In this document: one piece after another, positions 1-64,000 of the stretch
Layout: every line of letters begins with the position of its first letter
How positions within the stretch are numbered: the first letter of the stretch is position 1
Source of the DNA: Escherichia coli
GTDB lineage: Bacteria; Pseudomonadota; Gammaproteobacteria; Enterobacterales; Enterobacteriaceae
Assembly (NCBI RefSeq): GCF_024223415.1
Contig: NZ_CP100500.1
DNA: 64,000 nt
Reading direction: 5' to 3' (one strand)
Position numbers and translations under genes: made by a program
Notes under the pieces: generated by a model
Seen by the model: only the letters and a program-made list of their open reading frames with translations
Told to the model about the DNA's origin: nothing
Databases searched by the model: none

Positions 1-842
1 TGGACAGCCGCGCCGTGCATGATTTCTTTGCCAGCGAACGTATTGACCAGGTCTATCTGGCGGCGGCGAAAGTGGGCGGCATTGTTGCCAACAACACCTA
101 TCCGGCGGATTTCATCTATCAGAACATGATAATTGAGAGCAACATCATTCACGCCGCGCATCAGAACGACGTGAACAAACTGCTGTTTCTCGGATCGTCC
201 TGCATCTACCCGAAACTGGCAAAACAGCCGATGGCAGAAAGCGAGTTATTGCAGGGCACGCTGGAGCCGACCAACGAGCCTTACGCCATTGCCAAAATCG
301 CCGGGATCAAACTGTGCGAATCATACAACCGCCAGTACGGACGCGATTACCGCTCAGTCATGCCGACCAACCTGTATGGCCCGCATGACAACTTCCACCC
401 GAGTAATTCGCATGTGATCCCTGCATTGCTGCGTCGCTTCCACGAGGCGACGGCACAGAATGCACCGGACGTGGTGGTATGGGGCAGCGGTACACCGATG
501 CGTGAATTCCTGCACGTCGATGATATGGCGGCGGCGAGCATTCATGTCATGGAGCTGGCGCATGAAGTCTGGCTGGAGAACACCCAGCCGATGCTGTCGC
601 ACATTAACGTCGGCACGGGCGTTGACTGCACTATCCGCGAGCTGGCGCAAACCATCGCCAAAGTGGTGGGTTACAAAGGTCGGGTGGTTTTTGATGCCAG
701 CAAGCCGGATGGTACGCCGCGCAAACTGCTGGATGTGACGCGCCTGCATCAGCTTGGCTGGTATCACGAAATCTCACTGGAAGCGGGGCTTGCCAGCACT
801 TACCAGTGGTTCCTTGAGAATCAAGACCGCTTTCGGGGGTAA
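1..842 (+). CDS. fcl: GDP-L-fucose synthase, C-terminal part (5' end lies outside the window)
   Basis: ORF 15..842 is open to the window edge; translation recognised as the short-chain dehydrogenase/epimerase Fcl (WcaG); stop overlaps next start (TAATG). Confidence 0.9.
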
Positions 843-1324
843 TGATGTTTTTACGTCAGGAAGACTTTGCCACGGTAGTGCGCTCCACTCCGCTTGTCTC
901 TCTCGACTTTATAGTCGAGAACAGTCGCGGCGAGTTTCTGCTTGGCAAAAGAACCAACCGCCCGGCGCAGGGTTACTGGTTTGTGCCGGGAGGGCGCGTG
1001 CAGAAAGACGAAACGCTGGAAGCCGCATTTGAGCGGCTGACGATGGCGGAACTGGGGCTGCGTCTGCCGATAACAGCAGGCCAGTTTTACGGTGTCTGGC
1101 AGCACTTTTATGACGATAACTTCTCTGGCACGGATTTCACCACTCACTATGTGGTGCTCGGTTTTCGCTTCAGAGTAGCGGAAGAAGAACTGTTACTGCC
1201 GGATGAGCAGCATGACGATTACCGCTGGCTGACGCCGGACGCACTGCTCGCCAGTGACAATGTTCACGCTAACAGCCGCGCCTATTTTCTCGCTGAGAAG
1301 CGTGCCGGAGTACCCGGATTATGA
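842..1324 (+). CDS. gmm: GDP-mannose mannosyl hydrolase (Nudix)
   Basis: 160-aa ORF recognised as Gmm/WcaH; annotated start may be the second ATG (845). Confidence 0.9.
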
Positions 1325-2544
1325 AAATACTGGTCTACGGCATTAACTACTCGCCGGAGTTAACCGGCATCGGCAAATACACCGGCGAGATGGTGGAATG
1401 GCTGGCGGCACAAGGTCATGAGGTGCGGGTCATTACCGCACCGCCTTACTACCCGCAGTGGCAGGTGGGCGAGAACTATTCCGCCTGGCGCTACAAACGA
1501 GAAGAGGGGGCCGCCACGGTGTGGCGCTGCCCGCTGTATGTGCCAAAACAGCCGAGCACCCTGAAACGCCTGTTACATCTCGGCAGTTTTGCCGTCAGCA
1601 GTTTTTTCCCGTTGATGGCGCAACGTCGCTGGAAGCCGGATCGCATTATCGGCGTGGTGCCAACGCTGTTTTGCACGCCGGGAATGCGCCTGCTAGCGAA
1701 ACTCTCTGGCGCGTGTACCGTGCTGCATATTCAGGATTACGAAGTAGATGCCATGCTGGGGCTGGGCCTTGCCGGAAAAGGCAAAGGCGGCAAAGTGGCA
1801 CAGCTGGCAACGGCGTTCGAACGTAGCGGACTGCATAACGTCGATAACGTCTCCACGATTTCGCGTTCGATGATGAATAAAGCCATCGAAAAAGGCGTGG
1901 CGGCGGAAAGCGTCATCTTCTTCCCCAACTGGTCGGAAATCGCCCGTTTTCAGCATGTTGCAGACGCCGATGTTGATGCCCTTCGTAACCAGCTTGGCCT
2001 GCCGGATAACAAAAAAATCATTCTTTACTCCGGCAATATTGGTGAAAAGCAGGGACTGGAAAACGTTATTGAAGCTGCCGATCGCCTGCGCGATGAACCG
2101 CTGATTTTTGCCATTGTCGGGCAGGGCGGCGGCAAAGCGCGGCTGGAAAAAATGGCGCAGCAGCGTGGACTGCGCAACATGCAATTTTTCCCGCTGCAAT
2201 CGTATGACGCTTTACCCGCACTGCTGAAGATGGGCGATTGCCATCTGGTGGTGCAAAAACGCGGCGCGGCAGATGCCGTATTGCCGTCGAAACTGACCAA
2301 TATTCTGGCGGTAGGCGGTAACGCGGTGATTACCGCAGAAGCCCACACAGAACTGGGGCAGCTTTGCGAAACCTTTCCGGGCATTGCGGTTTGCGTAGAG
2401 CCGGAATCGGTCGAGGCGCTGGTGGCGGGGATTCGTCAGGCGCTCCTGCTGCCCAAACACAACACGGTGGCACGTGAATATGCCGAACGCACGCTCGATA
2501 AAGAGAACGTGTTACGTCAATTTATAAATGATATTCGGGGATAA
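1321..2544 (+). CDS. wcaI: colanic acid biosynthesis glycosyltransferase WcaI
   Basis: 407-aa ORF, GT-B-like glycosyltransferase at the conserved wca position; 4-nt overlap with gmm. Confidence 0.85.
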
Positions 2545-2546
2545 TT

Positions 2547-3983
2547 ATGGCGCAGTCGAAACTCTATCCAGTTGTGATGGCAGGTGGCTCCGGTAGCCGC
2601 TTATGGCCGCTTTCCCGCGTACTTTACCCCAAGCAGTTTTTATGCCTGAAAGGCGATCTCACCATGCTGCAAACCACCATCTGCCGCCTGAACGGCGTGG
2701 AGTGCGAAAGCCCGGTGGTGATTTGCAATGAGCAGCACCGCTTTATTGTCGCGGAACAGCTGCGTCAACTGAACAAACTCACCGAGAACATTATTCTCGA
2801 ACCTGCAGGGCGTAACACTGCACCGGCCATTGCGCTGGCGGCGCTGGCGGCAAAACGTCATAGCCCGGAGAACGACCCGTTAATGCTGGTGCTGGCGGCG
2901 GATCATGTAATTGCCGATGAAGACGCGTTCCGTGCCGCCGTGCGTAATGCCATGCCATATGCCGAAGCGGGCAAGCTGGTGACCTTTGGCATTGTGCCGG
3001 ATCTACCAGAAACCGGTTATGGCTATATTCGTCGCGGTGAAGTGTCTGCGGGTGAGCAGGATACGGTGGCCTTTGAAGTGGCGCAGTTTGTCGAAAAACC
3101 GAATCTGGAAACCGCGCAGGCCTATGTGGCAAGCGGCGAATATTACTGGAACAGCGGCATGTTCCTGTTCCGCGCCGGACGCTATCTCGAAGAACTGAAA
3201 AAATATCGCCCGGATATCCTCGATGCCTGCGAAAAAGCGATGAGCGCCGTCGATCCGGATCTCGATTTTATTCGCGTGGATGAAGAAGCGTTTCTCGCCT
3301 GCCCGGAAGAGTCGGTGGATTACGCGGTCATGGAACGTACGGCAGATGCCGTTGTGGTGCCGATGGATGCGGGCTGGAGCGATGTCGGTTCCTGGTCCTC
3401 TTTATGGGAGATCAGTGCCCACACCGCCGAGGGCAACGTTTGCCATGGCGATGTGATTAATCACAAAACTGAAAACAGCTATGTGTATGCCGAATCTGGC
3501 CTCGTAACCACCGTCGGGGTGAAAGATCTGGTAGTGGTGCAGACCAAAGATGCGGTGCTGATTGCCGACCGTAACGCGGTGCAGGATGTGAAAAAAGTGG
3601 TCGAGCAGATCAAAGCCGATGGTCGCCATGAGCATCGGGTACATCGCGAAGTCTATCGCCCGTGGGGCAAATATGACTCTATCGACGCGGGCGACCGCTA
3701 CCAGGTGAAACGCATCACCGTGAAACCGGGCGAAGGCTTGTCGGTACAGATGCACCATCACCGCGCGGAACACTGGGTGGTTGTCGCGGGAACGGCAAAA
3801 GTCACTATTGACGGTGATATCAAACTGCTTGGTGAAAACGAGTCGATTTATATTCCGCTGGGGGCGACGCACTGCCTGGAAAACCCGGGGAAAATTCCGC
3901 TCGATTTAATTGAAGTGCGCTCCGGCTCTTATCTCGAAGAGGATGATGTGGTGCGCTTCGCGGATCGCTACGGACGGGTGTAG
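2547..3983 (+). CDS. manC: mannose-1-phosphate guanylyltransferase
   Basis: 478-aa ORF with N-terminal nucleotidyltransferase signature ([13 protein letters not shown]) and C-terminal cupin region; cpsB position. Confidence 0.9.
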
Positions 3984-4084
3984 CAGTTGAATAATCAACC
4001 GGATTAATTCTCCGGTAAATAACGACAAAAACAAAATTGGCCATTTCGGTCAGGGCCAACTATTGCCTGAAAAAGGGTAACGAT

Positions 4085-5455
4085 ATGAAAAAATTAACCT
4101 GCTTTAAAGCCTATGATATTCGCGGAAAATTAGGCGAAGAACTGAATGAAGATATCGCCTGGCGCATTGGTCGCGCCTATGGCGAATTTCTCAAACCGAA
4201 AACCATTGTGTTAGGCGGTGATGTCCGCCTCACCAGCGAAACCTTAAAACTGGCGCTGGCGAAAGGTTTACAGGATGCGGGCGTCGATGTGCTGGATATC
4301 GGCATGTCCGGCACCGAAGAGATCTATTTCGCCACGTTCCATCTCGGCGTGGATGGCGGCATCGAAGTTACCGCCAGCCATAATCCGATGGATTATAACG
4401 GCATGAAACTGGTGCGCGAAGGGGCTCACCCGATCAGCGGTGATACCGGACTGCGCGACGTCCAGCGTCTGGCTGAAGCCAACGACTTTCCTCCCGTCGA
4501 TGAAACCAAACGCGGTCGCTATCAGCAAATCAACCTGCGTGATGCATACGTTGATCACCTTTTCGGTTATATCAATGTCAAAAACCTTACTCCGCTGAAG
4601 CTTGTGATCAACTCCGGAAACGGCGCAGCGGGTCCGGTAGTGGACGCCATTGAAGCTCGCTTTAAAGCCCTCGGCGCACCCGTGGAATTGATCAAAGTGC
4701 ACAACACGCCCGACGGGAATTTCCCCAACGGTATTCCTAACCCGCTGCTGCCAGAATGTCGCGACGACACCCGCAATGCGGTCATCAAACACGGCGCGGA
4801 TATGGGCATTGCCTTTGATGGCGATTTTGACCGCTGTTTCCTGTTTGACGAAAAAGGGCAGTTTATCGAGGGCTACTACATTGTCGGCCTGCTGGCAGAA
4901 GCGTTCCTCGAAAAAAATCCCGGCGCGAAGATCATCCACGATCCACGTCTCTCCTGGAACACCGTTGATGTGGTGACTGCCGCAGGCGGCACCCCGGTAA
5001 TGTCGAAAACCGGACACGCCTTTATTAAAGAACGTATGCGCAAGGAAGACGCCATCTACGGTGGCGAAATGAGCGCCCACCATTACTTCCGTGATTTCGC
5101 TTACTGCGACAGCGGCATGATCCCGTGGCTGCTGGTCGCTGAACTGGTGTGCCTGAAAGGGAAAACGCTGGGCGAACTGGTGCGCGACCGGATGGCAGCG
5201 TTTCCGGCAAGCGGTGAGATCAACAGCAAACTGGCGCACCCCGTTGAGGCGATTAACCGCGTCGAACAGCATTTTAGCCGTGAGGCGCTGGCGGTGGATC
5301 GCACCGATGGCATCAGCATGACCTTTGCCGACTGGCGCTTTAACCTGCGCTCCTCCAACACCGAACCGGTGGTGCGGTTGAATGTGGAATCGCGCGGCGA
5401 TGTACCGCTGATGGAAGCGCGAACGCGAACTCTGCTGACGTTGCTGAACGAGTAA
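4085..5455 (+). CDS. manB: phosphomannomutase
   Basis: ORF 4037..5455; likely start at [14 protein letters not shown] (4085); phosphohexomutase motif TASHNP present. Confidence 0.9.
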
Positions 5456-5509
5456 TGTCGGATCTTCCCTTACCCCACTGCGGGTAAGGGGCTAATAACA
5501 GGAACAACG

Positions 5510-6904
5510 ATGACAAATCTAAAAAAGCGCGAGCGAGCGAAAACCAATGCATCGTTAATCTCTATGGTGCAACGCTTTTCAGATATCACCATCATGTTTG
5601 CCGGACTATGGCTGGTTTGCGAAGTGAGCGGACTGTCATTCCTCTACATGCACCTGTTGGTGGCGCTGATTACGCTGGTGGTGTTCCAGATGCTGGGTGG
5701 CATCACCGATTTTTATCGCTCATGGCGCGGTGTTCGGACAGCGACAGAATTTGCCCTGTTGCTACAAAACTGGACGTTAAGCGTGATTTTCAGCGCCGGA
5801 CTGGTGGCGTTCAACAATGATTTCGACACGCAACTGAAAATCTGGCTGGCGTGGTATGGGCTGACCAGCATCGGACTGGTGGTTTGCCGTTCATGTATTC
5901 GCATTGGGGCGGGCTGGCTGCGTAATCATGGCTATAACAAGCGGATGGTCGCGGTGGCGGGGGATTTAGCCGCCGGACAAATGCTGATGGAGAGCTTCCG
6001 TAATCAGCCGTGGTTAGGGTTTGAAGTGGTGGGCGTATACCACGACCCAAAACCGGGCGGCGTTTCTAACGACTGGGCGGGCAATCTGCAACAGCTGGTA
6101 GAGGATGCAAAAGCGGGCAAGATTCATAACGTCTATATCGCGATGCAGATGTGCGACGGCGCGCGAGTGAAAAAACTGGTCCATCAACTGGCGGACACCA
6201 CCTGTTCGGTGCTGCTGATCCCCGATGTCTTTACCTTCAACATTCTCCATTCCCGTATCGAAGAGATGAACGGCGTACCGGTGGTGCCGCTTTACGACAC
6301 GCCGCTTTCCGGGGTTAACCGCCTGCTCAAACGTGCGGAAGATATTGTGCTGGCAACGCTGATCCTGCTGCTGATCTCCCCGGTGCTGTGCTGTATTGCG
6401 CTGGCGGTAAAACTCAGTTCACCAGGGCCGGTTATTTTTCGCCAGACTCGCTACGGCATGGATGGCAAGCCGATCAAAGTGTGGAAGTTCCGTTCGATGA
6501 AAGTGATGGAGAACGACAAAGTGGTGACCCAGGCGACGCAGAACGATCCGCGCGTCACCAAAGTGGGGAACTTTCTGCGCCGCACCTCGCTGGACGAATT
6601 GCCGCAGTTTATCAATGTGCTGACCGGGGGGATGTCGATTGTCGGTCCACGTCCGCACGCGGTGGCGCATAACGAACAGTATCGACAGCTCATTGAAGGC
6701 TACATGCTGCGCCATAAGGTGAAACCGGGCATTACCGGCTGGGCGCAGATTAACGGCTGGCGCGGCGAAACCGACACACTGGAGAAAATGGAAAAACGCG
6801 TCGAGTTCGACCTTGAGTACATCCGCGAATGGAGCGTCTGGTTCGATATCAAAATCGTTTTCCTGACGGTATTCAAGGGCTTCGTTAACAAAGCGGCATA
6901 TTGA
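5510..6904 (+). CDS. wcaJ: undecaprenyl-phosphate glucose phosphotransferase
   Basis: 464-aa ORF with N-terminal TM segments and C-terminal sugar-transferase domain (PRPHAV... region). Confidence 0.9.
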   Translation: MTNLKKRERAKTNASLISMVQRFSDITIMFAGLWLVCEVSGLSFLYMHLLVALITLVVFQMLGGITDFYRSWRGVRTATEFALLLQNWTLSVIFSAGLVAFNNDFDTQLKIWLAWYGLTSIGLVVCRSCIRIGAGWLRNHGYNKRMVAVAGDLAAGQMLMESFRNQPWLGFEVVGVYHDPKPGGVSNDWAGNLQQLVEDAKAGKIHNVYIAMQMCDGARVKKLVHQLADTTCSVLLIPDVFTFNILHSRIEEMNGVPVVPLYDTPLSGVNRLLKRAEDIVLATLILLLISPVLCCIALAVKLSSPGPVIFRQTRYGMDGKPIKVWKFRSMKVMENDKVVTQATQNDPRVTKVGNFLRRTSLDELPQFINVLTGGMSIVGPRPHAVAHNEQYRQLIEGYMLRHKVKPGITGWAQINGWRGETDTLEKMEKRVEFDLEYIREWSVWFDIKIVFLTVFKGFVNKAAY

Positions 6905-6905
6905 T

Positions 6906-8384
6906 ATGAGCTTACGTGAAAAAACCATCAGCGGCGCGAAGTGGTCGGCGATTGCCACGGTGATCATCATCGGCCTCGGGTTGGTGCAGATGACCGTGCT
7001 GGCGCGGATTATCGACAACCACCAGTTCGGTTTGCTTACCGTGTCGCTGGTGATCATCGCGCTGGCAGATACGCTTTCTGACTTCGGTATCGCTAACTCG
7101 ATTATTCAGCGAAAAGAAATCAGCCACCTTGAACTCACCACGTTGTACTGGCTGAACGTCGGGCTGGGGATCGTGGTGTGCGTGGCGGTGTTTTTGTTGA
7201 GTGATGCCATTGGCGACGTGCTGAATAACCCGGACCTGGCACCGTTGATTAAAACATTGTCGCTGGCGTTTGTGGTGATCCCCCACGGGCAACAGTTCCG
7301 CGCGTTGATGCAGAAGGAGCTGGAGTTCAACAAAATCGGCATGATCGAAACCAGCGCGGTGCTGGCGGGCTTCACTTTTACTGTGGTTAGCGCCCATTTC
7401 TGGCCGCTGGCGATGACTGCGATCCTCGGTTATCTGGTCAATAGTGCGGTGAGAACGCTGCTGTTTGGCTACTTTGGTAGCAAAATTTATCGTCCCGGTC
7501 TGCATTTCTCGCTGGCGTCGGTGGCACCAAACTTACGCTTTGGTGCCTGGCTGACGGCGGACAGCATTATCAACTATCTCAATACCAACCTTTCAACGCT
7601 GGTGCTGGCGCGTATTCTCGGCGCGGGCGTGGCAGGGGGATACAACCTGGCGTACAACGTGGCCGTTGTGCCGCCGATGAAACTGAACCCCATCATCACC
7701 CGCGTGTTGTTTCCGGCGTTTGCCAAAATTCAGGACGACACCGAAAAGCTGCGCGTCAACTTCTACAAGCTGCTGTCGGTGGTGGGGATTATCAACTTTC
7801 CGGCGCTGCTGGGGCTGATGGTGGTGTCGAATAACTTTGTACCGCTGGTCTTTGGTGAGAATTGGAACAGCATTATTCCGGTGCTGCAAATGCTGTGTGT
7901 GGTGGGGCTGCTGCGCTCAGTGGGGAACCCGATTGGTTCGCTGCTGATGGCGAAAGCGCGGGTCGATATCAGCTTTAAATTCAACGTATTCAAAACCTTT
8001 CTGTTTATTCCGGCGATTGTTATTGGTGGGCAGATGGCGGGCGCAATCGGCGTCACGCTCGGCTTCCTGCTGGTGCAGATTATCAACACCATTCTGAGCT
8101 ATTTCGTGATGATTAAACCGGTGCTCGGTTCCAGTTATCGCCAGTACATCCTGAGTTTATGGCTGCCGTTTTATCTCTCGCTGCCGACGCTGGTGGTTAG
8201 TTATGCGTTGGGCATTGTACTGAAAGGGCAACTGGCGCTGGGGATGCTGCTGGCGGTGCAAATAGCCGCAGGCGCGCTGGCGTTTGTGGTGATGATTGTG
8301 CTATCGCGCCATCCGCTGGTGGTGGAAGTGAAGCGTCAGTTTTGTCGCAGCGAAAAAATGAAAATGCTTTTACGGGCGGGGTGA
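6906..8384 (+). CDS. wzxC: colanic acid repeat-unit flippase
   Basis: 492-aa polytopic membrane protein at the conserved wzxC position. Confidence 0.85.
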   Translation: MSLREKTISGAKWSAIATVIIIGLGLVQMTVLARIIDNHQFGLLTVSLVIIALADTLSDFGIANSIIQRKEISHLELTTLYWLNVGLGIVVCVAVFLLSDAIGDVLNNPDLAPLIKTLSLAFVVIPHGQQFRALMQKELEFNKIGMIETSAVLAGFTFTVVSAHFWPLAMTAILGYLVNSAVRTLLFGYFGSKIYRPGLHFSLASVAPNLRFGAWLTADSIINYLNTNLSTLVLARILGAGVAGGYNLAYNVAVVPPMKLNPIITRVLFPAFAKIQDDTEKLRVNFYKLLSVVGIINFPALLGLMVVSNNFVPLVFGENWNSIIPVLQMLCVVGLLRSVGNPIGSLLMAKARVDISFKFNVFKTFLFIPAIVIGGQMAGAIGVTLGFLLVQIINTILSYFVMIKPVLGSSYRQYILSLWLPFYLSLPTLVVSYALGIVLKGQLALGMLLAVQIAAGALAFVVMIVLSRHPLVVEVKRQFCRSEKMKMLLRAG

Positions 8385-8455
8385 GTTGTTGTTTTCGGTT
8401 CCGGCAACAAAAACAACAACATAACCTCACCTGGCATCAAATTTATGAGGAAAAA

Positions 8456-9736
8456 ATGAAATTACTTATTCTGGGCAACCACACTTGCGGCAATCGTGGC
8501 GACAGCGCCATCTTGCGCGGCTTACTTGATGCCATCAACATCCTCAATCCACATGCCGAAGTGGACGTGATGAGCCGCTATCCGGTCAGTTCTTCCTGGC
8601 TGCTCAACCGCCCGGTAATGGGCGATCCGCTGTTCCTGCAAATGAAACAACACAACAGCGCGGCGGGCGTTGTCGGGCGCGTTAAAAAAGCCCTCCGTCG
8701 CCGCTATCAGCACCAGGTATTGCTCTCGCGCGTCACCGACACTGGCAAGCTGCGTAATATCGCCATCGCCCAGGGATTCACCGACTTCGTGCGCTTGCTG
8801 TCAGGCTACGACGCCATTATTCAGGTCGGCGGATCGTTTTTTGTCGATCTCTATGGCGTGCCACAGTTTGAACATGCGCTTTGCACATTTATGGCGAAAA
8901 AGCCGCTGTTTATGATTGGTCACAGCGTCGGCCCCTTCCAGGATGAGCAATTTAACCAACTGGCGAACTACGTATTCGGTCACTGCGACGCGCTGCTCCT
9001 GCGCGAATCGGTCAGCCTTGATTTGATGAAACGCAGCAATATCACTACCGCAAAAGTGGAACATGGCGTCGATACCGCGTGGCTGGTCGATCACCACACC
9101 GAAGATTTCACCGCCAGCTATGCCGTTCAACACTGGCTGGACGTTGCCGCACAACAGAAAACGGTAGCAATTACCCTGCGCGAACTGGCACCGTTCGACA
9201 AACGTCTCGGCACCACTCAACAAGCGTATGAAAAAGCCTTTGCCGGGGTGATCAATCGCATTCTCGACGAAGGCTATCAGGTGATTGCGCTTTCCACCTG
9301 TACGGGCATCGACAGTTATAACAAAGACGATCGCATGGTGGCGCTCAATCTGCGCCAGCACATCAGCGATCCTGCCCGTTACCACGTAGTGATGGATGAA
9401 CTCAACGATCTGGAAATGGGCAAAATTCTCGGAGCCTGTGAACTCACCGTCGGTACGCGCCTGCACTCCGCCATTATCTCGATGAATTTTGCCACTCCGG
9501 CAATTGCCATCAACTACGAACATAAATCCGCCGGGATTATGCAACAACTGGGGCTGCCAGAGATGGCGATTGATATCCGTCATTTACTGGACGGCAGCTT
9601 GCAAGCGATGGTTGCGGATACCTTAGGCCAACTTCCGGCGCTGAACGCGCGACTTAACGAAGCCGTCAGTCGCGAACGTCAGACGGGAATGCAGATGGTG
9701 CAATCTGTGCTTGAGCGCATCGGGGAGGCGAAATGA
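8456..9736 (+). CDS. wcaK: colanic acid pyruvyl transferase WcaK
   Basis: ORF 8342..9736; probable start at MKLLILGNHTCGNRGD (8456), giving 426 aa; polysaccharide pyruvyl transferase family. Confidence 0.85.
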   Translation: MKLLILGNHTCGNRGDSAILRGLLDAINILNPHAEVDVMSRYPVSSSWLLNRPVMGDPLFLQMKQHNSAAGVVGRVKKALRRRYQHQVLLSRVTDTGKLRNIAIAQGFTDFVRLLSGYDAIIQVGGSFFVDLYGVPQFEHALCTFMAKKPLFMIGHSVGPFQDEQFNQLANYVFGHCDALLLRESVSLDLMKRSNITTAKVEHGVDTAWLVDHHTEDFTASYAVQHWLDVAAQQKTVAITLRELAPFDKRLGTTQQAYEKAFAGVINRILDEGYQVIALSTCTGIDSYNKDDRMVALNLRQHISDPARYHVVMDELNDLEMGKILGACELTVGTRLHSAIISMNFATPAIAINYEHKSAGIMQQLGLPEMAIDIRHLLDGSLQAMVADTLGQLPALNARLNEAVSRERQTGMQMVQSVLERIGEAK

Positions 9737-10953
9737 AGGTCGGCTTCTTTTTACTGAAATTTCCGCTGTCGTCGGAAACTTTCGTCCTCAACCAAATTAC
9801 CGCGTTTATTGATATGGGATTTGAGGTGGAGATTGTCGCGCTGCAAAAAGGCGATACAGAGAACACCCACGCGGCATGGACGAAATACAACCTTGCCGCC
9901 AGAACCCGCTGGTTACAGGACGAACCAACGGGCAAAGTGGCGAAGCTGCGCCACCGCGCCAGCCAGACCTTACGCGGCATTCATCGTAAAAATACCTGGC
10001 AGGCGCTCAACCTCAAACGCTATGGTGCCGAGTCGCGGAACCTGATTTTGTCTGCCATTTGCGGTCAGGTCGTAACACCGTTACATGCCGATGTCTTTAT
10101 CGCGCACTTTGGTCCGGCAGGGGTAACCGCAGCAAAACTCCGCGAACTGGGTGTCATTCGCGGCAAAATTGCCACCATTTTCCACGGCATTGATATTTCC
10201 AGTCGGGAAGTGCTCAACCACTACACTCCCGAATATCAACAACTGTTTCGCCGTGGCGACCTGATGCTACCGATAAGCGATCTGTGGGCCGGAAGGCTGC
10301 AAAAAATGGGCTGCCCGAGGGAAAAAATCGCCGTATCGCGCATGGGCGTGGACATGACGCGCTTTAGCCCGCGTCCGGTGAAAGCGCCTGCAACGCCGCT
10401 GGAAATCATTTCCGTCGCACGCTTAACCGAGAAAAAAGGCCTGCATGTGGCGATCGAAGCCTGCCGTCAGTTGAAAGAGCAGGGCGTGGCATTTCGCTAT
10501 CGCATCCTCGGCATTGGCCCGTGGGAACGACGCCTGCGCACCCTCATCGAACAATATCAACTGGAAGATGTGGTAGAGATGCCGGGCTTTAAACCGAGCC
10601 ACGAAGTGAAAGCGATCCTCGACGACGCGGATGTCTTCCTCCTGCCATCGGTAACGGGCGCGGATGGCGATATGGAAGGTATTCCGGTGGCGCTGATGGA
10701 GGCGATGGCGGTCGGCATTCCGGTGGTTTCTACTCTGCACAGCGGAATACCGGAACTGGTAGAGGCCGATAAATCCGGCTGGCTGGTGCCTGAGAACGAT
10801 TCTCGCGCACTGGCGCAACGACTGGCGGCGTTTAGCCAACTGGACACCGACGAACTGGCTCCGGTCGTCAAACGTGCGCGCGAAAAAGTTGAACACGATT
10901 TTAACCAGCAGGTGATCAATCGAGAACTCGTCAGCTTGCTGCAAGCTTTATAG
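9733..10953 (+). CDS. wcaL: colanic acid glycosyltransferase WcaL
   Basis: 406-aa GT family 1/4-like ORF; 4-nt overlap with wcaK. Confidence 0.85.
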
Positions 10954-10963
10954 AGGAGAACGC

Positions 10964-12358
10964 ATGCCATTTAAAAAACTCTCCCGACGCACCTTCCTGA
11001 CGGCAAGCTCCGCGCTTGCCTTCCTTCATACGCCTTTCGCCCGAGCACTTCCTGCCCGGCAAAGCGTTAACATTAACGACTACAACCCACACGACTGGAT
11101 TGCTTCATTTAAACAAGCCTTCAGCGAAGGGCAAACGGTCGTCGTGCCTGCCGGATTCGTTTGTGACAATATCAACACCGGCATCTTCATTCCTGCAGGT
11201 AAAACGTTACACATCCTTGGAAGCCTGCGCGGTAACGGCAGAGGGCGATTTGTCTTACAGGACGGCAGCCAGGTGACAGGGGAGGAGGGCGGCAGTATGC
11301 ATAACATCACCCTGGATGTGCGCGGCTCTGACTGCACCATCAAAGGGCTGGCGATGAGCGGCTTTGGTCCGGTAACGCAGATTTATATCGGCGGCAAAAA
11401 CAAACGGGTCATGCGCAACCTGACCATCGATAACCTCACTGTCAGCCACGCTAATTACGCCATCTTACGCCAGGGATTTCATAACCAGATTATCGCTGCC
11501 AACATCACCAACTGTAAGTTCAGCGACTTACAGGGCGACGCCATTGAATGGAATGTGGCGATTAACGACCGCGATATTTTGATATCCGACCACATCATCG
11601 AGCGCATCAACTGTACCAACGGCAAAATCAACTGGGGCATCGGCATAGGCCTTGCGGGAAGCACTTACGATAATAATTACCCGGAAGATCAGGCAGTGAA
11701 AAACTTTGTCGTGGCGAATATCACGGGATCGGATTGTCGACAGTTGATCCATGTTGAAAATGGTAAACATTTTGTTATTCGTAATATCAAAGCCCGCAAT
11801 ATCACGCCGGATTTCAGTAAGAAAGCAGGCATTGATAACGCCACGGTCGCTATTTACGGTTGTGACAATTTCGTGATTGATAATATTGAAATGATTAATA
11901 GCGCCGGGATGTTAATCGGCTATGGGGTAATTAAAGGCAAATATCTCTCGATACCGCAAAATTTCCGAGTGAGTAATATTCAACTGGATAATACCCACCT
12001 TGCTTACAAATTGCGCGGCATCCAAATCTCCGCCGGGAATGCCGTCTCCTTTGTGGCACTGACTAACATTGAGATGAAGCGTGCGTCGCTGGCGCTTCAC
12101 AATAAACCGCAACATCTTTTTATGCGAAATATCAATGTGATGCAGGAATCCACTGTTGGACCCGCACTGAGCATGAACTTCGACATGCGCAAAGACGTAC
12201 GAGGTGTCTTTATGGCGAAAAAAGAAACACTCCTGTCTCTTGCAAATGTTCATGCGGTGAATGAAAAAGGGCAAAGCTCCGTCGATATCGACAGGGTTAA
12301 TCACCATATTGTTAATGTGGAAAAGATTAACTTTAGATTGCCGGAACGGAGGGAGTAG
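10964..12358 (+). CDS. wcaM: colanic acid biosynthesis protein WcaM
   Basis: 464-aa ORF with signal-like N-terminus (Tat-like [13 protein letters not shown]); last gene of the wca cluster. Confidence 0.8.
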
Positions 12359-12532
12359 ATTTGCGACCATTCCTGGAAAAATGGATCCATACTTAGGAAC
12401 AATGCTACTGCAATCCACAACGAAGCGGCGTAACATCACAAGTAATTCAGTAATCAATTCAGGGTAATTGATGCTGGCGAAAAAAATCGAACAAGCTATA
12501 ATTCAGCAACCATTTTACAGGTGGATGAAATA

Positions 12533-13426
12533 ATGACGAATTTAAAAGCAGTTATTCCTGTAGCGGGTCTTGGGATGCATATGTTGCCTGCCACTAAGGC
12601 GATTCCCAAAGAGATGCTACCGATCGTCGACAAGCCTATGATTCAGTACATTGTTGACGAGATTGTGGCTGCAGGGATCAAAGAAATCCTCCTGGTAACT
12701 CATGCGTCCAAGAACGCGGTCGAAAACCACTTCGACACCTCTTATGAATTAGAATCTCTCCTTGAACAGCGCGTAAAGCGTCAATTGCTTGCGGAAGTGC
12801 AGTCCATCTGTCCACCGGGCGTGACCATTATGAACGTGCGTCAGGGCGAACCTTTAGGTTTGGGTCACTCCATTTTATGTGCACGACCCGCCATTGGTGA
12901 CAATCCATTTGTCGTGGTGCTGCCGGACGTTGTGATCGACGACGCCAGCGCCGACCCGCTGCGCTACAACCTTGCTGCCATGATTGCACGATTCAACGAA
13001 ACGGGTCGTAGCCAGGTGCTGGCAAAACGTATGCCGGGTGACCTCTCTGAATACTCGGTCATCCAGACCAAAGAACCACTGGACCGTGAAGGTAAAGTCA
13101 GCCGCATTGTTGAATTTATCGAAAAACCGGATCAGCCGCAGATGTTGGACTCAGACATCATGGCCGTTGGTCGTTATGTGCTTTCTGCCGATATTTGGCC
13201 GGAACTTGAACGCACGCAGCCAGGTGCATGGGGGCGTATTCAGCTGACTGATGCCATCGCTGAACTGGCGAAAACACAGTCCGTTGATGCCATGCTGATG
13301 ACAGGTGACAGCTACGACTGCGGTAAAAAAATGGGTTATATGCAGGCATTTGTGAAGTATGGACTACGCAACCTCAAAGAAGGGGCGAAGTTCCGTAAAG
13401 GGATTGAGAAGCTGTTAAGCGAATAA
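12533..13426 (+). CDS. galF: UTP-glucose-1-phosphate uridylyltransferase paralogue GalF
   Basis: ORF 12521..13426; start at [12 protein letters not shown] gives 297 aa; flanks the O-antigen locus as expected. Confidence 0.9.
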
Positions 13427-13699
13427 TGAAAATCTGACTGGATGTAACGGTTGATAAGAAAATTATAACGGTGGTGAAAATTCGCAGGAAAAGTAACTTG
13501 TTGCGAATATTCCTGCCGTTATTTGATATAAATAACCAGCATAACAACGAGTTAATATTAGGATTTTAGTCAAAGTTTCCTAGGATTTTTCTTGTTTCCA
13601 GAGCGGATTCGTAAGACAATTAGCGCCTTAGTTTTACGGGTTAGCGTGAGTGAGCCATGCTCGTTACATCGCAGGTGTGTATTCAGTGTTCTGGTAGCT

Positions 13700-13722
13700 G
13701 TAAAGCCAGGGGCGGTAGCGTA
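13700..13722 (+). promoter_or_regulatory. JUMPstart/ops element (GGCGGTAGCGT) for RfaH-dependent antitermination
   Basis: Exact ops core GGCGGTAGCGT in the about 1 kb AT-rich galF to O-antigen intergenic region; coordinates approximate. Confidence 0.6.
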
Positions 13723-14450
13723 CATATGAGGAAACATTTCAGCTGAAATAATTGAATATTCCAAAGCATGAGAGTTACTTAATTTGTAAAAGTGCTACAG
13801 TACAATAGAGAGGATCTCTGTCTTCATATTGTTTGCGATCATCTCAGATGAAGTTATTGATTTCATCTTTTAATAGAAGAACTGAATAGAATATGTATGG
13901 CATTATCATTTTGAACAATAATAATAGAATAAAAGGAAGACATCGAAATGGTGGTCAAACATTACATCAGTTCTATTGATTTGACAGCAGAGAAGTCTGC
14001 CACAGCGAACCAAAATTACTGACTCGTAGAGAAGAAGTTGCACTGGCTGCTGAATGGTAATGGATGAAGACGACAGAGAAATAAGAAAAGAAAACTCAGC
14101 AGAATTACCTTCAGGGATATAGCGCATCACTATTTATGTATTGACTAAAGATAAAGCATTTAAGAAAGGTTAAGGTGTAAGGTGTGAAAAGCAGCCATGG
14201 GTAAGGTTCGTTTCGCACAGGCGTTACTTACAGTAGATGGTCGGCACATCGTAAGACTTGGTCTGATTGCCAGATCATATGTGAGACATCAGAAAAAATT
14301 TAAGCAAATATATAAACAGTAGGTGATGTTGTTAAAGTATAAAACAGATATGGTAGTCAAATAAAGCAAAGTATCGTTGGAAAAATATCTGTAAAATCCC
14401 TGGTGCGTTCACGTGAGTTAGAGTAAAAGTAATGAGGAGGTTCTATTTTT

Positions 14451-15551
14451 ATGAGTTTTGAAAATTGGTATATAAAAGATATTGAACCATATAAACTGGC
14501 TAGTCATAAAGTATGGGACGATGTTTGCAACCGAGATATATTAAAATTAGATTGGAATGAAGCAACTATTCCTGCTAGTCCGTATGTAAAGAAAAGAATT
14601 TTAGAAACTATTGATAAAATAGAGTTTAGATATTACCCAAACGTAAACAACATGGAGTTGTTAACAGCTATCGCGGGATATACTCAACTCAACATAGAAA
14701 ATATTCAATATTTTCCAAGTTCTGATGCTGCACATGAATATATAGCATCAGTATTCTTAACATCAGAAGATAGAGTGTTAATATTGTCCCCGACATATGA
14801 TAATTTCAGGCTAACCTGTCAAAGTAGAGGGGCGGAAATATCGTATGTTAATTGTTTTGATGGGGCGTTTCAATTCCAGAGTGAATTATTTATAAATGTT
14901 TTGAAAGAAACAAAGCCTAAAATTGCATATATGTGTAACCCTAACAATCCGACGGGTTCAATAATAAGGCGGGAATATATAAAGAAAATATTAACTCTTT
15001 TTCCTGATATCTTGTTTGTTTTAGATGAGGCTTATATTGAATTTTCATCTGGTTCATGTGGTGATTTTGTTAAGGAATATGATAATTTGATAGTATCAAG
15101 AACCTTCTCGAAGGCATTTGCGCTGGCCAATTTTAGGATTGGTTATATATTGGCTTCACCTAAACTTATAGTTTCAATTAATAAAATAAGAAATTCTAAG
15201 AATGTAACGACATTATCACAAGAGGCTGCAGTTGCTGCATTGCATGATTCTCAATATATGCAAGCTTATGTTAATGAGGTGATTGTAGCGCGACAATACT
15301 TTATTGAAGAGATAAATAGAAGGTTTGGAGATAAGCTGATAGCATATGAAAGTCATGGTAATTTTGTTCTTGTAAAATGCTCCTCGGAAATACTAAAAAA
15401 AACATTAATAAAAGGCCTGGAGGAACAAGATATTTTCATAAGAGATTTGTCACACAAGGAGCTCAATGGTTTACATATAAGGATTACTATTGGAACACGG
15501 ACTCAAATGAGGCAGGTGCTTAATGTTATTGAAAATATTATTGGTCAATAA
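14451..15551 (+). CDS. PLP-dependent aminotransferase (HisC-like class I/II)
   Basis: 366-aa ORF with histidinol-phosphate-aminotransferase-like features; first gene of the AT-rich O-antigen cluster. Confidence 0.75.
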   Translation: MSFENWYIKDIEPYKLASHKVWDDVCNRDILKLDWNEATIPASPYVKKRILETIDKIEFRYYPNVNNMELLTAIAGYTQLNIENIQYFPSSDAAHEYIASVFLTSEDRVLILSPTYDNFRLTCQSRGAEISYVNCFDGAFQFQSELFINVLKETKPKIAYMCNPNNPTGSIIRREYIKKILTLFPDILFVLDEAYIEFSSGSCGDFVKEYDNLIVSRTFSKAFALANFRIGYILASPKLIVSINKIRNSKNVTTLSQEAAVAALHDSQYMQAYVNEVIVARQYFIEEINRRFGDKLIAYESHGNFVLVKCSSEILKKTLIKGLEEQDIFIRDLSHKELNGLHIRITIGTRTQMRQVLNVIENIIGQ

Positions 15552-15587
15552 TATGTTTGCAGGCGCTCTTTATTATGTTGGTCAGCG

Positions 15588-16277
15588 ATGAAATATAAAT
15601 ACGCTTTTTTTGATTTTTGTGAAACGTTGGTGGATTTACAAACTGCTGATGATTACATTTCTGATGTGATTATTAAGAAGGAAGGCCGATGGAGTTATAA
15701 GCTTGCGATTATTGGCTTCTTAAGGAATAGATGGGTTAATAAATTATTTAATAAATTGTTTAACAATTATGATAACCCTAAGTCTTTGATTTTGAAGCTG
15801 GTTAAAGGGTTTGACTATGGGGTCTTTTCTGTTGCTGCAGAAGAATATTGTAAAAAACTAATGGAGTATTACTTAATTGATGATGTTATTTCGGAGATGC
15901 TAGAATTAAAAAAAAAGAATTATCAAATAATCATTGTCTCTGGGGGATATGATATATATATAAAGCATTTTTTTTCCTCAGTTGTAGATAAGGTTATAGC
16001 TACCGAGATTGATTTTTCTGATTCTAAGTGTCTGGGGAAAATATCAGGTATTGATTGTTTAGGTGTGAACAAGTTAAACAAAATAAAGAAATATATTGAT
16101 GTCAACACAATAGATTATGAAAATTCCTACGTCTTTTCTGACAGTAAAACAGATTTGCCTCTTTTTTCGTTAGCAAAGAATAAAATTGTCATATCTAAGA
16201 AAAAAAACAAATCGTGGGTTAATGAGCAAAATGAAGAATTTATTGAAAAAGTATGGTGTCCTAAAAAAATATGCTAA
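15588..16277 (+). CDS. HAD-family hydrolase/phosphatase
   Basis: 229-aa ORF with N-terminal HAD motif I (FFDFCETLVD) and size typical of HAD phosphatases. Confidence 0.6.
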   Translation: MKYKYAFFDFCETLVDLQTADDYISDVIIKKEGRWSYKLAIIGFLRNRWVNKLFNKLFNNYDNPKSLILKLVKGFDYGVFSVAAEEYCKKLMEYYLIDDVISEMLELKKKNYQIIIVSGGYDIYIKHFFSSVVDKVIATEIDFSDSKCLGKISGIDCLGVNKLNKIKKYIDVNTIDYENSYVFSDSKTDLPLFSLAKNKIVISKKKNKSWVNEQNEEFIEKVWCPKKIC

Positions 16278-17145
16278 GAAGTATTATTACTATACTTCTT
16301 CTTTTTTAATGTCAGATGAATTATATATAAAAAGGAAGTTTAAGAAAATTTTCGGATATGCTTTGGATATCAATAATCCAAAAACAATGAATGAAAAGAT
16401 GCAATGGATGAAGTTACATATGCATCCTCAGGAATATAATATTTTTGCAGATAAACTTCTTGTTAGAAAATACGTGGAAGAAAAGATTGGTAAAAATATA
16501 CTAATACCTATTTTTGCAGTATACGAAAGTGAAGCCGAATTAAATATAGATTCTTTGCCTGACGAACCATTTATCATTAAGACGAATCATGATAGTTCTG
16601 GTGGAATAATCGTGAGAAACAAATCAGAACTCAATATAAAGGATGCAAAAAGTTTTTGTCGATTTAATTTGAATAACAATCATTATTATATATCAAGAGA
16701 GAAACATTATAAACATTTAGACAGAAAAATTATTATAGAGAAGCTCCTTCTTACAAAATCCGGAAAAATCCCAAATGATTATAAAATAAATTGTATAAAT
16801 GGGCGTGCTGAATTTATATATTGCTCTATTGATAGAGAGGGGAAAAATTACCGAAAGATTTATGACAGGTCTTGGTGTGAAATGGATTTTAAATGGGGAA
16901 ATAAAGATGAGTTTGAGCATAAATTTACTGGGCCCAATATTGAAAAGCCTGATAATTTAGATAAAATGATTGAGTATGCGGAGATATTATCAATGGGGTT
17001 TCCTTATCTAAGAATAGATTTATACAATGTTGATGGGGAAATATATTTAGGAGAAATAACTATTTATCATGGGGGAGGGTTTGATGTTATTGAGCCAAAA
17101 GAATATGACTTATTTTTTGGTAATAAGATTCATTTAGAAAAATGA
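16222..17145 (+). CDS. TupA-like ATP-grasp protein (putative amidoligase)
   Basis: ORF 16186..17145 overlaps the previous gene; start probably at an internal Met (16222 or 16231); resembles the TupA-like ATP-grasp family found in polysaccharide clusters. Confidence 0.6.
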   Translation: MSKMKNLLKKYGVLKKYAKKYYYYTSSFLMSDELYIKRKFKKIFGYALDINNPKTMNEKMQWMKLHMHPQEYNIFADKLLVRKYVEEKIGKNILIPIFAVYESEAELNIDSLPDEPFIIKTNHDSSGGIIVRNKSELNIKDAKSFCRFNLNNNHYYISREKHYKHLDRKIIIEKLLLTKSGKIPNDYKINCINGRAEFIYCSIDREGKNYRKIYDRSWCEMDFKWGNKDEFEHKFTGPNIEKPDNLDKMIEYAEILSMGFPYLRIDLYNVDGEIYLGEITIYHGGGFDVIEPKEYDLFFGNKIHLEK

Positions 17146-18362
17146 AAAATATTATAAAGAATGGGCTGTCTCTTTCTTTTATAAAGGCAGTGACTTTGCT
17201 ATTTCCTATCGCCATTGTACCTATCCTGATATCAAAGATAGGAATGGATAAATATGGGGAAGTTGTATTTATCACTGCAATATATTCATATTTTATTAAT
17301 GTGGTTAGCTTTGGATTTGAAGAATCAGCCACTCAAGTCTTGGCAAAGAATCACTTCTCAGGTTTGTCGAAAAATGAATATATTTTGTCTGTTATCGTGC
17401 TCAAGGGCATAATTGCTGTTTCTATAATTTTTGTCATTTGTGGTTTGTATTTTTTGGGGATGGGAGGAGATTTTTTCTCATTGCTATTTTGTATTACCAT
17501 CGTCGCTGAGGTTTTTAATCCCTTATGGTTTTATCAGGGGGTCGAAAGAATTCATATTATCTCAGTGAGCTCTATAGTATCAAAATCATTATATACAATA
17601 TTAATATGTCTGTTTGTGAGATGTAATAATGATTATTACCTTGTTCCTGTATTTTTAGGCGGTGCGAATATTCTTTCTTATGTCTATCCGTTTGTTGCTA
17701 TGTGTAATGAGTGTAAATTTCGGCGCAATGACTTGAACTATAATAATTTGAAAAAAGTATTATTAGACTCAGTTAGTATATTCCTTACTAATTTTATCCC
17801 AACATTGAAAGATAAGATAGGTGCTATATTGATAGGTTTATCTTTCTCCATGAATATCGTAGCGATTTATGATATAATTATAAAAATACTTAATTTATTG
17901 TTTATTCCAGTAAATGTAATAAATGCATCGTTCTATCCAACACTTTCCAGGAAGAGAGAAAAGAAAATATTAATGCAATTAATGTATATAAATTTGGGTT
18001 ATGCTATTTTTGCATTTGTTATCGTATGTAATTTTTTTGATTATTTTTCCAATATCTACTTCCAATCCTATTCAGCGTATTCCGATGCTGTAAAAATAAT
18101 ATCTGTGTCTGTTGTTTTTTACTCAGTGAGTTTAATGATTGGAAAAAATATCCTATTGGTCACTGGTTTTTATCATCATGTGCTGCTCAGTATTATATTA
18201 TCGACAGGATTTTATTTGATGTTTGTCTGCTTTATGTATTCTCTTAGTTCATTGAGTATATATTCATTATGCTTTTTAACAACAGCATCATTCTTATTTG
18301 AAATGCTGGTTAGGTTAATTATGTTAAAGAAGACTAAGGCCTTGTTTTTTTTTAAATATTAA
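17142..18362 (+). CDS. wzx: O-antigen flippase
   Basis: 406-aa, very hydrophobic, about 12 predicted TM segments, AT-rich; 4-nt overlap with the upstream gene. Confidence 0.7.
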   Translation: MKNIIKNGLSLSFIKAVTLLFPIAIVPILISKIGMDKYGEVVFITAIYSYFINVVSFGFEESATQVLAKNHFSGLSKNEYILSVIVLKGIIAVSIIFVICGLYFLGMGGDFFSLLFCITIVAEVFNPLWFYQGVERIHIISVSSIVSKSLYTILICLFVRCNNDYYLVPVFLGGANILSYVYPFVAMCNECKFRRNDLNYNNLKKVLLDSVSIFLTNFIPTLKDKIGAILIGLSFSMNIVAIYDIIIKILNLLFIPVNVINASFYPTLSRKREKKILMQLMYINLGYAIFAFVIVCNFFDYFSNIYFQSYSAYSDAVKIISVSVVFYSVSLMIGKNILLVTGFYHHVLLSIILSTGFYLMFVCFMYSLSSLSIYSLCFLTTASFLFEMLVRLIMLKKTKALFFFKY

Positions 18363-18376
18363 TTAGGTATGGAAGT

Positions 18377-19246
18377 ATGAAAACAGTGTCAGTAATCATT
18401 CCAACATATAGGGATTGGGAAAGATTATCTAAATGTTTAAATGCAATAAAAAAACAAAGATATCCCGCAGAGTTTATTCAGGTAATAGTCATTAATAATG
18501 ATCCATTTGATGATAATCCATTTATAAATAGTGATGAATATAAAAATGTAAAGTTTTTAGTAGAGGGAAAGGTGGGTTCTTATGCAGCAAGAAATAAAGG
18601 CCTAAATTATGCAAAAGGGGAGATTATAGCATTCACTGATTCAGATTGTGTCCCAGATGAGTTTTGGATTTCAAATGCTGTTCGACATTTTGAAGAAAAT
18701 AGTAAATGCACAAGAATTGGTGGGAAAATTGAATTATTTTTCAAAGGTAATGTAAGTAAAACCCTAGCTGAATTTTATGAACAAAGTTATGCTTTCCGGC
18801 AGAAAGAGTTTGTTCAACGACAGGGAATGGCTGCAACAGCTAATATGTTCTCATATAAGAAGGTTTTTGATGATATATCATATTTCAATGATTCATTGAT
18901 GTCGGGAGGAGATGCCGAATGGGGAGTTAGGGCAAATAATAAAGGATATAGAATAGACTATTGTGATTCTGTCACTGTTTATCATCCGGCAAGAGAATCG
19001 ATGAAACAAATTTTTATAAAAAATCGAAGGGAAGCCAGTGGTAAAATAAAAAATAAACGAAAAGTGTTAATCAATTTTGTAATGTCATTGCTCCCACCAT
19101 TAAAATCGTTGATGTATATTAGGTATCATGGGAATAGTATATATAAAGTATTAATTGCATTTTTTATTAGATATTTAATGAGGATTGATACGGCTATAGA
19201 ACAAATCCGGGTTGTGTTTTTTAATAAGAAAGCCGAGCGATTATGA
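18377..19246 (+). CDS. glycosyltransferase family 2
   Basis: N-terminal GT2 signature (VSVIIPTYRDWERLSKCLNAI) and DxD (TDSDC). Confidence 0.75.
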   Translation: MKTVSVIIPTYRDWERLSKCLNAIKKQRYPAEFIQVIVINNDPFDDNPFINSDEYKNVKFLVEGKVGSYAARNKGLNYAKGEIIAFTDSDCVPDEFWISNAVRHFEENSKCTRIGGKIELFFKGNVSKTLAEFYEQSYAFRQKEFVQRQGMAATANMFSYKKVFDDISYFNDSLMSGGDAEWGVRANNKGYRIDYCDSVTVYHPARESMKQIFIKNRREASGKIKNKRKVLINFVMSLLPPLKSLMYIRYHGNSIYKVLIAFFIRYLMRIDTAIEQIRVVFFNKKAERL

Positions 19247-20487
19247 AAATGTTTTTTTTTGTTCTTTGCGTGTTCTTTTTAATAAATGGCTTTTATATAT
19301 ATCCGCCATTTAATAGTGCAATTTTAGCACCGATGTTAGCTTTATTGGGAGCACTAACATTAAGGAAGAAAATAACGATAAAGCCCTTTTCTGACTTGTT
19401 AGATCCTTCATTTTTATTTTGGTTTCTTTTTGTAAGTTGTTATTGTCTATCAATTGCAGTTTTCTCAAAAACATATGACTTATCATATGTAAAGAACTTT
19501 ATATCACAACTTGTTCAATTTGCTATTATTTTATTTAGTTTTTTTATGTTATCATCAATAGATGGAGCATTTTCTCTTAAGATAGAAAAAATTATCGTAT
19601 ATAGCTTCGTTTTACAATCTGTTATTCAGATAGCAGCATTTCTATATCCTGGAATAGCCGATATTATTCATTTATTTTATGATAAAGATAAAGTAGAGCG
19701 ATTATACATCAATTACGCAGGAGTAAGAGGACTGGCGTTGACTGGTTCCCCAGGGTGGGGAATATCTGTTGGATATGCTATATCATTTTTACTTTTTGTT
19801 AAAGCATTTGTTATTAATCAGAAATTGAAGTTTTCTAGTATTATAGTTGCAATACTACTTTTAATCGGTGCAATGTTTACTGGTCGCAGTGCTTTTATTG
19901 GTGTTATTTTCGGTGGGGGGTATTATCTTGTATCAGGAGAGGATATTACAAAAAAAATCAAAACTATAATTCTATTTTTAATTCTTCCTGCATTAATATG
20001 CATGTTAACATATATAATGTTGCCATCCCTATCCTCACTATTCGGAGATAAGGTTTTCCCATTTGTCTTTGAGTTCTATTATAAATACAAAGACACAGGT
20101 GAGTTATCTACTAAATCTACAGATATTTTGTTGAATATGTGGGATCTTAACGTTGATGTTACTGACATTGTGTTCGGTACAGGTAATTTCACAAATGACA
20201 AAACTGGAGAGTATTATTTCGGTAGTGATGTGGGATATCTCCGGAATTTATTGTATGGTGGTTTTTTTTGGATGTTCACTCTTTTTATTTATCAGGTTTC
20301 ATTATTTGGACAACTGCGTTGGTGGAAAAAAAGAAAGGATATTAAATTATTTGTATTCATTTTTATAGCCATGTTAATGTTGCTTGAGATGAAAGCAATG
20401 GCCATAGGATATAATAAATATGTGTTTACAGTTTCTATTTTATTAGGATTGTCATTTAAAGAGAGATACAGAAATGCTTACCAATAA
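19243..20487 (+). CDS. wzy: O-antigen polymerase
   Basis: 414-aa polytopic membrane protein with a large loop, extremely AT-rich; typical Wzy profile. Confidence 0.6.
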   Translation: MKMFFFVLCVFFLINGFYIYPPFNSAILAPMLALLGALTLRKKITIKPFSDLLDPSFLFWFLFVSCYCLSIAVFSKTYDLSYVKNFISQLVQFAIILFSFFMLSSIDGAFSLKIEKIIVYSFVLQSVIQIAAFLYPGIADIIHLFYDKDKVERLYINYAGVRGLALTGSPGWGISVGYAISFLLFVKAFVINQKLKFSSIIVAILLLIGAMFTGRSAFIGVIFGGGYYLVSGEDITKKIKTIILFLILPALICMLTYIMLPSLSSLFGDKVFPFVFEFYYKYKDTGELSTKSTDILLNMWDLNVDVTDIVFGTGNFTNDKTGEYYFGSDVGYLRNLLYGGFFWMFTLFIYQVSLFGQLRWWKKRKDIKLFVFIFIAMLMLLEMKAMAIGYNKYVFTVSILLGLSFKERYRNAYQ

Positions 20488-21385
20488 AGTCTCTGTTGTT
20501 ATTCCGACACATAGTCGGCCTAATCTTTTGCGAAAAGCTATAGAAAGTGTTTTGAATCAGACATATAAGCCATGTGAAATTATTGTTGTTGATGATACAG
20601 AATCTGAAGAAACCGCTCGATGTTTATCTGTCATAAATAGCGATATACCTATTAGGCTAAAGTATAACACTTCTTCTGGTGCCGGCTCGTCTAGGAATTT
20701 AGGTGCAAAGATTGCTAATGGTGATTTTGTGGCTTTCTTGGATGACGATGATCTCTGGCTTCCAACTAAATTAGAAACGCAGATGTATGAATTGCGGCAT
20801 ACACAATATGATGCAATTTTTTGTCAGATGATAATAAATTATGAAGGGGTAAACATACAATATTCTACTCGAGCCAAAAATGTAGCTGAACCATTAAAAG
20901 AAATATGTATTGAAAACTTTATTGGTGCCACAATATCCTGTGTTATACGCCGTTCAATTTTTATGAAATTAGGAGGGTTTGATGAAAGATTCAAGGCTAG
21001 AGAGGAATATGATTTATGGATTCGAGTTATTCAATCTAATGCTAAAATTAAAATAATAGAAAAACCATTAACTATTTCAAATCGTTCTTTTGTACGGAAT
21101 CGTATTTCTTCTAACATAAATAATTATGAGCACGGAATATCACTTATTAACGAAAAATATGCTCGATTGATTACTGAAATATTAACTCCCAATGAGAGAA
21201 GAATAAGATTATCGAAACAATATGAATTTCTAGCTGCTCAGGCAATATCTTTAGGCCTTAAAATGACAAGCTCAAAGTATTATTTTAAGTCTTTTTTAAC
21301 AATTCCTTCTCTTAAATCGTTATTTCTTTCATTGTTGAGTATTATTTCTCCGCTAATGATAATAAAAATTAGAAGCAAACTTTAA
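20474..21385 (+). CDS. glycosyltransferase family 2
   Basis: N-terminal GT2 signature (VSVVIPTHSRPNLLRKAIESV) and DDDD motif. Confidence 0.75.
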   Translation: MLTNKVSVVIPTHSRPNLLRKAIESVLNQTYKPCEIIVVDDTESEETARCLSVINSDIPIRLKYNTSSGAGSSRNLGAKIANGDFVAFLDDDDLWLPTKLETQMYELRHTQYDAIFCQMIINYEGVNIQYSTRAKNVAEPLKEICIENFIGATISCVIRRSIFMKLGGFDERFKAREEYDLWIRVIQSNAKIKIIEKPLTISNRSFVRNRISSNINNYEHGISLINEKYARLITEILTPNERRIRLSKQYEFLAAQAISLGLKMTSSKYYFKSFLTIPSLKSLFLSLLSIISPLMIIKIRSKL

Positions 21386-21427
21386 TTATATCATCATTAT
21401 TAGACAGTCAATAACTGTGGAGTTAAC

Positions 21428-22690
21428 ATGAGTTCTGGGTTTAATTCTATTGAAAAGAACTTTTCAAGATTTTTATCTTACTTTCCAGGGATAAAAAAAA
21501 TAATTAAAAAAGCTTACATAAGGATAAATTTTTATATCTACAAAAAAGAACATAAAGTAAAAAGTGATTACAGCATCCATACGATTGATATCGATAGTTG
21601 CGAAACTTTTTTTGGATACTATGATAAATGTCCCGATAATGGTAAAGGAGATGTTATCGTTTGTGCATCGACTATATCTACCCACAACATACCTGATCCA
21701 AACAATCCGATTAAATTATATGTGTACAATCTTTGTACTAAAGATAAGGTGTTCATTGCTAATATTTCTGCATATAATTGGCAACAAGGATGTCGTGCTC
21801 ATTGGCTAAACGATGATTTACTTATTTATAACTTTTACTCTCATGAAAAGCGTAATTATTCGTCGAAAATATACTCAATCATAGAGAAAAAACATATAGC
21901 AGAGTTCTCTTTTGCGGTACAAGACAGTTTTCTTGGTAATTATTTTTTATCTATAAACTATTCTCGCTTAATGGCGTTACGCCCAGATTATGGATATAGA
22001 AATAAAAGTTTTTCTTGGGAATTGTTTGATCTGGCTAATGATGGTATATGGAAAGTCGATATTAGCTCTCGTAAGGGAGAATTAATCGTTACATTTTGTG
22101 ATATTATTAATTTTGAGTTTGAAAATAATGATGAGTATAAACATAAAGTTAACCATGTAATGATTTCTCCCGATGGTGAAAAATTTATATTTATACATCG
22201 TTATTATTATAAAGGTAAACGGAATGATAGATTAATGTTGTCAACCAAAGACGGACATTTAATTTCAGTATTAGCTAATAATAAAATGGTTAGTCATTGT
22301 TGTTGGCTTTCCAATGATAAAATTATCGGTTATTTAAGATCTGATAGTGGTGATGATAGTTATTGGGTTATTGATATAAATAATCTGGAGTCATACCAAC
22401 TCTTAGATGGTGAATTACTAAAATATGGCGATGGTCATCCATCGAATTGTAAAAATCTATTAGTGACGGATACATATCCTAATAAGTCAAGATATCAGAA
22501 ATTATTATTAGTCGATATGGATAATGATAATTACCAGGAACTTGGTGAGTTTTTACATGATCTTAGTTTTTCTGATGAGACTAGATGTGACTTACATCCT
22601 CGCTTTTCTCATGATGGCAGCATGATTTTTTTTGATTCAGTTTTTTCTGGAAAACGCAAGTTATGCTATTTACAGTTAATTAATAAATAA
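21428..22690 (+). CDS. hypothetical protein, beta-propeller-like C-terminus, inside the O-antigen cluster
   Basis: 420-aa ORF with no recognisable GT motif; C-terminal repeats (HPRFSHDGSMIFFDS) resemble TolB/oligogalacturonate-lyase-type propeller blades. Confidence 0.5.
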   Translation: MSSGFNSIEKNFSRFLSYFPGIKKIIKKAYIRINFYIYKKEHKVKSDYSIHTIDIDSCETFFGYYDKCPDNGKGDVIVCASTISTHNIPDPNNPIKLYVYNLCTKDKVFIANISAYNWQQGCRAHWLNDDLLIYNFYSHEKRNYSSKIYSIIEKKHIAEFSFAVQDSFLGNYFLSINYSRLMALRPDYGYRNKSFSWELFDLANDGIWKVDISSRKGELIVTFCDIINFEFENNDEYKHKVNHVMISPDGEKFIFIHRYYYKGKRNDRLMLSTKDGHLISVLANNKMVSHCCWLSNDKIIGYLRSDSGDDSYWVIDINNLESYQLLDGELLKYGDGHPSNCKNLLVTDTYPNKSRYQKLLLVDMDNDNYQELGEFLHDLSFSDETRCDLHPRFSHDGSMIFFDSVFSGKRKLCYLQLINK

Positions 22691-22695
22691 AGTGA

Positions 22696-23511
22696 TTGTA
22701 TATGAAAGTCGCAGTCGCAATGTCTGTATATAAGAATGATAATCCTATATACTTAGAGAAAGCCATTAAAAGTATATTGAATCAAACATATAAAAATATC
22801 CATTTATATATAGAGGTCGATGGAGTCATATCTCCACAATTATATCAATGTTTATCCTCTTTTATCTCATGCTCAAATATTAGTATAAATTTTAATAGTG
22901 ATTGTAAAGGATTGGCATTTAGATTAAATAATATTATTGATAAGGTTATATTTGATGGAGGATATTCGTATATTGCAAGAATGGATGCTGATGATATATC
23001 TCGACTCGATAGGATTGAAAAACAAGTAATATTTATGCAGACCCATAAGGATATTTCTGTTGTTGGTTCTGATGTTCTAGAAATAGATGAGGATGATAAT
23101 TTTTTATTTTACAAAAAAATGCATTGTGATCATGAGATCATCGTTCGAGATATTATTAAGAAATGTCCAATAAATCATCCCTCAGCATTTTTTAAAATAT
23201 CTTCATTTTATATAGTTAGATATAATTCCACCTTGAAGAACACACAGGATTATTACTTGTGGATTGATTTTATTTATAATAATTTAAAGATCTCAAACAT
23301 CAATGAGCCTTTGTTAAAATTTAGAGTGAATAGAGATTTTTATTCACGGAGAGGGTTTGATAAAGCTATCAATGATGTAAAATCACGAATATATGCCTTG
23401 CGAAAGTTGAATTGCTATTCACTAAGGAATATATTTCATATATTAATGCTTTTTTTTCTTAGAGTATCTCCGACTGTAATAAAAAAAATTGCATACAATA
23501 GACTTAGATAA
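22696..23511 (+). CDS. glycosyltransferase family 2
   Basis: GT2 signature (VAVAMSVYKNDNPIYLEKAIKSILNQTY) and DADD motif; last gene before gnd. Confidence 0.7.
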   Translation: MYMKVAVAMSVYKNDNPIYLEKAIKSILNQTYKNIHLYIEVDGVISPQLYQCLSSFISCSNISINFNSDCKGLAFRLNNIIDKVIFDGGYSYIARMDADDISRLDRIEKQVIFMQTHKDISVVGSDVLEIDEDDNFLFYKKMHCDHEIIVRDIIKKCPINHPSAFFKISSFYIVRYNSTLKNTQDYYLWIDFIYNNLKISNINEPLLKFRVNRDFYSRRGFDKAINDVKSRIYALRKLNCYSLRNIFHILMLFFLRVSPTVIKKIAYNRLR

Positions 23512-23698
23512 ACTTCATCTACCACGCTATAGTCGGTAAGTGGTCTTCGTTTTTCTTAAAAAAGAAGCAACGTGACATATTTTTCTTTGTTACAGAAATA
23601 TTAAGATATCCATTATCATTTTTTCACATTTGATAAAACTTATCTTATATATCCAATTACATATATATATTGCGATAGAGTCTTGACAGGAGTAAACA

Positions 23699-25105
23699 AT
23701 GTTAAAGCAACAGATAGGTGTTGTCGGTATGGCAGTGATGGGGCGCAACCTTGCGCTCAATATAGAAAGCTGTGGTTATACCGTCTCTATTTTCAACCGT
23801 TCCCGTGAAAAGACGGAAGAAGTGATTGCCGAAAATCCAGGCAAGAAACTGGTGCCTTACTACACGGTTAAAGAGTTTGTTGAATCTCTGGAAACGCCTC
23901 GTCGCATCCTGTTAATGGTGAAAGCAGGTGCAGGCACGGATGCTGCTATTGATTCCCTAAAACCATACCTCGATAAGGGCGACATCATCATTGATGGTGG
24001 TAACACCTTCTTCCAGGACACAATTCGTCGTAACCGTGAGCTTTCTGCCGAAGGCTTTAACTTCATTGGTACCGGAGTTTCCGGCGGTGAAGAAGGTGCG
24101 CTGAAAGGTCCTTCTATTATGCCCGGTGGCCAGAAAGAAGCCTATGAACTGGTTGCGCCGATCCTGACCAAGATCGCCGCAGTAGCTGAAGACGGTGAGC
24201 CATGCGTTACCTACATTGGTACCGATGGCGCAGGCCACTATGTGAAGATGGTTCACAACGGTATTGAATACGGCGATATGCAGCTGATTGCTGAAGCCTA
24301 TTCGCTGCTTAAAGGTGGCCTGAACCTCACCAACGAAGAACTGGCGCAGACCTTTACCGAGTGGAATAACGGTGAACTGAGTAGCTACCTGATCGACATC
24401 ACCAAAGATATCTTTACTAAAAAAGATGAAGACGGTAACTACCTGGTTGATGTGATTCTGGATGAAGCGGCTAACAAAGGTACCGGTAAATGGACCAGCC
24501 AGAGCGCGCTGGATCTCGGCGAACCGCTGTCGCTGATTACCGAGTCTGTGTTTGCACGTTATATCTCTTCTCTGAAAGATCAGCGCGTTGCCGCATCTAA
24601 AGTTCTCTCTGGCCCGCAAGCACAGCCAGATGGCGACAAGGCTGAGTTCATCGAAAAAGTTCGTCGTGCTCTATATCTGGGCAAAATCGTTTCTTACGCC
24701 CAAGGCTTCTCTCAGCTGCGTGCTGCGTCTGAAGAGTACAACTGGGATCTGAACTACGGCGAAATCGCGAAGATTTTCCGTGCTGGTTGCATCATTCGTG
24801 CGCAGTTCCTTCAGAAAATCACTGATGCATATGCCGAAAATCCGAAGATCGCTAACTTGCTACTGGCTCCGTACTTTAAACAAATTGCCGATGATTATCA
24901 GCAGGCGCTGCGTGATGTCGTTGCTTATGCAGTGCAGAACGGTATCCCGGTTCCTACCTTTGCTGCTGCGGTTGCCTATTACGACAGCTACCGTGCTGCT
25001 GTTCTGCCTGCGAACTTGATCCAGGCGCAGCGTGACTATTTTGGTGCACATACTTATAAGCGCATTGATAAAGCAGGTGTCTTCCATACCGAATGGCTGG
25101 ATTAA
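23699..25105 (+). CDS. gnd: 6-phosphogluconate dehydrogenase, decarboxylating
   Basis: 468-aa ORF recognised as Gnd ([19 protein letters not shown]-binding motif); core GC content. Confidence 0.95.
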
Positions 25106-25349
25106 TCTGATTTAAATCAATTAATCGATGCAAGGCCCGGAGAAATCCTTCGGGTTTTTTATTATACAAAGTGGCAGGTTATGGCTTTTTTATAATTTAT
25201 GGTTAAAAAGCGATATAATACATAGACGCACAGCAGGATTACTGCCTTGACAGTTCATCCGCATCAGCGTTAAAAATCCCGCAGTAGATGAAGATGTGTT
25301 GGTAGATTAATGACCACTCTAAATGTTTAACCGGAAGAAGTCAGAGCTA

Positions 25350-26516
25350 ATGAAAATAACAATTTCAGGAACAGGTTATGTTGGTCTTTCAAATGGTATT
25401 CTGATTGCGCAAAACCACGAAGTGGTTGCACTGGATATCGTTCAGGCCAAAGTGGACATGCTTAACAAGAAGCAGTCACCGATTGTTGATAAGGAGATTG
25501 AAGAGTATCTGGCGACTAAAGATCTCAATTTCCGCGCTACGACAGATAAGTATGACGCGTATAAAAATGCCGATTACGTTATTATTGCCACGCCTACCGA
25601 TTATGATCCGAAAACGAATTATTTTAATACCTCAAGCGTGGAAACGGTCATTCGCGATGTGACAGAAATTAATCCCAGCGCGGTAATGATTATAAAATCA
25701 ACTATCCCTGTTGGTTTTACAGAGTCTATTAAAGAACGGTTTGGTATTGAAAATGTGATTTTTTCGCCGGAGTTTTTACGCGAAGGGAAAGCACTTTATG
25801 ATAACTTGCATCCATCACGCATAGTGATTGGCGAGCAATCTGACCGCGCAGAACGTTTTGCAGCGTTATTACAGGAAGGCGCTATTAAGCAAGACATACC
25901 AATATTGTTTACTGACTCAACCGAGGCTGAGGCGATTAAACTTTTTGCCAATACTTATCTGGCGATGCGTGTGGCTTATTTTAATGAACTAGATACTTAC
26001 GCTGAAAGTCTGGGTCTTAACTCCCGCCAAATTATTGAGGGAGTTTGCCTTGATCCGCGTATCGGTAATCACTACAATAATCCGTCATTTGGTTATGGTG
26101 GTTATTGTCTGCCGAAAGATACTAAGCAGTTACTGGCAAACTATCAGTCAGTACCGAATAACTTGATCTCAGCAATTGTCGATGCCAATCGCACGCGAAA
26201 AGATTTTATTGCCGATTCTATCCTTGCACGTAAACCGAAAGTTGTTGGCGTCTATCGTCTGATTATGAAGAGTGGTTCGGACAATTTCCGTGCTTCCTCA
26301 ATTCAGGGTATTATGAAGCGAATCAAGGCGAAAGGCGTGCCTGTAATCGTTTATGAGCCAGCTATGAAAGAGGACAATTTTTTCAGGTCGCGCGTGGTAC
26401 GTGATCTGGATGCGTTCAAGCAAGAAGCTGATGTTATTATTTCTAACCGTATGTCTGCCGATCTGGCTGATGTAGCAGATAAGGTTTATACGCGCGACTT
26501 GTTTGGCAATGATTAA
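25350..26516 (+). CDS. ugd: UDP-glucose 6-dehydrogenase
   Basis: ORF 25323..26516; start at [16 protein letters not shown] gives 388 aa. Confidence 0.9.
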
Positions 26517-26535
26517 TTATTTTGTTTCATACTAA

Positions 26536-26566
26536 GAAAAGGCCCTAATAAATTAGGGCCTTTTCT
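26536..26566. terminator. bidirectional hairpin between convergent ugd and gla
   Basis: Perfect inverted repeat AGGCCCTAA-N-TTAGGGCCT flanked by A/T runs. Confidence 0.5.
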
Positions 26567-26581
26567 TATGATTTTGTAAAA

Positions 26582-27586
26582 TCAAACTTTATAGAAGTTA
26601 CGATACCATTCTACAAAGTTCTTTACCCCCTCTTTAACTGACGTTTCAGGTTTGAATCCTATTACGTCATACAGTGCTTTGGTATCAGCACTGGTTTCCA
26701 GTACATCACCGGGTTGGAGAGGCATCATATTTTTGTTGGCTTCAATACCCAGAGCCTCTTCTAACGCATTGATATAGTCCATCAACTCTACAGGCGAACT
26801 ATTACCAATGTTATAGACACGATATGGTGCTGAACTTGTTGCAGGCGAGCCTGTTTCTACAGCCCACTGTGGATCTTTTTCTGGAATAACATCCTGTAAG
26901 CGAATAATAGCTTCGGCAATATCATCAATATAAGTAAAGTCACGCTTCATTTTGCCGAAGTTGTAAACATCAATGCTTTTACCTTCCAACATGGCTTTAG
27001 TAAATTTAAATAATGCCATATCCGGACGTCCCCATGGACCATAAACCGTAAAGAAACGCAGTCCTGTGGTCGGTAAGCCATACAAATGAGAATATGTATG
27101 GGCCATGAGTTCATTCGCTTTTTTAGTTGCTGCATAAAGTGAAACAGGATGATCTACAGAGTCATCTGTAGAGAAAGGCATCATGCGGTTCATACCATAA
27201 ACAGAACTGGAGGAAGCGTAAAGTAGATGCTGAACATTATTATGGCGGCATCCTTCCAGTATGTTCAGGAATCCAATCAGGTTTGCATCTGCATATGCAT
27301 TGGGATTTTCAAGGGAGTAACGTACACCGGCTTGCGCAGCGAGGTTTATTACGCGATCGAACCGCTCCTCTGCAAACAGTGCTGCCATTTTCTCACGATC
27401 GGCCAGGTCAATTTTATAAAAACTGAAATTGTCGTGCTTGAGTAAATCAAGTCGTGCTTGTTTGAGGTTGACATCGTAATAATCATTTAAGTTGTCAATG
27501 CCTACAACCTGATGACCAGCTGCAAGAAGCCGTTTACTTACATAGAAACCGATAAAGCCAGCAGCTCCCGTAACCAGAAATTTCAT
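26582..27586 (-). CDS. gla: NAD-dependent epimerase, UDP-glucuronate 4-epimerase-like
   Basis: 334-aa ORF with Rossmann motif ([12 protein letters not shown]) and YxxxK; sits between ugd and wzzB on the opposite strand. Confidence 0.75.
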
Positions 27587-27761
27587 TTATTATCCTCTCT
27601 CAGGCTTGATTATAGCCAATCTTCATCTGGCATAACTGAAAGTTAAATCATACCGTTAGACAAGAAAAAAAGATAATCGGTATCAGTTCTAAACATGGCT
27701 GTTTTTTCTGGTAACGTGCTCATTTTACAATCAAAGATGTTCTAAACTGACTATACAAGCC

Positions 27762-27847
27762 GACGTCATTATTTCCAACCGTATGACAGAAGAGCTTAAG
27801 GATGTGGCAGATAAGGTCTACACCCGCGATCTCTTTGGCAGTGACTA
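27762..27847 (+). pseudogene. remnant of a second ugd 3' end (last about 28 codons plus stop)
   Basis: Translates to [28 protein letters not shown], a variant of the C-terminus of the intact ugd (…[25 protein letters not shown]); coordinates approximate. Confidence 0.6.
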
Positions 27848-27991
27848 ACATCTTGTTATCAGGGCGATTTTCGCCCTGATTGTCTTATGTTTCCTTTGTA
27901 ATAATTCATTGTTTTTATCATTTATCCTATAGCATTCATGGCGATTATTGCTAAACTATGGCGACTTAAAATTATTTCGTCCGTTAGGGTA

Positions 27992-28972
27992 ATGATGAGA
28001 GTAGAAAATAATAATCTTTCTGGGCAAAACCATGATCCGGAACAGATTGATTTGATTGATTTACTGGTTCAACTATGGCGCGGCAAGATGACTATCATCA
28101 TTTCTGTCATTGTGGCTCTTGCCCTGGCTATAGGGTATCTGGCCGTTGCCAAAGAAAAGTGGACTTCAACAGCTATCGTTACTCAACCTGATGTGGGGCA
28201 AATCGCTGGTTATAACAATGCCATAAATGTGATTTATGGTTCGGCAGCGCCGAAAGTGTCTGAGATCCAGTCGATGTTAATTGGTCGTTTCAGCACGACA
28301 TTTTCTGCATTAGCAGAAACGCTGGATAATCAGGAAGAACCTGAAAAACTGACCATTGAGCCTACCGTTAAAAATCAGTCATTACCTTTAGCGGTTTCTT
28401 ATGTCGGTGAAACACCTGAAGGTGCGCAGAAACAGCTGGCGCAGTATATCCAGCAAGTTGACGACCAGGTAAATGAAGATCTGGAAAAAGACCTGAAAGA
28501 CAACATCGCGCTGCGTATGAAAAACTTGCAGGATTCGCTGAAGACCCAGGAAGTGGTTGCGCAGGAGCAGAAAGATCTGCGTATCCGTCAGATTCAGGAA
28601 GCGTTGCAGTATGCGAATCAGGCGCAGGTGACAAAGCCACAGGTTCAGCAGACTGAAGATGTGACGCAAGATACGTTGTTCCTTTTGGGGAGCGAAGCGC
28701 TGGAGTCGATGATTAAGCATGAGGCGACCCGTCCGTTGGTGTTCTCATCAAACTACTATCAGACACGTCAAAACCTGCTGGATATCGAAAGCTTAAAGGT
28801 TGATGATCTTGATATTCATGCTTACCGCTATGTAATGAAACCGACGTTACCTATTCGTCGCGATAGTCCGAAAAAGGCAATCACCTTGATTCTGGCGGTG
28901 CTGCTGGGCGGCATGGTTGGCGCGGGGATTGTGCTGGGGCGTAACGCTCTGCGTAATTACAACACGAAGTAA
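27992..28972 (+). CDS. wzzB: O-antigen chain-length determinant
   Basis: ORF 27938..28972; start at MMRVENNN gives 326 aa; two TM segments flank a periplasmic coiled-coil domain. Confidence 0.9.
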   Translation: MMRVENNNLSGQNHDPEQIDLIDLLVQLWRGKMTIIISVIVALALAIGYLAVAKEKWTSTAIVTQPDVGQIAGYNNAINVIYGSAAPKVSEIQSMLIGRFSTTFSALAETLDNQEEPEKLTIEPTVKNQSLPLAVSYVGETPEGAQKQLAQYIQQVDDQVNEDLEKDLKDNIALRMKNLQDSLKTQEVVAQEQKDLRIRQIQEALQYANQAQVTKPQVQQTEDVTQDTLFLLGSEALESMIKHEATRPLVFSSNYYQTRQNLLDIESLKVDDLDIHAYRYVMKPTLPIRRDSPKKAITLILAVLLGGMVGAGIVLGRNALRNYNTK

Positions 28973-28989
28973 TCTTTTCGGTTTTAAAG

Positions 28990-29027
28990 AAAAAGGGCAG
29001 GGTGGTGACACCTTGCCCGTTTTTTTT
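28990..29027 (+). terminator. putative intrinsic terminator after wzzB
   Basis: GC-rich hairpin (GGGCAGGGTG…CACCTTGCCC) followed by TTTTTTTT; a second palindrome (GGATGCGA…TCGCATCC) lies just downstream, facing the convergent his operon. Confidence 0.45.
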
Positions 29028-29068
29028 GCCGGATGCGACAACAATATCGCATCCGCTTACCCCGTAAC

Positions 29069-29673
29069 TCACTGATGCCGTTTACGCAGGTTCTCAATTA
29101 CCGTCGTTAAATCCAGATCCTGATCCTGTAACAGCACCAGCAGGTGATACATCAAGTCAGATGCCTCGTTGGTCAGTTCAAAGCGGTCATGCACCGTTGC
29201 GGCCAGTGCGGTTTCCACGCCTTCTTCGCCCACTTTCTGCGCAATGCGTTTGGTGCCGCTGGCATACAGTTTGGCGGTGTAGGAGGTTTCCGGGGCGGCA
29301 GATTTACGTTCGGCGAGTAGTTGTTCCAGTTGATACAGGAACAGCCACTGGTGAGCGGTGTCGCCGAAGCAGCTGCTGGTGCCTTTGTGGCAGGTTGGCC
29401 CGATGGGATTCGCCAGCACCAGTAATGTGTCGTTGTCGCAGTCCGGCGCAATATTTACTACGTTGAGGAAATTACCCGACGTTTCGCCTTTGGTCCACAG
29501 TCGCTGTTTAGTGCGCGAGAAGAAGGTGACTTTGCCGCTTTCGATGGTTTTGTCTAAGGCTTCCGGGTTCATATAGCCCAGCATTAGCACTTCGCCAGAT
29601 ACAGCGTGTTGCACAATCACCGGCATCAGACCGTCGGTTTTTTCCCAATCCAGTTCGCGACGTTGTTGTTCTG

Positions 29674-29680
<7 letters not shown>
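29069..29680 (-). CDS. hisI: bifunctional phosphoribosyl-AMP cyclohydrolase / phosphoribosyl-ATP pyrophosphatase
   Basis: 203-aa ORF recognised as HisIE; last gene of the his operon. Confidence 0.95.
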
Positions 29681-31758
<2,078 letters not shown>

Positions 31759-31759
<1 letters not shown>

Positions 31760-32825
31760 TACAGCACTCCTTTCGATGAGGGCAGGGTATCGCCTTCCAC
31801 GCGGATGGCCTGGCGCAGGGTGCGACCAAAGGCTTTGAACAGGCTCTCTACACGGTGGTGATCGTTTTTACCTTTGGTTTTCAGGTGTAGCGTCACACCC
31901 ATAGTGTAAGAGAGCGAACGGAAGAAGTGCTCGATCATTTCAGTGCTGAGATCGCCCACGCGCTGGTAGGTAAATTCGGCTTTATATTCCAGGTGCGGGC
32001 GACCAGAGATATCCAGTGCACAGCGGGCAAGGCATTCGTCCATCGGCAGCACAAAACCAAAGCGGCAAATACCGCGTTTGTCGCCGAGGGCGATTTTTAA
32101 CGCTTCGCCCAGCGCCAGGCCGGTATCTTCGACGGTGTGGTGATCGTCGATATAGAGGTCGCCTTTGACGTTGATTTCCATGCGGAAACCGCCGTGGGTG
32201 GCGATCTGATCCAGCATATGATCAAAGAAGCCAACGCCGGTGTTAATCTTGCTGCCACCTTCGCGATCCAGCCACACCTGGACGTCAATTTGCGTCTCTT
32301 TGGTGTTGCGCACTACATGGGCGTAACGGTCTCGTTTAGTGAGCTGCTCGCCAATCATTGGCCAGTTCAGGGTTTCGCGGTCATAGCGTAAACCATTAAT
32401 GCCCATGTTTTCCGCCAGCTGAATATCGGTCGCGCGATCGCCAATCACATAACTATTGGCACGATCCATCGCTTGCTCAGCGAGATAACGCTCCACCAGT
32501 TTTACTTTCGGCTTACGGCAGTCGCACTCATCGGCGGGCAGGTGCGGACAAATCAGCACTTCATCAAACTGCACGCCTTGCGAGGTGAAGAACTGCATCA
32601 TCAGGTTGTGCGGGCCATCAAAATCCGCCTGCGGGAAACTTTGTGTTCCCAGACCATCCTGATTAGTGATCATCACCAGCTTGTAGCCCGCTTTTTGCAG
32701 CTTCAGCAGCTCCGGGATCACGCCTGGTTCAAAGGCGAGTTTGTCAAAACGGTCCACCTGAAAATCACTCGGCGGTTCGCTAATCAGGGTTCCATCGCGA
32801 TCGATAAAAAGATACTTCTGACTCA

Positions 32826-32826
<1 letters not shown>
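31759..32826 (-). CDS. hisB: bifunctional histidinol-phosphatase / imidazoleglycerol-phosphate dehydratase
   Basis: ORF 31759..32829; start at [12 protein letters not shown] gives 355 aa. Confidence 0.95.
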
Positions 32827-35197
<2,371 letters not shown>

Positions 35198-35202
35198 GGC
35201 GA

Positions 35203-36102
35203 TCACTCCATCATTTTCTCAATCGGCAGCACCAGGATTGAACTGGCACCCAGCGCTTTCAGTTTTTCCATCGTTTCCCAGAACAGGGTTTCGCTACTCA
35301 CCATGTGCATCGCTACGCGCTGTTGATCACCCGCCAGCGGTAGAATAGTTGGGCGTTCGGCACCTGGCAGCAGGGCGATGACTTCATCCAGGCGTTCGGT
35401 CGGTGCGTGCATCATGATGTATTTTGATTCGCGCGCCTGGATCACACCCTGAATACGGGTCAGCAGTTTGTCGATCAGCTGCTGTTTGGATTCTTCCATT
35501 TCGCCATCGCGTTGTATCAGGCAAGCTTTCGAGCGGTAGATAACTTCGACTTCGCGCAGGCCGTTTGCTTCCAGCGTGGCACCGGTGGAAACCAGATCGC
35601 AAATCGCATCCGCCAGTCCGGCGCGCGGGGCGACTTCAACAGAACCGTTCAGTAAGCAGGATTTAAAAGAGATGCCTTTCTGGTCGAGATAACGCTTGAG
35701 CAGGTGAGGATAAGAGGTGGCGATACGTTTACCGTTTAAGGAGAGCGGGCCGTCCCAGGCTTCATCAACCGGCGTTGCCAGCGAAAGACGGCAGCCGCCG
35801 AAATCCAGACGACGCAGGGTAAAGTAGCGTGGATCTTCACCCTGGGCGCGGCGGTTAAGCAGTTCTTCTTCCAGCACGTTTTCGCCGATAATCCCAAGGT
35901 CTACCACGCCGTCCATTACCAGACCGGGAATGTCGTCGTCACGCACGCGCAGAATATCAATCGGCATGTTTTCTGCCATCGCGATCAGGCGCTGGGTGTG
36001 AAGATTGATTTTAATGCCACAGCGCGCCAGTAATTCGCGTGAGTCATCACTTAAACGGCCGGATTTCTGCATAGCTATGCGTAAACGAGTGTTGTCTGTC
36101 AT
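35203..36102 (-). CDS. hisG: ATP phosphoribosyltransferase
   Basis: ORF 35203..36141; start at [15 protein letters not shown] gives 299 aa. Confidence 0.95.
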
Positions 36103-36149
36103 TTTCTTATTCCTCTTTAAACCTGTCTGAACCGTTATCAATCGCGCAA

Positions 36150-36190
36150 TAAAAAAGCCCCCGGAAGGTGATCTTCCGGGGGCTTTCTCA
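36150..36190 (-). terminator. his attenuator terminator hairpin
   Basis: On the minus strand, GCCCCCGGAAG-loop-CTTCCGGGGGC followed by a T-run, between hisL and hisG; coordinates approximate. Confidence 0.7.
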
Positions 36191-36247
36191 TGCGTTCATG
36201 CACCACTGGAAGATCTGAATGTCTTCCAGCACACATCGCCTGAAAGA

Positions 36248-36298
36248 CTAGTCAGGATGATGGTGATGATGGTGGTGTTTAAATTGAACGCGTGTCAT
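36248..36298 (-). CDS. hisL: his operon leader peptide
   Basis: Minus-strand mini-ORF translating to MTRVQFKHHHHHHHPD* (seven consecutive His codons), too short for the ORF track; coordinates approximate. Confidence 0.85.
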   Translation of the reverse strand: MTRVQFKHHHHHHHPD

Positions 36299-36544
36299 AA
36301 AAGTCTCTGTGAATGTTTATTCAACTGATGTCTTTTAACCTAAACCACTTTCACGTTAGAAAGCAAGGGCTTTTTTATATATTTTATGGCAATGGATTTG
36401 TTTAATGAATGAGCGGGGAAAGGAGGGGGCTAAGAGGACTGTCCTCTAACCTGACGGCACCAAAAATAGCGAAGCCTGGATTTTCGTCTCACTGACAATA
36501 TCTTGATCTACAAACTAATTAATAAATAGTTAATTAACGCCCAT

Positions 36545-36575
36545 CATTGTACAATGAGCTGTACATAAGAGGAGA
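36545..36575 (+). promoter_or_regulatory. yefM-yoeB operator/promoter region
   Basis: Two GTACA-core palindromic half-sites (TTGTACAATGAGCTGTACAT) immediately upstream of the yefM RBS and ATG. Confidence 0.45.
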
Positions 36576-36580
36576 TTGAT

Positions 36581-36832
36581 ATGCGTACAATTAGCTACAG
36601 CGAAGCGCGTCAGAATTTGTCGGCAACAATGATGAAAGCCGTTGAAGATCATGCCCCGATCCTTATTACTCGTCAGAATGGAGAGGCTTGTGTTCTGATG
36701 TCACTCGAAGAATACAACTCGCTGGAAGAGACGGCTTATCTACTGCGCTCCCCCGCTAACGCCCGGAGATTGATGGACTCAATCGATAGCCTGAAATCTG
36801 GCAAAGGAACGGAAAAGGACATCATTGAGTGA
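36581..36832 (+). CDS. yefM: antitoxin YefM
   Basis: 83-aa ORF recognised as YefM (Phd-like); 4-nt overlap with yoeB. Confidence 0.9.
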
Positions 36833-37083
36833 AACTAATCTGGTCTGAGGAATCATGGGACGATTATCTGTACTGGCAGGAAACAGATAAGCGAATTGTT
36901 AAAAAGATCAATGAACTTATCAAAGATACCCGCAGAACGCCATTTGAAGGTAAGGGGAAGCCAGAACCCCTGAAACATAATTTGTCAGGTTTCTGGTCCC
37001 GACGCATTACAGAGGAGCACCGTCTGGTATACGCGGTTACCGACGATTCACTGCTCATTGCAGCATGTCGTTATCATTATTGA
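36829..37083 (+). CDS. yoeB: toxin YoeB (ribosome-dependent mRNA interferase)
   Basis: 84-aa ORF recognised as YoeB. Confidence 0.9.
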
Positions 37084-37165
37084 ACAGATTCATTCATAGA
37101 ATGAATTGTCAGTTTTGATACGCTAGCGTAGCCTTATAGATCTAAGGTGTATCAGGAGATAACGG

Positions 37166-37990
37166 ATGAAAAAGGTCGCAATTGTCGGGTTAGGGTGGTT
37201 AGGCATGCCGCTGGCGATGTCACTTTCAGCGCGAGGCTGGCAAGTCACCGGGAGTAAAACCACACAAGATGGTGTCGAAGCGGCCCGAATGAGTGGCATT
37301 GATAGCTATCTGCTTCGCATGGAGCCTGAGTTAGTTTGCGATTCTGACGATCTGGATGCCCTGATGGATGCCGACGCGCTGGTCATTACGCTTCCGGCAC
37401 GTCGTAGCGGCCCCGGCGATGAGTTCTATTTACAAGCGGTACAAGAGTTAGTGGATAGCGCGCTGGCCCATCGTATTCCCCGCATTATTTTTACCAGCTC
37501 AACGTCTGTCTATGGCGACGCGCAAGGCACGGTGAAAGAAACCACCCCGCGTAATCCGGTAACCAACAGTGGACGAGTATTAGAAGAACTCGAAGACTGG
37601 CTGCACAATTTACCCGGTACTTCGGTCGATATTCTGCGTCTTGCGGGGCTGGTCGGACCGGGACGTCATCCCGGACGCTTCTTTGCCGGAAAAACCGCGC
37701 CTGATGGTGAACATGGTGTTAATTTAGTCCATTTAGAAGATGTTATTGGCGCTATCACTCTGTTGTTACAGGCACCTAAAGGCGGACACATCTATAATAT
37801 ATGTGCGCCAGCTCACCCTGCGCGTAATGTTTTCTATCCGCAGATGGCCCGTTTACTGGGGCTGGAACCTCCGCAGTTCAGAAATAGTCTGGACAGCGGC
37901 AAAGGTAAGATTATTGATGGCAGTCGGATTTGTAATGAACTGGGATTTGAATACCAGTATCCCGATCCGCTGGTAATGCCGCTGGAGTAA
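37166..37990 (+). CDS. yeeZ: NAD(P)-binding epimerase/dehydratase-family protein
   Basis: 274-aa ORF with Rossmann motif (VAIVGLGWLG); conserved position next to yefM-yoeB. Confidence 0.8.
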   Translation: MKKVAIVGLGWLGMPLAMSLSARGWQVTGSKTTQDGVEAARMSGIDSYLLRMEPELVCDSDDLDALMDADALVITLPARRSGPGDEFYLQAVQELVDSALAHRIPRIIFTSSTSVYGDAQGTVKETTPRNPVTNSGRVLEELEDWLHNLPGTSVDILRLAGLVGPGRHPGRFFAGKTAPDGEHGVNLVHLEDVIGAITLLLQAPKGGHIYNICAPAHPARNVFYPQMARLLGLEPPQFRNSLDSGKGKIIDGSRICNELGFEYQYPDPLVMPLE

Positions 37991-38035
37991 ACGATCACGC
38001 CAGCAGGACGCCGCATACACTGCAAGGGGGCGTGT

Positions 38036-38965
38036 ATGAAACCACTGCTGGATGTGTTGATGATCCTCGATGCCTTAGAAAAAGAAGGTAGTTTTGCGGC
38101 GGCGTCGGCCAAACTCTATAAGACGCCGTCCGCTCTGAGTTACACCGTTCACAAGCTGGAAAGCGACCTTAATATTCAATTGCTTGATCGTAGCGGTCAC
38201 CGCGCTAAATTCACCCGTACCGGAAAAATGTTATTAGAGAAAGGGCGGGAAGTTCTGCATACCGTGCGGGAACTGGAAAAGCAGGCGATCAAACTGCATG
38301 AAGGCTGGGAAAACGAGCTGGTGATTGGCGTGGACGACACGTTTCCTTTTTCTCTGCTTGCGCCACTGATTGAAGCTTTTTATCAACATCATAGCGTGAC
38401 GCGCCTGAAGTTTATCAATGGCGTACTCGGTGGTTCCTGGGATGCCCTGACTCAGGGGCGAGCGGATATTATTGTTGGCGCGATGCATGAGCCACCATCT
38501 TCCAGTGAGTTTGGTTTTTCACGGTTGGGCGATCTGGAACAAGTCTTTGCGGTCGCGCCTCATCATCCGTTAGCCCTGGAAGAAGAGCCGTTAAATCGTC
38601 GTATTATTAAGCGATATCGGGCGATTGTGGTGGGGGATACTGCGCAGGCAGGCGCTTCTACGGCCTCACAACTTCTCGACGAACAAGAAGCCATTACCGT
38701 TTTCGATTTTAAAACCAAGCTGGAGCTGCAAATTAGCGGCCTCGGCTGCGGCTATTTACCCCGTTATCTGGCGCAACGTTTTCTCGATAGTGGCGCGTTA
38801 ATCGAGAAGAAAGTGGTCGCCCAAACTCTCTTTGAACCCGTCTGGATTGGCTGGAACGAACAGACCGCAGGGCTTGCCAGCGGCTGGTGGCGAGATGAAA
38901 TTTTAGCAAATAGTGCGATCGCCGGTGTTTATGCAAAATCTGATGACGGAAAATCAGCCATTTAA
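38036..38965 (+). CDS. yeeY: LysR-family transcriptional regulator
   Basis: 309-aa ORF with N-terminal HTH and LysR substrate-binding region. Confidence 0.8.
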   Translation: MKPLLDVLMILDALEKEGSFAAASAKLYKTPSALSYTVHKLESDLNIQLLDRSGHRAKFTRTGKMLLEKGREVLHTVRELEKQAIKLHEGWENELVIGVDDTFPFSLLAPLIEAFYQHHSVTRLKFINGVLGGSWDALTQGRADIIVGAMHEPPSSSEFGFSRLGDLEQVFAVAPHHPLALEEEPLNRRIIKRYRAIVVGDTAQAGASTASQLLDEQEAITVFDFKTKLELQISGLGCGYLPRYLAQRFLDSGALIEKKVVAQTLFEPVWIGWNEQTAGLASGWWRDEILANSAIAGVYAKSDDGKSAI

Positions 38966-39231
38966 AGAAAAATTATTATGGCAAGCCTCTCATTCTCTTG
39001 TCATTTCCCCCCCATTTAGGCACAATGCGCCGCTGTCAAAAAATGACTAAAAACCGACGTTTCATCAGCGTCGGTTATTTTTTGCTTCAAACCAATCATT
39101 CATACCAAGAGGCCGGGCTTCGTACCGGATAGATATTTACTAAAAATCGACAGTTGTTGTCGCTGAGGAATCCAAAAAAATGGGGCAATTTTTTGCTTAC
39201 GCGACGGTTATCACCGTAAAGGAGAATGACC

Positions 39232-40590
39232 ATGTCGCATAACGTTACTCCAAACACCTCTCGCGTGGAATTGCGTAAAACGCTTACGTTAGTTCCGGTT
39301 GTAATGATGGGTCTTGCCTATATGCAGCCGATGACGCTGTTTGATACTTTTGGTATCGTTTCAGGCCTCACGGATGGTCATGTGCCGACAGCCTATGCGT
39401 TCGCATTGATTGCGATCCTGTTTACGGCTCTGAGCTACGGGAAGCTGGTTCGCCGCTATCCTTCTGCTGGCTCTGCATACACTTACGCCCAGAAATCCAT
39501 TAGCCCGACTGTCGGCTTTATGGTGGGTTGGTCTTCTCTGCTCGACTATCTGTTCGCGCCGATGATCAACATTCTGCTGGCGAAAATTTATTTTGAAGCT
39601 CTGGTGCCTTCCATCCCATCGTGGATGTTTGTGGTGGCGCTGGTGGCCTTTATGACCGCCTTTAACCTGCGTAGTCTGAAATCTGTAGCGAACTTCAACA
39701 CTGTAATCGTCGTGTTGCAGGTAGTGCTGATCGCGGTGATTCTGGGCATGGTTGTTTATGGCGTATTTGAAGGTGAAGGCGCTGGTACGCTGGCGAGCAC
39801 TCGTCCGTTCTGGTCTGGCGATGCGCATGTTATCCCGATGATTACCGGGGCGACAATCCTGTGCTTCTCCTTTACCGGCTTTGACGGCATCAGCAACCTG
39901 TCGGAAGAAACCAAAGATGCAGAGCGCGTGATCCCGCGTGCGATTTTCCTGACCGCGCTGATCGGCGGCATGATCTTCATCTTTGCAACTTACTTCCTGC
40001 AGCTGTACTTCCCGGATATCTCTCGCTTTAAAGATCCGGATGCGTCACAGCCTGAAATCATGCTGTACGTTGCGGGTAAAGCGTTCCAGGTTGGCGCGCT
40101 GATCTTCTCCACCATTACCGTACTGGCGTCTGGTATGGCGGCGCACGCAGGTGTTGCGCGTCTGATGTACGTAATGGGTCGTGACGGCGTGTTCCCGAAA
40201 AGCTTCTTCGGTTATGTTCACCCGAAATGGCGTACTCCGGCGATGAACATCATCCTGGTTGGCGCGATTGCCCTGCTGGCAATCAACTTCGACCTGGTAA
40301 TGGCAACGGCGCTGATTAACTTTGGTGCGCTGGTGGCGTTCACCTTTGTTAACCTGTCGGTCATCTCGCAGTTCTGGATCCGTGAGAAGCGTAATAAGAC
40401 GCTGAAAGATCACTTCCAGTATCTGTTCCTGCCGATGTGTGGTGCGCTGACCGTTGGTGCGCTGTGGGTTAATCTGGAAGAAAGCTCAATGGTTCTGGGT
40501 CTGATCTGGGCTGCTATCGGTCTGATTTACCTGGCTTGCGTCACCAAGAGCTTCCGTAACCCGGTTCCGCAGTACGAAGACGTAGCATAA
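39232..40590 (+). CDS. plaP: APC-family amino acid/polyamine permease (putrescine importer PlaP-like)
   Basis: ORF 39226..40590; start at [16 protein letters not shown] gives about 452 aa; polytopic membrane protein. Confidence 0.85.
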
Positions 40591-40768
40591 TCATCTTTTC
40601 TAATAATCAACCGGAGTCGAATGAACAGTTGGCTCCGGTTTTTTTATTCTTTTTTATCGACATCCTCATTAATAACCATTTGTTCTAATTTAGAGAATTT
40701 GGTTATTGGTCTGCATTCCACCAGTCATGAATAATTTCCCTATTAACATTCATCTGGTTAATTAATTT

Positions 40769-41729
40769 ATGTTTTCAATGATATTAAGCGGGCTAATTTG
40801 TGGTGCTCTGCTGGGATTTGTCATGCAGCGTGGGGGTTTTTGCGTTAATTCAGGCGGGCCTACTGACTTACGAAGCCGGGGCGTTCCCGTGGCTTGGTAC
40901 TGTTATAGGTGGGTATATCTTCGGGCTGGGAATTGTTCTGGCGGGTGGATGTGCCACCGGGACCTGGTATCGCGCGGGTGAGGGATTGATCGGCAGTTGG
41001 ATCGCGCTTTTCACTTATATGGTGATGAGTGCGGTGATGCGTTCTCCACACGCCAGTGGTTTAAATCAAACCTTGCAGCACTACACTACTGAACATAACT
41101 CTATTGCTGATACTTTTAATTTGTCTGTGTGGCCGTTGGTTGCCGTTTTGCTGGTGATAACGCTCTGGGTGGTGATGAAAGAGTTGAAGAAGCCAAAACT
41201 GAAAGTCGCGACCTTACCGCCGCGCCGAACCGGGATCGCTCATATTCTGTTTGAAAAACGCTGGCATCCCTTTGTCACTGCTGTACTCATCGGTTTGATT
41301 GCGCTTTTAGCCTGGCCCCTGAGTGAAGCAACCGGACGCATGTTTGGGTTAGGAATCACTTCCCCAACGGCCAATATTCTGCAATTTCTGGTCGCGGGTG
41401 ACGTGAAATACATTAACTGGGGCGTTTTCCTGGTGTTAGGGATCTTCGTGGGGTCATTTATTGCAGCCAAAGCGAGCCGTGAGTTCCGCGTTCGCGCAGC
41501 TGATGCACAAACAACAGTACGTAGCGGGTTAGGTGGTGTACTGATGGGCTTCGGTGCCAGTATTGCAGGTGGTTGCTCTATCGGTAATGGACTGGTTATG
41601 ACTGCAATGATGACCTGGCAGGGCTGGGTTGGCCTTGTATTTATGATTCTCGGAGTCTGGACTGCGTCCTGGCTTGTGTATGTTCGACCGCAGCGTAAGG
41701 CGCGACTGGCAACTGCTGCGGCAAATTAA
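40769..41729 (+). pseudogene. yeeE: yeeE-like (YeeE/YedE family thiosulfate transporter) gene split across two reading frames
   Basis: ORF 40769..40981 carries the N-terminal TM segment; ORF 40800..41729 (+1 frame, no ATG) carries the rest including both GGC(A/S)xG motifs; the span is 961 nt, not a multiple of 3. Confidence 0.6.
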
Positions 41730-41742
41730 GTAAGGTGTAAAG

Positions 41743-41970
41743 ATGGCGATTAAAAAGCTGGATGTGGTGACGCAGGTCTGTCCGTTTCCACTCATAGAAG
41801 CAAAAGCAGCACTGGCAGAAATGGCCAGCGGCGATAAGTTGGTAATTGAGTTTGATTGCACCCAGGCAACTGAAGCAATCCCACAGTGGGCGGCAGAAGA
41901 AGGACATGCCATCACCGATTATCAGCAGATTGGCGATGCTGCGTGGAGCATCACCGTTCAAAAAGCCTGA
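41743..41970 (+). CDS. yeeD: TusA-like sulfurtransferase
   Basis: 75-aa ORF with the TusA active-site CPxP motif (VCPFP). Confidence 0.85.
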   Translation: MAIKKLDVVTQVCPFPLIEAKAALAEMASGDKLVIEFDCTQATEAIPQWAAEEGHAITDYQQIGDAAWSITVQKA

Positions 41971-41975
41971 CCCAA

Positions 41976-42006
41976 CATTGTCCTCCGCCGTATCAGCGGC
42001 GGAGGC
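41976..42006. terminator. bidirectional hairpin between convergent yeeD and sbcB
   Basis: Inverted repeat CCTCCGCCG-TATCAG-CGGCGGAGG. Confidence 0.45.
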
Positions 42007-42012
42007 TTCAAA

Positions 42013-43440
42013 CTAGACGATCTCTTCCGCGTACTGCCAAAGCGCTTTTAACAGCGCCACTTTTTCTTTATCGTCGGCATACTGCTGCGCCAGCATCTGA
42101 ATCTCTTCTGCATAGCCTTGTAAAAACTCGGGTGTGAATACCTGGCGGCGGTGCTCCAGCCAACGTTGCTGCTCGGCATAATCCAGCGTCCCCGGGAAGT
42201 TGCGTGCCCGATAATTGAACAACAGCTTTTCAATCCGTTTATCAACAAAAGTGATATCCAGTGCCGGTAAATTACGCGGCTCGGTTTCCAGCACAATTTT
42301 CATTGCTGCACGATCGGCGTCACTGAAAAAGCCGTTATAAAGCTGTGCATCCACGTTATCTGAAGGCGTAAACGGTTCGGCTTCCGCGAATATCGCCACC
42401 ACTTTTTCACGCACTTGCGGATTTTCACGCAGAATTTTTAGGTTATCGAGGCAATGCTGACGATTAATTCCCAGTCGGTCGGCATCTTCCGGGCGTAGCG
42501 TATTCGCCTGGGCCAGTACCGGACATTTATTGATGTGCACCAGCTTAACCGGAACGGCGGCGTTATCGCCAAGATCGGCTTTTGCGGTATATAAACGCTC
42601 GCGCAATGTGTCGCTATCCAGCTCCAGTAATGGCGAAATGTCTCCTGCCAAATCCACCATAATTACGGCATTGCGATTTTCAGGATGCCACGCCAGCGGT
42701 GCCACCCAGCTGGTATTGCCACGCCATGCCCCAAACATTCCGGAAACGTGAACCAGGGGTTTCATCTGCGGAACATCAATCAACGCCATCAGTTTGTGTT
42801 TATTACGATGGGTAAAGAGATAATCAAACAGACGTGGCTGACGCGTTTTTACCAGTTTCGCCATCGCAATAGTGGCGTACACATCAGCCATCGCATCGTG
42901 GGCGTTGCTATGTTCAATACCATTCGCTTTGGTTAAATGCTCAAGGCGAAAGCTCGGTAGACCGTCATCATTTTCAGGCCAGTTTATTCCTTCCGGGCGC
43001 AGGGCATAACAGGCACGCATAACATCCAGTAAATCCCAGCGCGAGTTATCATGCTGCCAGCTCCAGGCGTAAGGATCGTAGAAATTACGATAAAAAACGT
43101 TGCGTGTGACTTCGTCGTCGAAACGCACATTGTTGTAGCCCAGAATACAGGTCTTCGGTACGGTAAAAAGCGAGTGAATACGGGCGGCAAACGTGGCTTC
43201 GTTTTCTCCTTTCGCCCGTGCTTCCTGCGGGGTAATACCGGTAATTAATACTGCTCCAGGCTGGGGTAAATAGTCATCCGCGGGCTTGCAGTAAAAGACT
43301 TCGGGTTCGCCGATGACATTGAATTCGTTATCAGTGCGAATGGCTGCGAACTGTGCAGGGCGATCTAACGCGGGGTGCGTTCCAAAGGTTTCGTAATCGT
43401 GAAACAAAAAGGTAGATTGTTGCTTACCGTCATTCATCAT
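42013..43440 (-). CDS. sbcB: exodeoxyribonuclease I
   Basis: ORF 42013..43512; likely start at MMNDGKQQSTFLFHDYETFG; DEDDh exonuclease. Confidence 0.9.
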   Translation of the reverse strand: MMNDGKQQSTFLFHDYETFGTHPALDRPAQFAAIRTDNEFNVIGEPEVFYCKPADDYLPQPGAVLITGITPQEARAKGENEATFAARIHSLFTVPKTCILGYNNVRFDDEVTRNVFYRNFYDPYAWSWQHDNSRWDLLDVMRACYALRPEGINWPENDDGLPSFRLEHLTKANGIEHSNAHDAMADVYATIAMAKLVKTRQPRLFDYLFTHRNKHKLMALIDVPQMKPLVHVSGMFGAWRGNTSWVAPLAWHPENRNAVIMVDLAGDISPLLELDSDTLRERLYTAKADLGDNAAVPVKLVHINKCPVLAQANTLRPEDADRLGINRQHCLDNLKILRENPQVREKVVAIFAEAEPFTPSDNVDAQLYNGFFSDADRAAMKIVLETEPRNLPALDITFVDKRIEKLLFNYRARNFPGTLDYAEQQRWLEHRRQVFTPEFLQGYAEEIQMLAQQYADDKEKVALLKALWQYAEEIV

Positions 43441-43648
43441 TAGGTTAAATCCGTTATTTCTGCTGTCTGCCAGAGTATCAAATATCACCGTGCTAATCAG
43501 CTTTAGCGCCACAATTTGGCAGCGAGTGGCAACAGATCATGTCAGATAAAAATGAGAGGGTAGTCACATTTTCTTGCACTTTATTCCAGCCAGTTCATAA
43601 GTATTTCCGTAAAAAGAACAGCTATTTGAAACTCCTGAGGGTTTGCTG

Positions 43649-44815
43649 TTGAAACGCCGTCTTATTATTGCTGCTTCTTTGTTCGTTTTTAACTTATCGT
43701 CTGGTTTTGCGGCGGAAAACATTCCTTTTTCACCTCAGCCTCCAGAGATTCATGCCGGGTCCTGGGTATTGATGGATTACACCACCGGTCAGATCCTCAC
43801 CGCGGTTAATGAGCATCAACAGCGCAATCCCGCCAGCCTGACAAAGCTGATGACGGGTTATGTCGTGGATCGCGCTATCGATAGTCATCGCATTACGCCA
43901 GACGATATTGTCACCGTGGGGCGCAATGCGTGGGCGAAAGATAATCCGGTGTTTGTCGGTTCTTCACTGATGTTTTTGAAAGAGGGCGATCGCGTATCGG
44001 TACGTGATTTAAGCCGTGGTTTAATTGTGGATTCCGGAAATGACGCTTGTGTTGCTCTGGCTGACTATATTGCCGGTGGGCAACGGCAGTTTGTTGAAAT
44101 GATGAACAACTATGCCGAGAAGCTGCATCTCAAGGATACGCATTTTGAAACAGTGCATGGTCTGGATGCACCTGGCCAGCATAGCTCGGCTTATGATTTA
44201 GCTGTGCTTTCTCGCGCTATCATCCACGGCGAGCCCGAGTTTTATCATATGTACAGTGAGAAAAGTCTCACCTGGAACGGTATCACCCAGCAAAACCGTA
44301 ACGGGTTGTTGTGGGATAAAACCATGAATGTTGACGGCCTGAAAACGGGTCATACTTCTGGTGCCGGGTTTAATCTCATTGCTTCGGCTGTAGATGGGCA
44401 GCGTCGTCTCATTGCAGTGGTAATGGGGGCTGACAGTGCAAAAGGTCGTGAGGAAGAGGCAAGAAAATTACTGCGTTGGGGGCAACAAAACTTTACTACG
44501 GTGCAAATTTTGCACCGTGGGAAAAAGGTCGGAACGGAACGCATCTGGTATGGCGATAAAGAAAATATCGACCTGGGAACGGAACAAGAGTTCTGGATGG
44601 TGCTACCGAAAGCCGAAATTCCACATATCAAAGCCAAATATACCCTTAATGGTAAAGAGCTCACCGCGCCAATTAGCGCCCATCAGCGGGTAGGGGAAAT
44701 TGAACTTTACGACCGTGATAAACAGGTGGCGCACTGGCCGCTGGTTACCCTGGAATCTGTCGGGGAAGGCAGCATGTTTTCTCGCCTGAGTGATTATTTC
44801 CACCATAAGGCCTGA
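43649..44815 (+). CDS. dacD: D-alanyl-D-alanine carboxypeptidase (PBP6b)
   Basis: ORF 43643..44815 has a non-ATG start (TTG); signal peptide and SxxK motif (ASLTK). Confidence 0.85.
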   Translation: MKRRLIIAASLFVFNLSSGFAAENIPFSPQPPEIHAGSWVLMDYTTGQILTAVNEHQQRNPASLTKLMTGYVVDRAIDSHRITPDDIVTVGRNAWAKDNPVFVGSSLMFLKEGDRVSVRDLSRGLIVDSGNDACVALADYIAGGQRQFVEMMNNYAEKLHLKDTHFETVHGLDAPGQHSSAYDLAVLSRAIIHGEPEFYHMYSEKSLTWNGITQQNRNGLLWDKTMNVDGLKTGHTSGAGFNLIASAVDGQRRLIAVVMGADSAKGREEEARKLLRWGQQNFTTVQILHRGKKVGTERIWYGDKENIDLGTEQEFWMVLPKAEIPHIKAKYTLNGKELTAPISAHQRVGEIELYDRDKQVAHWPLVTLESVGEGSMFSRLSDYFHHKA

Positions 44816-44899
44816 CCTTTCTTTTGCAGCAGACTGGCAGGAGTGCGAGTCTGCTCGCATAATCAACACTCATTCCTTGTGGTTTTAATATTGCAACTA

Positions 44900-44919
44900 T
44901 ACTGTATATAAAAACAGTA
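44900..44919 (+). promoter_or_regulatory. LexA box (SOS operator) upstream of sbmC
   Basis: ACTGTATATAAAAACAGTA matches the CTGT-N8-ACAG consensus about 15 bp upstream of the sbmC start; coordinates approximate. Confidence 0.7.
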
Positions 44920-44933
44920 ATAATGGAGGCGTC

Positions 44934-45407
44934 ATGAACTACGAGATTAAGCAGGAAGATAAACGTACCGTTGCAGGTTTCCATCTCGTTGGCCCGTGGG
45001 AACAGACGGTAAAGAAAGGTTTTGAGCAGTTGATGATGTGGGTAGATAGCAAAAATATTGTGCCGAAGGAGTGGGTTGCTGTCTATTACGACAATCCGGA
45101 TGAAACACCCGCCGAAAAATTACGCTGCGACACCGTCGTGACGGTACCGAATAACTTTACGCTCCCCGAAAACAGTGAGGGCGTCATTCTGACAGAAATT
45201 TCAGGTGGTCAATATGCGGTGGCGGTGGCTCGTGTAGTCGGTGATGATTTTGCTAAACCCTGGTATCAGTTCTTTAATAGCCTCTTGCAGGACAGTGCTT
45301 ATGAAATGTTACCAAAGCCCTGCTTCGAGGTTTACTTGAACAATGGCGCGGAAGATGGGTACTGGGATATCGAAATGTATGTTGCGGTGCAGCCAAAACA
45401 TCACTAA
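44934..45407 (+). CDS. sbmC: DNA gyrase inhibitor SbmC (GyrI)
   Basis: 157-aa ORF recognised as SbmC. Confidence 0.9.
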
Positions 45408-45604
45408 TTCATCTCAGGGCGGTGTGTTGACGCGAAGACCACTCTTTTTTTGAAAACGAAAAGAGTAAGATGCGCCTTTCAATTTTTTCGCTCCTGCCGG
45501 GAAATTACACTGTTCCCGGTTTGTCCGTCGGATAATTCAGAGGCGCGCCTTCTGGCCGACAGATGAGTTATGAGCGCTTTTAATCTTCATTACGGAGTTT
45601 CTGC

Positions 45605-46663
45605 GTGCGTGCCGATAAGTCATTAAGCCCGTTTGAAATCCGGGTATACCGCCATTACCGCATTGTGCATGGTACTCGGGTCGCGCTGGCATTCCTGCTC
45701 ACTTTTCTCATTATCCGCCTGTTTACTATCCCGGAAAGCACCTGGCCGCTGGTCACCATGGTGGTGATTATGGGGCCAATCTCGTTCTGGGGGAACGTTG
45801 TCCCTCGCGCATTCGAACGTATTGGCGGTACGGTGTTGGGGTCGATTTTAGGTCTTATCGCTCTGCAACTGGAGTTAATCTCGTTACCGCTGATGTTAGT
45901 CTGGTGCGCGGCGGCTATGTTTCTTTGCGGTTGGCTGGCGCTGGGCAAGAAACCGTATCAAGGTTTATTGATTGGGGTGACGCTGGCAATTGTTGTTGGT
46001 TCCCCGACAGGTGAAATTAATACGGCGTTATGGCGAAGCGGCGATGTGATCCTCGGCTCTTTACTGGCAATGTTGTTTACCGGTATCTGGCCACAACGGG
46101 CGTTCATCCACTGGCGCATTCAACTGGCGAAAAGTCTGACCGAGTATAATCGGGTCTATCAATCTGCATTCTCACCGAACTTACTCGAACGCCCACGTCT
46201 GGAAAGCCATCTACAAAAACTCCTGACCGATGCCGTGAAAATGCGTGGGCTGATTGCGCCCGCCAGCAAAGAAACCCGTATTCCAAAATCGATATATGAA
46301 GGTATCCAGACCATTAACCGCAATCTGGTTTGTATGCTGGAGTTGCAAATCAATGCGTACTGGGCCACGCGCCCCAGCCATTTCGTGTTATTGAGCGCGC
46401 AAAAACTTCGTGATACCCAGCACATGATGCAGCAAATACTGCTGAGCCTTGTTCATGCGCTGTACGAAGGTAATCCGCAGCCGGTTTTTGCCAATACGGA
46501 AAAATTGAACGATGCTGTGGAAGAGCTGCGTCAGTTGCTCAATAACCACCATGACCTGAAGGTAGTGGAAACACCAATCTATGGTTATGTGTGGCTGAAC
46601 ATGGAAACGGCGCATCAGCTTGAGTTGCTATCGAATCTGATTTGCCGGGCCTTGCGCAAATAA
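45605..46663 (+). CDS. yeeA: inner membrane protein YeeA (FUSC-like)
   Basis: 352-aa ORF, N-terminal membrane domain plus soluble C-terminus; non-ATG start. Confidence 0.8.
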   Translation: MRADKSLSPFEIRVYRHYRIVHGTRVALAFLLTFLIIRLFTIPESTWPLVTMVVIMGPISFWGNVVPRAFERIGGTVLGSILGLIALQLELISLPLMLVWCAAAMFLCGWLALGKKPYQGLLIGVTLAIVVGSPTGEINTALWRSGDVILGSLLAMLFTGIWPQRAFIHWRIQLAKSLTEYNRVYQSAFSPNLLERPRLESHLQKLLTDAVKMRGLIAPASKETRIPKSIYEGIQTINRNLVCMLELQINAYWATRPSHFVLLSAQKLRDTQHMMQQILLSLVHALYEGNPQPVFANTEKLNDAVEELRQLLNNHHDLKVVETPIYGYVWLNMETAHQLELLSNLICRALRK

Positions 46664-46834
46664 TTCCTGAACTTCAGAATCATCTTGCTGCTGCTTCGAT
46701 TCAGCAAGGATAAAGGGTATGATAGTGAAAAGGGATAAAAGCATTGTCATCTGCGGCAGCTATGAGTAATGTTGGCCCTAACGAATAGCGGTTGCTTAAA
46801 CGAATCCGACTCTCACATTATCAGGGGTATAAAA

Positions 46835-47164
46835 ATGGAAACTACCAAGCCTTCATTCCAGGACGTACTGGAATTTGTTCGTCTGTTCCGTCGTAAGAAC
46901 AAACTGCAACGTGAAATTCAGGACGTTGAGAAAAAGATCCGTGACAACCAGAAGCGCGTCCTGCTGCTGGACAACCTGAGCGATTACATCAAGCCTGGGA
47001 TGAGCGTTGAAGCAATCCAGGGCATCATCGCCAGCATGAAAGGTGACTATGAAGATCGCGTTGACGATTACATCATCAAAAATGCCGAGCTCTCCAAAGA
47101 ACGCCGCGATATCTCCAAAAAGCTGAAAGCTATGGGCGAAATGAAAAACGGCGAAGCGAAGTAA
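46835..47164 (+). CDS. yeeX: UPF0265 protein YeeX
   Basis: ORF 46769..47164; start at [14 protein letters not shown] gives 109 aa. Confidence 0.85.
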
Positions 47165-47179
47165 TTCCCGTTTTATTCA

Positions 47180-47208
47180 ATGAGGGTTGCCCGGCAACCC
47201 TCATTGCT
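47180..47208 (+). terminator. hairpin after yeeX
   Basis: Inverted repeat AATGAGGGTTGCC-CG-GCAACCCTCATT immediately after the yeeX stop. Confidence 0.45.
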
Positions 47209-47264
47209 CATTGATTCTTATCTGTGTATCACCGTCATCATTCTCATCTGAGAACCAATCGAAA

Positions 47265-47450
47265 TTAACAACAGCCTTCTTCTGTATGCAGCAAGGCAAA
47301 AAGTTCTGTAACTCCATTGTTATTAACTGCACTGGTTACTAACACGTTGTGCGCTCCAGCTTCCCGTAACCAACTTTTCACCAAAGATATTTGTTCCATG
47401 CTGGCTAAATCTGCTTTGGTTACTACTCCAATGACCGGGTGATTCATGGC
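47265..47450 (-). pseudogene. truncated EutP/PduV-like GTPase C-terminal fragment (yoeF-like)
   Basis: Only the C-terminal about 60 aa (…NHPVIGVVTKADLASMEQISLVKSWLREAGAHNVLVTSAVNNNGVTELFALLHTEEGCC) is EutP-like; the upstream part of ORF 47265..47621 is antisense to the IS66 remnant. Confidence 0.5.
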
Positions 47451-47499
47451 CCGGTAGGGCGTTTTTACCTCTAATTCCTGCTTCAGCACTGAGATTCCT

Positions 47500-47680
47500 G
47501 CTTGTTGCCGGAAAAGCAGGCACCTGCCGTCTGAACGGTATCGATCCGGAAGCGTATCTGCGCCATATTCTGAGCATACTGCCGGAATGGCCCTCCAACC
47601 GTGTTGACGAACTCCTGCCATGGAACGTAGTTCTCACCAATAAATAAGCGTCAATACGGTGCTCCGTTGACGCTTACTTT
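47500..47680 (+). mobile_element. IS66-family right-end remnant (transposase C-terminus plus terminal inverted repeat)
   Basis: Plus-strand translation …GIDPEAYLRHILSILPEWPSNRVDELLPWNVVLTNK* parallels the C-terminus of the intact transposase at 61821..63356; downstream …CGCTTAC matches the IS66 IR core; coordinates approximate. Confidence 0.55.
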
Positions 47681-47879
47681 AATCCGTTTTCTGAGCTTAG
47701 ATTTTTCTGTTCCTACCCAGACCGTGGATTTGGAATTCATTTTTTGTCAGGTCAATGCTAATCGTTAAAACGGCCATAACGCACCTCCACTGGAAGGTTT
47801 ATCAGTAATATCCTACCGTTGCTTCATGGTCGGGGCGTCCATTCCATTATTATCGGTTTTCCTTTCTGTTTATAAATGA

Positions 47880-47907
47880 AAACGCCAGCTGTATTCAGGC
47901 TGGCGTC
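47880..47907 (-). terminator. putative terminator downstream of yeeW
   Basis: Minus-strand hairpin CGCCAGC-loop-GCTGGCG followed by a T-run. Confidence 0.4.
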
Positions 47908-48061
47908 AGGGGAAATGAAGCCTGTTGAGTGAGATTCACCGGTTCTGGTGCAGAAGCTGCAGATGGCGCAGGGTAAGGACATCTTCTCTTGCCTGCTTAA
48001 TACAGGACAACAGTGCTGTTTCTGTGGTTAATGGCACTATACCCTGCATCACTGCATTGTC

Positions 48062-48256
48062 TTACAGCAACTGGTGAGGGCTGGCATAAGTTGCCGGTGT
48101 TTCGGTAGAGTCACGGTCATCCACCACGCGGAGTGAATAACCTTTTTCAGCGGCCTTATTAATCAGTTCAGTGATATTAACACCATCAATGTCAACGGCA
48201 ATGTGCCCCATATCCAGCGCCTGTACGTTAACGCTGTCGGCTTCCAGTGTCATCAT
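48062..48256 (-). CDS. yeeW: prophage protein YeeW
   Basis: 64-aa ORF recognised as YeeW; start overlaps the cbtA stop. Confidence 0.7.
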   Translation of the reverse strand: MMTLEADSVNVQALDMGHIAVDIDGVNITELINKAAEKGYSLRVVDDRDSTETPATYASPHQLL

Positions 48257-48626
48257 TTCGCCTCCGGATACTTACCCAGGGTAATGTTATTTACCGTTCT
48301 GTAATTGTCGCGGGTCATCAGGCCGGTCGCCCTGCGAGCCCGGAGGATATCGATGCTGTTTATTAACTGAGAGCGGGTACAGGCGCTGAATCCCGGCTGG
48401 TCGGTAGCACCAGCGCGTATTTTTCCACGAGAAAGTTCACCGCATCACACAGTGAAATGCCTGCCTCAATATGCTGCTCAATCACACGTTCATCGGCAAA
48501 AGGTGTGTCATTCAGTGTGAGGCCATAGTGCTGGTCCAGCAGTCGGGACAGCAGTATCTGCCAGATTTCAACAGGAGACGGGCGAGAACTGGTCGCCTGC
48601 CCGGGTAATACAGGTAATGTTTTCAT
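48253..48626 (-). pseudogene. cbtA: frameshifted type IV toxin cbtA (yeeV)
   Basis: ORF 48363..48626 matches CbtA through …[10 protein letters not shown] and then diverges; the expected C-terminus ([40 protein letters not shown]) reads in another frame. Confidence 0.7.
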
Positions 48627-48714
48627 ACTGAAGATTTTCCTGATATGCAGATATAAAAATGGAAAAGTGGCGTGGTGAAAACACCAGGCCGTAGCAGAAG
48701 GCTATTCTGGAGAG

Positions 48715-49083
48715 TTAATTTTTCATTTCGGGCGTCGGATAAACAGCCAGATAAACGTAACCACAACTGCTGAGGGTATCGGCTTTGCAGGTCAGCCCTT
48801 TTGCATACAGCGTGACGGTATGCTGATGGCGGGGATTCAGTTCACCGCTGGTGAGCATGAGTTCCAGTTGTTTCATCAGCAGCGGAAAGGCCTGGTCCAG
48901 GTGGTACGCATCTGCATCGCTGAACAGGCCTCTGATACCGGCGCGGTCGGCAAGGTAATGCAACCGGTTACCCTCCTGCACCAGACGTGCCCCGAAACAG
49001 GGCGTCACGGTGCAGGGCAGCCCCCACCAGGGGCGGTCGTGATTGTCGTCGGGAAGTGTTGTCCCGGGGAGTGTGTCTGACAC
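48715..49083 (-). CDS. cbeA: antitoxin CbeA (YeeU)
   Basis: 122-aa ORF recognised as YeeU/CbeA. Confidence 0.85.
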   Translation of the reverse strand: MSDTLPGTTLPDDNHDRPWWGLPCTVTPCFGARLVQEGNRLHYLADRAGIRGLFSDADAYHLDQAFPLLMKQLELMLTSGELNPRHQHTVTLYAKGLTCKADTLSSCGYVYLAVYPTPEMKN

Positions 49084-49156
49084 GATAAAATCCTTACAGA
49101 AAATCGGCTAAGAATGGTCCGGTAGTGGCGATAATTCTGCTCATCAGAATTCCCAC

Positions 49157-49378
49157 TCAGTTCAGGGTGACGCTCATCAGCCGGACATACGGACCAAAAC
49201 TGTCCTTACGGCGTTCAGCAAACACGGCCAGCACACCGGGAATATCCTGCACTTCACGACCGGTATACGCTTCAGCACTGCCGTGCCAGCGGTATTTACC
49301 GGTACAGAACGGAAAAAGACGGGATGTCGGATGTTGTTGGTGAATACGCATGGCTTCACCACGGGTGATAATTTTCAT
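49157..49378 (-). CDS. yeeT: prophage protein YeeT (DUF987)
   Basis: 73-aa ORF recognised as YeeT. Confidence 0.8.
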   Translation of the reverse strand: MKIITRGEAMRIHQQHPTSRLFPFCTGKYRWHGSAEAYTGREVQDIPGVLAVFAERRKDSFGPYVRLMSVTLN

Positions 49379-49440
49379 AATGGGATACCTCTGAAGACAG
49401 AAGATAAAAGTGAAAACAGGTGTGATGTGGTTGTGAAGGG

Positions 49441-49917
49441 TTAAAGCAGACCATGTTCGGCAAAGGAGAAAACCTGGTTGCCACCGACTATCAGATGGTC
49501 CGGCACCCGGATATCCACCAGGCCCAGTGCCTGTACCAGACGTTCCGTGATAAGGCGGTCTGCCTTACTGGGTGTGACTTCACCGGAGGGGTGATTGTGT
49601 GCCAGCACCACGGCAGCGGCATTGTGGTACAGGGCGCGTTTAATCACTTCCCGGGGATGGACTTCCGTGCGGTTGATGGTGCCGGTAAAGAGGGTTTCAC
49701 CGGCAATCAGTTGATTCTGGTTATTCAGATACAGCACCCGGAATTCTTCACGCTCCAGTCCCGCCATGTTCAGAATCAGCCATTCCCGTGCTGCACGGGT
49801 GGAGGTGAAGGCCACGCCGGGTTCATGAAGATGGCGGTCCAGGGTTTTCAGGGCCCGTTGAATGAGGCTGCGCTCGCCGGGCGTCATCTCTCCGGGCAGA
49901 AAGGAAAGTTGTTGCAT
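49441..49917 (-). CDS. yeeS: RadC-like JAB-domain protein
   Basis: 158-aa ORF with JAMM motif (HNHPSGEVTPSKADRLIT). Confidence 0.8.
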   Translation of the reverse strand: MQQLSFLPGEMTPGERSLIQRALKTLDRHLHEPGVAFTSTRAAREWLILNMAGLEREEFRVLYLNNQNQLIAGETLFTGTINRTEVHPREVIKRALYHNAAAVVLAHNHPSGEVTPSKADRLITERLVQALGLVDIRVPDHLIVGGNQVFSFAEHGLL

Positions 49918-49932
49918 TGTGCTTCTCTCAAT

Positions 49933-50412
49933 TCAGTCGATGATGCGCATAATGGCGCTGCATTCCGGATGCTGCAGGGCGTAATCCCGCAACCGGTAAT
50001 AATGGACCGTCATGGCATAATTCTCCGTACGACAGGCATGATGACTGTACGTCATCAGACAGGCGGCAATACCGGCGGCTTCCGGGCTCATTTCTGCGCG
50101 GTTACCGTTCATGGCATTGAACAGTACCCATGTTTCGTCATCATCGTCATCCGGTTCGGGTGCCATAAATGCCCCGCCGTTGTTCAGGGTGTACAGATTC
50201 CAGATACCACCGCAGTAGTCTTCGCACAGACGGTCCATCCAGCCGAAGACACGGGGCTCCAGGGTCACCCACTGTGGAATGAGGCCAAAATGCTGCGGCC
50301 AGAAGCTGATGCGCTGTTCATCAGGGACGAGGCTGGCAACCAACTGAGGCGGATTATTCTCTGGTGTTGTAGCTGAATAAATTGTGGGGGTATTCTGAGA
50401 AACGGTTTTCAT
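49933..50412 (-). CDS. antirestriction protein (ArdB/KlcA/YfjX-like)
   Basis: 159-aa acidic ORF (DDDDDE stretch) of the type found in CP4-type islands. Confidence 0.7.
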   Translation of the reverse strand: MKTVSQNTPTIYSATTPENNPPQLVASLVPDEQRISFWPQHFGLIPQWVTLEPRVFGWMDRLCEDYCGGIWNLYTLNNGGAFMAPEPDDDDDETWVLFNAMNGNRAEMSPEAAGIAACLMTYSHHACRTENYAMTVHYYRLRDYALQHPECSAIMRIID

Positions 50413-50493
50413 GAGATAACTCCTTAAATAACAAATAAATGTGTGTTTTTCAGGAACGAAAGCTGAATGATTCCCTCACTCAGGGAAACGGCA

Positions 50494-51315
50494 TCAGCGC
50501 AGGCTCTCCAGCATCGTTTCTGCCATCACCCACAATGCGCGATTGAGCTTAATGTCGGTATCAATGCTGTGAATGGCCCGGGTATGGATACGTTTTCCTT
50601 TTGCACTGCGACCGGAAATCCCGCCTTTCAGCATATTCTCCTGGATGGTCTGATATGCGCTCCACAGGTCCTTACCGTAATCCTCCCGGCGTCGCGGCGT
50701 CAGAATGTCGGCGGTGGTGACGGGCTGATGTTCGTCACCATAACGGTAAGTCAGTGCCGCCTGTGCCAGCGCCTGGCGTGCCGGTGGCGGCAGGACCAGC
50801 GACTGCATGGCATCACGCTTCTCCTCTATCCGGTCAAACACGCCCACCACCTCGTAAGCCCCTTCAATGACTCTGTCCACCACATTTCCCCGGTGCGGAA
50901 CACGCACTTCCCCCAGAGACTGACCACAGACGCAGCCGTTCTGGCAGACGAACCTGAAGTAACCCGGCAGCATCTGGTAGCTGGAGGTACCGTCATGAGA
51001 GTTGAGCAGAATAATTTCAGGGACATGTTCTCCGTTTATCTCTCCGGCCCGCCGCAGACGCAGCATGTGTTTGGTATATTCCCGGCGGCTCTGGTCGCGC
51101 ACACGGGTCTGGCAGGCGAAGAACGGCTGAAAGCCTTCCCGCTGCAGATTTTCCAGGACGGTAATGGTGGGAATGTACGCATACCGTTCACTGCGGGAGG
51201 TGTGCCGGTCTTCCCCAAAAATACTGGGTACATGGCGTATCAGTTCTTCATGTGTCAGCGGACGGTCACGGCGTATCTGGTTTGCAGCATAACCAAAACG
51301 ACTGGCTAATCGCAT
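50494..51315 (-). CDS. DUF932-family prophage protein (YfjQ/YafZ-like)
   Basis: 273-aa ORF of the family that follows the GTPase gene in CP4-type islands. Confidence 0.75.
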   Translation of the reverse strand: MRLASRFGYAANQIRRDRPLTHEELIRHVPSIFGEDRHTSRSERYAYIPTITVLENLQREGFQPFFACQTRVRDQSRREYTKHMLRLRRAGEINGEHVPEIILLNSHDGTSSYQMLPGYFRFVCQNGCVCGQSLGEVRVPHRGNVVDRVIEGAYEVVGVFDRIEEKRDAMQSLVLPPPARQALAQAALTYRYGDEHQPVTTADILTPRRREDYGKDLWSAYQTIQENMLKGGISGRSAKGKRIHTRAIHSIDTDIKLNRALWVMAETMLESLR

Positions 51316-51363
51316 ACTTTGCTCCTTATCGGTGGTTAAGATTTACTGGTGCAATAAATGAAA

Positions 51364-51392
51364 AAAGCCGCGTCTCCCGGAGAAGACGCGGC
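51364..51392 (-). terminator. putative rho-independent terminator after the secreted-protein genes
   Basis: Minus-strand hairpin GCCGCGTCT-loop-AGACGCGGC followed by TTTTTT. Confidence 0.45.
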
Positions 51393-51535
51393 CTGACGGG
51401 TGAAATGAATAAGGTTTATTGTCTGAGAGGCCTTTCACTGGCGAGCCACGCATTAAGCGGCTTTCCGGTAACAATGGCTGGGGCTGTATTTACCTTTGAT
51501 ATTAATAATGTGCAGAGAAACGCATGGTTTACTCC

Positions 51536-51946
51536 TTAGATTTTAAGTTTGTCCTGGGCTACAACGACAGGTTTTCCGGATGTGTCGATGACTCCTACCG
51601 TCGGTACGCCATTTTTGATTTCGAAGAACGGTTTGTTGCTACCTGAGCACAGTTGATTGTCCCCGTATTCAATCATTTGTGCTTTCCCGGTTTTCAGGTT
51701 AACTACCGAGACAGTGTAGTCGTAGCACCAGGCACCACCACGTTCAAGCACGAAAACATAGCTGTTATCTTTATAGTTGAACTGATTCTTTGTCTGGCAA
51801 TTCATACCGTCAATTTCGGTACAGGAAAACGCTTCTGTAGTATTAACGTATTTGATGTTATTTGGCAGTTTTACTTGTTTCGCAGTAGCGAAGACAGAGA
51901 ACAGAATAGTTACAGCAACGAGTAAAGTTTTGATAAAAGTTTTCAT
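51536..51946 (-). CDS. hypothetical secreted protein
   Basis: 136-aa ORF with a typical Sec signal peptide (MKTFIKTLLVAVTILFSVFATA), four Cys, low GC. Confidence 0.5.
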   Translation of the reverse strand: MKTFIKTLLVAVTILFSVFATAKQVKLPNNIKYVNTTEAFSCTEIDGMNCQTKNQFNYKDNSYVFVLERGGAWCYDYTVSVVNLKTGKAQMIEYGDNQLCSGSNKPFFEIKNGVPTVGVIDTSGKPVVVAQDKLKI

Positions 51947-51961
51947 GATAGACTCCTTAAA

Positions 51962-52450
51962 TTAGTTAAACGCAGCTACGTAGTTTTTCACCAGATACGC
52001 GAATTCATGCACGCCAATTTCACCGAACCAAACCAGGTAGGCCGGGTCATCTAAACCAAAGTAACGGTAGCCAACAACTTCATGGGTTTTTGGGTTATAG
52101 AGTGTTACGATAAAGTCCCAGCCGCAGGTATTGGCTTTGCAACCGTCGCCCTGGAGCCAGACTGTATCGTTAATGTTTACTGGCGTGATACCTCCACCAG
52201 GGCCATCCATATAGCCGCCTTTACCGAACATGCCGCTCAGTCCGACCGGTTTTAATGCTTTGTCGATAGCGGCTTTGTAGGTAGCGTCACCTTCGTACAA
52301 CTCGTACGTTGATGGACACGCTCCAGGTTGTTCAGCCCAGGCTTCCGGGTTACAACTAAGTGCTTGTTTTACGGTAGCCGCTTCTGCGTTAAAGTTAAAG
52401 CCCGTGAACAGAACCGCCAGAAATAACATAAGGGTATGTAAACGTTTCAT
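51962..52450 (-). CDS. hypothetical secreted Cys-rich protein
   Basis: ORF 51962..52753; probable start at MKRLHTLMLFLAVLFTGFNFNAEA (signal peptide) gives about 163 aa; six Cys in the mature part. Confidence 0.5.
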   Translation of the reverse strand: MKRLHTLMLFLAVLFTGFNFNAEAATVKQALSCNPEAWAEQPGACPSTYELYEGDATYKAAIDKALKPVGLSGMFGKGGYMDGPGGGITPVNINDTVWLQGDGCKANTCGWDFIVTLYNPKTHEVVGYRYFGLDDPAYLVWFGEIGVHEFAYLVKNYVAAFN

Positions 52451-52780
52451 TGTAAATATTCTTCCGTTGTAAATGGCGCTGGAAAATTTCTCATCAGTGA
52501 AACCTTCCGGAAGTTTCCCCCCCTTGTATGATGTATATCGCCAGTATTTTATTTCATCCCGGCTGTAATTTTTATATTCCCCGGCACGTGCAATAACGCT
52601 GACCAGAGATATAAGGCTCATTAATAACTTTACAGGTAATTTCATAATTAAATTTCCAGTGAGTGAATTGACAGGTGAGGGGTAAAACTTTCTCTCAGGT
52701 AATATATATCTGAAAATATTTTCAATAACACCAGACAGGAAAAACACCACCACAGGCGGTGGCGTTTCTTTGGGGCGTCT

Positions 52781-53851
52781 TTATTTAATCCGGGCCATCG
52801 CGTTTCTCAGTGCCAAATCTGCCTCTTCCGTTATATCCAGGCTTTTCTGCAATACCGCCTCTGACCGGGTCAGTGCCTGACGTGCTGCCAAGGGGTTCCG
52901 GATATGCTCCATCGTCAGCATCGTGTCTTCATAGCCCTGCTGACGCCAGATGTCGGTATGTGCCGATGTAAAACTGAGCAGACCGCCACTTTTGCCTTCT
53001 TCCCCTGTGTGTTTCAGCCTTTTCCGGGGACGGATTTCAAGGATTGTGGTGTCCGGAAAAGCCCGGCGATCCCATAAAGAACCGTCACTCAGATGCGTCA
53101 CAATCACCATATTGCATCCGGCATCGACCAGAGGCGTTACAGGGGTATTTCCCTGCATATTTCGCCATCCTCCCATCCCACCATCACCGAACATTGTCCC
53201 CTGAACCTCACGGGGATGGAACAACAGGGGCAGTGCGGCTGACGCAAGCAGAGCCTCTTTCTGCTGTCCGCGGGGCAGACTCTGGATATGCTGAAAAACG
53301 GCGTTTTTCGTGGTTCCGGCACCCAGTTCAGCACGAATGCAGTCAATAATATCCTGCATGCCCCCTTCTGTGGGGTACAGCGACACATACAGCGGTAGCC
53401 CGTCTGCCAGAGCATCAGTATCAAGATAATGATCCATCAGCGCTGTCAGAGGCTCATCTGACAACAGCGGCTGAGCCATCGGATTGTCGAAGCCGTTGAT
53501 TATCGATATATGGCGAAGAAGTATCGTAAGCAGTGCTCCTGCACGTCCGGGGATCTGGCAGAGGTTCATTGCCTGGAACAATTTTTTCAGCAATGAAAAG
53601 TAAACCGATCGGTTTACCGACAGCACCTGATTATTCCCCAGATGATCCCAGAGCGCCTCCAGGCGTACGGCAGCTTCTGACAGATCGGGAGAGGCCGCGA
53701 TAATGGCACCATTGAATGCGCCAATGCTGGCCCCTGAAACCATGCTGATCTGTGTACCACACTCTGCCAGTGCCTTAACCACTCCCGCCTGATAAGCGCC
53801 CACCGCCCCGCCACCGGACAGCACCAGCCCCGTTTTCATTTCTGTACTCAT
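52781..53851 (-). CDS. patatin-like phospholipase
   Basis: 356-aa ORF with glycine-rich oxyanion loop (SGGGAVGAYQAG), GxSxG nucleophile motif (GASIG) and catalytic DGG (FGDGGMGG); no signal peptide; start overlaps the upstream gene's stop. Confidence 0.8.
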   Translation of the reverse strand: MSTEMKTGLVLSGGGAVGAYQAGVVKALAECGTQISMVSGASIGAFNGAIIAASPDLSEAAVRLEALWDHLGNNQVLSVNRSVYFSLLKKLFQAMNLCQIPGRAGALLTILLRHISIINGFDNPMAQPLLSDEPLTALMDHYLDTDALADGLPLYVSLYPTEGGMQDIIDCIRAELGAGTTKNAVFQHIQSLPRGQQKEALLASAALPLLFHPREVQGTMFGDGGMGGWRNMQGNTPVTPLVDAGCNMVIVTHLSDGSLWDRRAFPDTTILEIRPRKRLKHTGEEGKSGGLLSFTSAHTDIWRQQGYEDTMLTMEHIRNPLAARQALTRSEAVLQKSLDITEEADLALRNAMARIK

Positions 53852-54753
53852 GCAGCCCCCTTCTGAAATATTTCATCGACCATACTTTCAGAGAGGCGTT
53901 CTGCAGAGCAGAGGCGAGGCATGCGAACCGGTAAGTGTTCTGCAGCCTGCGTGGTTGACCAGATCACCGGATGCTGCTCTTCACTGCACCAGTCTCCCAG
54001 CCAGTTAATCGCGTCATGCCACTCGTTATCTGCCTGCTCCCGGCCCTGACCACCAAGCCAGTCCAGAGTGTTCAGACGCACGGTTGCACTACCGCCACTC
54101 TCCTGTGCCATCTGCGTTAATGCTTTATGTCTGAGAATATCCAGTAGCTGGTTAACCTGGCCTGTTTCGCTCTGACGTATCACATCACCAAACGCGCCCC
54201 AGCGAAGCTCTTCAAGTGCCACATAACAACGTCCGGCAGGGGAAAATGACGCATATCGCCCGGCGCTCCACCATGAGAATATCTGCTCAAGATGTAACTG
54301 CGCCCGCTGAACCTGGTCAACACGGTGGAGTTTTTCTTCAAGATGATTCAGTTTATGGTGAACCTGATCGGCCAGGGTGAGTAACTGCTCCCGCGTATCT
54401 GCGGAATAATGCGCCAGCCTGGCTGTATCACTGACCAGTGAACTGACCCTGTCGTTTACCCGGGTAATCGCGTAGTTTGTGGTGGCAAGTGACGTTGTCA
54501 TCTCCGTCAGCCAGCGCAGGGACGCCTCAACGCCCTGTGCAAGCGACGCATTGATGGCATTCTGCCGTGCAGCGCCTTCGCCGGTCAGCCCCTCTTTTAA
54601 ACGCCGGAAGAACGTGCGCTCTCCGGCCGTGCGGATATGCTCCTGTGCAACATCGATTCCGTTTGCGAAATCAACCACAAATTTTTCAGGAAGACAGGTG
54701 AGTACCTGACATACCCGGTTATCAGCAATTTGTTGAATAAATGGTGAAGTCAC
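53848..54753 (-). CDS. hypothetical protein (partner of the dynamin-like GTPase)
   Basis: 301-aa ORF, predicted alpha-helical, GTG start overlapping the stop of the upstream gene (GTGA) with a GGAGA RBS about 10 nt upstream. Confidence 0.55.
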   Translation of the reverse strand: MTSPFIQQIADNRVCQVLTCLPEKFVVDFANGIDVAQEHIRTAGERTFFRRLKEGLTGEGAARQNAINASLAQGVEASLRWLTEMTTSLATTNYAITRVNDRVSSLVSDTARLAHYSADTREQLLTLADQVHHKLNHLEEKLHRVDQVQRAQLHLEQIFSWWSAGRYASFSPAGRCYVALEELRWGAFGDVIRQSETGQVNQLLDILRHKALTQMAQESGGSATVRLNTLDWLGGQGREQADNEWHDAINWLGDWCSEEQHPVIWSTTQAAEHLPVRMPRLCSAERLSESMVDEIFQKGAA

Positions 54754-57146
54754 AGCATTGTCTCCAGCTCTTCCCTCAGCGCCTTACTGTCAGTAATGAG
54801 CTCAGGAACCCTTTCATTTAATGCCTGAAGTCGCCCGGTAAGTCGTTCCTGCGCCTGCTGATCGCGTTTATGATCTTCAGAGCTCTGAATCAGCGTGTTA
54901 CGCAGTTGTTCAACTTTCTCCCTGAATGCGCAGAAAAAGGCATCGATTTCCTGGCGGACGGGCTGGTTAATATCCTGCTCAATGGATGCCTGCAGCTCCC
55001 CGAAATATGCCCGGGTCAGTGACATAACTTCCTCTCTGACCTTGTTGATATTGATCACGCTGCGACTCACATCCTCGTCATAGTTTTCCCAGCCCAGGTC
55101 ACTGGTGCCAAACCATCGACAAACGGTTCCCCATACGCCACTCTGCCGACGGCGACGGGTGACGGTCTCCGTTCTTTCCTCCATAAGCGCACTCAGATTT
55201 ATTTTTACCGCGAGCCGGGTCTGTAACTGGCTGACTGCCGGAAAACTGATTTTTACGGTAAAGCCCTCATCCTCCAGGCGGGCATTGATGCGACCGGCAA
55301 TGTTTTCTGTGGCGTACAGGGCCGTGCCACGAAAACCTGTTTCAATCCCGCTGACGATTTTCTCCAGCTCAGGCCGGAACTGTGCTTCAGCCTCACGGTG
55401 CAGGCTGGTCACGGTCGATTCGATTTGCGTCATCAGTTCAAGGGCTTCCCTGCGATCACTGAATTTTATTTCGGGGCTGTCCGGGGCAAAATCTCGTTTC
55501 CTGTAATCCTCCCGGCCCTGGTTGTTGATACCGGACCATTGAGAAATTTTCCCCCATAATCCGGACTGAGACCTTCGTTGTTCTGCGTCTTCTTCCTCCA
55601 GCATTTGCTGTTCTTTGCGTTTACCGCTTCTGAAATAGTCATTCAGCTCCTCTTCCAGTGAGGTGCAGACCCCCGTCAGTAATTCCCGGGTTTTAGTATC
55701 GATCTCCTCCATGGCCATTCTGACATCAGTGGTCATCTGCTCCTGACAGTCCGCGATTTCCCGGATATCCGCAAGCAGGCTGGTGATATGCGACTGCAGT
55801 GACTGAATGCTTTGCTGTAGCCCCTGATGGCGTAACAACAGGTATTCACTGATATTTTCTGCATTCTGCATCAGTTTTGCGGCGGCAGAGTCAACCGCCA
55901 GTGCCGCAGCTCTGGAATGTGAGCTCTGTATGACTTCCGTTATCAGTTGATCGATAAGTGAGCCTTCCCACAGGTCTGTCGCCCCTTCAGTTGCCAGTTC
56001 ACTGTCTTTACAGACGTATTCTTTTTTCATGCAACCGAAGGCACCTCTGATAAAATCATCGACCCAGGCTTCATCAACAGGAAGGGTTCCGTTTTTCCGT
56101 AACTCATGAAGCGCACGGTTAGCCAGGTATGCCTGGCGTGAGGATCCGGGATAAACGCGGGAGGCGGGCAGCACATCGCTGTTCAGCATTGCCGGAACTT
56201 TCTGGCGTACGGCATCTGCCCCATCGCCATTGCGGTCTTTCTCATCAAATTTATTGACCAGTACAAACAGGCGGCCGGCTGATACGTCAGCAATGGCATT
56301 AAGCTCTTTACGGACGTCTTCATCCGCTTTTGAGTTCATCTGGGTGTAATCCATCACAGCCAGAACCGCAGAGGCTTTCTGCAGTTGATCCCGCATCATC
56401 ACTTCCATCTGCGGTTGTCCGGCCTCATTAGGGCCGGGGGTATCCAGCAGTGTGAGTGTTCCCTGGCATGCATCCATCCCCACCAGATGGCTGAATTCCA
56501 CGTCGATCACCGGCAGTTTCTGCACTTCTGCGTATTCATCAAAAGGAAATTCAGTCCCCATTGCCGCAGCAAGACGAACCAGATCGTTTAACGATGCCAG
56601 TCCGGTAAAGATTTCCTCCTCCCCGTGGTATTCATTTTTGAGCCAGCCATCATCCGTCAGAATATCCAGCAGTTCGCGGGTATCCCCGGTTTGCTGCAGG
56701 GTCTGTGCGACCTGCTGTCCTGCCGGGGTGGCGAGTTTTTCCTGCAGTGTGATTAATAAATTGCGGACAGGCTGAATATGTTCCAGATGGAGAACCGGCT
56801 CAGTTTTTCCGGGAACGTGGCGGATGAGCGTCGGTACAGAGGTCATGGGGCGGTTACGGTTAGGCAGAATTTCCTGCCCCACAATGGCGTTGATGGTGGT
56901 TGATTTGCCTGCTTTCATCGTGCCGACAACAGCCAGCACCATCTCCCTGCGGGCGGTTTTGATTTGTTCGCCCTCCAGCTCCTCAATTCTTTTCAGTGCT
57001 TTCTGTTTATCAAAAAGCAGTCTGTTTTCGTTCTTACTGTCAGATAACACATCTGGCTCCTCAACCATTTGCCGGAGCAGATTAATGTTCAGTTGCAAAA
57101 GTCGGTCGGCTTCATCACAAAGCAGGGCGATGTTCTTTTCGTGCAT
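54750..57146 (-). CDS. dynamin-like large GTPase
   Basis: 798-aa ORF with G1 P-loop (GTMKAGKST), switch-I Thr, G3 (LLDTPG) and G4 (LVNKFD) in the N-terminal third, then long helical/coiled-coil regions. Confidence 0.8.
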   Translation of the reverse strand: MHEKNIALLCDEADRLLQLNINLLRQMVEEPDVLSDSKNENRLLFDKQKALKRIEELEGEQIKTARREMVLAVVGTMKAGKSTTINAIVGQEILPNRNRPMTSVPTLIRHVPGKTEPVLHLEHIQPVRNLLITLQEKLATPAGQQVAQTLQQTGDTRELLDILTDDGWLKNEYHGEEEIFTGLASLNDLVRLAAAMGTEFPFDEYAEVQKLPVIDVEFSHLVGMDACQGTLTLLDTPGPNEAGQPQMEVMMRDQLQKASAVLAVMDYTQMNSKADEDVRKELNAIADVSAGRLFVLVNKFDEKDRNGDGADAVRQKVPAMLNSDVLPASRVYPGSSRQAYLANRALHELRKNGTLPVDEAWVDDFIRGAFGCMKKEYVCKDSELATEGATDLWEGSLIDQLITEVIQSSHSRAAALAVDSAAAKLMQNAENISEYLLLRHQGLQQSIQSLQSHITSLLADIREIADCQEQMTTDVRMAMEEIDTKTRELLTGVCTSLEEELNDYFRSGKRKEQQMLEEEDAEQRRSQSGLWGKISQWSGINNQGREDYRKRDFAPDSPEIKFSDRREALELMTQIESTVTSLHREAEAQFRPELEKIVSGIETGFRGTALYATENIAGRINARLEDEGFTVKISFPAVSQLQTRLAVKINLSALMEERTETVTRRRRQSGVWGTVCRWFGTSDLGWENYDEDVSRSVININKVREEVMSLTRAYFGELQASIEQDINQPVRQEIDAFFCAFREKVEQLRNTLIQSSEDHKRDQQAQERLTGRLQALNERVPELITDSKALREELETML

Positions 57147-57363
57147 TATTTAACCTTCCTAAGACGCATTTTCATGACAACCACGGAGGAGGTCATTTAC
57201 TACAAACGATCGTTTATAACGATCGATATGATAGTAACGATCGATACATTCTATTAACTTGAGAAACACAACGCAAGGGGACAACCCGGGTATGGCTGCG
57301 TTTGCATAGTGTTTTCATGGAGTTAAAAATCTGTAACAACAGCCTGGTACATCACCACCGGGT

Positions 57364-58280
57364 TCAGAAGAAAATCCAGTTCCATACCGCGCGGGCAACA
57401 GAGACCACCGAGTCACGGACGGCGCGCAGAACCGTGCGTGCAACAGAGGCAATGCAGACGCTCTCCGCCGTGTCAAATATCCGGTCCACCGCACCGGTAA
57501 ACTGTTCACGGGCCTGAGACCGGACAGACTCCGTGCGCAGCTCGTCCTGCAGGCGGGTCATCAGGGGACTGGCGGCATGGTCGGGAAGTGCTGTCATGAG
57601 CGCACTGACCAGCGTATCCAGTTCCCAGCCGGTGCGGGCCGATACGGCAACAACCCGATGTACGGGCCGGAACAGACGGAATACCGCCTCCGTTTTTTCG
57701 CGAATGTTCTGTGCCTGTGCGGGAGAAGGCTGAATACCGGCCATATCCCATTCATGGCAGGGCTCCGTTTTATCGGCCTGCATCACCACAAACAGTACCC
57801 GCTGATGTCCCCGGTGCAGGATGTGTCGCCAGAAATACTCATCCACAGACAGGGCACGGTCATCGGCTTTAATCAGCCACAGTACCAGGTCCAGTTCGAG
57901 CAGAATGTCACGGTACAGGGCTTCATACTCTGCATCCCTGTCCCGGCTCTCGCCCACCCCACCCCGGGCAGGTCAGTGATAACCATGCTGTGACCATGGC
58001 CATTCAGACGGAAGCGCTGCACTTCCCGGGGGCCGGCGTGAACATCACTGACCGGGGTGACCTCCCCCTGAAACAGCGCATTACAGAGTGAGGATTTACC
58101 GGCCCCGCTTTTACCCATAATGCCAGGCACGGGTTCGTGACTGGTGAGTTTGCGCAGATGTTCCAGGATGTGACGGGAAAGTGAGTAAGGCAGGGAGGAG
58201 AGCGGTTTTTCAATTGCCTCAATGGCATCAGACGGATTCATACATGTATTCCCGGTGAAAAAAGACAAAACCCCGCGCAC
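57364..58280 (-). pseudogene. YeeP/YfjP/YkfA-family small GTPase, frameshifted
   Basis: N-terminal part with P-loop (GKSGAGKSS) and DLPGVG in ORF 57873..58280; C-terminal part in overlapping ORF 57364..57957 in another frame; break coincides with a tandem ACCCC-ACCCC repeat. Confidence 0.7.
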
Positions 58281-58324
58281 CGGAAAGGTGGCGGGGGATT
58301 CACGGAAATAATATCTGTCTGAAA

Positions 58325-59488
58325 TTATCTGGAATCGATTTGGCTGTTCTGCCTGGTTGCCACCAAATCATGGTACGCCTGCTCAATCATTTCATTCAGC
58401 AGTTTTTTTGGGAGGACACCACGACTTCGGGCAATACTTTCAAGCTGTTTGTGGATTTTTCCGGACAGTTTCAGAGGGACGGAACCATCAGCACGTTCAT
58501 CACGCCTTTTTTGTTGCTCCCGGGCACTTTTCAGCTCATCAAGAAGAATCGCTTTATGCTGAATCCTGGGGGCCTGGAAGGAGACCTGCGTAAACTTCGC
58601 TCTGTTCCGTCTGGGATTACTTTCCAGTAAAAACTGTACCTGTTGCTCATTCCAGCCCTCCCAGTTATCAAACGTGGCGCAGGCAAACCAGTATTTCTGC
58701 TCCGGGGTAAGGGGATTCAGCGGGGTTCCCACACACCGGACCTGCATGGCGTTCCATAACCAGTCACACTGTTCACTGTCCCTGCTGTCCACCCACGAAA
58801 AGGGGGAGGGGTAATCATTGTTTATGCTGGCCCATTCAGAGAATACTGAGTTGATAATCGTCCTCGTAGCCTCTGGTCCGGATTTCAGCAGGTAACTGGA
58901 GCAGAACCATATAATTTCACGGTAGATTTTATCCGGATGCACGGTGCGCATCGGCTTTTCTCTGGGACCGGCAATCTTCGGTTGCGATGGAAACCCCGTG
59001 GCAAACCGCAGATGTTCCGGGGGCATTCCTGAACGTTTTTCAGGAATGGGTGTGAGTCCTGCGTTTCTGGTCTTTTCCGCTTGTCCGGTATTGCCTCCGG
59101 CCGGAGTGTTGTCGGGAGTATCTTCCGGAGGCGAGGTGTTTTCATTAGTTGGGGGAACAACAGCAGAACTGTCCATCTCCGGAATGGGTTGAGGGGCATA
59201 ATCACTGTGGTAGCCAGGGGAAAGCGTTAAGTCCCGAAGGGTGACATCAGGTTCCGGGCAGTGAGTGCCACCGGGAGTGAACGGGAGTTGTTGCTTTTGG
59301 GAGAAAAATGTATTGTGAATGCGGGTATACAGCTGGAACAGAAAAAAATAAGATGCCCGTGGTTCTTTTTTTAACCACTGTGTATATTCCTCTATGGCAC
59401 CGAGCTGTTGTTTGTGCCGTTTTACAGCATCGATATACGGACAGCTGGTGCAGATATCATCCAGTTCCTTTCCCACAATACACCTCAC
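58325..59488 (-). CDS. hypothetical island protein with Pro-rich linker
   Basis: 387-aa ORF: Cys-containing N-terminal region, a low-complexity Pro/Thr-rich segment, then a conserved-looking C-terminal domain; function and true start unknown. Confidence 0.45.
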   Translation of the reverse strand: MRCIVGKELDDICTSCPYIDAVKRHKQQLGAIEEYTQWLKKEPRASYFFLFQLYTRIHNTFFSQKQQLPFTPGGTHCPEPDVTLRDLTLSPGYHSDYAPQPIPEMDSSAVVPPTNENTSPPEDTPDNTPAGGNTGQAEKTRNAGLTPIPEKRSGMPPEHLRFATGFPSQPKIAGPREKPMRTVHPDKIYREIIWFCSSYLLKSGPEATRTIINSVFSEWASINNDYPSPFSWVDSRDSEQCDWLWNAMQVRCVGTPLNPLTPEQKYWFACATFDNWEGWNEQQVQFLLESNPRRNRAKFTQVSFQAPRIQHKAILLDELKSAREQQKRRDERADGSVPLKLSGKIHKQLESIARSRGVLPKKLLNEMIEQAYHDLVATRQNSQIDSR

Positions 59489-60952
59489 CTGCTTTTCTCA
59501 CATTTGCAGATTTTAAAAAAGCAAACAAAAACCTCCGTACATGATGTACAGAACAATCTACCAGGTAGTGGCGTCAGAAAACCCCCGGGCCGCCTGCACT
59601 TTCCAGAATGCGCCGGTTATGAAAAACCGGAAATTCAGTCTCTGTTGTAAGATGTACCCTCTGATACTACGTTTTCTCTGTGTATTTAACTCACTGTATT
59701 TATTGTCTTTTTAAGCTTGACTGATATTCTCCGGTCATAGTGTGCCGGATATACATCCCGTAAACTTCTCATTTTTATATAAAAATACCTGCACTCTCTT
59801 CAGCGCATCTGTCTCCTTTAAGTAAAAAATGTTTTCACGTATTGCTGTAAATTCATTTTAAATCAGTATATTACCTTGATATTGCTGTCTCCTGGTTTGA
59901 TGCGTAATCGTTCTGCCTTTCTGGATGATTCTGGTGCTTCCGGGTGCATTCTCCTCTGCACATGCAACAGTTCGTCATCGCCACGCTCCCAAAAAGCATA
60001 TAAAAACGAATCGAATTTGATATTTTTTTCAATCGTTTTTCATAGGAATTTCGTAGGGTATTCTCCGCTATAACCTCCATATTTGCTGCCTTTTTCTCCA
60101 TAAATCGTATGCAATATAGCCTGTCTGTCAAGACCTCTTCTCTGCTGTTGAGGAGACGATCTCATTTTTGGTCTTTTCCGGGAGAGAGGCTGTCAGATGA
60201 GCGAGCCGGATATACTGTCAGAGGTACACCCCGTAGCAGACCTGTGCTCCCATTTCCGCGATCCGGAACCAACAACACCCTACGGTTAATACCATTTGAA
60301 GCGTCAGGTACTGCAGGAAGTTCCCCCCTGCGCGGACATCGGTTCCTGCCGACATCTCACAATACGGCCAGACTGTCATGCAGTAACACCCGCATGCGGT
60401 CTGCGGTTTTAAGCGCACTCTCCCGTTTTCAGTGCACCGATAATGCGTCATAGTAAGTCTGGGGGAAGTTACGGAATGCCTGTTAAGTGGTGCCGTGGGT
60501 GGAGACAGCTTACTTTTCTACAGCAACTGCAGTCATTCAGGATGATCAGGAGATATTCTGTCAATGTCACGATCCTGCCATTTTCGTACCCGCTAAGATA
60601 CTTCCGTTACTGATGCTGTCCGCTTTTCACCATTTCATCCTCACTGACAGGCGTTGCGTTTTGGGTCATCACCACAGCTTTACGTTTCTCTTTTAACCGG
60701 TAACGCTCTCCTTTGATATTCAGCGTGGTTGAGTGATGCAGCAGTCAATCCAGGAGCGCTGTTGTCCGGCAACCACCATATCAACTTCTTCCCGGGTGTG
60801 GCGGAGAGGTGGTATCCTGGCTGAGTTTCGAAGCGAACCGTTCTTTTTGACGGGCGCATTTTACGTCCGGGCTGAATGTAGTAACGCGGCATGGAACGTC
60901 GGCCCGTATACCATTGCCTTAATCTCCGCAAAGATAACCTCGTCATTCCGGA

Positions 60953-60960
60953 CATTCTCT
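60953..60960. repeat. 8-bp target-site duplication (CATTCTCT), left copy
   Basis: Same octamer directly abuts both ends of the IS66-family element; coordinates approximate. Confidence 0.6.
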
Positions 60961-61043
60961 GTAAGCGTCGTCTGAGTACCGTCTGGTCCCGAATCCAGGA
61001 TCCTGTAACTTAAGCACCCACTTATTTTGCAGGTGGACACCTC

Positions 61044-61427
61044 ATGCGCGCTAAAGAAAGACTTCCCCGGAAACACTATTCCCCTGAATTCAAAATGGAA
61101 CTGGTCAGGCTGGCTCTTGAAGAAGAAGGCAGTATTGCCGCACTGGCCCGGAAACATGACGTCAATGATAACCTGCTCTTTAAATGGATAAGGCTCTGGC
61201 AGCGTGAAGGGCGGGTCTGTCGGCCCCGAAAAAACTCATCGTCGCTTCCTGCCCTGATACCCGTGCAGCTTCAGGCGGGCTCTTCTCTCCCAACCTTCGA
61301 ACTACCATCCTGCTCTCCTCCCGCTACCTGCCACATAAAATGTCGGGGAGGAGAAATAACACTGACTCATCCCTCTGCTGAACTCATGAGCACTGTCCTG
61401 CGCGAACTGATGCGGGGGCCTGTATGA
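61044..61427 (+). CDS. IS66-family accessory protein (orfA, HTH)
   Basis: 127-aa ORF with N-terminal transposase-type HTH (RKHYSPEFKMELVRLALEEEGSIAALARKHDVNDNLLFKWIR). Confidence 0.8.
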   Translation: MRAKERLPRKHYSPEFKMELVRLALEEEGSIAALARKHDVNDNLLFKWIRLWQREGRVCRPRKNSSSLPALIPVQLQAGSSLPTFELPSCSPPATCHIKCRGGEITLTHPSAELMSTVLRELMRGPV

Positions 61428-61771
61428 TAAATCTTCCCGCAGGCACAAAAATCTGGCTGGTTGCCGGTATCACCGATATGCGCAACGGCTTCAATGGCCT
61501 CGCCGCAAAGGTGCAGACCGCGCTGAAAGATGACCCGATGTCCGGCCACGTCTTCATCTTCCGGGGACGCAGCGGCAGTCAGGTAAAACTGCTCTGGTCC
61601 ACCGGCGATGGTCTGTGCCTGCTGACAAAGCGACTAGAACGTGGTCGCTTCGCCTGGCCCTCAGCCCGCGATGGCAAAGTGTTCCTGACGCTGGCGCAAC
61701 TGGCGATGCTGATGGAAGGTATCGACTGGCGACAGCCAAAGCGGTTACTGACATCCCTGACCATGTTGTAG
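61424..61771 (+). CDS. IS66-family TnpB (orfB)
   Basis: 115-aa ORF with the conserved TnpB signature (LPAGTKIWLVAGITDMRNGFNGL); 4-nt overlap with orfA. Confidence 0.85.
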   Translation: MINLPAGTKIWLVAGITDMRNGFNGLAAKVQTALKDDPMSGHVFIFRGRSGSQVKLLWSTGDGLCLLTKRLERGRFAWPSARDGKVFLTLAQLAMLMEGIDWRQPKRLLTSLTML

Positions 61772-61820
61772 CGCTCTTTATCCTGGTTGTCGCAGAATAA
61801 GCCTGGTAAAATACAGGCTT

Positions 61821-63356
61821 ATGAACGACACCTCTTCTGACGACATCCTTCTGCTGAAACAGCGCCTGGCCGAACAGGAAGCGTTGATCCACGCCCTGCA
61901 GGAAAAGCTGAGCAACCGGGAACGCGAAATAGACCATCTGCAGGCGCAACTGGATAAGCTGCGCCGGATGAACTTCGGCAGTCGTTCCGAAAAGGTATCC
62001 CGCCGTATCGCGCAAATGGAAGCTGACCTGAACCTGCTGCAGCAGGAAAGCGATACGCTGACCGGCCGGGTGGATGACCCGGCAGTGCAGCGCCCGCTGC
62101 GTCAGACCCGCACCCGCAAACCGTTCCCTGAGTCACTCCCACGGGATGAGAAGCGGCTGCTGCCGACTGAGCCGTGTTGCCCGGAGTGCGGTGGTTCGCT
62201 GAGTTACCTGGGTGAGGATGCCGCCGAACAGCTGGAGCTGATGCGCAGCGCCTTCCGGGTTATCCGGACAGTCCGTGAAAAGCATGCCTGCCGTCGGTGC
62301 GATCGCATCGTTCAGGCCCCGGCTCCTTCGCGCCCCATCGAACGGGGGATCGCCGGACCGGGGCTGCTGGCCCGAGTGCTGACCTCAAAGTATGCAGAGC
62401 ACATACCGCTGTATCGCCAGTCGGAGATCTATGCCCGCCAGGGTGTAGTGTTGAGTCGTTCTGTACTGTCGGGCTGGGTGGATGCGTGTTGTCGTCTGCT
62501 GGCACCGCTGGATGAAGCCCTTCAGCACTATGTCCTGACCGACGGCAAACTCCATGCTGACGATATGCCTGTCCCGGTGCTGTTGCCGGGCAATAAGAAG
62601 ACGAAGACCGGGCGCTTATGGACGTACGTTCGAGACGACCGCAACGCCGGATCAGCGCTGGCCCCCGCAGTGTGGTTCGCTTACAGCCCGGACAGAAAAG
62701 GTATCCACCCTCAGACCCATCTTGCAGGCTTCAGTGGCGTACTGCAGGCTGATGCCTACGCCGGGTTCAACGAGCTCTACCGCGACGGCCATATAAAGGA
62801 AGCCGCGTGCTGGGCCCATGCCCGCCGAAAAATCCACGATGTTCACGTCCGTACCCCGTCAGCCCTGACGGAGGAGGCGCTGAAACGGATCGGCGAGCTG
62901 TATGCCATCGAGTCGGAGCTCAGAGGTAAAAGAGCAGAGGAACGGCAGGCAGTCCGGCACCAAAAAGTGCTGCCGCTGCTGGCGTCACTGGAGGGGTGGC
63001 TGCGGGAGAAACAGAAAACCCTCTCAAGGCACTCAGAACTGGCGAAGGCGTTCGGGTATGCGCTGAACCAGTGGCCGGCGCTGACCCGCTATGCAGAAGA
63101 TGGCTGGGTGGAGGTGGATAATAACATTGCCGAAAACGCCCTACGACTGGTCAGTCTGGGGAGAAAAAACTGGCTGTTCTTCGGCTCGGATCATGGTGGT
63201 GAGCGCGGTGCGTCACTGTACAGTCTTATCGGGACGTGCAAATTAAACGGCGTGGATCCGGAACGCTATCTGCATCATGTACTTGATGTCATCGCCGACT
63301 GGCCTGTGAACCGGGTGGGTGCTCTGCTCCCGTGGCGGGTTACTCTGCCTGCCTGA
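61821..63356 (+). CDS. IS66-family transposase (orfC)
   Basis: 511-aa ORF with N-terminal leucine-zipper-like region, zinc-finger Cys pairs (CPECGG…CRRCDRI) and the IS66 DDE-type core. Confidence 0.9.
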   Translation: MNDTSSDDILLLKQRLAEQEALIHALQEKLSNREREIDHLQAQLDKLRRMNFGSRSEKVSRRIAQMEADLNLLQQESDTLTGRVDDPAVQRPLRQTRTRKPFPESLPRDEKRLLPTEPCCPECGGSLSYLGEDAAEQLELMRSAFRVIRTVREKHACRRCDRIVQAPAPSRPIERGIAGPGLLARVLTSKYAEHIPLYRQSEIYARQGVVLSRSVLSGWVDACCRLLAPLDEALQHYVLTDGKLHADDMPVPVLLPGNKKTKTGRLWTYVRDDRNAGSALAPAVWFAYSPDRKGIHPQTHLAGFSGVLQADAYAGFNELYRDGHIKEAACWAHARRKIHDVHVRTPSALTEEALKRIGELYAIESELRGKRAEERQAVRHQKVLPLLASLEGWLREKQKTLSRHSELAKAFGYALNQWPALTRYAEDGWVEVDNNIAENALRLVSLGRKNWLFFGSDHGGERGASLYSLIGTCKLNGVDPERYLHHVLDVIADWPVNRVGALLPWRVTLPA

Positions 63357-63397
63357 CCAGCTTCACTTCGTCAATACGGTTCTCACTGCACGCTTAC

Positions 63398-63405
63398 CAT
63401 TCTCT
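63398..63405. repeat. 8-bp target-site duplication (CATTCTCT), right copy
   Basis: Identical to the octamer at 60953..60960; coordinates approximate. Confidence 0.6.
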
Positions 63406-64000
63406 GCCAGGCATATGTCGATGTAATCCATAAACGATTTCAGCTTACCCCTTTTGTGGCCAGTCTTTCTGGCTGGCGGTTCAGGGGATGTTTTCTGGTT
63501 ATCGTGTACCACAAAGCAGGGATATTGCCCCGATAGTCACATTTCAGATTGATCGCGGTCTGAAGATGTGGCACTGAGGTAACGTGCTGGTGTCACTGGT
63601 ATTGCTGAAGTTATGGTTTTTCGGGGTCAGGTGAGCCTGTTGTGTGTATGCTTTTTGTTCAGGTCAGAGGGGGACTGTGTGGACAGCGGCTTTTGTCTCC
63701 GGGCATTCACGCCTGAACGATGAATGCGATTTTCAGCAATATTTGTCTTTGTGACACTCTCTGGTTGAGAAGCTAATGCGCGCCCCTGTTTCCACAGAGA
63801 ATGAGGCTTGCCATCAGCCGAAACATCAGTATTCCACGCCATACAGACGGCGCCTGACCATGTGCTGATGCAGGTAAAATGTTTCACTACAACTGTTCGG
63901 GTTGCTATGCAACGAAACAGCGATTCTCACGATCTTTAACTGCAACGTTTTTCCGCCTGAAAGTAAGCGTACAGCGAGGGCCGTATTGACGGGGATGTGT

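Follow-up and report, generated by a model that had tools for sequence, protein, structure and literature searches.

The question at this Escherichia coli locus is why the spacer separating galF from the O-antigen cluster is as long as it is, and whether the additional DNA is a leftover of O-antigen genes, a contributor to their expression, or debris of another kind. The window analyzed here, a stretch of 64,000 nucleotides, contains colanic-acid (wca) genes, galF, an O-antigen cluster, gnd, ugd, wzzB, and the his operon. Within it, the galF open reading frame (ORF) ends at 13426 and the next gene starts at 14451, leaving a spacer of exactly 1024 bp (13427..14450). The explanation in which we place high confidence is a standard RfaH-dependent O-antigen leader made about 0.6 kb longer by a decayed, nonfunctional ISAs1-family scar that is read through, with RfaH dependence, read-through, and neutrality of the scar all predicted from sequence.

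Layout of the leader and its JUMPstart element

The features discussed below are as follows, in window coordinates.

12521..13426 (+): galF, from the ORF list and from the annotated locus of strain Combat11I9 (99.9% identical)
13427..13683 (+): conserved 5' segment of the leader, preceding JUMPstart; presumed O-antigen promoter and start of the 5' untranslated region (UTR)
13684..13722 (+): JUMPstart (Rfam RF01707), stem-loop CUGGU / GCCAG followed by ops
13711..13722 (+): ops 12-mer GGCGGTAGCGTA, with the 11-nt core exact and A at position 12
13728..14203 (+): decayed, 5'-truncated ISAs1-family (H-repeat / ISEc1-like) remnant, from DNA and protein homology
14204..14265 (+): probable decayed 3' end of the insertion sequence (IS), from position fit and marginal similarity
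14266..14342 (no strand assigned): 77-nt segment with no match among the sequences searched
14343..14450 (+): probable native promoter-proximal leader of the first gene, from a weak collinear alignment with the Edwardsiella tarda leader
14451..15551 (+): first O-antigen gene, a HisC-like pyridoxal phosphate (PLP) aminotransferase, at the start of the low-GC cluster

The RefSeq version of galF is 894 nt, which would place its start at 12533 (13426 − 893). Two complete genomes, those of strains Combat11I9 and 181.1, share the spacer at 99.9% identity, and RefSeq annotates no feature in the 1-kb spacer of either one.

A first-pass annotation of this DNA had described an unusually long, AT-rich intergenic region of about 1 kb, followed by a sharp drop in GC consistent with horizontal acquisition of the cluster. 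Each part of that description is supported. Among 15 E. coli loci, a small sample, nine IS-free leaders were 293, 315, 318, 371, 371, 372, 372, 554, and 788 bp long, while all sampled leaders of at least 1 kb carried ISAs1 sequence: the 1024-bp leader of the window and six others of 1008 (both L024 and L025), 1664, 1725, 1752, and 2153 bp. Subtracting the 538-nt remnant from the window's leader leaves 486 bp, inside the ordinary range. In a computed profile, GC was 0.50-0.54 over galF, 0.36 over the leader, and 0.27-0.35 between 14.25 and 23.5 kb, returning to ~0.49 in gnd, as expected of a foreign low-GC cluster. Ahead of the rise in galF, GC also dipped to ~0.43 between 11500 and 12500, over the 3' end of wcaM and the spacer that separates it from galF.

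The two ends of the leader differ in how widely they are distributed. Of 5426 complete E. coli genomes, 2829 have a match to the sequence from 13427 to ~13727, for the most part with 80-90% identity, and this level of identity to most E. coli suggests that the flank from galF to JUMPstart may have traveled with the cluster. Beyond ~13727, megablast matches were confined to two genomes of the same type among the same 5426. The O-antigen promoter is presumed to lie within 13427..13683; a promoter consensus scan of the leader returned matches at chance level (5 found, compared to 4.5 ± 2.4 expected).

JUMPstart scored 56.6 bits against a gathering threshold of 35 (E = 1.2e-11), aligned over model positions 1 to 38 of 38, and was found again in a scan of the whole window. 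The cmscan alignment keeps the 5-bp stem (CUGGU...GCCAG) intact with every pair standard. Full-length, with an exact ops core, and situated between galF and the O-antigen genes, the element is a member of RF01707 on every feature of the family that can be tested. Together, RF01707 and ops mark the site at which RfaH is recruited to enterobacterial operons for polysaccharides, hemolysin, and the F pilus.

The ops core, GGCGGTAGCGT, occurs as a single exact copy at 13711..13721 on the plus strand, 2 nt from the position (~13709..13719) given in the first-pass annotation. Over 12 nt, the coding (non-template) strand matches the consensus GGCGGTAGCGTG at 11 positions; the commoner base at position 12 is G, and the A variant was also present in two other sampled leaders (O174-type and L010-type). 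The 11-mer alone is weak evidence, with 2 matches compared to 0.83 expected at one mismatch, and chance occurrence is ruled out by the covariance-model match together with the shared leader context. This context was the check proposed in the first-pass annotation, which would have given up its ops call had other leaders lacked it: the 39-nt JUMPstart lies in identical surroundings in 11 other E. coli galF leaders, and its flanks are also matched in E. tarda. Across the window and these 11 leaders, the leader types diverge no more than about 5 nt past ops.

Three other Rfam matches in the window exceeded their gathering thresholds, all expected at their loci: an algC RNA motif upstream of cpsG (4031..4080, +), the His operon leader (36149..36272, −), and the small RNA (sRNA) STnc240 (39011..39085, +). 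A CRISPR-DR63 match at 14867..14905, inside the aminotransferase gene, was dismissed as chance (25 bits compared to a threshold of 37, E = 0.7). Elsewhere in the window, small ORFs at 48062..49917 (−) resemble CP4-44-type prophage remnant genes (CbtA/CbeA-like toxin-antitoxin and RadC-like YeeS); we recognized this likeness from the translations and take it to be ordinary E. coli content.

The ISAs1-family remnant

Most of the additional length is insertion sequence DNA. Beginning 5 nt past JUMPstart, 13728..~14203 corresponds collinearly to positions 763..1234 of ISEc1 in operon orientation, with 76.8-77% DNA identity over 478 nt (E = 1e-97), and represents the 3' 40% of an ISAs1-family element. 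The ISEc1 copy used as reference (L002 1726..3016) is 1291 bp long and ends in CAGGGAAAGA and TCTTGCCCTG. At the protein level, tblastn recovered transposase residues ~198-353 of 378, spread over three frames with multiple stops (E = 8e-26). The stitched translation matched the NCBIfam model for ISAs1 transposases, NF033564, over profile positions 228-313 of 314 (E = 3e-11); its 43 bits fall under the 70-bit cutoff, as expected of a decayed fragment.

The fragment lacks the left 762 nt of ISEc1, and with them the left inverted repeat and the N-terminal 60% of the transposase; its right end can scarcely be recognized. In ISEc1 that end falls 57 nt past the last aligned base, a distance that matches 14250..14265 in the window, where the putative right end reads CGTAAGACTTGGTCTG compared to CGTAATCTTGCCCTG in ISEc1. 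Aligned globally to the corresponding part of ISEc1, the tail at 14204..14265 scored −3, compared to −10.4 ± 4.0 for shuffles, of which 99 of 2000 did as well (marginal, P ~0.05). The remnant thus probably extends to ~14265. With no intact frame, no left end, and a marginal right end, the feature is labeled a dead remnant rather than an IS element.

The pattern of decay was roughly even across codon positions. Of 100 mismatches to ISEc1, 40, 26, and 34 fell at positions 1, 2, and 3, respectively, accompanied by 6 indel events, and GC-to-AT substitutions outnumbered AT-to-GC substitutions 57 to 24. The even spread of mismatches, along with the AT bias, argues that divergence accrued without coding selection.

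A sensitive search with 13723..14450 found ISAs1-family transposase genes in 5246 of 5426 genomes, and no relative closer than 77.6% identity was found in these E. coli genomes or in 72,556 plasmids. Neither blastn nor tblastn revealed a second ISAs1 copy or remnant anywhere in the 64-kb window, including the gnd end of the cluster. The exact protein encoded by the first O-antigen gene is listed in 353 blocks of a public assembly index, and the leader was compared in the six loci returned. In all six independent assemblies it was 1023-1024 bp long with 0-3 single-nucleotide polymorphisms (SNPs), indicating that the scar is fixed in this O-antigen type.

The Edwardsiella tarda counterpart and the rest of the leader

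The O-antigen cluster encodes, in order, an aminotransferase, a HAD phosphatase, a TupA-like ATP-grasp protein, Wzx, a glycosyltransferase, Wzy, a second glycosyltransferase, a protein without an assigned role, and a third glycosyltransferase. The first three genes (14451..17145) specify a HisC-like aminotransferase, a HAD-IB phosphatase, and a TupA-like ATP-grasp ligase; the ugd region (25323..26516) is nearby, followed by a divergent NAD-dependent epimerase gene (26582..27586, −). This gene set would be compatible with a uronic acid to which an amino compound is joined by an amide bond. No serogroup-specific NCBIfam model matched wzx or wzy, and the literature likewise offered nothing specific on the O type.

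Outside E. coli, the nearest relative of the first gene is in E. tarda, at 67% amino acid identity. The E. tarda cluster (GCA_048082445.1) is collinear, its genes agreeing in order and almost exactly in length, and window positions 14447..21295 align to E. tarda L021 5997..12862 at 71.7% DNA identity over 6.9 kb. The E. tarda cluster adjoins dcuC. Its GC content of ~30% is shared with the E. coli cluster, while the flanking DNA and the E. tarda genome are at 59%, which points to an ultimate donor that was neither species. The same first five genes were also seen in Photobacterium damselae (L022), downstream of wzc and a wecA-like gene.

What sets the two loci apart is the leader. Strong homology begins at 14447, just 4 nt short of the start codon. 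In E. tarda, only 110 nt separate JUMPstart (52.3 bits) from the ATG of the same first gene. The bases directly after ops, (C)ATATGA, are common to both, and neither blastn nor tblastn detected ISAs1 sequence in the E. tarda locus. With JUMPstart this close to the gene and no IS between them in E. tarda, the E. coli leader is best seen as carrying an insertion of ~0.6 kb. At the distal end, 14343..14442 aligned to the 110-nt E. tarda leader with a local score of 16, compared to 11.5 ± 2.0 for shuffles, of which 41 of 1000 did as well (marginal, P ~0.04). On the simplest reading, the E. coli leader would be an E. tarda-like leader plus a ~614-nt insertion (13729..14342) comprising the IS fragment and the 77-nt segment. 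We infer from this one close outgroup that the change was probably an insertion in E. coli rather than a loss in E. tarda.

Two further loci with related genes were compared. In strain 181.1 (L017, CP059907), HAD, ATP-grasp, and wzx are called as split ORFs (4138..6635), which suggests either sequencing-error frameshifts or real inactivation; the cluster is otherwise near-identical, differing from the window at 22 places beyond 14450. E. coli D10 (L004) has a homologous aminotransferase, HAD, and ATP-grasp triad, whose first gene product shares 44% amino acid identity with that of the window. Its 788-bp leader (2501..3288) lacks ISAs1 sequence, leaving its extra length unaccounted for by an IS, and homology to the window's leader was rejected in that the two have only JUMPstart and CATAT in common.

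The first-pass annotation had suggested that the length beyond JUMPstart could hold a remnant of earlier cluster content. This did not hold for 13728..14203, where the DNA is that of an ISAs1-family transposase, and two thirds of the extra sequence is accounted for in this way. Sequence from 14204 to 14450 was matched in two genomes of the same serotype only, among 5426 E. coli genomes, and had no match among 72,556 plasmids, so that a decayed fragment of an earlier O-antigen gene is conceivable for 14266..14342. Set against this, distant BLAST searches of the same genomes and plasmids returned IS matches only, and the last ~100 nt show the marginal alignment to the ortholog's own leader in E. 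tarda. We regard derivation of the extra sequence from former O-antigen genes as extremely improbable.

The extra sequence could instead have been put to use, as an internal promoter, a small ORF, an sRNA, or a 5' UTR structure tuning O-antigen expression. Candidates for each kind of signal can be picked out: a promoter-like site matching at 10 of 12 positions on the minus strand (14335..14307), an ORF of 41 amino acids at 14197..14322 with AAGGTG 11 nt upstream of its start, and a 6-codon ORF from 13725. The near-invariance of the leader across six assemblies would also fit a function, though the flanking genes are equally invariant. None of the candidates stands out from background. Promoter-like sites occur at the chance frequency noted above, the plus-strand frames of 13723..14450 contain 15-22 stops each with a longest open stretch of 44 codons, and no credible ORF was found in the extra sequence. 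No structured RNA family other than JUMPstart was found in the leader by cmscan of the leader and of the whole window, and folding of the extra sequence was no better than that of shuffles (z-scores of +0.65 and −1.0). The substitution pattern of the remnant is neutral, and the E. tarda ortholog does without the segment. Co-option of the extra sequence is therefore very unlikely, and a scar without function is the reading carried forward.

ISAs1 elements beside JUMPstart and expression across the scar

At least 5 other cluster types also have ISAs1/ISEc1 copies 7-355 nt past JUMPstart, every one of them oriented with the operon. The clusters are O167-family, O173-family / strain SE11, and those of strains 19KM1863, 602687, and Z1323CEC0003, and the copies lie at the following positions.

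L009 2035..3313: ISAs1/ISEc1 copy
L026 2561..3844: ISAs1/ISEc1 copy
L024 and L025 2558..3194: ISAs1/ISEc1 copy
L007 2109..3399: ISAs1/ISEc1 copy
L023 2905..4170: ISAs1/ISEc1 copy

These copies are variously intact, frameshifted, or internally deleted. They share IS family, orientation, and leader with the window remnant, but they keep the left end and 89-98% identity to ISEc1, whereas the window copy has lost the left end and retains 77%. L009 and L026 have an identical JUMPstart-IS junction, with the 10-nt spacer GGGGAATTCT, and different clusters downstream. At a minimum query coverage of 80%, the L009-type junction (query L009:1975-2175) was found in 145 of 5426 genomes, a count to which divergent O167-type junctions and split matches of the SE11 type contribute and which may overlap the 53 of 5426 genomes with the L007-type junction. 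The junction in the window is confined to its own O type (2 of 5426 complete genomes). No target-site duplications were evident around the intact copies in L007 and L009.

Given ~5 ISAs1 places per genome and a target of ~400 bp, a rough estimate that ignores shared ancestry puts this frequency far above random placement. The excess could reflect an insertion hot spot, or survivorship at a place where insertions are harmless. A second observation is the 10-mer CCAGGGGCGG, which JUMPstart (13706..13715) has in common with the ISAs1 transposase gene (ISEc1 738..747; L002 2463..2472). The remnant starts 15 nt past the IS copy of this 10-mer and 12 nt past the JUMPstart copy, nearly in register; the match may be accidental or may serve as a recombination anchor. 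A deletion between the two copies was rejected as the origin of the truncation, since it would yield GGCGGCTAAAT and destroy ops, which is intact. A broader proposal is that the first few hundred bases after JUMPstart are an ISAs1/H-repeat hot spot, entered in operon orientation only, with CCAGGGGCGG as the anchor, that H-repeats serve as portable homology through which strains swap clusters, and that the window copy is a product of this process and not the scar of a random insertion. We consider this quite improbable.

Precedents exist for IS sequences in such loci. In Vibrio cholerae, IS1358 may adjoin a JUMPstart; no paper naming both was found in the open-access literature. An ISAs1 transposase gene lies inside a novel enteropathogenic E. 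coli (EPEC) O-antigen cluster (PMC9705854). In Salmonella enterica groups D2 and D3, an H-repeat remnant is present at an O-antigen cluster junction, between two cluster halves, and was proposed to have mediated recombination between D1 and E (PMC3715488). The window resembles the Salmonella case in having a decayed H-repeat within an O-antigen locus at a boundary of differing ancestry; it differs in that the fragment lies in the untranslated leader beside JUMPstart, with no recombinant parentage evident.

This comparison raises the possibility that the fragment is a footprint of the arrival of the cluster between galF and gnd, with an H-repeat at the 5' edge having mediated or marked the joint beside JUMPstart. 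The remnant abuts the point, ~5 nt past ops, at which all E. coli leader types diverge, and lies 15 nt from a 10-mer common to JUMPstart and the IS. Such remnants are documented at O-antigen recombination junctions, with the model proposed for Salmonella group D2 (PMC3715488), and ISAs1 occupies the corresponding place in the other cluster types described above, one junction being shared by two clusters. Against a footprint, the bases after ops (CATATGA) recur in E. tarda and in the D10-type leader, and the distal leader aligns weakly with that of E. tarda, giving the look of a clean insertion; the window has no second copy or remnant; and recombination by deletion between the 10-mers is at odds with the intact ops. 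We judge the footprint unlikely, if still deserving some weight. That an E. tarda-like leader seems to have been split cleanly favors a simple insertion, probably followed by loss of the left part of the IS.

The effect of such a scar depends on how the leader would be transcribed. RNA polymerase pauses at ops, where RfaH binds the exposed non-template strand, displaces NusG, prevents Rho-dependent termination, and aids translation of long horizontally acquired operons (PMC7819879). From the ops element, RfaH-dependent expression of the downstream genes is predicted here, in agreement with the first-pass annotation. The distance from ops to the first start codon is 729 nt, compared to ~19 nt (O174 type) and ~76 nt (rfbB type) from the end of the ops 11-mer and 110 nt from the end of JUMPstart in E. 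tarda. Coupling of ribosomes by RfaH could not begin before these 729 nt had been transcribed, which speaks against our preferred explanation. RfaH-controlled genes are typically without a Shine-Dalgarno sequence (PMC7819879), in contrast to the first O-antigen gene, which has a strong one (GAGGAGG, 14434..14440), a second point that we count against it.

On that explanation, transcription would pass from the conserved promoter-bearing segment through the JUMPstart hairpin to ops, where the polymerase would pause and RfaH would load onto the non-template strand. Loaded RfaH would exclude NusG, block Rho-dependent termination, and promote transcription of the long, AT-rich foreign operon. The modified polymerase would then cross 729 nt of untranslated RNA, including the truncated ISAs1-family segment, inserted in operon orientation and apparently decayed neutrally into noncoding DNA, before reaching the first start codon. 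A search of the extra sequence revealed no terminator-like hairpin. C makes up 13% of the leader RNA and G 22%, and C exceeds G in just 18 of 650 78-nt windows, which should make this RNA a poor Rho substrate. The scar may have been tolerated because it lacks an intrinsic terminator, is C-poor, and lies downstream of ops, where the polymerase would already be RfaH-modified.

Neither JUMPstart/ops leaders nor H-repeat scars within O-antigen loci are new, and the arrangement is an ordinary one. It matters little beyond annotation, in that the spacer can be labeled as JUMPstart plus an ISAs1 pseudogene fragment. The E. tarda counterpart lets the insert be dated against the cluster and indicates that both hosts acquired the ~30% GC cluster from elsewhere. 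With RfaH carrying RNA polymerase over ~730 nt of untranslated junk, the leader would be a natural example of ops-dependent tolerance of an insertion.

Follow-up and report, generated by a model that had tools for sequence, protein, structure and literature searches.

The question raised by this locus is what the three leading genes of a rare O-antigen cluster contribute to the surface polysaccharide of Escherichia coli. In the window, that is, the whole 64-kb stretch of DNA that was analyzed, positions 14451 to 17145 hold three intact, co-oriented open reading frames (ORF list and RefSeq), which form the 5′ end of the O-antigen cluster in the galF–gnd interval. A preliminary description of this DNA had placed a HisC-like aminotransferase, a HAD phosphatase, and a TupA-like ATP-grasp protein at the head of an AT-rich O-antigen cluster, and the coordinates, family models, and G+C content agree with that account: the cluster has an overall G+C content of 30%, with values of 0.29 to 0.35 over 14 to 24 kb of the window versus 0.47 to 0.56 in the flanks. 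As judged by comparative analysis, the three ORFs are genuine genes rather than fortuitous reading frames, since their homologs (41 to 68% amino acid identity) keep the same order in other genera. Moreover, a GAGGAGG Shine-Dalgarno sequence precedes the first gene, and neighboring genes overlap or abut.

The O-antigen cluster is rare in E. coli, being carried by 2 of 5,426 complete genomes, and laterally acquired; the sources of this O-type are one human urinary isolate and one turkey isolate. The sole exact match in the window to the ops/JUMPstart element (GGCGGTAGCGT; 13711..13721, + strand) is located 5′ of the O-antigen operon, in the interval from galF to the first gene of the cluster. 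DNA comparison also revealed a degenerate ISAs1-family (H-repeat/ISEc1) transposase remnant at the 5′ cluster junction (13730..14200). Thousands of E. coli genomes contain annotated ISAs1/ISEc1 transposase genes to which this remnant is ∼76% identical at the DNA level; the full 721-base stretch was found in only two genomes.

To relate the three proteins to characterized enzymes, they were compared with those responsible for capsule amidation in Campylobacter jejuni HS:2 and HS:19, namely, Cj1437, the C-terminal domain of Cj1438 (Cj1438C), and Cj1435, all described by the Raushel laboratory (PMC11800397, PMC13276843). In that system, Cj1437 forms (S)-serinol phosphate from dihydroxyacetone phosphate, Cj1436 is a serine-phosphate decarboxylase needed for ethanolamine phosphate, and Cj1438C takes serinol phosphate and also ethanolamine phosphate (PMC11800397). 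The sequences of Cj1438C and Cj1435 were taken from a supplementary PDF, and those of Cj1436 and Cj1437 were recovered from C. jejuni contigs; the PDF and contig sequences disagree at a few residues, and repeating the comparison with the contigs gave identical figures. Full-length homologs of Cj1437, Cj1435, and Cj1438C were recognized in the E. coli cluster, which bears out the earlier proposal that it holds the same enzyme set as C. jejuni.

The first gene (14451..15551, + strand) encodes a 366-residue PLP-dependent aminotransferase that is of the Cj1437 type by homology. It shares 45% identity with Cj1437 over 356 residues (full length, 272 bits), which is no proof of identical substrate use given that the Cj1437 and Cj1436 types belong to one superfamily, and the corresponding values are 25% (69 bits) for Cj1436 and 28% (110 bits) for the strain's own HisC, whose genuine gene belongs to the his operon, also located in this window (approximately 32841 to 33869). 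With 270.3 bits, the protein scores 6 bits below the cut-off of 276.55 of the NCBIfam hisC model TIGR01141, which leaves it outside the HisC equivalog, and its score of 157.6 bits against the CobD model is far under the cut-off of 290.55. Among solved structures, histidinol-phosphate aminotransferases are closest to it (E = 9e-40), and some sources name it histidinol-phosphate transaminase. The PLP lysine, K221 (motif SKAFALA), is invariant among eight aligned orthologs.

The second gene (15588..16277, + strand) encodes a 229-residue HAD-IB phosphatase of the Cj1435 type, as assigned by homology, with 64.7 bits against the HAD-IB model TIGR01488 (cut-off of 45). In the alignment with Cj1435, the two proteins have in common an unusual DFCET motif I, the VSGG and SD...D motifs, and residues S118, K162, D185, and D189. 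The phosphatase also gives weak matches to histidinol-phosphatase families, and its closest solved relatives are phosphoserine phosphatases. The third gene (16186/16231..17145, + strand; the RefSeq start is the ATG at 16231, giving 304 residues) encodes a TupA-like ATP-grasp amidoligase, which matches Pfam PF14305 (ATPgrasp_TupA) with an E value of 3e-47 over model positions 1 to 240 of 241. An alignment of eight sequences contained 38 invariant columns, including the KTNHD and R-x-D-x-Y...GE-x-T-x-x-HG motifs, and a sequence search for solved structures returned no match to this protein. Identity to the C. jejuni counterparts was 29% for both proteins (E = 9e-23 over the full length for the phosphatase and Cj1435; E = 3e-36 over 280 residues for the ligase and Cj1438C, taken as residues 453 to 776 of Cj1438), a level that leaves room for a different amine or acceptor specificity in the E. 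coli ligase and phosphatase. The founder of PF14305, TupA of Bacillus teichuronopeptide biosynthesis, was compared by family only and has the ATP-grasp family in common with the E. coli ligase. TupA is associated with the amide-linked decoration of uronic acid polymers and is linked to a glutamate-containing polymer of the Gram-positive cell wall, and it is not known to have an aminotransferase or HAD partner.

Our main reading, to which we assign a probability of about 0.75, is that the trio would constitute a cassette for attaching serinol in amide linkage to a uronic acid of the O-antigen, the counterpart of Cj1437, Cj1438C, and Cj1435. We infer the substrates and the order of the steps from the C. 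jejuni pathway. The aminotransferase is predicted to convert glycolytic dihydroxyacetone phosphate to (S)-serinol phosphate with glutamate as the amino donor. The ATP-grasp enzyme would then use ATP to activate the C6 carboxylate of the hexuronic acid (GlcA or GalA) through an acyl-phosphate and join it to the amino group of serinol phosphate; following the C. jejuni model, the sugar would at that point already be part of the lipid-linked oligosaccharide, Und-PP-linked at the cytoplasmic face, before Wzx flipping. Subsequently, the HAD phosphatase is predicted to strip the phosphate from the serinol-phosphate amide by cleaving the ester, and the resulting 2-amino-1,3-propanediol amide would be neutral. 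The uronic acid itself may be supplied through ugd (UDP-GlcA) and the accessory gene gla (UDP-GalA).

The likeness to C. jejuni extends from the three shared enzyme families to their arrangement, as in both organisms the genes are adjacent and located in a surface-polysaccharide locus using UDP-GlcA. The two systems also differ in several respects. In C. jejuni, the ligase makes up the C-terminal part of a multidomain glycosyltransferase, whereas the E. coli ligase is free-standing, and the gene order is ligase-aminotransferase-(decarboxylase)-HAD in the former but aminotransferase-HAD-ligase in the latter. The E. coli cluster is without the decarboxylase Cj1436, and its aminotransferase gene is without the poly-G phase-variation tract of C. 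jejuni. Moreover, the E. coli product is a Wzx/Wzy-dependent O-antigen and the C. jejuni product is an ABC-transporter capsule, and the presence of gla in E. coli suggests that GalA may be the acceptor.

Searches in other genera revealed that the trio recurs in polysaccharide loci of Photobacterium, Shewanella, Vibrio parahaemolyticus, and Parabacteroides, and the aminotransferase-HAD-ATP-grasp order is kept in Photobacterium damselae, V. parahaemolyticus, Parabacteroides, and two metagenome loci. One locus (L006) has a second TupA-like gene near the cassette, and the Parabacteroides cassette adjoins a pyruvyl transferase gene, from which it follows that the family may amidate other carboxylates as well. 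The most extensive correspondence was with a P. damselae locus (L003; GCA_041894575.1), where all nine genes of the cluster are syntenic with 43 to 68% amino acid identity and are directly followed by co-oriented ugd (76%) and gla (73%) genes as part of the cluster. This locus follows wzc and the gene for a WecA-like initiating transferase, whereas the E. coli cluster lies between galF and gnd. The P. damselae repeat unit is probably the same as, or very similar to, that of E. coli; our literature search found no reported structure or function for the P. damselae locus.

Several alternative explanations were weighed against the serinol reading. The cassette might install another amine, that is, an amino-alcohol derived from another keto-phosphate, or phosphoserine or serine, and thus yield a different uronic acid amide similar to the amino-acid amides of O46, O110, O134, and O167. 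This is made conceivable by the more frequent occurrence of amino-acid amides of GlcA and GalA in E. coli O-antigens (PMC7685785), by the phosphoserine phosphatase relatives of the HAD protein, and by the low identity of the ligase to Cj1438C; however, of all comparators tested, Cj1437 is by far the most similar to the aminotransferase, free amino acids could be used without a dedicated transaminase or phosphatase, and the make-up of the cassette matches the serinol route exactly, so we consider a different amine unlikely. An ethanolamine amide formed via ethanolamine phosphate, the alternative decoration of C. jejuni HS:2, is compatible with the dual specificity of Cj1438C, but this route requires Cj1436, and the search of the 64-kb window for a Cj1436-like decarboxylase returned only the aminotransferase itself, at the 25% identity given above, making ethanolamine very improbable. 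Because the aminotransferase is of the Cj1437 type and the window is without a Cj1436-type decarboxylase, serinol is the favored amine among the two. It can hardly be credited that the first two proteins are spare histidine-pathway paralogs (HisC- and histidinol-phosphatase-like) or amino-sugar makers, with an unrelated ATP-grasp protein and no amidated uronic acid, as the near-cut-off TIGR01141 score, the weak histidinol-phosphatase matches, and the transaminase name might suggest, since a genuine hisC of low identity is present in the same window, the trio travels together in polysaccharide loci of several phyla, and the aminotransferase is of class I/II (PF00155), whereas amino sugars use the DegT type. 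Amino-sugar synthesis was rejected on this last ground. The broader prediction made in the preliminary description, GlcA or GalA amidated with serinol or a related amine, is supported as a putative pathway by homology, cassette conservation, and synteny, and is here narrowed to serinol over ethanolamine.

The remaining genes are consistent with a Wzx/Wzy-dependent system. The cassette is followed on the + strand by genes for a Wzx flippase (17142..18362; RefSeq annotation, 43% identity to the P. damselae counterpart), a GT2 glycosyltransferase (18377..19246; NCBIfam GT2-type matches, 56%), a Wzy O-unit polymerase (19243..20487; RefSeq and a weak TIGR04370 match, 50%), and two further GT2 glycosyltransferases (20474..21385, NCBIfam matches, 61%; 22702..23511, RefSeq and NCBIfam, 56%). 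Three GT2 glycosyltransferases together with WecA as the initiator imply a tetrasaccharide O-unit, a size that we infer from the gene count, and this O-unit must derive from housekeeping UDP-sugars because the cluster has no sugar-nucleotide synthesis genes. For the uronic acid supply, ugd (25350..26516, + strand; RefSeq, 76% identity to P. damselae ugd), encoding the UDP-glucose 6-dehydrogenase that supplies UDP-GlcA, and a gla-type gene (26582..27586, − strand; 73% identity to the P. damselae epimerase 3′ of ugd), encoding a UDP-glucuronate 4-epimerase-like SDR that would supply UDP-GalA, were located beyond gnd, 1.8 to 3.1 kb downstream of the cluster. Both genes had been placed just downstream in the preliminary description, and in P. 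damselae their counterparts belong to the syntenic cluster. Because ugd occupies this position in E. coli as a housekeeping gene, its proximity alone is no evidence. The gla gene is accessory, occurring in 292 of the 5,426 complete E. coli genomes. The solved relatives of the gla product include 6zl6/6zla, which appear in the PDB under no more specific name than epimerase-domain protein and which we take to be the UDP-GlcA 4-epimerase of Bacillus cereus.

One further gene (21428..22690, + strand) encodes a conserved protein that has no Pfam match, belongs to a large family (∼2,400 representative sequences, likewise without a Pfam match), and is not part of the amidation cassette. The protein is predicted to be a 7-bladed beta-propeller closest to the fold of PL22 oligogalacturonate lyase (Ogl). 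At the sequence level, a profile search against the PDB gave E values of only 0.7 to 1. In this weak alignment, an invariant RCDLHP motif stands opposite R..THPHP of Ogl, with one His kept and one replaced by Asp; the Ogl His/Gln residues in question are Mn-binding ligands. The genomic context of two distant family members yielded nothing informative. It is a long shot that the cluster specifies an undescribed O-antigen from a Vibrionaceae-like donor in which the uronic acid is both serinol-amidated and further processed by this protein in the cytoplasm. In that case, the protein would possibly be a C5-epimerase or another C5-proton-abstracting enzyme with the lipid-linked oligosaccharide as its substrate, giving L-altruronic or L-iduronic acid, and its family would gain a defined function as a new class of polysaccharide-biosynthesis enzyme.

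As regards the serogroup, the O-antigen of E. coli O143 / Shigella boydii type 8, said to have been described by Landersjo et al. in 1996, reportedly contains GalA amidated with 2-amino-1,3-propanediol. It would share with the predicted structure both the kind of decoration and the species, and its O-unit holds both GlcA and GalA. The O143 cluster has gne, encoding a UDP-GlcNAc 4-epimerase for GalNAc, and one more glycosyltransferase gene than expected (PMC7685785). The galF–gnd interval analyzed here contained no gne or other epimerase gene, on account of which O143 (accession EU294164) is unlikely in this comparison by gene content. The genome of Combat11I9, whose cluster is 100% identical over positions 14000 to 24000, is reported as O-:H28 and untypeable in silico. 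The earlier suggestion that a known serogroup with serinol-amidated GalA may correspond is therefore not upheld. A sensitive DNA search of other complete E. coli genomes recovered no diverged cassette copy, and a search with the HAD protein recovered no other E. coli or Shigella relatives; both searches were of limited sensitivity, and hence O143 may still hold cassette homologs. UniProt has entries for cluster proteins (A0A076G3Q0, A0A076G513, and A0A076G3Q5), and, judging from this accession series, the cluster appears to have been deposited in about 2014. OX18 (KJ710507) was considered as the serogroup because of its unique OX cluster, the 2014 accession, and the existence of OX18:H28 isolates, but this was a guess that we did not adopt. 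No structure for this O-type was found in the literature.

Since the amidation pathway is already known, the advance is incremental, and the cluster represents a new example of it and not a new mechanism. The analysis provides a testable structural prediction for a rare O-type left untyped in a report of in silico serotyping, namely, a tetrasaccharide built from housekeeping UDP-sugars and predicted to carry serinol-amidated GlcA or GalA. Moreover, it shows that the amidation enzymes of C. jejuni are part of a mobile three-gene cassette distributed over Gammaproteobacteria, Campylobacterota, and Bacteroidota, which genome annotators may use for predicting serinol-amide decorations and which is a source of free-standing and probably soluble ligases for glyco-engineering. 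For the organism itself, a serinol amide would take one negative charge off the surface polysaccharide, which can alter antigenicity and possibly recognition by phage or complement.

The window carries, in order, the colanic acid genes, galF (12521-13426), the O-antigen cluster (14451-23511), gnd, ugd, a minus-strand gene for a gla-type epimerase, wzz and the his operon, with a G+C content of 0.29-0.35 within the cluster versus 0.47-0.56 in its flanks. An ops/JUMPstart element is located upstream of the cluster at 13711-13721, and the 730 bases between this element and the first O-antigen gene contain a decayed remnant of an ISAs1-family/H-repeat (ISEc1) transposase (13730-14200, ∼76% identity), which fits a lateral import of the cluster. 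The first three genes, the first of which is preceded by a strong Shine-Dalgarno sequence, encode an aminotransferase (14451-15551, plus strand), a HAD phosphatase (15588-16277, plus strand), and an ATP-grasp ligase (16231-17145, plus strand), in agreement with the reading frames and families assigned in the preliminary description. The aminotransferase was of the HisC-like class I/II PLP type, scoring 270.3 bits against the hisC model (slightly below the cut-off of 276.55) and having histidinol-phosphate aminotransferases as its closest solved relatives; the other two products were a HAD-IB phosphatase and a TupA-like ATP-grasp protein (PF14305, E 3e-47). The ATP-grasp frame begins before the HAD gene has ended, and wzx in turn begins ahead of the ATP-grasp stop codon, a layout typical of a single operon.

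In Campylobacter jejuni, (S)-serinol phosphate is made from dihydroxyacetone phosphate by the transaminase Cj1437, and ethanolamine phosphate from serine phosphate by the decarboxylase Cj1436; Cj1438C, the C-terminal domain of Cj1438, uses ATP to form an amide at the C6 carboxylate of GlcA once this sugar is on the chain, and Cj1435 removes the phosphate (PMC11800397). The supplement of that study supplied the Cj1438C and Cj1435 queries, and two C. jejuni contigs in which the four genes are adjacent supplied Cj1437 and Cj1436; a G10 tract interrupts Cj1437 in both contigs, and the frames were rejoined before comparison. Results revealed that the aminotransferase shared 45% identity with Cj1437 over 356 aa (272 bits), versus 25% with Cj1436 (69 bits) and 28% with the strain's own HisC (110 bits), while the ligase matched Cj1438C (29%, E 3e-36) and the phosphatase matched Cj1435 (29%, E 9e-23). 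The PLP lysine was kept in the aminotransferase, as were the KTNHD and R-x-D-x-Y...GE-x-T-x-x-HG motifs in the ligase, and the motifs DFCET, VSGG, K, and SD...D were common to the phosphatase and Cj1435. Such homology to Cj1437, Cj1438C, and Cj1435 supports the proposal of an amidated uronic acid made by C. jejuni-like enzymes and, judged from sequence likeness, the amidation mechanism is the one already known for those enzymes. The amine, previously given as serinol or a related compound, could be narrowed: serinol is predicted over ethanolamine, considering the closer match of the aminotransferase to Cj1437 than to Cj1436 and the lack of a second Cj1436-like gene in the 64-kb window.

In motif I of the phosphatase (DFCET), cysteine replaces the second aspartate, as in Cj1435 and the three other relatives whose N termini are covered in the alignment. 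This aspartate is usually the Asp+2 general acid/base. The G10 homopolymer that shifts the Cj1437 frame (about 2430-2440 in contig L007 and about 2313-2323 in contig L008) looks like a phase-variable switch of serinol amidation, whereas the E. coli aminotransferase gene has no stretch of ≥7 consecutive G or C.

With regard to uronic acid supply, ugd at this position is a housekeeping gene in E. coli. The gla-type epimerase gene (26582-27586, minus strand), between ugd and wzz, is accessory, occurring in 292 of 5426 complete E. coli genomes, mostly at 95-99% identity. Its best solved-structure match was 5u4q (632 bits), whose deposit name, dTDP-glucose 4,6-dehydratase, is probably a misnomer, and its solved relatives include UDP-GlcA 4-epimerases. 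Given this accessory distribution and these relatives, the O-unit likely contains GalA. A 420-aa protein (21428-22690) had no Pfam match and no PDB sequence match, and is one of about 2400 representatives of a large family, nearly all close to 420 aa in length, whose invariant RCDLHP was set by a weak profile alignment against R..THPHP of oligogalacturonate lyase. A putative uronate-directed activity of this protein is plausible. Among the loci compared, this protein occurred in syntenic clusters only and was missing beside the cassette elsewhere, indicating that it belongs to this repeat unit and lies outside the amidation module.

The O-antigen cluster contains no sugar-nucleotide synthesis genes, and its content includes three GT2 transferases, Wzx, and Wzy. 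Together with the WecA initiator, these transferases would yield a tetrasaccharide O-unit drawn from UDP-GlcNAc, UDP-Glc or UDP-Gal, and UDP-GlcA or UDP-GalA. Since the ligase requires ATP, amidation and then dephosphorylation would have to be cytoplasmic, ahead of Wzx flipping, and by analogy with C. jejuni the cassette may act on a lipid-linked oligosaccharide rather than on a UDP-sugar.

Among the 5426 complete E. coli genomes, the stretch 14000-24000 was present in Combat11I9 (human urine, Hong Kong; 100% identity) and strain 181.1 (turkey, Canada; 99.7% identity) and absent from all others. Cluster-encoded proteins were present on roughly 130-170 contigs of public assemblies, indicating that this O-type is rare, not unique. 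In strain 181.1 (6589-13670 of its locus), most cluster genes (HAD, wzx, wzy, glycosyltransferase, and 420-aa protein) are annotated as split despite the 99.7% identity, which reflects sequencing errors at homopolymers or else decay of the cluster to a rough type. As for the serogroup, Landersjo et al. in 1996 reportedly found GalA amidated with 2-amino-1,3-propanediol in O143/Shigella boydii 8. The O143 cluster carries gne and one extra glycosyltransferase (2019 review, PMC7685785), whereas gne was absent from the window O-antigen cluster, and Combat11I9 was recorded in one paper as O-:H28, with no O type called in silico. Identity with O143 is thus unlikely, and the suggested match to a known serinol-GalA serogroup was dropped. 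The cluster proteins have UniProt entries, whose accession series suggests a GenBank deposit of about 2014, and no polysaccharide structure for this O-type was found in the published literature.

The nearest ligase homologue beyond E. coli was from Photobacterium damselae (68% identity), in which all nine cluster genes are kept in order (43-68% identity) and followed directly by ugd (76%), the gla-type epimerase gene (73%), and galU. The order was also kept in one metagenome locus, with ugd immediately upstream, and a Shewanella locus was similar except for a relocated aminotransferase gene. Thus, the nearest cassette relatives travel together with UDP-GlcA and UDP-GalA genes. A Vibrionaceae origin of the E. 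coli cluster is probable. Moreover, the three-gene cassette occurred alone, in the order aminotransferase-HAD-ligase, in a different Vibrio parahaemolyticus capsule-type locus, a wzi-adjacent locus, and a Parabacteroides capsule locus, indicating a mobile unit. The wzi-adjacent locus, with core-region-like genes, encodes two TupA-like ATP-grasp proteins (10001-10891 and, on the minus strand, 12249-13130 of that locus) for one aminotransferase-HAD pair, a ratio hinting at other amines or acceptors for some members of the family. In Parabacteroides, the cassette (4543-6895 of its locus) directly follows a pyruvyl transferase gene and that of its Fer4/FrhB-type partner, and the group amidated there may be a pyruvate ketal carboxylate rather than a uronic acid. 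The new element here is that the cassette occurs free-standing in a Wzx/Wzy-dependent E. coli O-antigen that is rare and structurally uncharacterised.

What the first reader, a model, noticed from the sequence alone, without database searches (positions are those of the whole stretch)
21428..22690. Uncharacterised 420-aa beta-propeller-like protein embedded in the O-antigen operon
This ORF sits between two GT2 glycosyltransferase genes but has no GT-A or GT-B signature. Its C-terminal half has repeat blades reminiscent of TolB or oligogalacturonate-lyase propellers. It could be a non-canonical glycosyltransferase or a polysaccharide-modifying enzyme acting on the uronic acid residue.
Basis: inference. 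Interest (0 to 1): 0.4.

Follow-up and report, generated by a model that had tools for sequence, protein, structure and literature searches.

The report
Lyase-like propeller enzyme in O-antigen cluster
The gene is real and encodes a seven-bladed propeller enzyme from a very large, unstudied family that is distantly related to a pectin-fragment lyase and almost always sits beside one particular sugar-transferase gene, so it is a good candidate for an undescribed step in making bacterial surface sugars.

Summary
The ORF at 21428-22690 (+) is real, with a GGAG ribosome-binding site. It lies between two GT2 genes in an AT-rich E. coli O-antigen cluster (galF to gnd).

An AlphaFold model (pLDDT 90.8, pTM 0.90) is a beta-propeller from about residue 44 to the C-terminus. 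It is preceded by basic amphipathic helices and has no signal peptide or membrane segment.

The family is large (at least 1,481 clusters at 50% identity), occurs in bacteria and archaea, and has no Pfam or NCBIfam model. I found no characterisation of it.

In 44 of 53 close relatives an orthologous LgtA/EpsE-like GT2 follows immediately. In 11 of those the GT2 is fused to the initiating phosphoglycosyltransferase.

Best reading: a cytoplasmic, metal-dependent enzyme acting on the lipid-linked intermediate made by that GT2. Its chemistry is unresolved between a uronate C5-epimerase-like modification and a new glycosyltransferase fold.

The parts
21428..22690 (+). Target gene: 420-aa cytoplasmic propeller protein distantly related to PL22. 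Residues 1-40 form basic amphipathic helices and residues ~44-416 form the propeller. Residues invariant across the family include H243, S289, H290, W293, D335, H337, D348, Y350, D388 and H390.
21419..21422 (+). GGAG ribosome-binding site 5 nt upstream of the ATG of the target gene.
   Evidence: Read directly from the sequence
22702..23511 (+). Partner glycosyltransferase: a 269-aa LgtA/EpsE-like GT2 starting 11 nt after the target's stop codon. An orthologue follows the propeller gene in 44 of 53 close relatives.
20474..21385 (+). Upstream GT2 glycosyltransferase (303 aa). It is a different GT2 subfamily from the partner (22% identity).
14451..15551 (+). HisC-like PLP aminotransferase, the first gene of a putative uronic-acid amidation module (amino-alcohol phosphate supply).
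   Evidence: analogy with Cj1437 in PMC12409886
15588..16277 (+). HAD-IB phosphatase of the amidation module.
   Evidence: analogy with Cj1435
16231..17145 (+). TupA-like ATP-grasp amidoligase of the amidation module.
   Evidence: analogy with the C-terminal domain of Cj1438
17142..18362 (+). Wzx flippase.
18377..19246 (+). GT2 glycosyltransferase (289 aa).
19243..20487 (+). Wzy O-unit polymerase (annotated as such in RefSeq; no Pfam hit).
25350..26516 (+). ugd, UDP-glucose 6-dehydrogenase (supplies UDP-GlcA).
26582..27586 (-). gla-like NAD-dependent epimerase. A role as UDP-GlcA 4-epimerase supplying UDP-GalA is inferred from family and position.

Best explanation
The gene encodes a soluble cytoplasmic enzyme that is probably held at the inner face of the membrane by its basic amphipathic N-terminal helices. 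Its body is a seven-bladed propeller that shares ancestry with PL22 oligogalacturonate lyases.

The central catalytic site is kept in modified form. Four histidines, each at the start of one of four successive blades (H243, H290, H337, H390), are invariant, together with D335, D348 and D388. H290 and R268 sit where PL22 has its base histidine and its arginine. D388 and H390, and probably H337, sit where PL22 binds Mn2+.

I propose that the enzyme works on the undecaprenyl-diphosphate-linked O-unit just after the co-transcribed LgtA/EpsE-like GT2 has added the second sugar to the initiating HexNAc.

The chemistry I think most likely is metal-assisted proton abstraction at C5 of a uronic acid residue. 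This would be a C5-epimerase-like modification that installs an L-uronic acid for which no nucleotide donor exists. The ATP-grasp module would then amidate the residue in this E. coli cluster.

Shown here: the fold, the homology to PL22, the conserved site, the cytoplasmic features and the gene pairing. Inferred: the substrate, the order of steps and the epimerase chemistry.
For: Fold and homology:
- The model has pLDDT 90.8 and pTM 0.90.
- 6 of 40 family members weakly hit Pfam PF14583.
- hhalign of the family against a PL22 alignment gives 84% probability and E 8e-6. The alignment is collinear over residues 72-420.

Catalytic residues:
- R268 aligns with PL22 R217, H290 with H242, D388 with H353 and H390 with H355.
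- All of these PL22 residues are invariant in the PL22 alignment.
- H243, H290 and H337 are present in 83 of 83 family members. D388 and H390 are present in 82 of 83, with a gap in the remaining sequence. The members go down to about 27% identity and include archaea.

Location: there is no membrane segment or signal peptide (maximum KD19 of 0.68). The first 45 residues carry 11 basic and 2 acidic residues in predicted helices.

Coupling to the GT2:
- An orthologous GT2 lies immediately downstream in 7 of 7 hand-checked loci and in 44 of 53 close relatives.
- In 11 loci that GT2 is fused to a Bac_transf phosphoglycosyltransferase. This places it at step 2 of assembly.

Uronic acid link:
- ugd, gla and the amidoligase module are present in this cluster.
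- Uronic-acid markers lie within 10 kb in about 24 of 33 close loci with at least 15 kb of flank. This count includes VimE-like deacetylases of a di-N-acetyl-glucuronate.

Precedent (from my own knowledge): polymer-level uronosyl C5-epimerases such as AlgG/AlgE, DS-epimerase and Glce share folds and mechanism with polysaccharide lyases.
Against: - No biochemical or genetic data exist for any member that I could find.
- The PL22 metal site is not conserved as such. Gln350 has no counterpart and His353 is Asp. The pairing of His287 with H337 is my own reading of blade register and is not what hhalign reported.
- A His/Asp-bound metal plus a histidine base could equally bind the diphosphate of a nucleotide sugar and activate an acceptor hydroxyl. 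That is glycosyl transfer.
- About a quarter of close loci show no uronic-acid gene within 10 kb. One example is the compact Bacteroidales operon made of an unknown gene, a GT2, the propeller gene and the partner GT2.
- I have no baseline for how often uronic-acid genes occur in comparable loci that lack the family.
- One member is fused to a WaaS/CpsH-family glycosyltransferase. This fits either a bifunctional GT or a GT plus a modifier.
- The O-antigen structure of this O-untypeable genotype is unknown, so sugars cannot be counted against transferases.
Confidence: 0.35

Rival explanations
1. It is a glycosyltransferase of a new, propeller-based fold. The His/Asp-bound metal would hold the diphosphate of a UDP-sugar, and H290 would deprotonate the acceptor. 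The enzyme would add the third sugar onto the disaccharide made by the downstream GT2.
For: - It sits inside the block of transferase genes, between two GT2 genes.
- It is tightly paired with a GT2 that acts at step 2.
- One relative is fused to a WaaS/CpsH-family glycosyltransferase.
- It occurs in loci and compact operons with no uronic-acid genes nearby.
- Many database entries call it 'glycosyl transferase'.
- From my own knowledge, a propeller GT family derived from GH130 enzymes (GT108) shows that such a fold change is possible.
Against: - The 'glycosyl transferase' names appear to be automated or inherited annotation with no experiment behind them. One example is V. alginolyticus 12G01 'putative glycosyltransferase'.
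- There is no similarity to any GT family in Pfam or NCBIfam.
- The nearest homologues are lyases, and the residues retained are the ones that do proton abstraction next to a carboxylate.
- As far as I know, no Leloir GT derived from a lyase has been described.
Confidence: 0.25
2. It is a catalytic enzyme with other chemistry on the lipid-linked intermediate or its donor. Possibilities include a hydrolase, a phosphatase or lactonase-type metal enzyme as in other metal-containing propellers, or a trimming or editing glycosidase.
For: - The conserved His/Asp-rich centre indicates metal-dependent catalysis but does not fix the reaction.
- From my own knowledge, six-bladed metal propellers include phytases, lactonases and phosphotriesterases, and GH145 is a seven-bladed hydrolase.
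- About a quarter of close loci show no uronic-acid genes within 10 kb.
Against: - The closest structure and the only sequence-detectable relatives are PL22 lyases, not hydrolase propellers.
- No phosphate- or lactone-related partner genes are consistently nearby.
Confidence: 0.2
3. It is a non-catalytic partner. It would act as a scaffold or substrate-presenting subunit that recruits the downstream GT2 or the assembly complex to the membrane.
For: - The gene pairing is very strong, with overlapping or abutting reading frames.
- The membrane-seeking N-terminus would suit a recruiting role.
- From my own knowledge, propellers are common interaction platforms.
Against: - An AlphaFold run on a paired propeller-linker-GT2 alignment gave well-folded domains (pLDDT 87.8). 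The pTM was only 0.59, the value expected if the two domains have no defined mutual orientation.
- About 25 polar and aromatic residues, including four histidines and three aspartates, are invariant down to 27% identity. That pattern is typical of an active site, not an interface.
- Distant family members lack the partner GT2.
Confidence: 0.1
4. It is an ordinary catabolic oligogalacturonate lyase or a TolB paralogue that happens to lie in the cluster.
For: The fold resembles both.
Against: - Both family thresholds fail by a wide margin. TolB scores 19.7 bits against 343, and PF14583 gives no hit for this protein.
- There is no signal peptide.
- True PL22 genes lie beside kduD, kduI and KdgM-type porin genes. 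This gene and thousands of relatives lie in polysaccharide synthesis loci.
- The PL22 metal ligand set is altered.
Confidence: 0.02

Closest known systems
PL22 oligogalacturonate lyase (Ogl; Y. enterocolitica 3PE7, V. parahaemolyticus VPA0088 3C5M; Pfam PF14583)
   Same: - The profile alignment is collinear (84% probability, E 8e-6).
- The arginine and base histidine are conserved (R268/H290 against R217/H242).
- One metal histidine is conserved (H390 against H355), and probably a second (H337 against H287).
   Different: - Identity is only about 14%, and Pfam's threshold is not reached.
- Metal ligand His353 is Asp, and Gln350 has no counterpart.
- There is an extra N-terminal amphipathic helical segment.
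- There are many extra invariant motifs (FFGYYDK, NWQQG, RPDYGY, TDTYP).
- The genomic context is polysaccharide synthesis next to a GT2, not pectin catabolism next to kduI, kduD or KdgM-type porin genes.
TolB / PD40 propellers and the propeller domains of S9 peptidases
   Different: There is no signal peptide, no TolB N-terminal domain and no peptidase domain. The TolB equivalog scores 19.7 bits against a cut-off of 343. The invariant His/Asp centre is absent from those proteins.
Polymer-level uronosyl C5-epimerases (AlgG/AlgE, DS-epimerase, heparan Glce). This is a comparison of how it might work, not of family, and rests on my own knowledge.
   Same: The proposed logic is the same. A lyase-type active site would be reused to invert C5 of a uronic acid after it has been transferred, because no L-uronic acid nucleotide donor exists.
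   Different: The folds are different (beta-helix or alpha/alpha toroid in those enzymes, propeller here). Those enzymes act on finished polymers, while this one would act on a lipid-linked oligosaccharide in the cytoplasm. The activity is entirely untested here.
C. jejuni HS:2 glucuronamide pathway (Cj1437 aminotransferase, Cj1438 C-terminal ATP-grasp amidoligase, Cj1435 phosphatase). This concerns the neighbouring genes only.
   Same: The first three genes of this cluster belong to the same three families (class I/II aminotransferase, HAD phosphatase, TupA-like ATP-grasp). In C. jejuni, amidation occurs on the growing glycan before the next transferase acts (PMC12409886).
   Different: Here they are three separate proteins in a Wzx/Wzy O-antigen cluster. 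The amine (serinol or another amino alcohol) is not known. The propeller family occurs without this module in most loci.

Membership tests
PL22 oligogalacturonate lyase (PF14583) | Beta-propeller fold like Ogl | tested here: met
   [not shown]
PL22 oligogalacturonate lyase (PF14583) | Sequence match above Pfam's gathering score (30 bits) | tested here: not met
   No hit for the window protein. 6 of 40 relatives hit weakly, best E 6e-4 and 12.8-14.5 bits, in the last blade only.
PL22 oligogalacturonate lyase (PF14583) | Mn2+ site of three histidines and one glutamine (His287, His353, His355, Gln350). The roles are from my memory of the YeOGL study; invariance was checked here. | tested here: not met
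   All four residues are invariant in the PL22 alignment. In the family, His355 corresponds to H390. His353 corresponds to D388. Gln350 has no counterpart, since R386 aligns with R349. The pairing of His287 with H337 is only my own register reading.
PL22 oligogalacturonate lyase (PF14583) | Base histidine (His242) and Arg217 | tested here: met
   hhalign pairs H290 with H242 and R268 with R217 in the confident part of the alignment. H290 is present in 83 of 83 family members and R268 in 76 of 83.
PL22 oligogalacturonate lyase (PF14583) | Pectin-catabolism gene neighbourhood (kduI, kduD, KdgM-type porins, transporters) | tested here: not met
   PL22 genes on plasmids lie beside kduD, kduI or KdgM-type porin genes or beside a transporter gene. 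The target and its relatives lie in polysaccharide synthesis loci.
PL22 oligogalacturonate lyase (PF14583) | Beta-elimination activity on oligogalacturonides | not testable with these tools
   Needs an enzyme assay (absorbance at 232 nm).
TolB (TIGR02800) | Equivalog score, signal peptide, and N-terminal domain plus periplasmic propeller | tested here: not met
   19.7 bits against a cut-off of 343.15, covering residues 382-412 only. No signal peptide or hydrophobic segment.
GT-A glycosyltransferases (e.g. GT2, PF00535) | Rossmann-like alpha/beta fold with a DxD motif, and a match to a GT-A profile | tested here: not met
   No GT profile hit. The model is all-beta after residue 44.
GT-B glycosyltransferases | Two Rossmann-like domains, and a match to a GT-B profile | tested here: not met
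The uncharacterised ~420-aa propeller family itself (no Pfam or NCBIfam model) | Full-length match, invariant motifs, and length of about 420 aa | tested here: met
   2,994 hits at E<=1e-3. 1,481 clusters at 50% identity with E<=1e-30. The window protein carries all invariant residues.
The uncharacterised ~420-aa propeller family itself (no Pfam or NCBIfam model) | Orthologous LgtA/EpsE-like GT2 immediately downstream (close subfamily) | tested here: met
   In the window the GT2 starts 11 nt after the stop codon. 44 of 53 close relatives show the same arrangement. The GT2 orthologues are 29-68% identical.

The most novel reading that the evidence does not exclude
This protein belongs to a very widespread, wholly uncharacterised enzyme family found in bacteria and archaea. 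The family would be a biosynthetic offshoot of PL22 lyases working with a dedicated GT2 at the second or third step of lipid-linked glycan assembly. It would be either the first propeller-type uronosyl C5-epimerase acting on a lipid-linked oligosaccharide, or the first glycosyltransferase fold derived from a lyase.
Probability: 0.5. Interest if true: 0.8.

Novelty: new variant of a known kind. Interest (0 to 1): 0.55.

Why it matters
Surface polysaccharide loci are heavily studied for typing, vaccines and phage receptors. Even so, this family has no Pfam or NCBIfam model and no experimental record that I could find. It comprises at least 1,481 clusters at 50% identity and occurs from Enterobacteria to Bacteroidota, Firmicutes and archaea. 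It is labelled variously 'hypothetical', 'TolB family' or 'glycosyl transferase'.

Its fixed pairing with one GT2 subfamily points to a conserved two-step reaction at the base of many repeat units.

If it is an epimerase, it would explain how some L-uronic acids enter bacterial glycans. If it is a transferase, it adds a fold to the glycosyltransferase catalogue, and the transferase-versus-sugar counts used to interpret O-antigen clusters would need correcting. In either case the current database names should not be trusted.

Tried and rejected
- **Profile searches.** Pfam, NCBIfam and PADLOC scans of the protein gave nothing usable.
- **Solved structures by sequence.** The single sequence found nothing. 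The family profile found only a chance CE2 hit at E 0.2.
- **AFDB fold search.** It was unavailable.
- **The YeOGL paper.** It is not held, so residue roles come from memory. I checked them against invariance in a PL22 alignment I built.
- **Fetching full-length Ogl proteins.** A 60-aa fragment query returned only fragments. I solved this with tblastn on plasmids.
- **Naming the O serogroup.** No related cluster exists in 5,426 complete E. coli genomes beyond two strains. The E. coli O-antigen review gave no match. Combat11I9 is reported as O-:H28, that is, untypeable. Counting sugars against transferases was therefore impossible.
- **Named or characterised members.** Literature searches found none. 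The V. alginolyticus capsule study does not identify the gene. The Proteus O-antigen paper and its supplements do not mention it.
- **Propeller-GT2 complex.** The paired AlphaFold run gave pTM 0.59, so no interface is supported. With 24 pairs and a linker, this negative result is weak.
- **'The propeller serves the amidation module'.** Rejected, because most loci with the family lack the ATP-grasp gene.
- **'The ORF is disrupted in a sister strain'.** Rejected as homopolymer sequencing error.

Full report
**Setting.** The window is E. coli chromosome. The gene order is wcaM, galF, a cluster at about 29-34% G+C (14.4-23.5 kb), gnd, ugd, a gla-like epimerase on the opposite strand, wzzB and the his operon. 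The cluster encodes:
- a HisC-like aminotransferase;
- a HAD-IB phosphatase;
- a TupA-like ATP-grasp amidoligase;
- Wzx;
- a GT2;
- Wzy;
- a second GT2;
- the target;
- a third GT2.

Only 2 of 5,426 complete E. coli genomes carry the cluster. One of them, Combat11I9, is reported as O-:H28, meaning it cannot be O-typed in silico. The O-antigen structure is therefore unknown. The same cluster, gene for gene, occurs in an Edwardsiella tarda genome at about 67% protein identity.

The ORF at 21428-22690 has an ATG with a GGAG 5 nt upstream. It is 420 aa and lies between two GT2 genes. It is intact in Combat11I9. In strain 181.1 it differs by five single-base deletions, all in runs of A or T. That assembly shows 23 indel columns against 5 substitutions over the cluster. 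The apparent disruption is therefore most likely a sequencing artefact. The identical protein is recorded on 154 contigs.

**Structure.** No Pfam family matches. NCBIfam gives only sub-threshold propeller hits. An AlphaFold model built on 40 relatives has pLDDT 90.8 and pTM 0.90. It has two N-terminal helices (residues 7-38), then beta-strands from residue 44 to 416. By strand count and by its match to Ogl I read this as seven blades. The propeller fills the protein, not just its C-terminal half. There is no hydrophobic segment or signal peptide. The first 45 residues carry 11 basic and 2 acidic residues. From this I infer a cytoplasmic protein that leans on the membrane surface.

**Closest known relative.**
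- Foldseek gives it the highest TM-scores.
- Six of 40 relatives touch Pfam's PL22 model weakly.
- One relative aligns to Y. enterocolitica Ogl (3pe7) over the last blade.

I rebuilt a PL22 alignment from five annotated ogl genes on plasmids. Comparing the two profiles gave 84% probability and E 8e-6, collinear over residues 72-420.

In the confident part of that alignment:
- R268 pairs with PL22 R217.
- H290 pairs with H242.
- R386 pairs with R349.
- D388 pairs with H353.
- H390 pairs with H355.
- Gln350 has no partner.

From memory of the YeOGL study, H242 is the base and H287, H353, H355 and Q350 bind Mn2+. All of these are invariant in my PL22 alignment. I think H337 (GDGHP...LLVTD) corresponds to H287 (CSHLMSN...LLVGD) by blade register. 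hhalign did not report this pairing, so it remains inference.

Across 83 family members from bacteria and archaea, down to about 27% identity, many residues do not vary. H243, H290, H337, S289, W293, D335, D348, Y350, Y188 and Y190 are the same in all 83. D388 and H390 are the same in 82, with a gap in the remaining sequence. This is the signature of an enzyme. Its active centre is related to that of PL22 but is not identical to it.

**The family.** A word-indexed search found 2,994 relatives. An exhaustive profile search found 3,456 clusters at 50% identity at E<=1e-3, of which 1,481 have E<=1e-30. Nearly all are about 420 aa. Source names are 'hypothetical', 'TolB family' or 'glycosyl transferase'. 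The last appears to be inherited automated annotation. I found no paper on any member.

**Genomic context.**
- In seven hand-checked loci the gene is followed at once, often with overlap, by a small GT2.
- These GT2s are orthologous to the window's downstream GT2, at 29-68% identity with shared LgtA-like motifs.
- NCBIfam relates them, below threshold, to EpsE, TuaG and AglG.
- In 79 loci from species-representative genomes, 44 of 53 close relatives with enough downstream sequence have this GT2 immediately downstream. The figures are 6 of 22 and 0 of 9 for progressively more distant relatives.
- In 11 loci, all Alcaligenaceae-like, the GT2 is fused to a Bac_transf phosphoglycosyltransferase.
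- In several others the order is propeller, GT2, epimerase, phosphoglycosyltransferase.

The GT2 therefore most likely adds the second sugar, and the propeller enzyme belongs to the same early stage. One relative is fused to a WaaS/CpsH-family glycosyltransferase.

An AlphaFold run on 24 paired propeller-linker-GT2 sequences folded both parts well. The pTM was 0.59, so no fixed interface is supported.

**Link to uronic acids.** This cluster has ugd, a gla-like epimerase and a three-gene module. That module matches by family the C. jejuni enzymes that make serinol phosphate, ligate it to glucuronic acid on the growing glycan, and remove the phosphate. The propeller family is independent of the module, because only 5 of 87 loci have the ATP-grasp gene. 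Some marker of uronic-acid chemistry lies within 10 kb in about 24 of 33 close loci with long flanks. The markers counted are:
- a UDP-sugar dehydrogenase;
- a gla-like epimerase;
- the ATP-grasp gene;
- an AsnB-like amidotransferase;
- a VimE-like deacetylase.

Compact Bacteroidales operons have none of these, and I have no background rate for comparison. The link is suggestive only.

**Conclusion.** With high confidence (about 0.8), the gene encodes a real, conserved, cytoplasmic, probably metal-dependent enzyme of a new family distantly homologous to PL22. That enzyme is functionally tied to the downstream GT2.

The chemistry is open. I favour a uronate C5-epimerase-like modification of the lipid-linked intermediate (about 0.35). 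The residues kept from PL22 are those that abstract the proton next to a metal-bound carboxylate. A transferase-plus-modifier pair would also explain the fixed gene pairing across phyla. A glycosyltransferase of new fold (about 0.25) is a serious rival. Other hydrolytic chemistry (about 0.2) and a non-catalytic partner role (about 0.1) are less likely. An ordinary Ogl or TolB is excluded.

Noticed in passing
window 14451-17145: The three genes are a HisC-like aminotransferase, a HAD-IB phosphatase and a TupA-like ATP-grasp amidoligase. By family they match the C. jejuni Cj1437, Cj1435 and Cj1438 (C-terminal domain) pathway, which amidates glucuronic acid with serinol or ethanolamine. This suggests the E. 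coli O-antigen carries an amide-linked amino alcohol on GalA or GlcA.
   Followed up: partly
window 14451-23511; L003 2992-12090: The whole nine-gene O-antigen cluster is syntenic with one in Edwardsiella tarda (67-69% protein identity for the target and its partner). Its G+C content is about 29-34%, against about 53% in the flanks. This points to transfer across genera from an AT-rich donor.
   Followed up: partly
window 14451-23511: The O-antigen genotype is rare, found in 2 of 5,426 complete E. coli genomes. A preprint reports strain Combat11I9 as O-:H28, so it is not among the standard typeable O groups.
   Followed up: partly
L002 (E. coli 181.1) 3040-12079: RefSeq annotates most genes of this cluster as split or truncated. 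The differences from the window are 23 indel columns against 5 substitutions. In the target gene all five indels are single-base deletions in homopolymer runs, so they are probably long-read assembly errors rather than real pseudogenes.
   Followed up: yes
L021, L022, L029-L031, L034, L037, L041, L042, L044, L049 (just downstream of the propeller gene): In Alcaligenaceae-type loci the partner GT2 is fused to a Bac_transf phosphoglycosyltransferase (about 470 aa). This is a natural two-step initiating enzyme.
   Followed up: partly
P0255 / L011 6659-8713: A 684-aa relative fuses the propeller to a C-terminal WaaS/CpsH-family glycosyltransferase domain (NF053598, 174 bits).
   Followed up: partly
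L077 (Lokiarchaeota MAG), L084 (ANME-1): Family members with 31-33% identity occur on archaeal contigs. I did not examine whether this reflects true archaeal genes or binning errors.
   Followed up: no
L010 6379-7731 and 10 other close loci: DUF7033 proteins co-occurring with the family match NCBIfam VimE, a UDP-2,3-diacetamido-2,3-dideoxy-glucuronate deacetylase. The score is 168 bits, below the equivalog cut-off. This hints at di-N-acyl uronic acids in those polysaccharides.
   Followed up: partly
L040 7705-12120: Gut Bacteroidales carry a compact operon made of a 426-aa unknown protein, a GT2, the propeller gene and the partner GT2. It lies next to a divergent WaaP/Kdo-kinase-like gene, with no wzx, wzy or initiating transferase within 10 kb. 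This may be a lipooligosaccharide-core type of use of the pair.
   Followed up: partly
window 13427-14450: About 1 kb with no long ORF lies between galF and the first cluster gene. This is the usual place for the O-antigen promoter and the JUMPstart/ops element. I did not examine it.
   Followed up: no

Follow-up and report, generated by a model that had tools for sequence, protein, structure and literature searches.

A second ugd 3' end beside gla in Escherichia coli: a recombination scar, probably from one old import of a ugd-gla block

The DNA analysed here is a stretch of 64,000 nucleotides from Escherichia coli (the window), whose plus strand is read from the O-antigen cluster in the direction of the his operon. 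Gene annotation was taken from E. coli Combat11I9, a urine isolate from Hong Kong that is 100% identical to the window. The 6-phosphogluconate dehydrogenase gene gnd (23699-25105, plus strand, annotated as gndA in Combat11I9) lies in DNA of the resident type. It is followed on the same strand by an intact UDP-glucose 6-dehydrogenase gene, ugd (25350-26516), of the gla-linked allele class, the product of which scored 793.6 bits on the equivalog model NF011631 (cut-off 757) with residues 1-388 of 388 covered. Convergent to ugd is gla (also called uge; 26582-27586, minus strand), which encodes an SDR-type protein of 334 amino acids and carries the PGAP product name 'NAD-dependent epimerase'. Between the two genes, repeat and terminator scans detected a perfect 17-nt inverted repeat (26533-26568), a terminator-like hairpin usable from both sides. 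The upstream region of gla, with promoter and 5' UTR (27587-27754), ends at a junction (27754-27755) with a truncated second ugd 3' end (27755-27848, plus strand), hereafter the remnant. The remnant is followed by a terminator hairpin (27858-27880, plus strand) that aligns with K-12 DNA downstream of ugd and is thus the resident ugd terminator in its original place, by the O-antigen chain-length determinant gene wzzB (27995-28972, plus strand), which according to the K-12 alignment and the annotation is resident and continuous with the remnant, and by hisIE (29069-29680, minus strand).

Alignment to K-12 gave 94.3% identity over 23684-25115, covering gnd and ending just past its stop codon. 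Homology restarted at 27755, from where a single alignment ran through wzz to 29100 at 87.5% identity. As K-12 homology stops at 25115 and restarts at 27755, the sequence in between (25116-27754) was delimited as an imported, divergent block consisting of the gnd-ugd spacer, ugd, the shared terminator, gla and the gla upstream region. In the same alignment survey the ugd region was 74.6% identical to K-12, and no K-12 counterpart was found for gla and its upstream region. The flanking gnd gene is the likely left homologous anchor of the block. The ORF list and the repeat search revealed no transposase and no flanking or terminal inverted repeats in or around it.

The second ugd 3' end had originally been predicted as an in-frame copy of the last 28 codons and stop of ugd, located about 90 bp beyond gla. 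A repeat search without prior assumptions recovered it as a direct repeat of 92 nt (26425-26516 and 27757-27848; 76% identical), and both peptides quoted in the original prediction were exact on translation. It was correctly recognised as a ugd tail, but not in its full length: because homology to E. coli ugd begins at 27755, the remnant comprises 30 full codons and the stop codon (27846-27848). The distance also had to be corrected, to 168 bp from the gla start codon (27586), and the term 'in-frame' is meaningless for a truncated sequence that has no start codon, is preceded by an in-frame TAA at 27744-27746 and has no in-frame ORF over it. PGAP enters the remnant as a partial pseudogene ('hypothetical protein, missing N-terminus').

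The remnant matched the last 94 nt of K-12-type ugd alleles at 88-91 of 94 positions, as compared to 71 of 94 for the window's own intact ugd located 1.3 kb upstream; for six other genera the figure was 67-75 of 94. In more than 4,000 E. coli genomes, the ugd 3' end and the spacer after it matched the sequence 27755-27948 at 88-97% identity (E values of 1e-54 to 3e-85), so that the remnant aligned to ugd alleles far better than by chance. On its left it abuts divergent DNA, and on its right it continues unbroken into the resident terminator, the ugd-wzz spacer and wzzB. The remnant is the leftover of a resident K-12-type ugd, as had been proposed, and a genuine recombination scar. In strain M8 (O113) an IS3 element with an AAG target duplication was found inside it; because of this interruption the remnant is regarded as dispensable. 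It is probably non-coding debris.

The intact ugd of the window was 74.2% identical to K-12 ugd at the nucleotide level over its whole length, 95-96% identical to ugd of the O87, O139 and C8 strains and 79.6% identical to ugd of Citrobacter. It is therefore foreign over its full length, and about as distant from K-12 ugd as either of the two is from the alleles of Citrobacter, Enterobacter, Kluyvera and Phytobacter. Mixed alleles were also detected. In strains E22 and CP131_Sichuan, both without gla, the gnd-ugd spacer and ugd nucleotides 1-300 were of the window type (96-100%) and nucleotides 400-1167 were of the K-12 type (87-99%). In the block search, 668 records fell in the 80-90% identity band, to which the E22 and CP131_Sichuan alleles belong. 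Chimeric ugd alleles are common in E. coli, and those of the E22 and CP131_Sichuan type may be products of gla loss or partial imports. Mosaicism at the O-antigen/gnd/ugd hotspot, for which the remnant had been put forward as evidence, is directly documented by these two chimeric alleles.

The function of the gene next to ugd was evaluated by structure matches. Gla aligned over its full length with the Klebsiella protein of structure 5U4Q (E value 4e-190, about 85% identity), and the next-best structure, also matched over the full length, was the UDP-glucuronate 4-epimerase of Bacillus cereus, 6ZL6 (E value 2e-43). Both outranked epimerases of the GalE, WbgU and WbpP types. The protein has the motif GAAGFIG (GxxGxxG) of an N-terminal Rossmann fold and the motif SSS...YAATK (YxxxK) in register with the Y..TK of 6ZL6. 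No NCBIfam equivalog reached its cut-off for Gla, and the GalE, RmlB and TviC models scored far below theirs. Judged by these matches, the 334-aa protein is probably a UDP-glucuronate 4-epimerase, interconverting UDP-GlcA and UDP-GalA.

The name of the gene deserves attention. In strain LL004, which has D-GalA in its O unit, the layout gnd-ugd-(334 aa, complement)-wzz was reported, and the authors gave the 334-aa gene the name gne, with the remark that gla 'always maps elsewhere' (PMC8657804). Likewise, the main review on the subject places the genes for UDP-GalA 'elsewhere in the chromosome' (PMC7685785). In a reference set of 5,426 complete E. coli genomes, any gla-like gene was found in only 530 (about 10%), and at every gla locus inspected the gene was located between ugd and his. 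Since gla-like genes are confined to these genomes and lie between ugd and his at every locus inspected, the ugd-linked epimerase is very probably the missing gla; from these sequence comparisons the gene is very likely gla and not gne. With LL004 as indirect support, gla would supply GalA for this strain's O antigen. We found no paper describing the ugd remnant, or gla between ugd and wzz, in E. coli.

The O-antigen cluster of the window was also compared to that of LL004. The gene lengths match, but identity is only 33% for the 420-aa protein and 28% for the 269-aa protein, and the two clusters are therefore different. Genes of the LL004 type are carried by strain C8 and not by the window.

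To find relatives and a donor, Gla was searched against species-representative genomes. Among the matches listed, gnd>ugd><gla(>wzz)<hisIE was the native order in six taxa, namely Citrobacter sp. FP75, C. werkmanii, Enterobacter cloacae, E. asburiae, Phytobacter massiliensis and Kluyvera. The block 25116-27754 was collinear with C. werkmanii and Citrobacter sp. FP75 at 78-80% identity, and both alignments were unbroken across ugd, the intergenic hairpin and gla. The FP75 alignment extended about 90 nt into the gla upstream region, at least to 27677. As the Citrobacter alignment runs unbroken from ugd through the spacer to gla, the two genes arrived jointly and move as one block. No second match to the ugd 3' end was detected in the Citrobacter, Enterobacter, Phytobacter and Kluyvera loci. 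No close donor was present among the matches listed, which reached 84-88% identity at the amino acid level and 73-80% at the nucleotide level (78-80% for the best ugd-gla pair). Because the identity to the window block is only 73-80%, none of the six taxa is the donor. For gnd, identity between genera was 83-86%.

Next to the junction itself, its spread in E. coli was determined in the same reference set. The query composed of ugd tail, gla and remnant was covered to at least 80% in 269 of the 5,426 genomes, and the 2.6-kb block, at the same coverage, in 290 genomes with 95-100% identity. A gla gene of the window class (95-100% identity) was present in 278 genomes. Carriers thus number about 270-290, or roughly 5% of complete E. 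coli genomes. Going by PGAP names of wzx and wzy, they belong to O54, O87, O113, O115, O139 and unnamed clusters, and include NCTC9087 (the O87 type strain), NCTC10444 and ETEC-2265 (both O115) and C8 (LL004-type cluster). Strain IH5 was left out, its locus resembling a scrambled assembly. With some 270-290 carriers across several O serogroups, the event is old and shared, not strain-specific. Pairwise identities among six carriers were 94.9-98.6% for ugd and 96.8-98.8% for gla. For the product of a single event, this diversity of 1-5% within the block is large, and would call for great age or for renewal of the block through subsequent exchanges.

Three classes of junction were distinguished among the carriers. 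Class A (window, O54, O115) and class B (O87, O139, O113) have the same donor-side end CTGACTAT, and class B has an extra 17 nt, TAGACCACCTTCAAACA, at the junction, CCACCTTCAAACA of them matching ugd. Class B thereby keeps 13 more nt of true ugd than class A. Given the shared donor-side end and the 13 extra ugd nucleotides in B, the order of the sequences points to a derivation of A from B, which would have taken place by a secondary deletion of 17 bp at 27754-27755. In an evenly spaced sample of carriers, class A was the commonest (about 60%), followed by B (about 25%) and C (about 12%). Searches with short queries (66-84 nt) returned at least 81 class A, at least 66 class B and at least 15 class C junctions, with megablast needing an exact 28-mer for a match. 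Class C strains have, in addition, an O8 cluster on the far side of a hisIE fragment. Their breakpoint lies within a few nucleotides of that of class B, and a donor-side patch of about 45 nt next to the joint is only about half alignable to A and B; outside this patch the block is 92-99% identical to A/B. BLAST against every fetched locus found no other copy of either variant of the patch, which could stem from a second, independent event.

Other gla classes in E. coli, at 60-80% identity, were inspected as well. In the O111-type locus gla has an internal stop and there is no scar. The O100-type loci (W150, ETEC1746) have an Enterobacter-like ugd (86-87%), IS600/IS30 next to gla and a foreign wzz, and again no scar; none was present in the Klebsiella-like TL-14 either. 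In strain Ec-050-T20-ESBL, which has a capsule locus of the Klebsiella type, ugd and gla have the same orientation, and beyond them lies a ugd tail of 93 nt with a native terminator of the Klebsiella type. This tail begins at about ugd nucleotide 1073, within about 20 nt of the window-type breakpoints.

Ec-050-T20-ESBL provides a second scar of this kind, of independent origin. It shares with the window a ugd 3' remnant of about 93 nt with native terminator just beyond an inserted gla, but differs in the class of gla (75% identity), in the orientation of gla and in its resident ugd, which is Klebsiella-like. Its remnant is decayed at the protein level (EAVVSIS..., DLAGK), unlike that of the window, and has received the PGAP name 'UDP-glucose 6-dehydrogenase', as compared to 'hypothetical protein' in the window. 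The likeness of the breakpoints may reflect a hotspot, the survival of short remnants only, or coincidence.

Taken as a whole, we consider the remnant to be the scar of one old replacement-type recombination that imported ugd and gla, with a probability of about 0.82. The recipient would have been an E. coli with the usual order gnd-ugd-wzz-his, and the donor another enterobacterium in which gnd is followed by ugd and by an oppositely oriented gla. On the left, the incoming DNA would have been joined by homologous recombination in or just past gnd; on the right, where it ended in the spacer upstream of gla, it would have been joined illegitimately within the resident ugd, about 110 nt short of the stop codon. 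In this way a complete foreign ugd plus gla would have taken the place of the recipient's gnd-ugd spacer and of roughly 1,055 nt from the start of its ugd, leaving the resident ugd tail, its terminator and wzz untouched. The gain for the recipient would be the conversion of UDP-glucuronate to UDP-galacturonate for GalA-containing O antigens. Afterwards the junction would have been passed on by descent and spread between lineages and O serogroups through ordinary homologous recombination, and in the lineage of the window a further 17 bp would have been lost at the joint. The single step with homologous joining on the left and illegitimate joining on the right is suggested by the end product. 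The original prediction that gla and the present ugd arrived by recombination with an endpoint inside ugd is borne out by the identity of only 74.2% to K-12 and by the collinearity of the block with Citrobacter. The recombination did not, however, take place in this strain, which has an old, shared junction with a secondary deletion of 17 bp.

Homology-facilitated illegitimate recombination, in which one homologous anchor is combined with one illegitimate joint, has been described in naturally transformable bacteria. The proposed event resembles it in that a replacement from the gnd anchor to an arbitrary point in the resident gene leaves a truncated copy behind; a few bases of microhomology to ugd are expected at such a joint, here around CCACCTTC. 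E. coli is not classically naturally transformable, and the DNA may have entered by transduction or conjugation.

Alternatively, the junction may have arisen more than once, with ugd nucleotides 1055-1075 or thereabouts as the preferred or sole tolerated joining site and with A/B, C and the Klebsiella-type junction as independent products. The donor side of class C, which differs over about 45 nt at a breakpoint within a few nucleotides of B, and the unrelated Ec-050-T20-ESBL locus with its ugd tail from nucleotide 1073 or so are consistent with this explanation. However, classes B and C share 96-99% identity in ugd and gla and hardly differ in the first 125 nt or so upstream of gla, as would fit one event. 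Furthermore, two uniformly distributed breakpoints would fall within 20 nt of each other by chance in about 3% of cases, and much more often if only short remnants persist, and there is no Chi site between 8322 and 38883 and no other recombination signal nearby. We consider a repeated origin unlikely. Somewhat more doubtful is an extended form of it, in which the last 110 nt or so of ugd are a recurrent, non-random docking point for gla-carrying DNA and the trimming in class A created a hybrid gla promoter. There may then have been at least two and possibly three acquisitions (A/B, C and Klebsiella-type) ending within about 25 nt of each other, and a -35-like hexamer of the defunct ugd tail may have been brought into use by the 17-bp trimming.

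It was also considered that the remnant is kept for a function, either in the regulation of wzz or, in its 17-bp-deleted form, as the -35 element of a hybrid gla promoter. In favour of this, the class A joint lies within a promoter-like TTGGAA-17 nt-TATAGT pair on the minus strand (27778 to 27750) that is directed towards gla. In addition, about 60% of the sampled carriers belong to class A, the most frequent form, and no frameshift was seen in the remnant among the sequences inspected. The region has, however, three promoter-like sites as compared to a mean of 4.2 in shuffled sequence, and no Rfam family was found: the scan of 25000-29200 gave only two sub-threshold hits, both on the ugd/gla hairpin and regarded as fortuitous. 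Between the classes the remnant (90-98%) is not better conserved than wzz or the spacer, and M8 has the IS3 within it. A retained function is thus quite improbable.

An origin in two steps, whereby gla alone first entered and inactivated the resident ugd about 110 nt from its end and an intact foreign ugd subsequently took the place of the disrupted 5' part, would also leave a resident ugd tail beyond gla, and piecemeal exchange of ugd does occur in E. coli, as the E22 and CP131 chimeras show. Still, the native pair of Citrobacter and Enterobacter is collinear with the whole unit of ugd, spacer with shared hairpin, and gla; gla of the window type is essentially always accompanied by ugd of the window type (278 vs 290 genomes), and the intermediate, a truncated K-12-type ugd with gla, was absent from all sampled loci, making this route very unlikely. 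Hardly any credence is given to a local tandem duplication of the ugd 3' end, or to a target-site duplication by a mobile gla cassette, followed by divergence: two direct copies of 92 nt do flank gla, but their identity to each other is only 76%, while ugd alleles of other strains match the remnant at 94-97%, the entire upstream ugd and not the tail alone is 74% identical to K-12, and there is no transposase, integrase or terminal inverted repeat. An artefact of assembly or annotation can be dismissed, since the same structure occurs in the 269 independently finished genomes, including NCTC reference strains.

Replacement in one old event also gives the history a direction, as the scar indicates that gla-positive E. 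coli descend from a gla-negative arrangement of the K-12 type. Much of the capacity of E. coli for O antigens with GalA (O54, O87, O113, O115, O139 and unnamed clusters) seems to come from one import of a 2.6-kb ugd-gla block. The finding is also relevant for annotation and in-silico serotyping, in which the gene between ugd and wzz is labelled merely 'NAD-dependent epimerase' or, in one paper, gne. In addition, the remnant and the chimeric ugd alleles are handy markers for recombination tracts at the O-antigen hotspot.

Parts of this arrangement are known from related systems. Intergeneric and mosaic gnd alleles next to rfb have reportedly been found in studies of the Nelson and Selander type. 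The imported pair resembles the native ugd/uge pair of Klebsiella and other Enterobacteriaceae in its genes, their convergent orientation and their position between gnd and his. The genera with the native pair have a single ugd and no leftover tail, whereas in E. coli the pair is an accessory block in about 5% of the genomes. In Klebsiella, an inverted copy of uge next to the cps cluster has been described (PMC3438125).

The closest comparison is with the gene remnants at O-antigen loci of E. coli and Shigella. Among 68 'anomalies' of O-antigen clusters, gene remnants were listed in nine serogroups and were taken as signs of past genetic events (PMC7685785). As in those cases, a truncated copy borders imported DNA between galF and his, and the neighbouring housekeeping genes have deeply divergent and chimeric alleles. 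The ugd remnant differs in that it is located outside the usually analysed galF-gnd region and is common to many serogroups instead of marking one cluster. It also involves ugd and gla, genes that the review assigns to other parts of the chromosome. Gene remnants at O-antigen loci being an already known category, the ugd remnant leaves current concepts unchanged and adds an instance to them, not a concept.

Next to ugd in the window lies a gene for a 334-aa protein annotated as 'NAD-dependent epimerase' (26582-27586, minus strand), which, judged from its sequence, is most likely gla, encoding UDP-GlcA 4-epimerase. A gla-like gene of any kind was found in 530 of 5,426 complete E. coli genomes, and in all copies inspected gla was located between ugd and his. 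The window O-antigen cluster starts with genes for a HisC-like aminotransferase, a HAD-IB phosphatase and an ATP-grasp amidoligase (approximately 14450-17150; 6001-8695 in extracted locus L001). This combination suggests the synthesis of an amino compound and its coupling to a uronic acid through an amide bond; such a product would agree with a requirement for gla. An ATP-grasp amidoligase was also present in LI60C3, an O54 carrier.

ugd and gla were also found together at other E. coli loci. In the Klebsiella-type capsule locus of Ec-050-T20-ESBL (L095, 3642-6157), gla follows ugd in the same direction; beyond it lie a decayed ugd 3' end of 93 nt, labeled by PGAP as a partial UDP-glucose 6-dehydrogenase, and the native terminator. 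The breakpoint there is at approximately ugd nt 1073, about 20 nt or less from the window-type breakpoints. The ugd-gla segment of W150 (O100; L005, 6016-10702), shared with ETEC1746 (L094), is an additional, independent import. Its ugd shares 86-87% identity with Enterobacter cloacae and E. asburiae. Copies of IS600/IS30 separate gla from wzz, and the identity of this wzz to the window gene is only about 68%. Between ugd and wzz, O111 strains have a gla of another class, with 77% identity. In O111:NM 08-4377 this gene (L093, 5001-6005) has an internal stop and is a PGAP pseudogene, and a ugd remnant was looked for at the same locus and was absent.

At the joint between the gla upstream region and the remnant of the resident ugd, the window form carries a 17-bp deletion (class A), class B has 17 nt more, and class C has another donor-side patch (L004, 8609-8661; L087, 14171-14220; L088, 14171-14223). 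About 45 nt of class C at the joint could hardly be aligned to class A or B, with flanks that were 92-99% identical. BLAST of both patch variants against the extracted loci found no second copy. In the class C strains, wzz is followed by a fragment of hisIE and then by a complete O8-type cluster (manC, manB, wzm, wzt and others; L087, 15642-28188; L004, 10077-14626; L088, 15640-28202), so that these strains have two polysaccharide clusters in series. In the window, a promoter-like pair (TTGGAA-17 nt-TATAGT; 27750-27778, minus strand) is directed at gla, with the -35 inside the dead tail of ugd and the -10 exactly on the deleted joint; promoter-like sites in the region were not more numerous than the shuffled expectation. 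In M8 (O113) the remnant is cut into two pieces by an IS3 (L100, 13301-14463) with the target duplication AAG.

Two chimeric ugd alleles, from E22 (L090, 3249-4415) and CP131_Sichuan (L091, 3249-4415), are window-type (96-100%) in the spacer between gnd and ugd and in ugd nt 1-300, and K-12-type in nt 400-1167, at loci without gla. Such alleles could be traces of gla loss. When the window-type block was compared with the 5,426 genomes, the 80-90% identity band, which includes these alleles, comprised 668 records. The IH5 record (L089, NZ_CP168949.1 5037067-5065226), in which a truncated gla is surrounded by pieces of unrelated genes (tuf, casA, flagellar, phage capsid, bla and others), looks mis-assembled or concatenated. 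Chi (GCTGGTGG) occurs seven times in the window (1-64000), always on the plus strand, where 1.6 sites would be expected by chance. No site falls within 8322-38883, so the entire O-antigen-to-his stretch is Chi-free.

Strain LL004 has an O unit with GalA, and its genes from gnd through ugd to wzz are laid out as in the window (PMC8657804). LL004-type glycosyltransferases (WP_000856120, WP_001285383) are present in strain C8. In the LL004 paper the gene at the equivalent place is named gne and gla is said to map elsewhere (PMC8657804), as it is in the main O-antigen review (PMC7685785).

Follow-up and report, generated by a model that had tools for sequence, protein, structure and literature searches.

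The promoter-operator upstream of yefM

The site directly upstream of yefM in the window, the whole 64-kb stretch of Escherichia coli DNA that was analysed, is almost certainly the promoter-operator of the chromosomal yefM-yoeB type II toxin-antitoxin operon, which is predicted to repress itself through a long (L) and a short (S) palindrome. A repeat search detected a perfect 14-bp palindrome, TCATTGTACAATGA, at 36544-36557, with 7 + 7 arms (TCATTGT/ACAATGA). TGTACA cores lie at 36548-36553 and 36560-36565, within the segment 36540-36583 (cccaTCATTGTACAATGAgcTGTACAtaagAGGAGattgatATG), and the distance between them is 12 bp whether it is taken from start to start or from centre to centre. The coordinates of the individual elements are collected in Table 1.

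In K-12, the L and S repeats have been footprinted by YefM and by YefM-YoeB, and the primary YefM footprint takes in the palindrome that is called L (PMC1802561). When the window was aligned to the MG1655 operator, the L repeat, the S core and their 12-bp spacing were identical, as the initial annotation had anticipated when it matched the architecture of the site to that reported for YefM-YoeB autoregulation. The same three features agreed with the sequences spelled out in the text of PMC1802561 and with its operator oligonucleotide 1, which contains the full K-12 sequence. The -35 and -10 hexamers, the start-site G, the RBS and the ATG were also identical to MG1655 base by base. Between 36500 and 36580, five single bases differed from the K-12 operator of Kedzierska, Lian & Hayes 2007 (PMC1802561), at 36501, 36541, 36558, 36566 and 36580, and all five fell outside the -35, -10, L, S core and RBS. 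Two details of the initial annotation needed correction. The half-site pairs that it had described with a GTACA core are present as two paired cores, but the published core is TGTACA. Its range of 36545-36575 covered most of the operator but omitted the first base of L, 36544, and the bases at 36566-36575 are 5′-UTR and RBS rather than operator.

Promoter positions were taken from published K-12 data, where the ATG is at +21 and a gap of 6 bp separates the RBS from the ATG (PMC1802561). With the ATG of the window at 36581, this literature and the identity to K-12 place +1 at 36561. The K-12 promoter, pyy, consists of a -35 box TaGttA, a 17-bp spacer, a -10 box TAcAAT and a start G; its L repeat spans the entire -10 box and its S repeat surrounds the start site (PMC7730913). 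All of these elements, including the 17-bp spacer, recur in the window, where L lies over the -10 box and S around the start site both by position and by K-12 identity. With just 3 of 6 bases of TAGTTA matching TTGACA, the yefM promoter was missed by a generic sigma-70 scan of 36100-37200, which fits the published weak -35 box. The pat promoter of axe-txe on the Enterococcus faecium plasmid pRUM likewise has a TGTACA pair 12 bp apart and the -10 box TACAAT, but there the spacer from -35 to -10 contains L, S overlaps the -10 box only partly and repression is leaky (PMC7730913). Unlike pat, the window has the pyy arrangement.

Table 1. Features of the yefM-yoeB locus (positions in the window)
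Feature	Position	Strand	Basis
-35 hexamer TAGTTA of the yefM-yoeB promoter (pyy)	36527-36532	+	identical to K-12; PMC7730913
L (long) palindrome TCATTGTACAATGA, predicted primary YefM site by analogy with K-12	36544-36557		perfect 7 + 7; L repeat of PMC1802561
-10 hexamer TACAAT, within L	36550-36555	+	PMC7730913; sequence
6-bp ATGAGC separating the TGTACA cores (K-12: ATGAAC)	36554-36559		sequence and K-12 alignment
S (short) core TGTACA, predicted secondary cooperative site by analogy with K-12; holds start G 36561	36560-36565		PMC1802561, PMC7730913
RBS AGGAG, 6 nt 5′ of ATG	36570-36574	+	sequence; PMC1802561
yefM, antitoxin/repressor, 83 aa, R10 and R31 present	36581-36832	+	100% identical to K-12 b2017
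yoeB, toxin/co-repressor, 84 aa, GTG start	36829-37083	+	100% identical to K-12 b4539

The toxin-antitoxin module and its neighbourhood

The proposal that the operator serves an intact toxin-antitoxin module was borne out by the coding sequences, as YefM and YoeB are both full length, identical to their K-12 counterparts and above the curated cut-offs of their families. YefM scored 96.8 bits against PF02604 (cut-off 29.8) and 186.6 against the NCBIfam equivalog NF008499 (cut-off 121), and YoeB scored 146.3 bits against PF06769 (cut-off 27) and 132.8 against the NCBIfam equivalog TIGR02116 (cut-off 51.8). The start of yoeB overlaps the yefM stop by 4 bp (GTGA). YoeB contains E46, R65, H83 and Y84, residues that are said to have been assigned a catalytic role by Kamada & Hanaoka in 2005. 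In the solved YefM2-YoeB complex (PDB 2a6q), YefM matches chain A, and YoeB matches chain E at full length (84 residues). The two YefM arginines listed in Table 1, R10 and R31, have been reported to be essential for binding of operator DNA (PMC4803016).

To the left of yefM, on the minus strand, are hisG, which ends at 36141, and the His leader (36149-36272), and to the right of yoeB are homologues of yeeZ and yeeY. This order (hisL/hisG, yefM-yoeB, yeeZ/yeeY) is shared with K-12. In addition to the His leader on the minus strand, Rfam matches above the gathering score were obtained on the plus strand for JUMPstart (13684-13722), algC RNA (4031-4080) and the sRNA STnc240 (39011-39085). The JUMPstart match probably lies at the start of the O-antigen gene cluster, and the window probably extends over the colanic acid, O-antigen, gnd/ugd/wzz, his and yefM-yoeB regions.

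Conservation within Escherichia

The 866-bp region at 36300-37165 matched 5,416 of 5,426 complete E. coli genomes, with 100% identity to strain Combat11I9 and 99% identity to K-12 derivatives. The 91-bp promoter region (36510-36600) of the window is a minority allele: 109 of 3,730 matching genomes were at least 99% identical to it, and most of the 3,730 were 93-97% identical, K-12 being at 95.6%. When six E. coli alleles of this region (93-100% identity) and Escherichia whittamii were compared, L and the S core were invariant, and the variation fell just outside them, at 36539-36543, 36558, 36566, 36578 and 36580. Two of the differences from K-12 adjoin the S core, namely G in place of A at -3 (36558) and T in place of A at +6 (36566). 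The ATGAGC stretch between the cores varied in sequence and was fixed in length, in the E. coli alleles as well as in the distant homologues described below; diversity of the between-core sequence among species with conserved spacing has been reported previously (PMC1802561). Of 100,044 species-representative genomes, a single one contained the exact L-NN-S pattern; this was E. whittamii, which has the same gene order. Outside Escherichia, the exact operator thus seems to be absent.

Operators of distant plasmid-borne homologues

Fifteen plasmid-borne yefM homologues with 40-84% protein identity, from Gamma-, Alpha- and Betaproteobacteria and Actinomycetota, were examined for paired GTAC cores. 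At 10 of the 15 loci, the 120 nt preceding the start codon contained GTAC-N8-GTAC, versus a shuffle mean of 0.022 loci, and no other GTAC spacing from 5 to 30 was found at more than 3 loci. These ten homologues, with 40-54% protein identity, came from Gamma- and Alphaproteobacteria and Actinomycetota. The same pattern was absent from all 73 coding or downstream blocks of 120 nt. These results independently reproduce the conservation of the 12-bp motif reported in PMC1802561. The distant operators, including those of Acinetobacter, Rhizobium, Dietzia and Methylococcus, share the paired cores with the window. They differ in the palindromic arms that flank the cores, in the bases between them and in how far they lie from the ATG, and CGTACA is often the second core.

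At three loci (an A. baumannii plasmid, Spartinivicinus and Piscirickettsia), the upstream 120 nt contained two 12-bp-spaced GTAC pairs in tandem; in the A. baumannii plasmid, TGTACA starts at -81, -69, -51 and -39. The sequence arrangement suggests a doubled operator. On the Pantoea agglomerans C410P1 plasmid, both operator cores upstream of a yefM homologue with 75% identity were mutated (TCATTGTAAAATGA and CTGTAATA), and its gene table, which is incomplete, lists no yoeB. A possible explanation is that this homologue is an orphan antitoxin whose operator is decaying.

A possible third site in the window, CGTACAAT at 36584-36591, was also considered. It lies within yefM codons 2-4, at a distance of 24 bp from S, resembles the S core with one mismatch and belongs to an 11/12 direct repeat of 36549-36560. 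Because none of the 15 plasmid homologues had a GTAC among its first 45 coding nucleotides, CGTACAAT was treated as probably a chance occurrence.

Alternative readings of the site

Taken singly, the elements of the operator are what might be expected if the palindromes were chance matches in AT-rich intergenic DNA with no regulatory role. The TGTACA hexamer was not enriched in the window (8 found, 11.5 expected), and perfect 14-bp palindromes were not rare (8 found, with a shuffle mean of 3.9, or about four per window at random). In contrast, the exact pair TGTACA-N6-TGTACA was found at one place in the 64 kb, 100 dinucleotide-preserving shuffles yielded no copy of it, and among the 136 GTAC sites of the window, GTAC-N8-GTAC was formed at this site alone. 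The non-random feature is the paired arrangement and not either element by itself; the significance is limited to the exact pair, as a search allowing up to 2 mismatches found 2 pairs versus 1.58 expected. Chance also accounts poorly for elements that are identical to the footprinted K-12 operator, for an L and S core that stay constant across E. coli alleles while flanking bases vary, and for a 12-bp pairing that reappears 5′ of two-thirds of the distant homologues (10/15). Based on the shuffles and the conservation, chance was excluded as an explanation, and we regard its probability as negligible.

It is very unlikely that the site mainly serves another regulator, for example in the control of the divergent his operon. 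The site does lie between the divergent hisL and yefM, and the yefM transcript was first noticed as one divergent from the his promoter (PMC1802561). However, hisL begins at 36298 on the minus strand, ~245 bp from the site, and it is the -10 box and start site of yefM, not the his promoter, that the palindromes overlap. The paired motif also accompanies plasmid-borne yefM homologues without his genes in their vicinity. A transcribed palindrome is in principle able to fold, which would allow the palindromes to work as an RNA hairpin in the yefM 5′-UTR instead of a DNA operator, but because +1 (36561, from the K-12 mapping) lies inside S and downstream of the whole of L, neither palindrome would be fully transcribed, and we consider this reading to be extremely improbable. 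A remaining alternative accepts an intact operator but supposes that the G at 36558 and the T at 36566 measurably alter repression or start-site use relative to K-12. Both bases directly adjoin the S core and belong to an allele whose exact 91-bp form is in the minority, whereas both proteins, the core and the spacing are those of K-12 and the G at 36558 is found in another E. coli allele too. Since species differ in the between-core sequence but keep the spacing, a large effect of the -3 and +6 differences is unlikely, and any measurable effect seems improbable. If such an effect were real, basal expression of the YoeB toxin would differ between E. coli lineages.

Decayed remnants of the module in other E. 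coli genomes

Approximately 1,200 of the 5,426 complete E. coli genomes matched the flanks of the module alone. The site is not empty in such genomes 'lacking' the module, as remnants were seen in both HH97 and O157:H7 Gim1-1. In HH97 (positions 1430-1880 of its locus), the yefM part of the remnant was identical at 155 of 211 positions with 52 gap columns, and the yoeB part at 73 of 114 with 139 gap columns. Its promoter-operator was identical at 41 of 43 positions with L and S intact, and its flanks were 100% (right) and 31/33 (left) identical. The remnant in O157:H7 Gim1-1 (398-700 of its locus) was shorter and more decayed and contained no operator. The much greater divergence of the remnant relative to the flanks may point to an old pseudogene haplotype. 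The O157:H7 Gim1-1 remnant also contains GCCGGATGCGGCGTGAATGCCTTATCTGGTCTAC, at about 520-556 of its locus. In our view, this sequence bears a close resemblance to the consensus of the E. coli REP element, and it would then represent either a REP insertion or a coincidence.

Discussion

The preferred reading of the site, a self-repressing yefM-yoeB promoter-operator, follows the model established in K-12, where YefM binds L first and then S, YefM-YoeB binds more avidly and the operon is autorepressed (PMC1802561, PMC7730913). By analogy, a YefM dimer would bind the 14-bp L palindrome with the -10 box inside it, and a second dimer would then occupy the S core, 12 bp away, with the start site inside it. 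YoeB bound to YefM would make the occupation of both sites stronger and cooperative. With the -10 box under L and +1 under S, repressor bound at these sites should keep RNA polymerase off the promoter, and this steric exclusion would result in autorepression of the operon. The binding, the order of L and S, the cooperativity and the exclusion of polymerase are carried over from the literature on K-12 elements that are identical to those in the window.

The operator and its architecture are already known, and the finding has little importance beyond correct annotation, although the locus can be used as a positive control for sequence-based operator recognition. As a modest by-product, E. coli genomes that appear to lack the module were found to hold decayed remnants of it, and HH97 keeps an intact promoter-operator. 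As judged from its sequence, the strain studied here carries an intact yefM-yoeB module, which should be normally self-repressed as in K-12.

Follow-up and report, generated by a model that had tools for sequence, protein, structure and literature searches.

A gene of the thiosulfate-transporter family, yeeE (tsuA), is split between two reading frames in the window analyzed here, a stretch of 64,000 nucleotides from Escherichia coli contig NZ_CP100500.1 (assembly GCF_024223415.1). The locus raises the question of whether the gene is dead, is rescued during translation, or is intact in the true genome and only damaged in the assembly. We consider inactivation of yeeE by a 98-bp deletion between 17-nt repeats, with a probability of about 0.93, to be the best explanation of the pattern.

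A 98-bp deletion between direct repeats splits yeeE

The gene order plaP–yeeE–yeeD, followed by the convergent sbcB, is shared with K-12 and places the gene at the E. coli yeeE locus. With a DNA identity of ~98–99%, the locus is orthologous to that of K-12 YeeE/TsuA (b2013, WP_000492339.1), a thiosulfate importer of the YeeE/YedE family (PF04143, Sulf_transp) whose partner is YeeD/TsuB, and the naming of the gene in an earlier note made from the sequence is thus upheld by synteny and by alignment to the K-12 protein. Positions 40769–41729 (plus strand) span 961 nt and equal the 1,059-nt intact gene minus exactly 98 bp. The earlier note had arrived at about 98 missing base pairs on the premise of an intact protein of 352 amino acids, and both figures proved exact.

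The open reading frame list contains two overlapping plus-strand frames at the locus, 40769–40981 (70 amino acids) and 40800–41729 (309 amino acids). Aligned to the 352-amino acid K-12 YeeE (from the RR1 locus L003:670–1728), the 70-amino acid product, which begins MFSMILSGLICGALLGFVMQRG, matches residues 1–22 only. The longest frame in the +1 register starts from GTG at 40800, reads GVFALIQAG...ATAAAN from 40833 onward and is 98% identical to residues 55–352; across both segments, the identity to K-12 is ~98%. The N terminus and the remainder of the protein thus lie in separate open reading frames, as the earlier note had said. The Pfam Sulf_transp domain is found in the 309-amino acid frame (E = 1e-103) but covers profile positions 33–310 only, compared with positions 1–310 for K-12 YeeE, while a Pfam search of the 70-amino acid product returned zero matches. 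No single reading frame of the window locus contains the full-length domain.

We aligned the window allele with the intact alleles of K-12 RR1, GDSC2227PM and ATCC 8739 (each 1,059 nt and encoding 352 amino acids) and with the near-intact allele of ET474. The alignment to intact K-12 yeeE, proposed in the earlier note as a check, rules out a single continuous frame: the only indel by which the window sequence departs from the intact alleles is one gap of exactly 98 columns. The segment lost from the window is flanked, in the intact alleles, by the copies of an imperfect direct repeat of 17 nt, AGCGTGGG[C/G]GTTTTTGC. Its two copies, AGCGTGGGCGTTTTTGC and AGCGTGGGGGTTTTTGC, are identical at 16 of 17 positions, start 98 nt apart and form the best direct repeat within the gene. 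The length of the deletion thus equals the repeat spacing, and one copy is left at the junction (Table 1). This copy has the right-hand G at 40835, placing the breakpoint within 40827–40834; the crossover therefore occurred in the AGCGTGGG half of the repeat and not in GTTTTTGC. The earlier note was right that a short direct repeat lies at the junction, although the motif it gave, GTTTTTGC, is only half of the repeat and not the half in which the crossover fell.

Loss of exactly one repeat period with retention of one copy is what slipped-misalignment or short-homology deletion classically leaves behind, and spontaneous deletions of the slipped-misalignment type between short direct repeats are a classical, RecA-independent class in E. 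coli. The junction bears the signature of a repeat-mediated deletion, and its anatomy makes replication slippage or short-homology recombination the most likely mechanism; either process would have removed the 98-bp segment between the two imperfect copies and left a single hybrid copy behind. Like deletions of the classical class, the window allele has lost one repeat period and kept one copy, and the event is apparently recurrent on two haplotypes; in contrast to them, its mechanism is deduced from the anatomy of the junction.

Table 1. Features of the plaP–yeeE–yeeD region in window coordinates
Feature	Coordinates	Strand	Basis or remark
Terminator-like hairpin after plaP, separating plaP from the yeeED unit	40609–40640	+	Scan: 12-pair stem followed by a T-run
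yeeE/tsuA codons 1–22 (MFSMILSGLICGALLGFVMQRG), sole native part of the N-terminal frame	40769–40834	+	Protein alignment to K-12 YeeE; DNA alignment
Deletion junction, single surviving 17-nt repeat copy AGCGTGGGGGTTTTTGC	40827–40843	+	Intact alleles carry a pair of copies spaced by 98 nt
Rest of yeeE/tsuA, G55–N352 and stop, in the +1 frame as counted from the start codon	40833–41729	+	Alignment to K-12 YeeE
Out-of-frame read-through of the N-terminal frame, TGA at 40979–40981, total product 70 amino acids	40835–40981	+	Open reading frame list
yeeD/tsuB, intact TusA-family sulfurtransferase, 75 amino acids, own AAGGTG ribosome-binding site	41743–41970	+	Open reading frame; Pfam TusA; upstream sequence

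Upstream of the gene, plaP ends at 40590 according to the open reading frame list. A scan that detects consensus sites only found no consensus sigma-70 promoter upstream of yeeE.

Consequences for YeeE and its partner YeeD

The deleted length equals 3 × 32 + 2 nt, and the native frame is therefore left after Gly22, with codons 55–352 in the +1 frame. Translation from the native ATG would run off the YeeE frame at this point and stop after 70 codons, with the other 298 codons stranded. The deletion also takes residues 23–54, and in comparison with K-12 YeeE the locus is a pseudogene. In a complementation assay in a ΔcysPUWA ΔyeeE background, C25, C94 and C302 of E. coli YeeE were essential (Tanaka et al., PMC7449682), and in our alignment to the Spirochaeta thermophila YeeE structure (PDB 6LEO), the E. 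coli Cys25 lies opposite the S. thermophila Cys22. In the window, the native C25 falls in the deleted segment, while C94 and C302 lie in the stranded +1 frame. With Cys25 gone and the frame shifted, the YeeE of the window strain is almost certainly nonfunctional, and the loss of YeeE-dependent thiosulfate uptake suggested in the earlier note is a sound reading of the sequence; the loss would be silent unless cysPUWA were also absent.

The TusA-like partner is intact, as previously noted. Directly downstream of yeeE, yeeD encodes a complete TusA domain (PF01206, E = 2.6e-19, profile positions 1–70 of 70), and the RefSeq product in matching genomes is WP_000985277.1; a TusA-type partner is thus intact in both K-12 and the window. 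YeeD is needed for the YeeE pathway and adjoins the essential cysteine, and E. coli YeeE is nonfunctional without proper contact with YeeD (Ikei et al., PMC11073785). With functional YeeE no longer producible, YeeD would be orphaned. Its intactness is accounted for by the young age of the yeeE lesion, the pseudogene showing essentially no extra substitutions in comparison with the ET474 haplotype.

A gene that remains functional, either through +1 recoding at the junction or through reinitiation yielding an N-terminally truncated YeeE alongside intact YeeD, would be compatible with the preserved yeeD and with the 309-amino acid frame from GTG 40800, which keeps Sulf_transp positions 33–310. 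A G-GGT-TTT heptamer even arises at the junction, in the zero frame. This heptamer, however, would favor a −1 shift, into a frame that is closed by a TAA within a few codons, whereas the remainder of the gene is in +1; on inspection of the upstream sequence, GTG 40800 lacks a convincing Shine–Dalgarno sequence; and any product would be without residues 23–54 and hence without the essential Cys25. Given the wrong direction of the shift, the missing Shine–Dalgarno sequence and the missing cysteine, we rejected such a rescue as very improbable. A gene that normally uses programmed ribosomal frameshifting was likewise rejected: the gene has its unsplit length in 4,198 of the 4,203 gene-bearing genomes, and the junction heptamer favors a −1 shift into a stop.

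The same junction in other genomes and its origins

Using a 62-nt junction probe, of which intact alleles can cover at most 73%, we found full-length matches in 5 of 5,426 complete E. coli genomes: Combat11I9 (human urine, Hong Kong), 181.1 (turkey, Canada), 1916D18 (swine, China), GDSC2239PM (vegetable, China) and 2017.17.01CC (human feces, Viet Nam). In all five, PGAP annotates a 961-nt tsuA pseudogene, labeled "frameshifted," beside an intact tsuB, and these RefSeq pseudogenes have the same 961-nt locus and deletion junction as the window. The public protein collection records the exact 309-amino acid product for 89 contigs, under the name "YeeE/YedE family protein [Escherichia coli]." An exact look-up of the 70-amino acid out-of-frame peptide in the same collection found it absent, likely since gene callers choose the longer 309-amino acid frame. 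The literature searched yielded no specific account of a yeeE pseudogene or deletion in E. coli.

These matches bear on the reading that the split is a sequencing or assembly artefact and that the true genome has an intact 1,059-nt yeeE. Some assemblies do carry homopolymer frameshifts, and the G5 run of ET474, short by 1 bp, may be an example, although nothing specific speaks for an artefact here. The lesion in the window is instead a clean 98-bp loss between repeats, its junction recurs identically in five complete genomes that were assembled independently (one each from Hong Kong, Canada and Viet Nam, two from China), and its exact truncated product is on the 89 public contigs. We therefore rejected an artefact as scarcely credible: the 98-bp deletion allele is real, circulating and already annotated. 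Heterogeneity of the yeeE allele within this isolate is possible.

The carriers differ in their relationship to the window. The SNP profiles show Combat11I9 and 181.1 to be clonal with it, the identities over ~37–40 kb being 99.95% and 99.93%, respectively; the identity to Combat11I9 is 99.97% over window positions 1–20810. The window and Combat11I9 differ at 19 positions over 40 kb, and the latter is thus a related strain or record, not necessarily the same. Nine of the 19 differences are clustered within ~130 bp (49166–49298) of an island resembling CP4-44, and the cluster has the look of a small patch exchanged between paralogous copies of the island by recombination or gene conversion.

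In 1916D18 and GDSC2239PM, identity to the window is limited to short tracts near yeeE, ~40171–43509 (~3.3 kb) and 33995–43404 (~9.4 kb), respectively, and the flanks outside these tracts are 1–3% divergent. This pattern indicates an allele that was moved by recombination or persists as a mosaic remnant. Between the allele of 2017.17.01CC and that of the window there are 24 differences in 1.6 kb, and the SNPs that flank the junction most closely are at 40630 and 40979. In an alignment of nine sequences, the 2017.17.01CC allele agrees with the intact ATCC 8739 haplotype wherever the sequences vary, the deletion excepted, whereas over the same 1.6 kb the window allele and the ET474 haplotype, which is of intact length, are separated by no more than two SNPs, the 98-bp deletion and a 1-bp indel that belongs to ET474. 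The truncated product of the second haplotype was found on 2 contigs.

Because the identical deletion sits on two distinct haplotypes, it probably arose at least twice independently, as judged from the aligned alleles, and the occurrence on two haplotypes is as expected for a repeat-driven hotspot. The competing scenario, in which a single ancient deletion spread by descent and homologous recombination with no recurrent hotspot, draws on 1916D18 and GDSC2239PM: their short identical tracts mean that the allele has clearly recombined or is a mosaic remnant. However, the deletion of 2017.17.01CC lies on an ATCC 8739-type haplotype whose 24 differences are first met 200 bp left of the junction and 150 bp right of it, and a single origin would require a conversion tract of <350 bp into this second haplotype. 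We consider a single origin unlikely and independent deletion at the repeat pair the better account of the two haplotypes.

The wider region is itself mosaic, as illustrated by the five carriers differing in their O-antigen cluster. In the window, positions 1–27000 contain the colanic acid cluster (fcl to wcaM), galF and the O-antigen cluster, followed by gnd, ugd and wzzB; the O-antigen genes include a flippase, a polymerase, a glycosyltransferase, an ATP-grasp amidoligase and an aminotransferase.

yeeED and thiosulfate uptake across E. coli

The yeeE gene is not universal in the species. Even by sensitive blastn, K-12 yeeE was matched in only 4,208 of the 5,426 genomes. With a concatenated probe of the plaP and sbcB 3′ ends, we found these two genes ~70 bp apart in 1,212 of the 5,426 complete genomes, some with IS200C between them. 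A divergent yeeE in the ~1,200 genomes lacking a megablast match was considered and rejected, as distant blastn gave none and plaP and sbcB are adjacent in 1,212. The yeeED pair is wholly absent from ~22% of complete E. coli genomes.

Where the gene is present, other lesions occur. IS1 insertions in AHM9C68I and 2022CK-00450 are independent, and HH45 carries a larger yeeE–yeeD deletion. In ET474, the closest relative with a gene of normal length, the G5 run in the right-hand copy of the 17-nt repeat is short by one G (L002, locus position ~827, corresponding to window position 40832), leaving a gene of 1,058 nt that PGAP annotates as a frameshifted tsuA. This 1-bp loss could reflect a sequencing error in the homopolymer or a genuine second kind of lesion affecting this repeat.

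The occurrence of the deletion on two haplotypes, the IS1, 1-bp and larger lesions and the absence of yeeED from ~22% of genomes allow a broader reading, namely that yeeE is under recurrent and possibly adaptive inactivation in E. coli, import being costly in some niches and the repeat pair serving as a hotspot for switching it off. We regard this as a quite doubtful proposition.

The consequence of the lesion for growth is expected to be small. ΔyeeE strains show a growth phenotype on thiosulfate only when cysPUWA is deleted as well (PMC7449682), and 5,424 of the 5,426 complete genomes carry cysPTWA at ≥80% coverage; we therefore expect the loss to be silent in the window strain, whose cysPUWA genes lie outside the window and are presumed from their near-universal presence elsewhere. 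The strain would lose only the secondary, YeeE/YeeD-dependent route for thiosulfate, the primary CysPUWA route being essentially universal in E. coli. The loss is an ordinary one in a dispensable operon that is eroding generally in E. coli, already annotated, physiologically minor and probably harmless. The window locus should be annotated as a tsuA/yeeE pseudogene, as RefSeq does for near-identical genomes, and is of modest value for population genetics as a clean 17-nt-repeat deletion on two haplotypes, in a gene pair that is accessory-like (22% of genomes lack it).

Several other genes in the neighborhood are broken. On the minus strand of the window, cbtA (~48254–48627), which encodes the type IV toxin of the island resembling CP4-44, falls in two reading frames; the annotations of Combat11I9, 181.1 and 2017.17.01CC likewise give it as frameshifted, with the antitoxin gene cbeA intact. 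A GTPase-family gene (~57365–58242, minus strand), adjoining dynamin-family, RdcB-like and patatin-like genes, is also split, and its equivalent is frameshifted in the annotation of Combat11I9 and intact in 1916D18. In the same neighborhood, dacD of 1916D18 (L008, locus positions 22840–24006) and wzzB of 2017.17.01CC (L005, locus positions 7184–8161) each contain an internal stop.

Follow-up and report, generated by a model that had tools for sequence, protein, structure and literature searches.

A conserved LexA operator, identical to that of K-12, predicted at the sbmC (gyrI) promoter of an Escherichia coli chromosome

Repression of the SOS genes by LexA is lifted when the repressor cleaves itself, a reaction stimulated by RecA. 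One of the genes concerned is sbmC (gyrI), which codes for a DNA gyrase inhibitor and which we take to be a LexA target in ChIP-chip. Its product shields gyrase from microcin B17 and from other gyrase poisons, and its overexpression leads to phleomycin resistance. In E. coli, sbmC is a member of the SOS regulon (PMC6590174); its transcript goes up over a time course following DNA damage (PMC11002266), and among UV-induced genes it is the top-scoring member for the SOS motif (PMC3009722 Table 4). The K-12 gene is induced 5.7-fold by AZT and shows a 9.5-fold dependence on cleavable LexA in the comparison with lexA3; its box has a heterology index of 2.8, the fifth lowest of 31 classic SOS genes, for which the range is 1.8-13 (PMC11228462 Table 1). 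In Salmonella, the LexA box of sbmC lies 21 nt from the ATG (PMC8072944). The SOS control that a first-pass annotation of the present DNA took as known for the gene is thus well founded in the K-12 literature.

LexA is nevertheless not the sole control of sbmC: a kinetic study of the regulon excluded the gene for its biphasic response, with an alternative sigma factor suspected and induction in stationary phase cited (PMC5999292). A further input is the form of cAMP-CRP control that depends on Sxy and acts at sites called CRP-S. At sbmC this control needs CRP, cAMP and Sxy; Sxy induces the gene 6-fold, and a class I mechanism has been reported (PMC1635313).

The window analysed here, a stretch of 64 kb of E. 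coli DNA, carries sbmC on the plus strand at 44934-45407. The 157 aa that the ORF encodes are recognised along their whole length (residues 1-157 of 157) by the NCBIfam equivalog model NF007451, at 302.8 bits where the cutoff is 179 (E = 5e-91), in agreement with the RefSeq annotation. Upstream and co-directional is dacD (43649-44815, + strand, from the ORF list and annotation), with its stop codon 84 nt before the box considered below. The gene order sbcB-dacD-sbmC-yeeA-tmaR is the same in the window and in K-12. A 701-bp region of the locus is matched in 5,418 of 5,426 complete E. coli genomes, where the annotation reads dacD and then sbmC, and the whole window is nearly identical to E. coli Combat11I9 (NZ_CP021726.1). 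A Shine-Dalgarno sequence, GGAGG, can be read at 44925-44929 (+ strand) and is kept in an alignment of 26 genera.

The 20-mer TACTGTATATAAAAACAGTA occupies 44900-44919 on the plus strand, and its 3' end is 14 nt from the sbmC ATG at 44934, in keeping with the earlier placement of a box shortly before the start of that gene. The first-pass annotation quoted the site correctly as a 19-mer, ACTGTATATAAAAACAGTA, which covers 44901-44919, and gave it an interval one base wider, 44900-44919; the additional T at 44900 is part of the canonical 20-bp box. The pattern then proposed, CTGT-N8-ACAG, matches exactly at 44902-44917, with the left half-site core CTGT at 44902-44905 and the right half-site core ACAG at 44914-44917 (both + strand), and this is its single occurrence in the 64-kb window. 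The core by itself was dropped as evidence: it is no rarer than chance, with 0.73 matches expected per window and at least one match in 49 of 100 shuffles. The full 20-mer and a position weight matrix (PWM) were therefore relied on.

Against the consensus TACTG(TA)5CAGTA, 18 of the 20 positions agree, and both mismatches, at positions 12 and 14, fall in the spacer. When up to three mismatches to this consensus are allowed, one site is found in the window, as opposed to none in 100 shuffles. The PWM was made from the LexA boxes of 16-17 further UV-induced E. coli genes (PMC3009722 Table 4); sbmC itself was left out, and a stricter version also excluded the identical site of umuD. On this matrix the sbmC box reaches 26.6-28.8 bits, its recomputed heterology index is 0.6-2.4, and it ranks first to third of 18 validated sites, whose leave-one-out scores run from 4 to 28 bits; far from falling short of validated operators, as a spurious site might, it stands at the top of their range. 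At any one position, 26.6 bits corresponds to P = 2.3e-10, so that 3e-5 such sites are expected per window; under intergenic base composition the value for the box is P = 7e-10. In 100 Markov-simulated windows the scores went no higher than 16.4 bits. The PWM scan of the 64-kb window found no second LexA box near sbmC; the runner-up sites, at 14494, 59743 and 48050, reach 11-12 bits, which is chance level.

Conservation was followed across the Enterobacteriaceae by a scan of one genome per species, which yielded 80 sbmC loci with protein identities of 60-99%, from Escherichia, Citrobacter, Salmonella, Enterobacter, Lelliottia, Kluyvera, Klebsiella, Raoultella, Atlantibacter and other genera. 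A LexA-type box stands 14-24 nt before the sbmC ATG in 77 of these 80 species-level loci; likewise in 77 of 80, the best PWM site of the 150 nt upstream is also the best of the whole 3.5-kb locus. The 77 boxes comprise 49 distinct 20-mers. Over 76 distinct orthologous sequences, box positions T4 and G5 (44903-44904) and C16, A17 and G18 (44915-44917) are invariant, and T6, A7, T8 and T19 nearly so, while the flank positions -6 to -20, in columns anchored on the box, carry about 0 bits. The right arm reads ACAG in 72 of the 77 loci. The left half-site is degenerate in particular clades: its arm is CTGT in 41 loci, GTGT in 22 (a clade of Enterobacter, Lelliottia and Leclercia) and ATGT in 11 (of the Klebsiella/Raoultella type).

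Within E. coli itself some variation is seen. Part of the species (loci L083 A31 and L002, for example) carries the box variant TACTGTATATAAAAACAGTG, in which position 20 is changed from A to G, so that the box ends in CAGTG and is followed by TTAATGG. For the 40-mer that ends at the box, 4,117 of 5,426 E. coli genomes contain an exact match of 28 bases or more; about 1,300 genomes therefore differ somewhere within 44880-44919.

To see what such an operator might do, the promoter around it has to be placed. In the intergenic alignment of 26 genera a conserved block, GAGTGCGAGTCTGCTC(A/G)CATAAT, occupies 44841-44863 of the window. Its sequence in the window is GAGTGCGAGTCTGCTCGCATAAT, and its conservation across genera is as strong as that of the LexA box; in E. 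coli genomes it is present in single copy. The block contains the published CRP-S site, for Sxy-dependent cAMP-CRP (44841-44862, + strand; PMC1635313), with a core of the form TGCGA-N6-TCGCA. The core, TGCGAGTCTGCTCGCA, lies at 44844-44859 (half-sites 44844-44848 and 44855-44859); in the 22-bp CRP-like palindrome, position 6 is C and position 17 is G, as in CRP-S sites. In a clade of the Klebsiella/Raoultella/Pseudocitrobacter type the first half-site is TGTGA, the canonical CRP form, and this suggests that CRP control there may be independent of Sxy.

Downstream of the CRP-S site, the putative -35 hexamer is TTGTGG (44877-44882, + strand); it opens with a conserved TTG (44877-44879), whose T and G at 44878-44879 hardly vary across the 26 genera. 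A 17-bp spacer separates it from TACTGT (44900-44905), probably the -10 hexamer, the other candidate being TATACT (44898-44903). The pattern T-A-T-A-x-T is conserved at box positions -2 to +4, at a spacing that suits both the TTG and a class I CRP site, and under either choice the -10 region (44898-44905, + strand) coincides in part with the left arm. For a class I CRP site with its centre at 44851.5, +1 is expected near 44913, about 61.5 bp downstream of that centre, and tiling arrays put the 5' end of the UV-induced transcript at about 44908, with an intergenic resolution of 7 nt (PMC3009722). From these two lines of evidence together we infer that transcription starts within the spacer of the box.

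With the putative -10 and start site both within the box, occlusion of the promoter by LexA, relieved by RecA-stimulated self-cleavage, is the likely mode of repression. That is, in the undamaged cell a LexA dimer would sit on both half-sites, CTGT and ACAG; as the box spans the -10 hexamer and the start site, bound LexA would bar RNA polymerase; on DNA damage, RecA filaments would stimulate LexA to cleave itself, leaving the operator empty and sbmC free to be transcribed. The class I CRP-S site, about 49 bp upstream, would activate the same promoter through cAMP-CRP and Sxy. Since that promoter is, according to the literature, both activated through CRP-S and induced in stationary phase, LexA would hold a veto over both.

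A second perspective keeps LexA on the box and changes what it does there. LexA would then be a roadblock to transcription arriving from farther upstream, either from a promoter CTGGCA-18-CATAAT at 44834-44863 or by read-through from dacD, rather than an occluder of the start site. A scan with the sigma-70 consensus does find no promoter at the box and calls the upstream site, with 9 of 12 matches; both of its hexamers are conserved across genera, and if transcription did begin from it, the box would be at roughly +30 to +50. The conserved block is, however, accounted for by the CRP-S site, TGCGA-N6-TC(G/A)CA, of class I and with a start inside the box, and tiling arrays place the 5' end at about 44908 rather than about 44870. 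This explanation is accordingly improbable. The readings of CTGGCA-18-CATAAT as a real promoter, as a sigma-54 promoter or as a MerR-type element were all dropped, as the block is the published CRP-S site; for sigma-54, the spacing from GG to GC does not fit, judged by sequence.

A third perspective dispenses with LexA: what is conserved would be core promoter elements (a -10, a start site, an AT-rich discriminator), or else an RNA or DNA hairpin. The putative -10 hexamer does coincide with the left arm, and the arms do form a 6-bp stem in the predicted fold. Yet invariance extends to the right arm, CAG(T), which is beyond the putative start, where promoters impose no such constraint, and a start within the box would leave half of the stem untranscribed; the sequence is, moreover, the same as that of the umuD operator. 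The left arm changes from C to G in Enterobacter and from C to A in Klebsiella, never with compensation on the right, so pairing is not what is selected, and the one-sided changes therefore speak for a protein-binding site. Conservation for promoter function or for pairing is thus very improbable as the whole explanation, and a hairpin or terminator reading of the box is ruled out by the lack of compensatory changes across species. The fold of the 125-nt region has z = -2.5, with only a weak 6-bp stem at the box. Its strong hairpin is elsewhere, at 44825-44859 (GCAGCAGACUGG...AGUCUGCUCGC), soon after the dacD stop; it has no U-tract and overlaps the CRP-S palindrome. This hairpin is probably not itself under selection; its left arm is not conserved in Salmonella.

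The idea that the palindrome arose by chance, the promoter region being AT-rich, and has no regulatory role deserves almost no credence: a bare core turns up in about half of the shuffled windows, but the full site has P = 2e-10 per position, recurs in the same location in 77 of 80 species, amid randomised flanks, and goes with LexA-dependent expression in K-12.

The reading we prefer, with a probability of roughly 0.96, is that 44900-44919 serves the E. coli sbmC (gyrI) promoter as its single LexA operator, taken jointly with occlusion by LexA and activation through CRP-S. A LexA operator of the Gammaproteobacterial kind is recognised by its core, its fit to consensus and PWM, its location in a promoter and its conservation among orthologues, and the sequence displays each of these, as expected of such an operator. 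Damage induction dependent on LexA is documented for K-12, with the identical operator; for the present strain both that induction and the binding of LexA at 44900-44919 are predicted. The statement of the first-pass annotation that core regulation is intact holds to the same extent, as one about sequence. From the intact operator, expression of sbmC that is damage-inducible rather than constitutive is predicted.

The three exceptions among the 80 loci are Escherichia sp. MOD1-EC7003, Klebsiella michiganensis DSM 25444 and Intestinirhabdus alba. In MOD1-EC7003 (locus L081, 1440-1760), an 18-nt deletion takes away the right half of the LexA box (TACTG-ATTGGAGG), and sbmC is a pseudogene, cut after about residue 82 and fused to yeeA sequence; this is a joint decay of operator and gene. 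In K. michiganensis (locus L077, 10-1478), comparison with K. oxytoca places the insertion of a reverse transcriptase element at box position 19/20. The element encodes a reverse transcriptase of 469 aa (Pfam RVT_1, with a YADD motif) in the same orientation as sbmC, and by virtue of this ORF, which is the evidence for a retroelement, it looks like a group II intron. In I. alba (locus L076, 1315-1500), the box, TACTGTACAGGAATACAGTG, scores 16.9 bits and is displaced to 166 nt before sbmC; it is separated from the ribosome-binding site by a GC-rich, MITE-like insert, about 150 bp long, whose ends are inverted (CCTTAACCGG...CCGGTTAAGG). At the Rfam gathering threshold, neither this locus nor that of K. 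michiganensis gave a group II intron RNA.

A further interruption is found within E. coli: strain FCI29 (NZ_CM172720.1; locus L082, 101-120) carries the ISL3-like element ISEc53 inside the box, after position 14, between TACTGTATATAAAA and GGGTCTTCC. The point corresponds to 44913/44914 of the window; the operator is split and the promoter parted from sbmC. With FCI29, K. michiganensis and I. alba there are three independent insertions at or adjoining the box, and one might suppose that the sbmC operator region is a recurrent landing site for mobile DNA, which rewires the SOS control of a gyrase inhibitor. On these three cases we regard that generalisation as improbable. If it is more than coincidence, there would be natural strains in which sbmC, and hence tolerance of gyrase poisons, is uncoupled from LexA.

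The remainder of the window offers some observations of its own. The O-antigen cluster (12000-30000, from galF/JUMPstart to gnd-ugd-wzzB) has a match at 80% coverage or more in only 2 of the 5,426 complete genomes of E. coli, those of Combat11I9 and 181.1. Next nearest are clusters of O74 type, covered to 45%, and a rare serogroup is thus indicated. Downstream of tmaR, a CP4-44-like genomic island occupies 47300-64000; it includes yeeW, a frameshifted cbtA toxin gene with an intact cbeA antitoxin gene, yeeS/yeeT, an antirestriction gene and an IS66 element, and it also encodes a patatin-like phospholipase and proteins of the RdcB and dynamin families. At Rfam gathering score there are an algC RNA motif (4031-4080, + strand), JUMPstart (13684-13722, + strand), a His leader (36149-36272, - strand) and the sRNA STnc240 (39011-39085, + strand); no tRNA genes were found in the 64-kb window.

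The SOS box of sbmC is already known and offers no novelty. Its use here is as a positive control: the DNA is an ordinary E. coli chromosome in which the sbmC SOS operator is unchanged, and a strong LexA box of this kind can be recognised by eye from sequence.

Three described systems frame the locus. The nearest is sbmC of K-12 MG1655 itself (NC_000913.3), the comparison that the first-pass annotation had proposed, and it upholds the identification: the 20-mer is identical, and the upstream alignment is gapless, with 3 differences in 171 bp. One of these, at 44890 (T in K-12, A here), is in the promoter spacer; the others, at 44920-44921 (TC in K-12, AT here), are the first two bases past the box; none is inside it. 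The two loci have in common the 14-nt distance from box to ATG, the neighbours dacD-sbmC-yeeA and the upstream CRP-S block.

The CRP-S promoters of ppdD and yrfD form the second comparison. They share with the sbmC block the TGCGA core; among the promoters of PMC1635313, a strong LexA operator over the core promoter is seen here for sbmC only.

The third is the umuDC operator of E. coli, which has exactly the same 20-mer, TACTGTATATAAAAACAGTA, as sbmC (PMC3009722 Table 4), in unlike flanks and an unlike promoter context. The heterology index of the umuD box is among the lowest in the regulon (PMC11228462). The published indices differ in spite of the identical 20-mers, 2.1 for umuD and 2.8 for sbmC (PMC11228462 Table 1). 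The mismatch probably comes from an asymmetric matrix read on opposite strands; our unsymmetrised PWM parallels it, giving the box 28.8 or 23.2 bits according to the strand. AZT induces umuD 56-fold, as against 5.7-fold for sbmC (PMC11228462 Table 1). With the same box and such unlike induction, it is the promoter and its co-regulators, not the box, that set the amplitude of the response.
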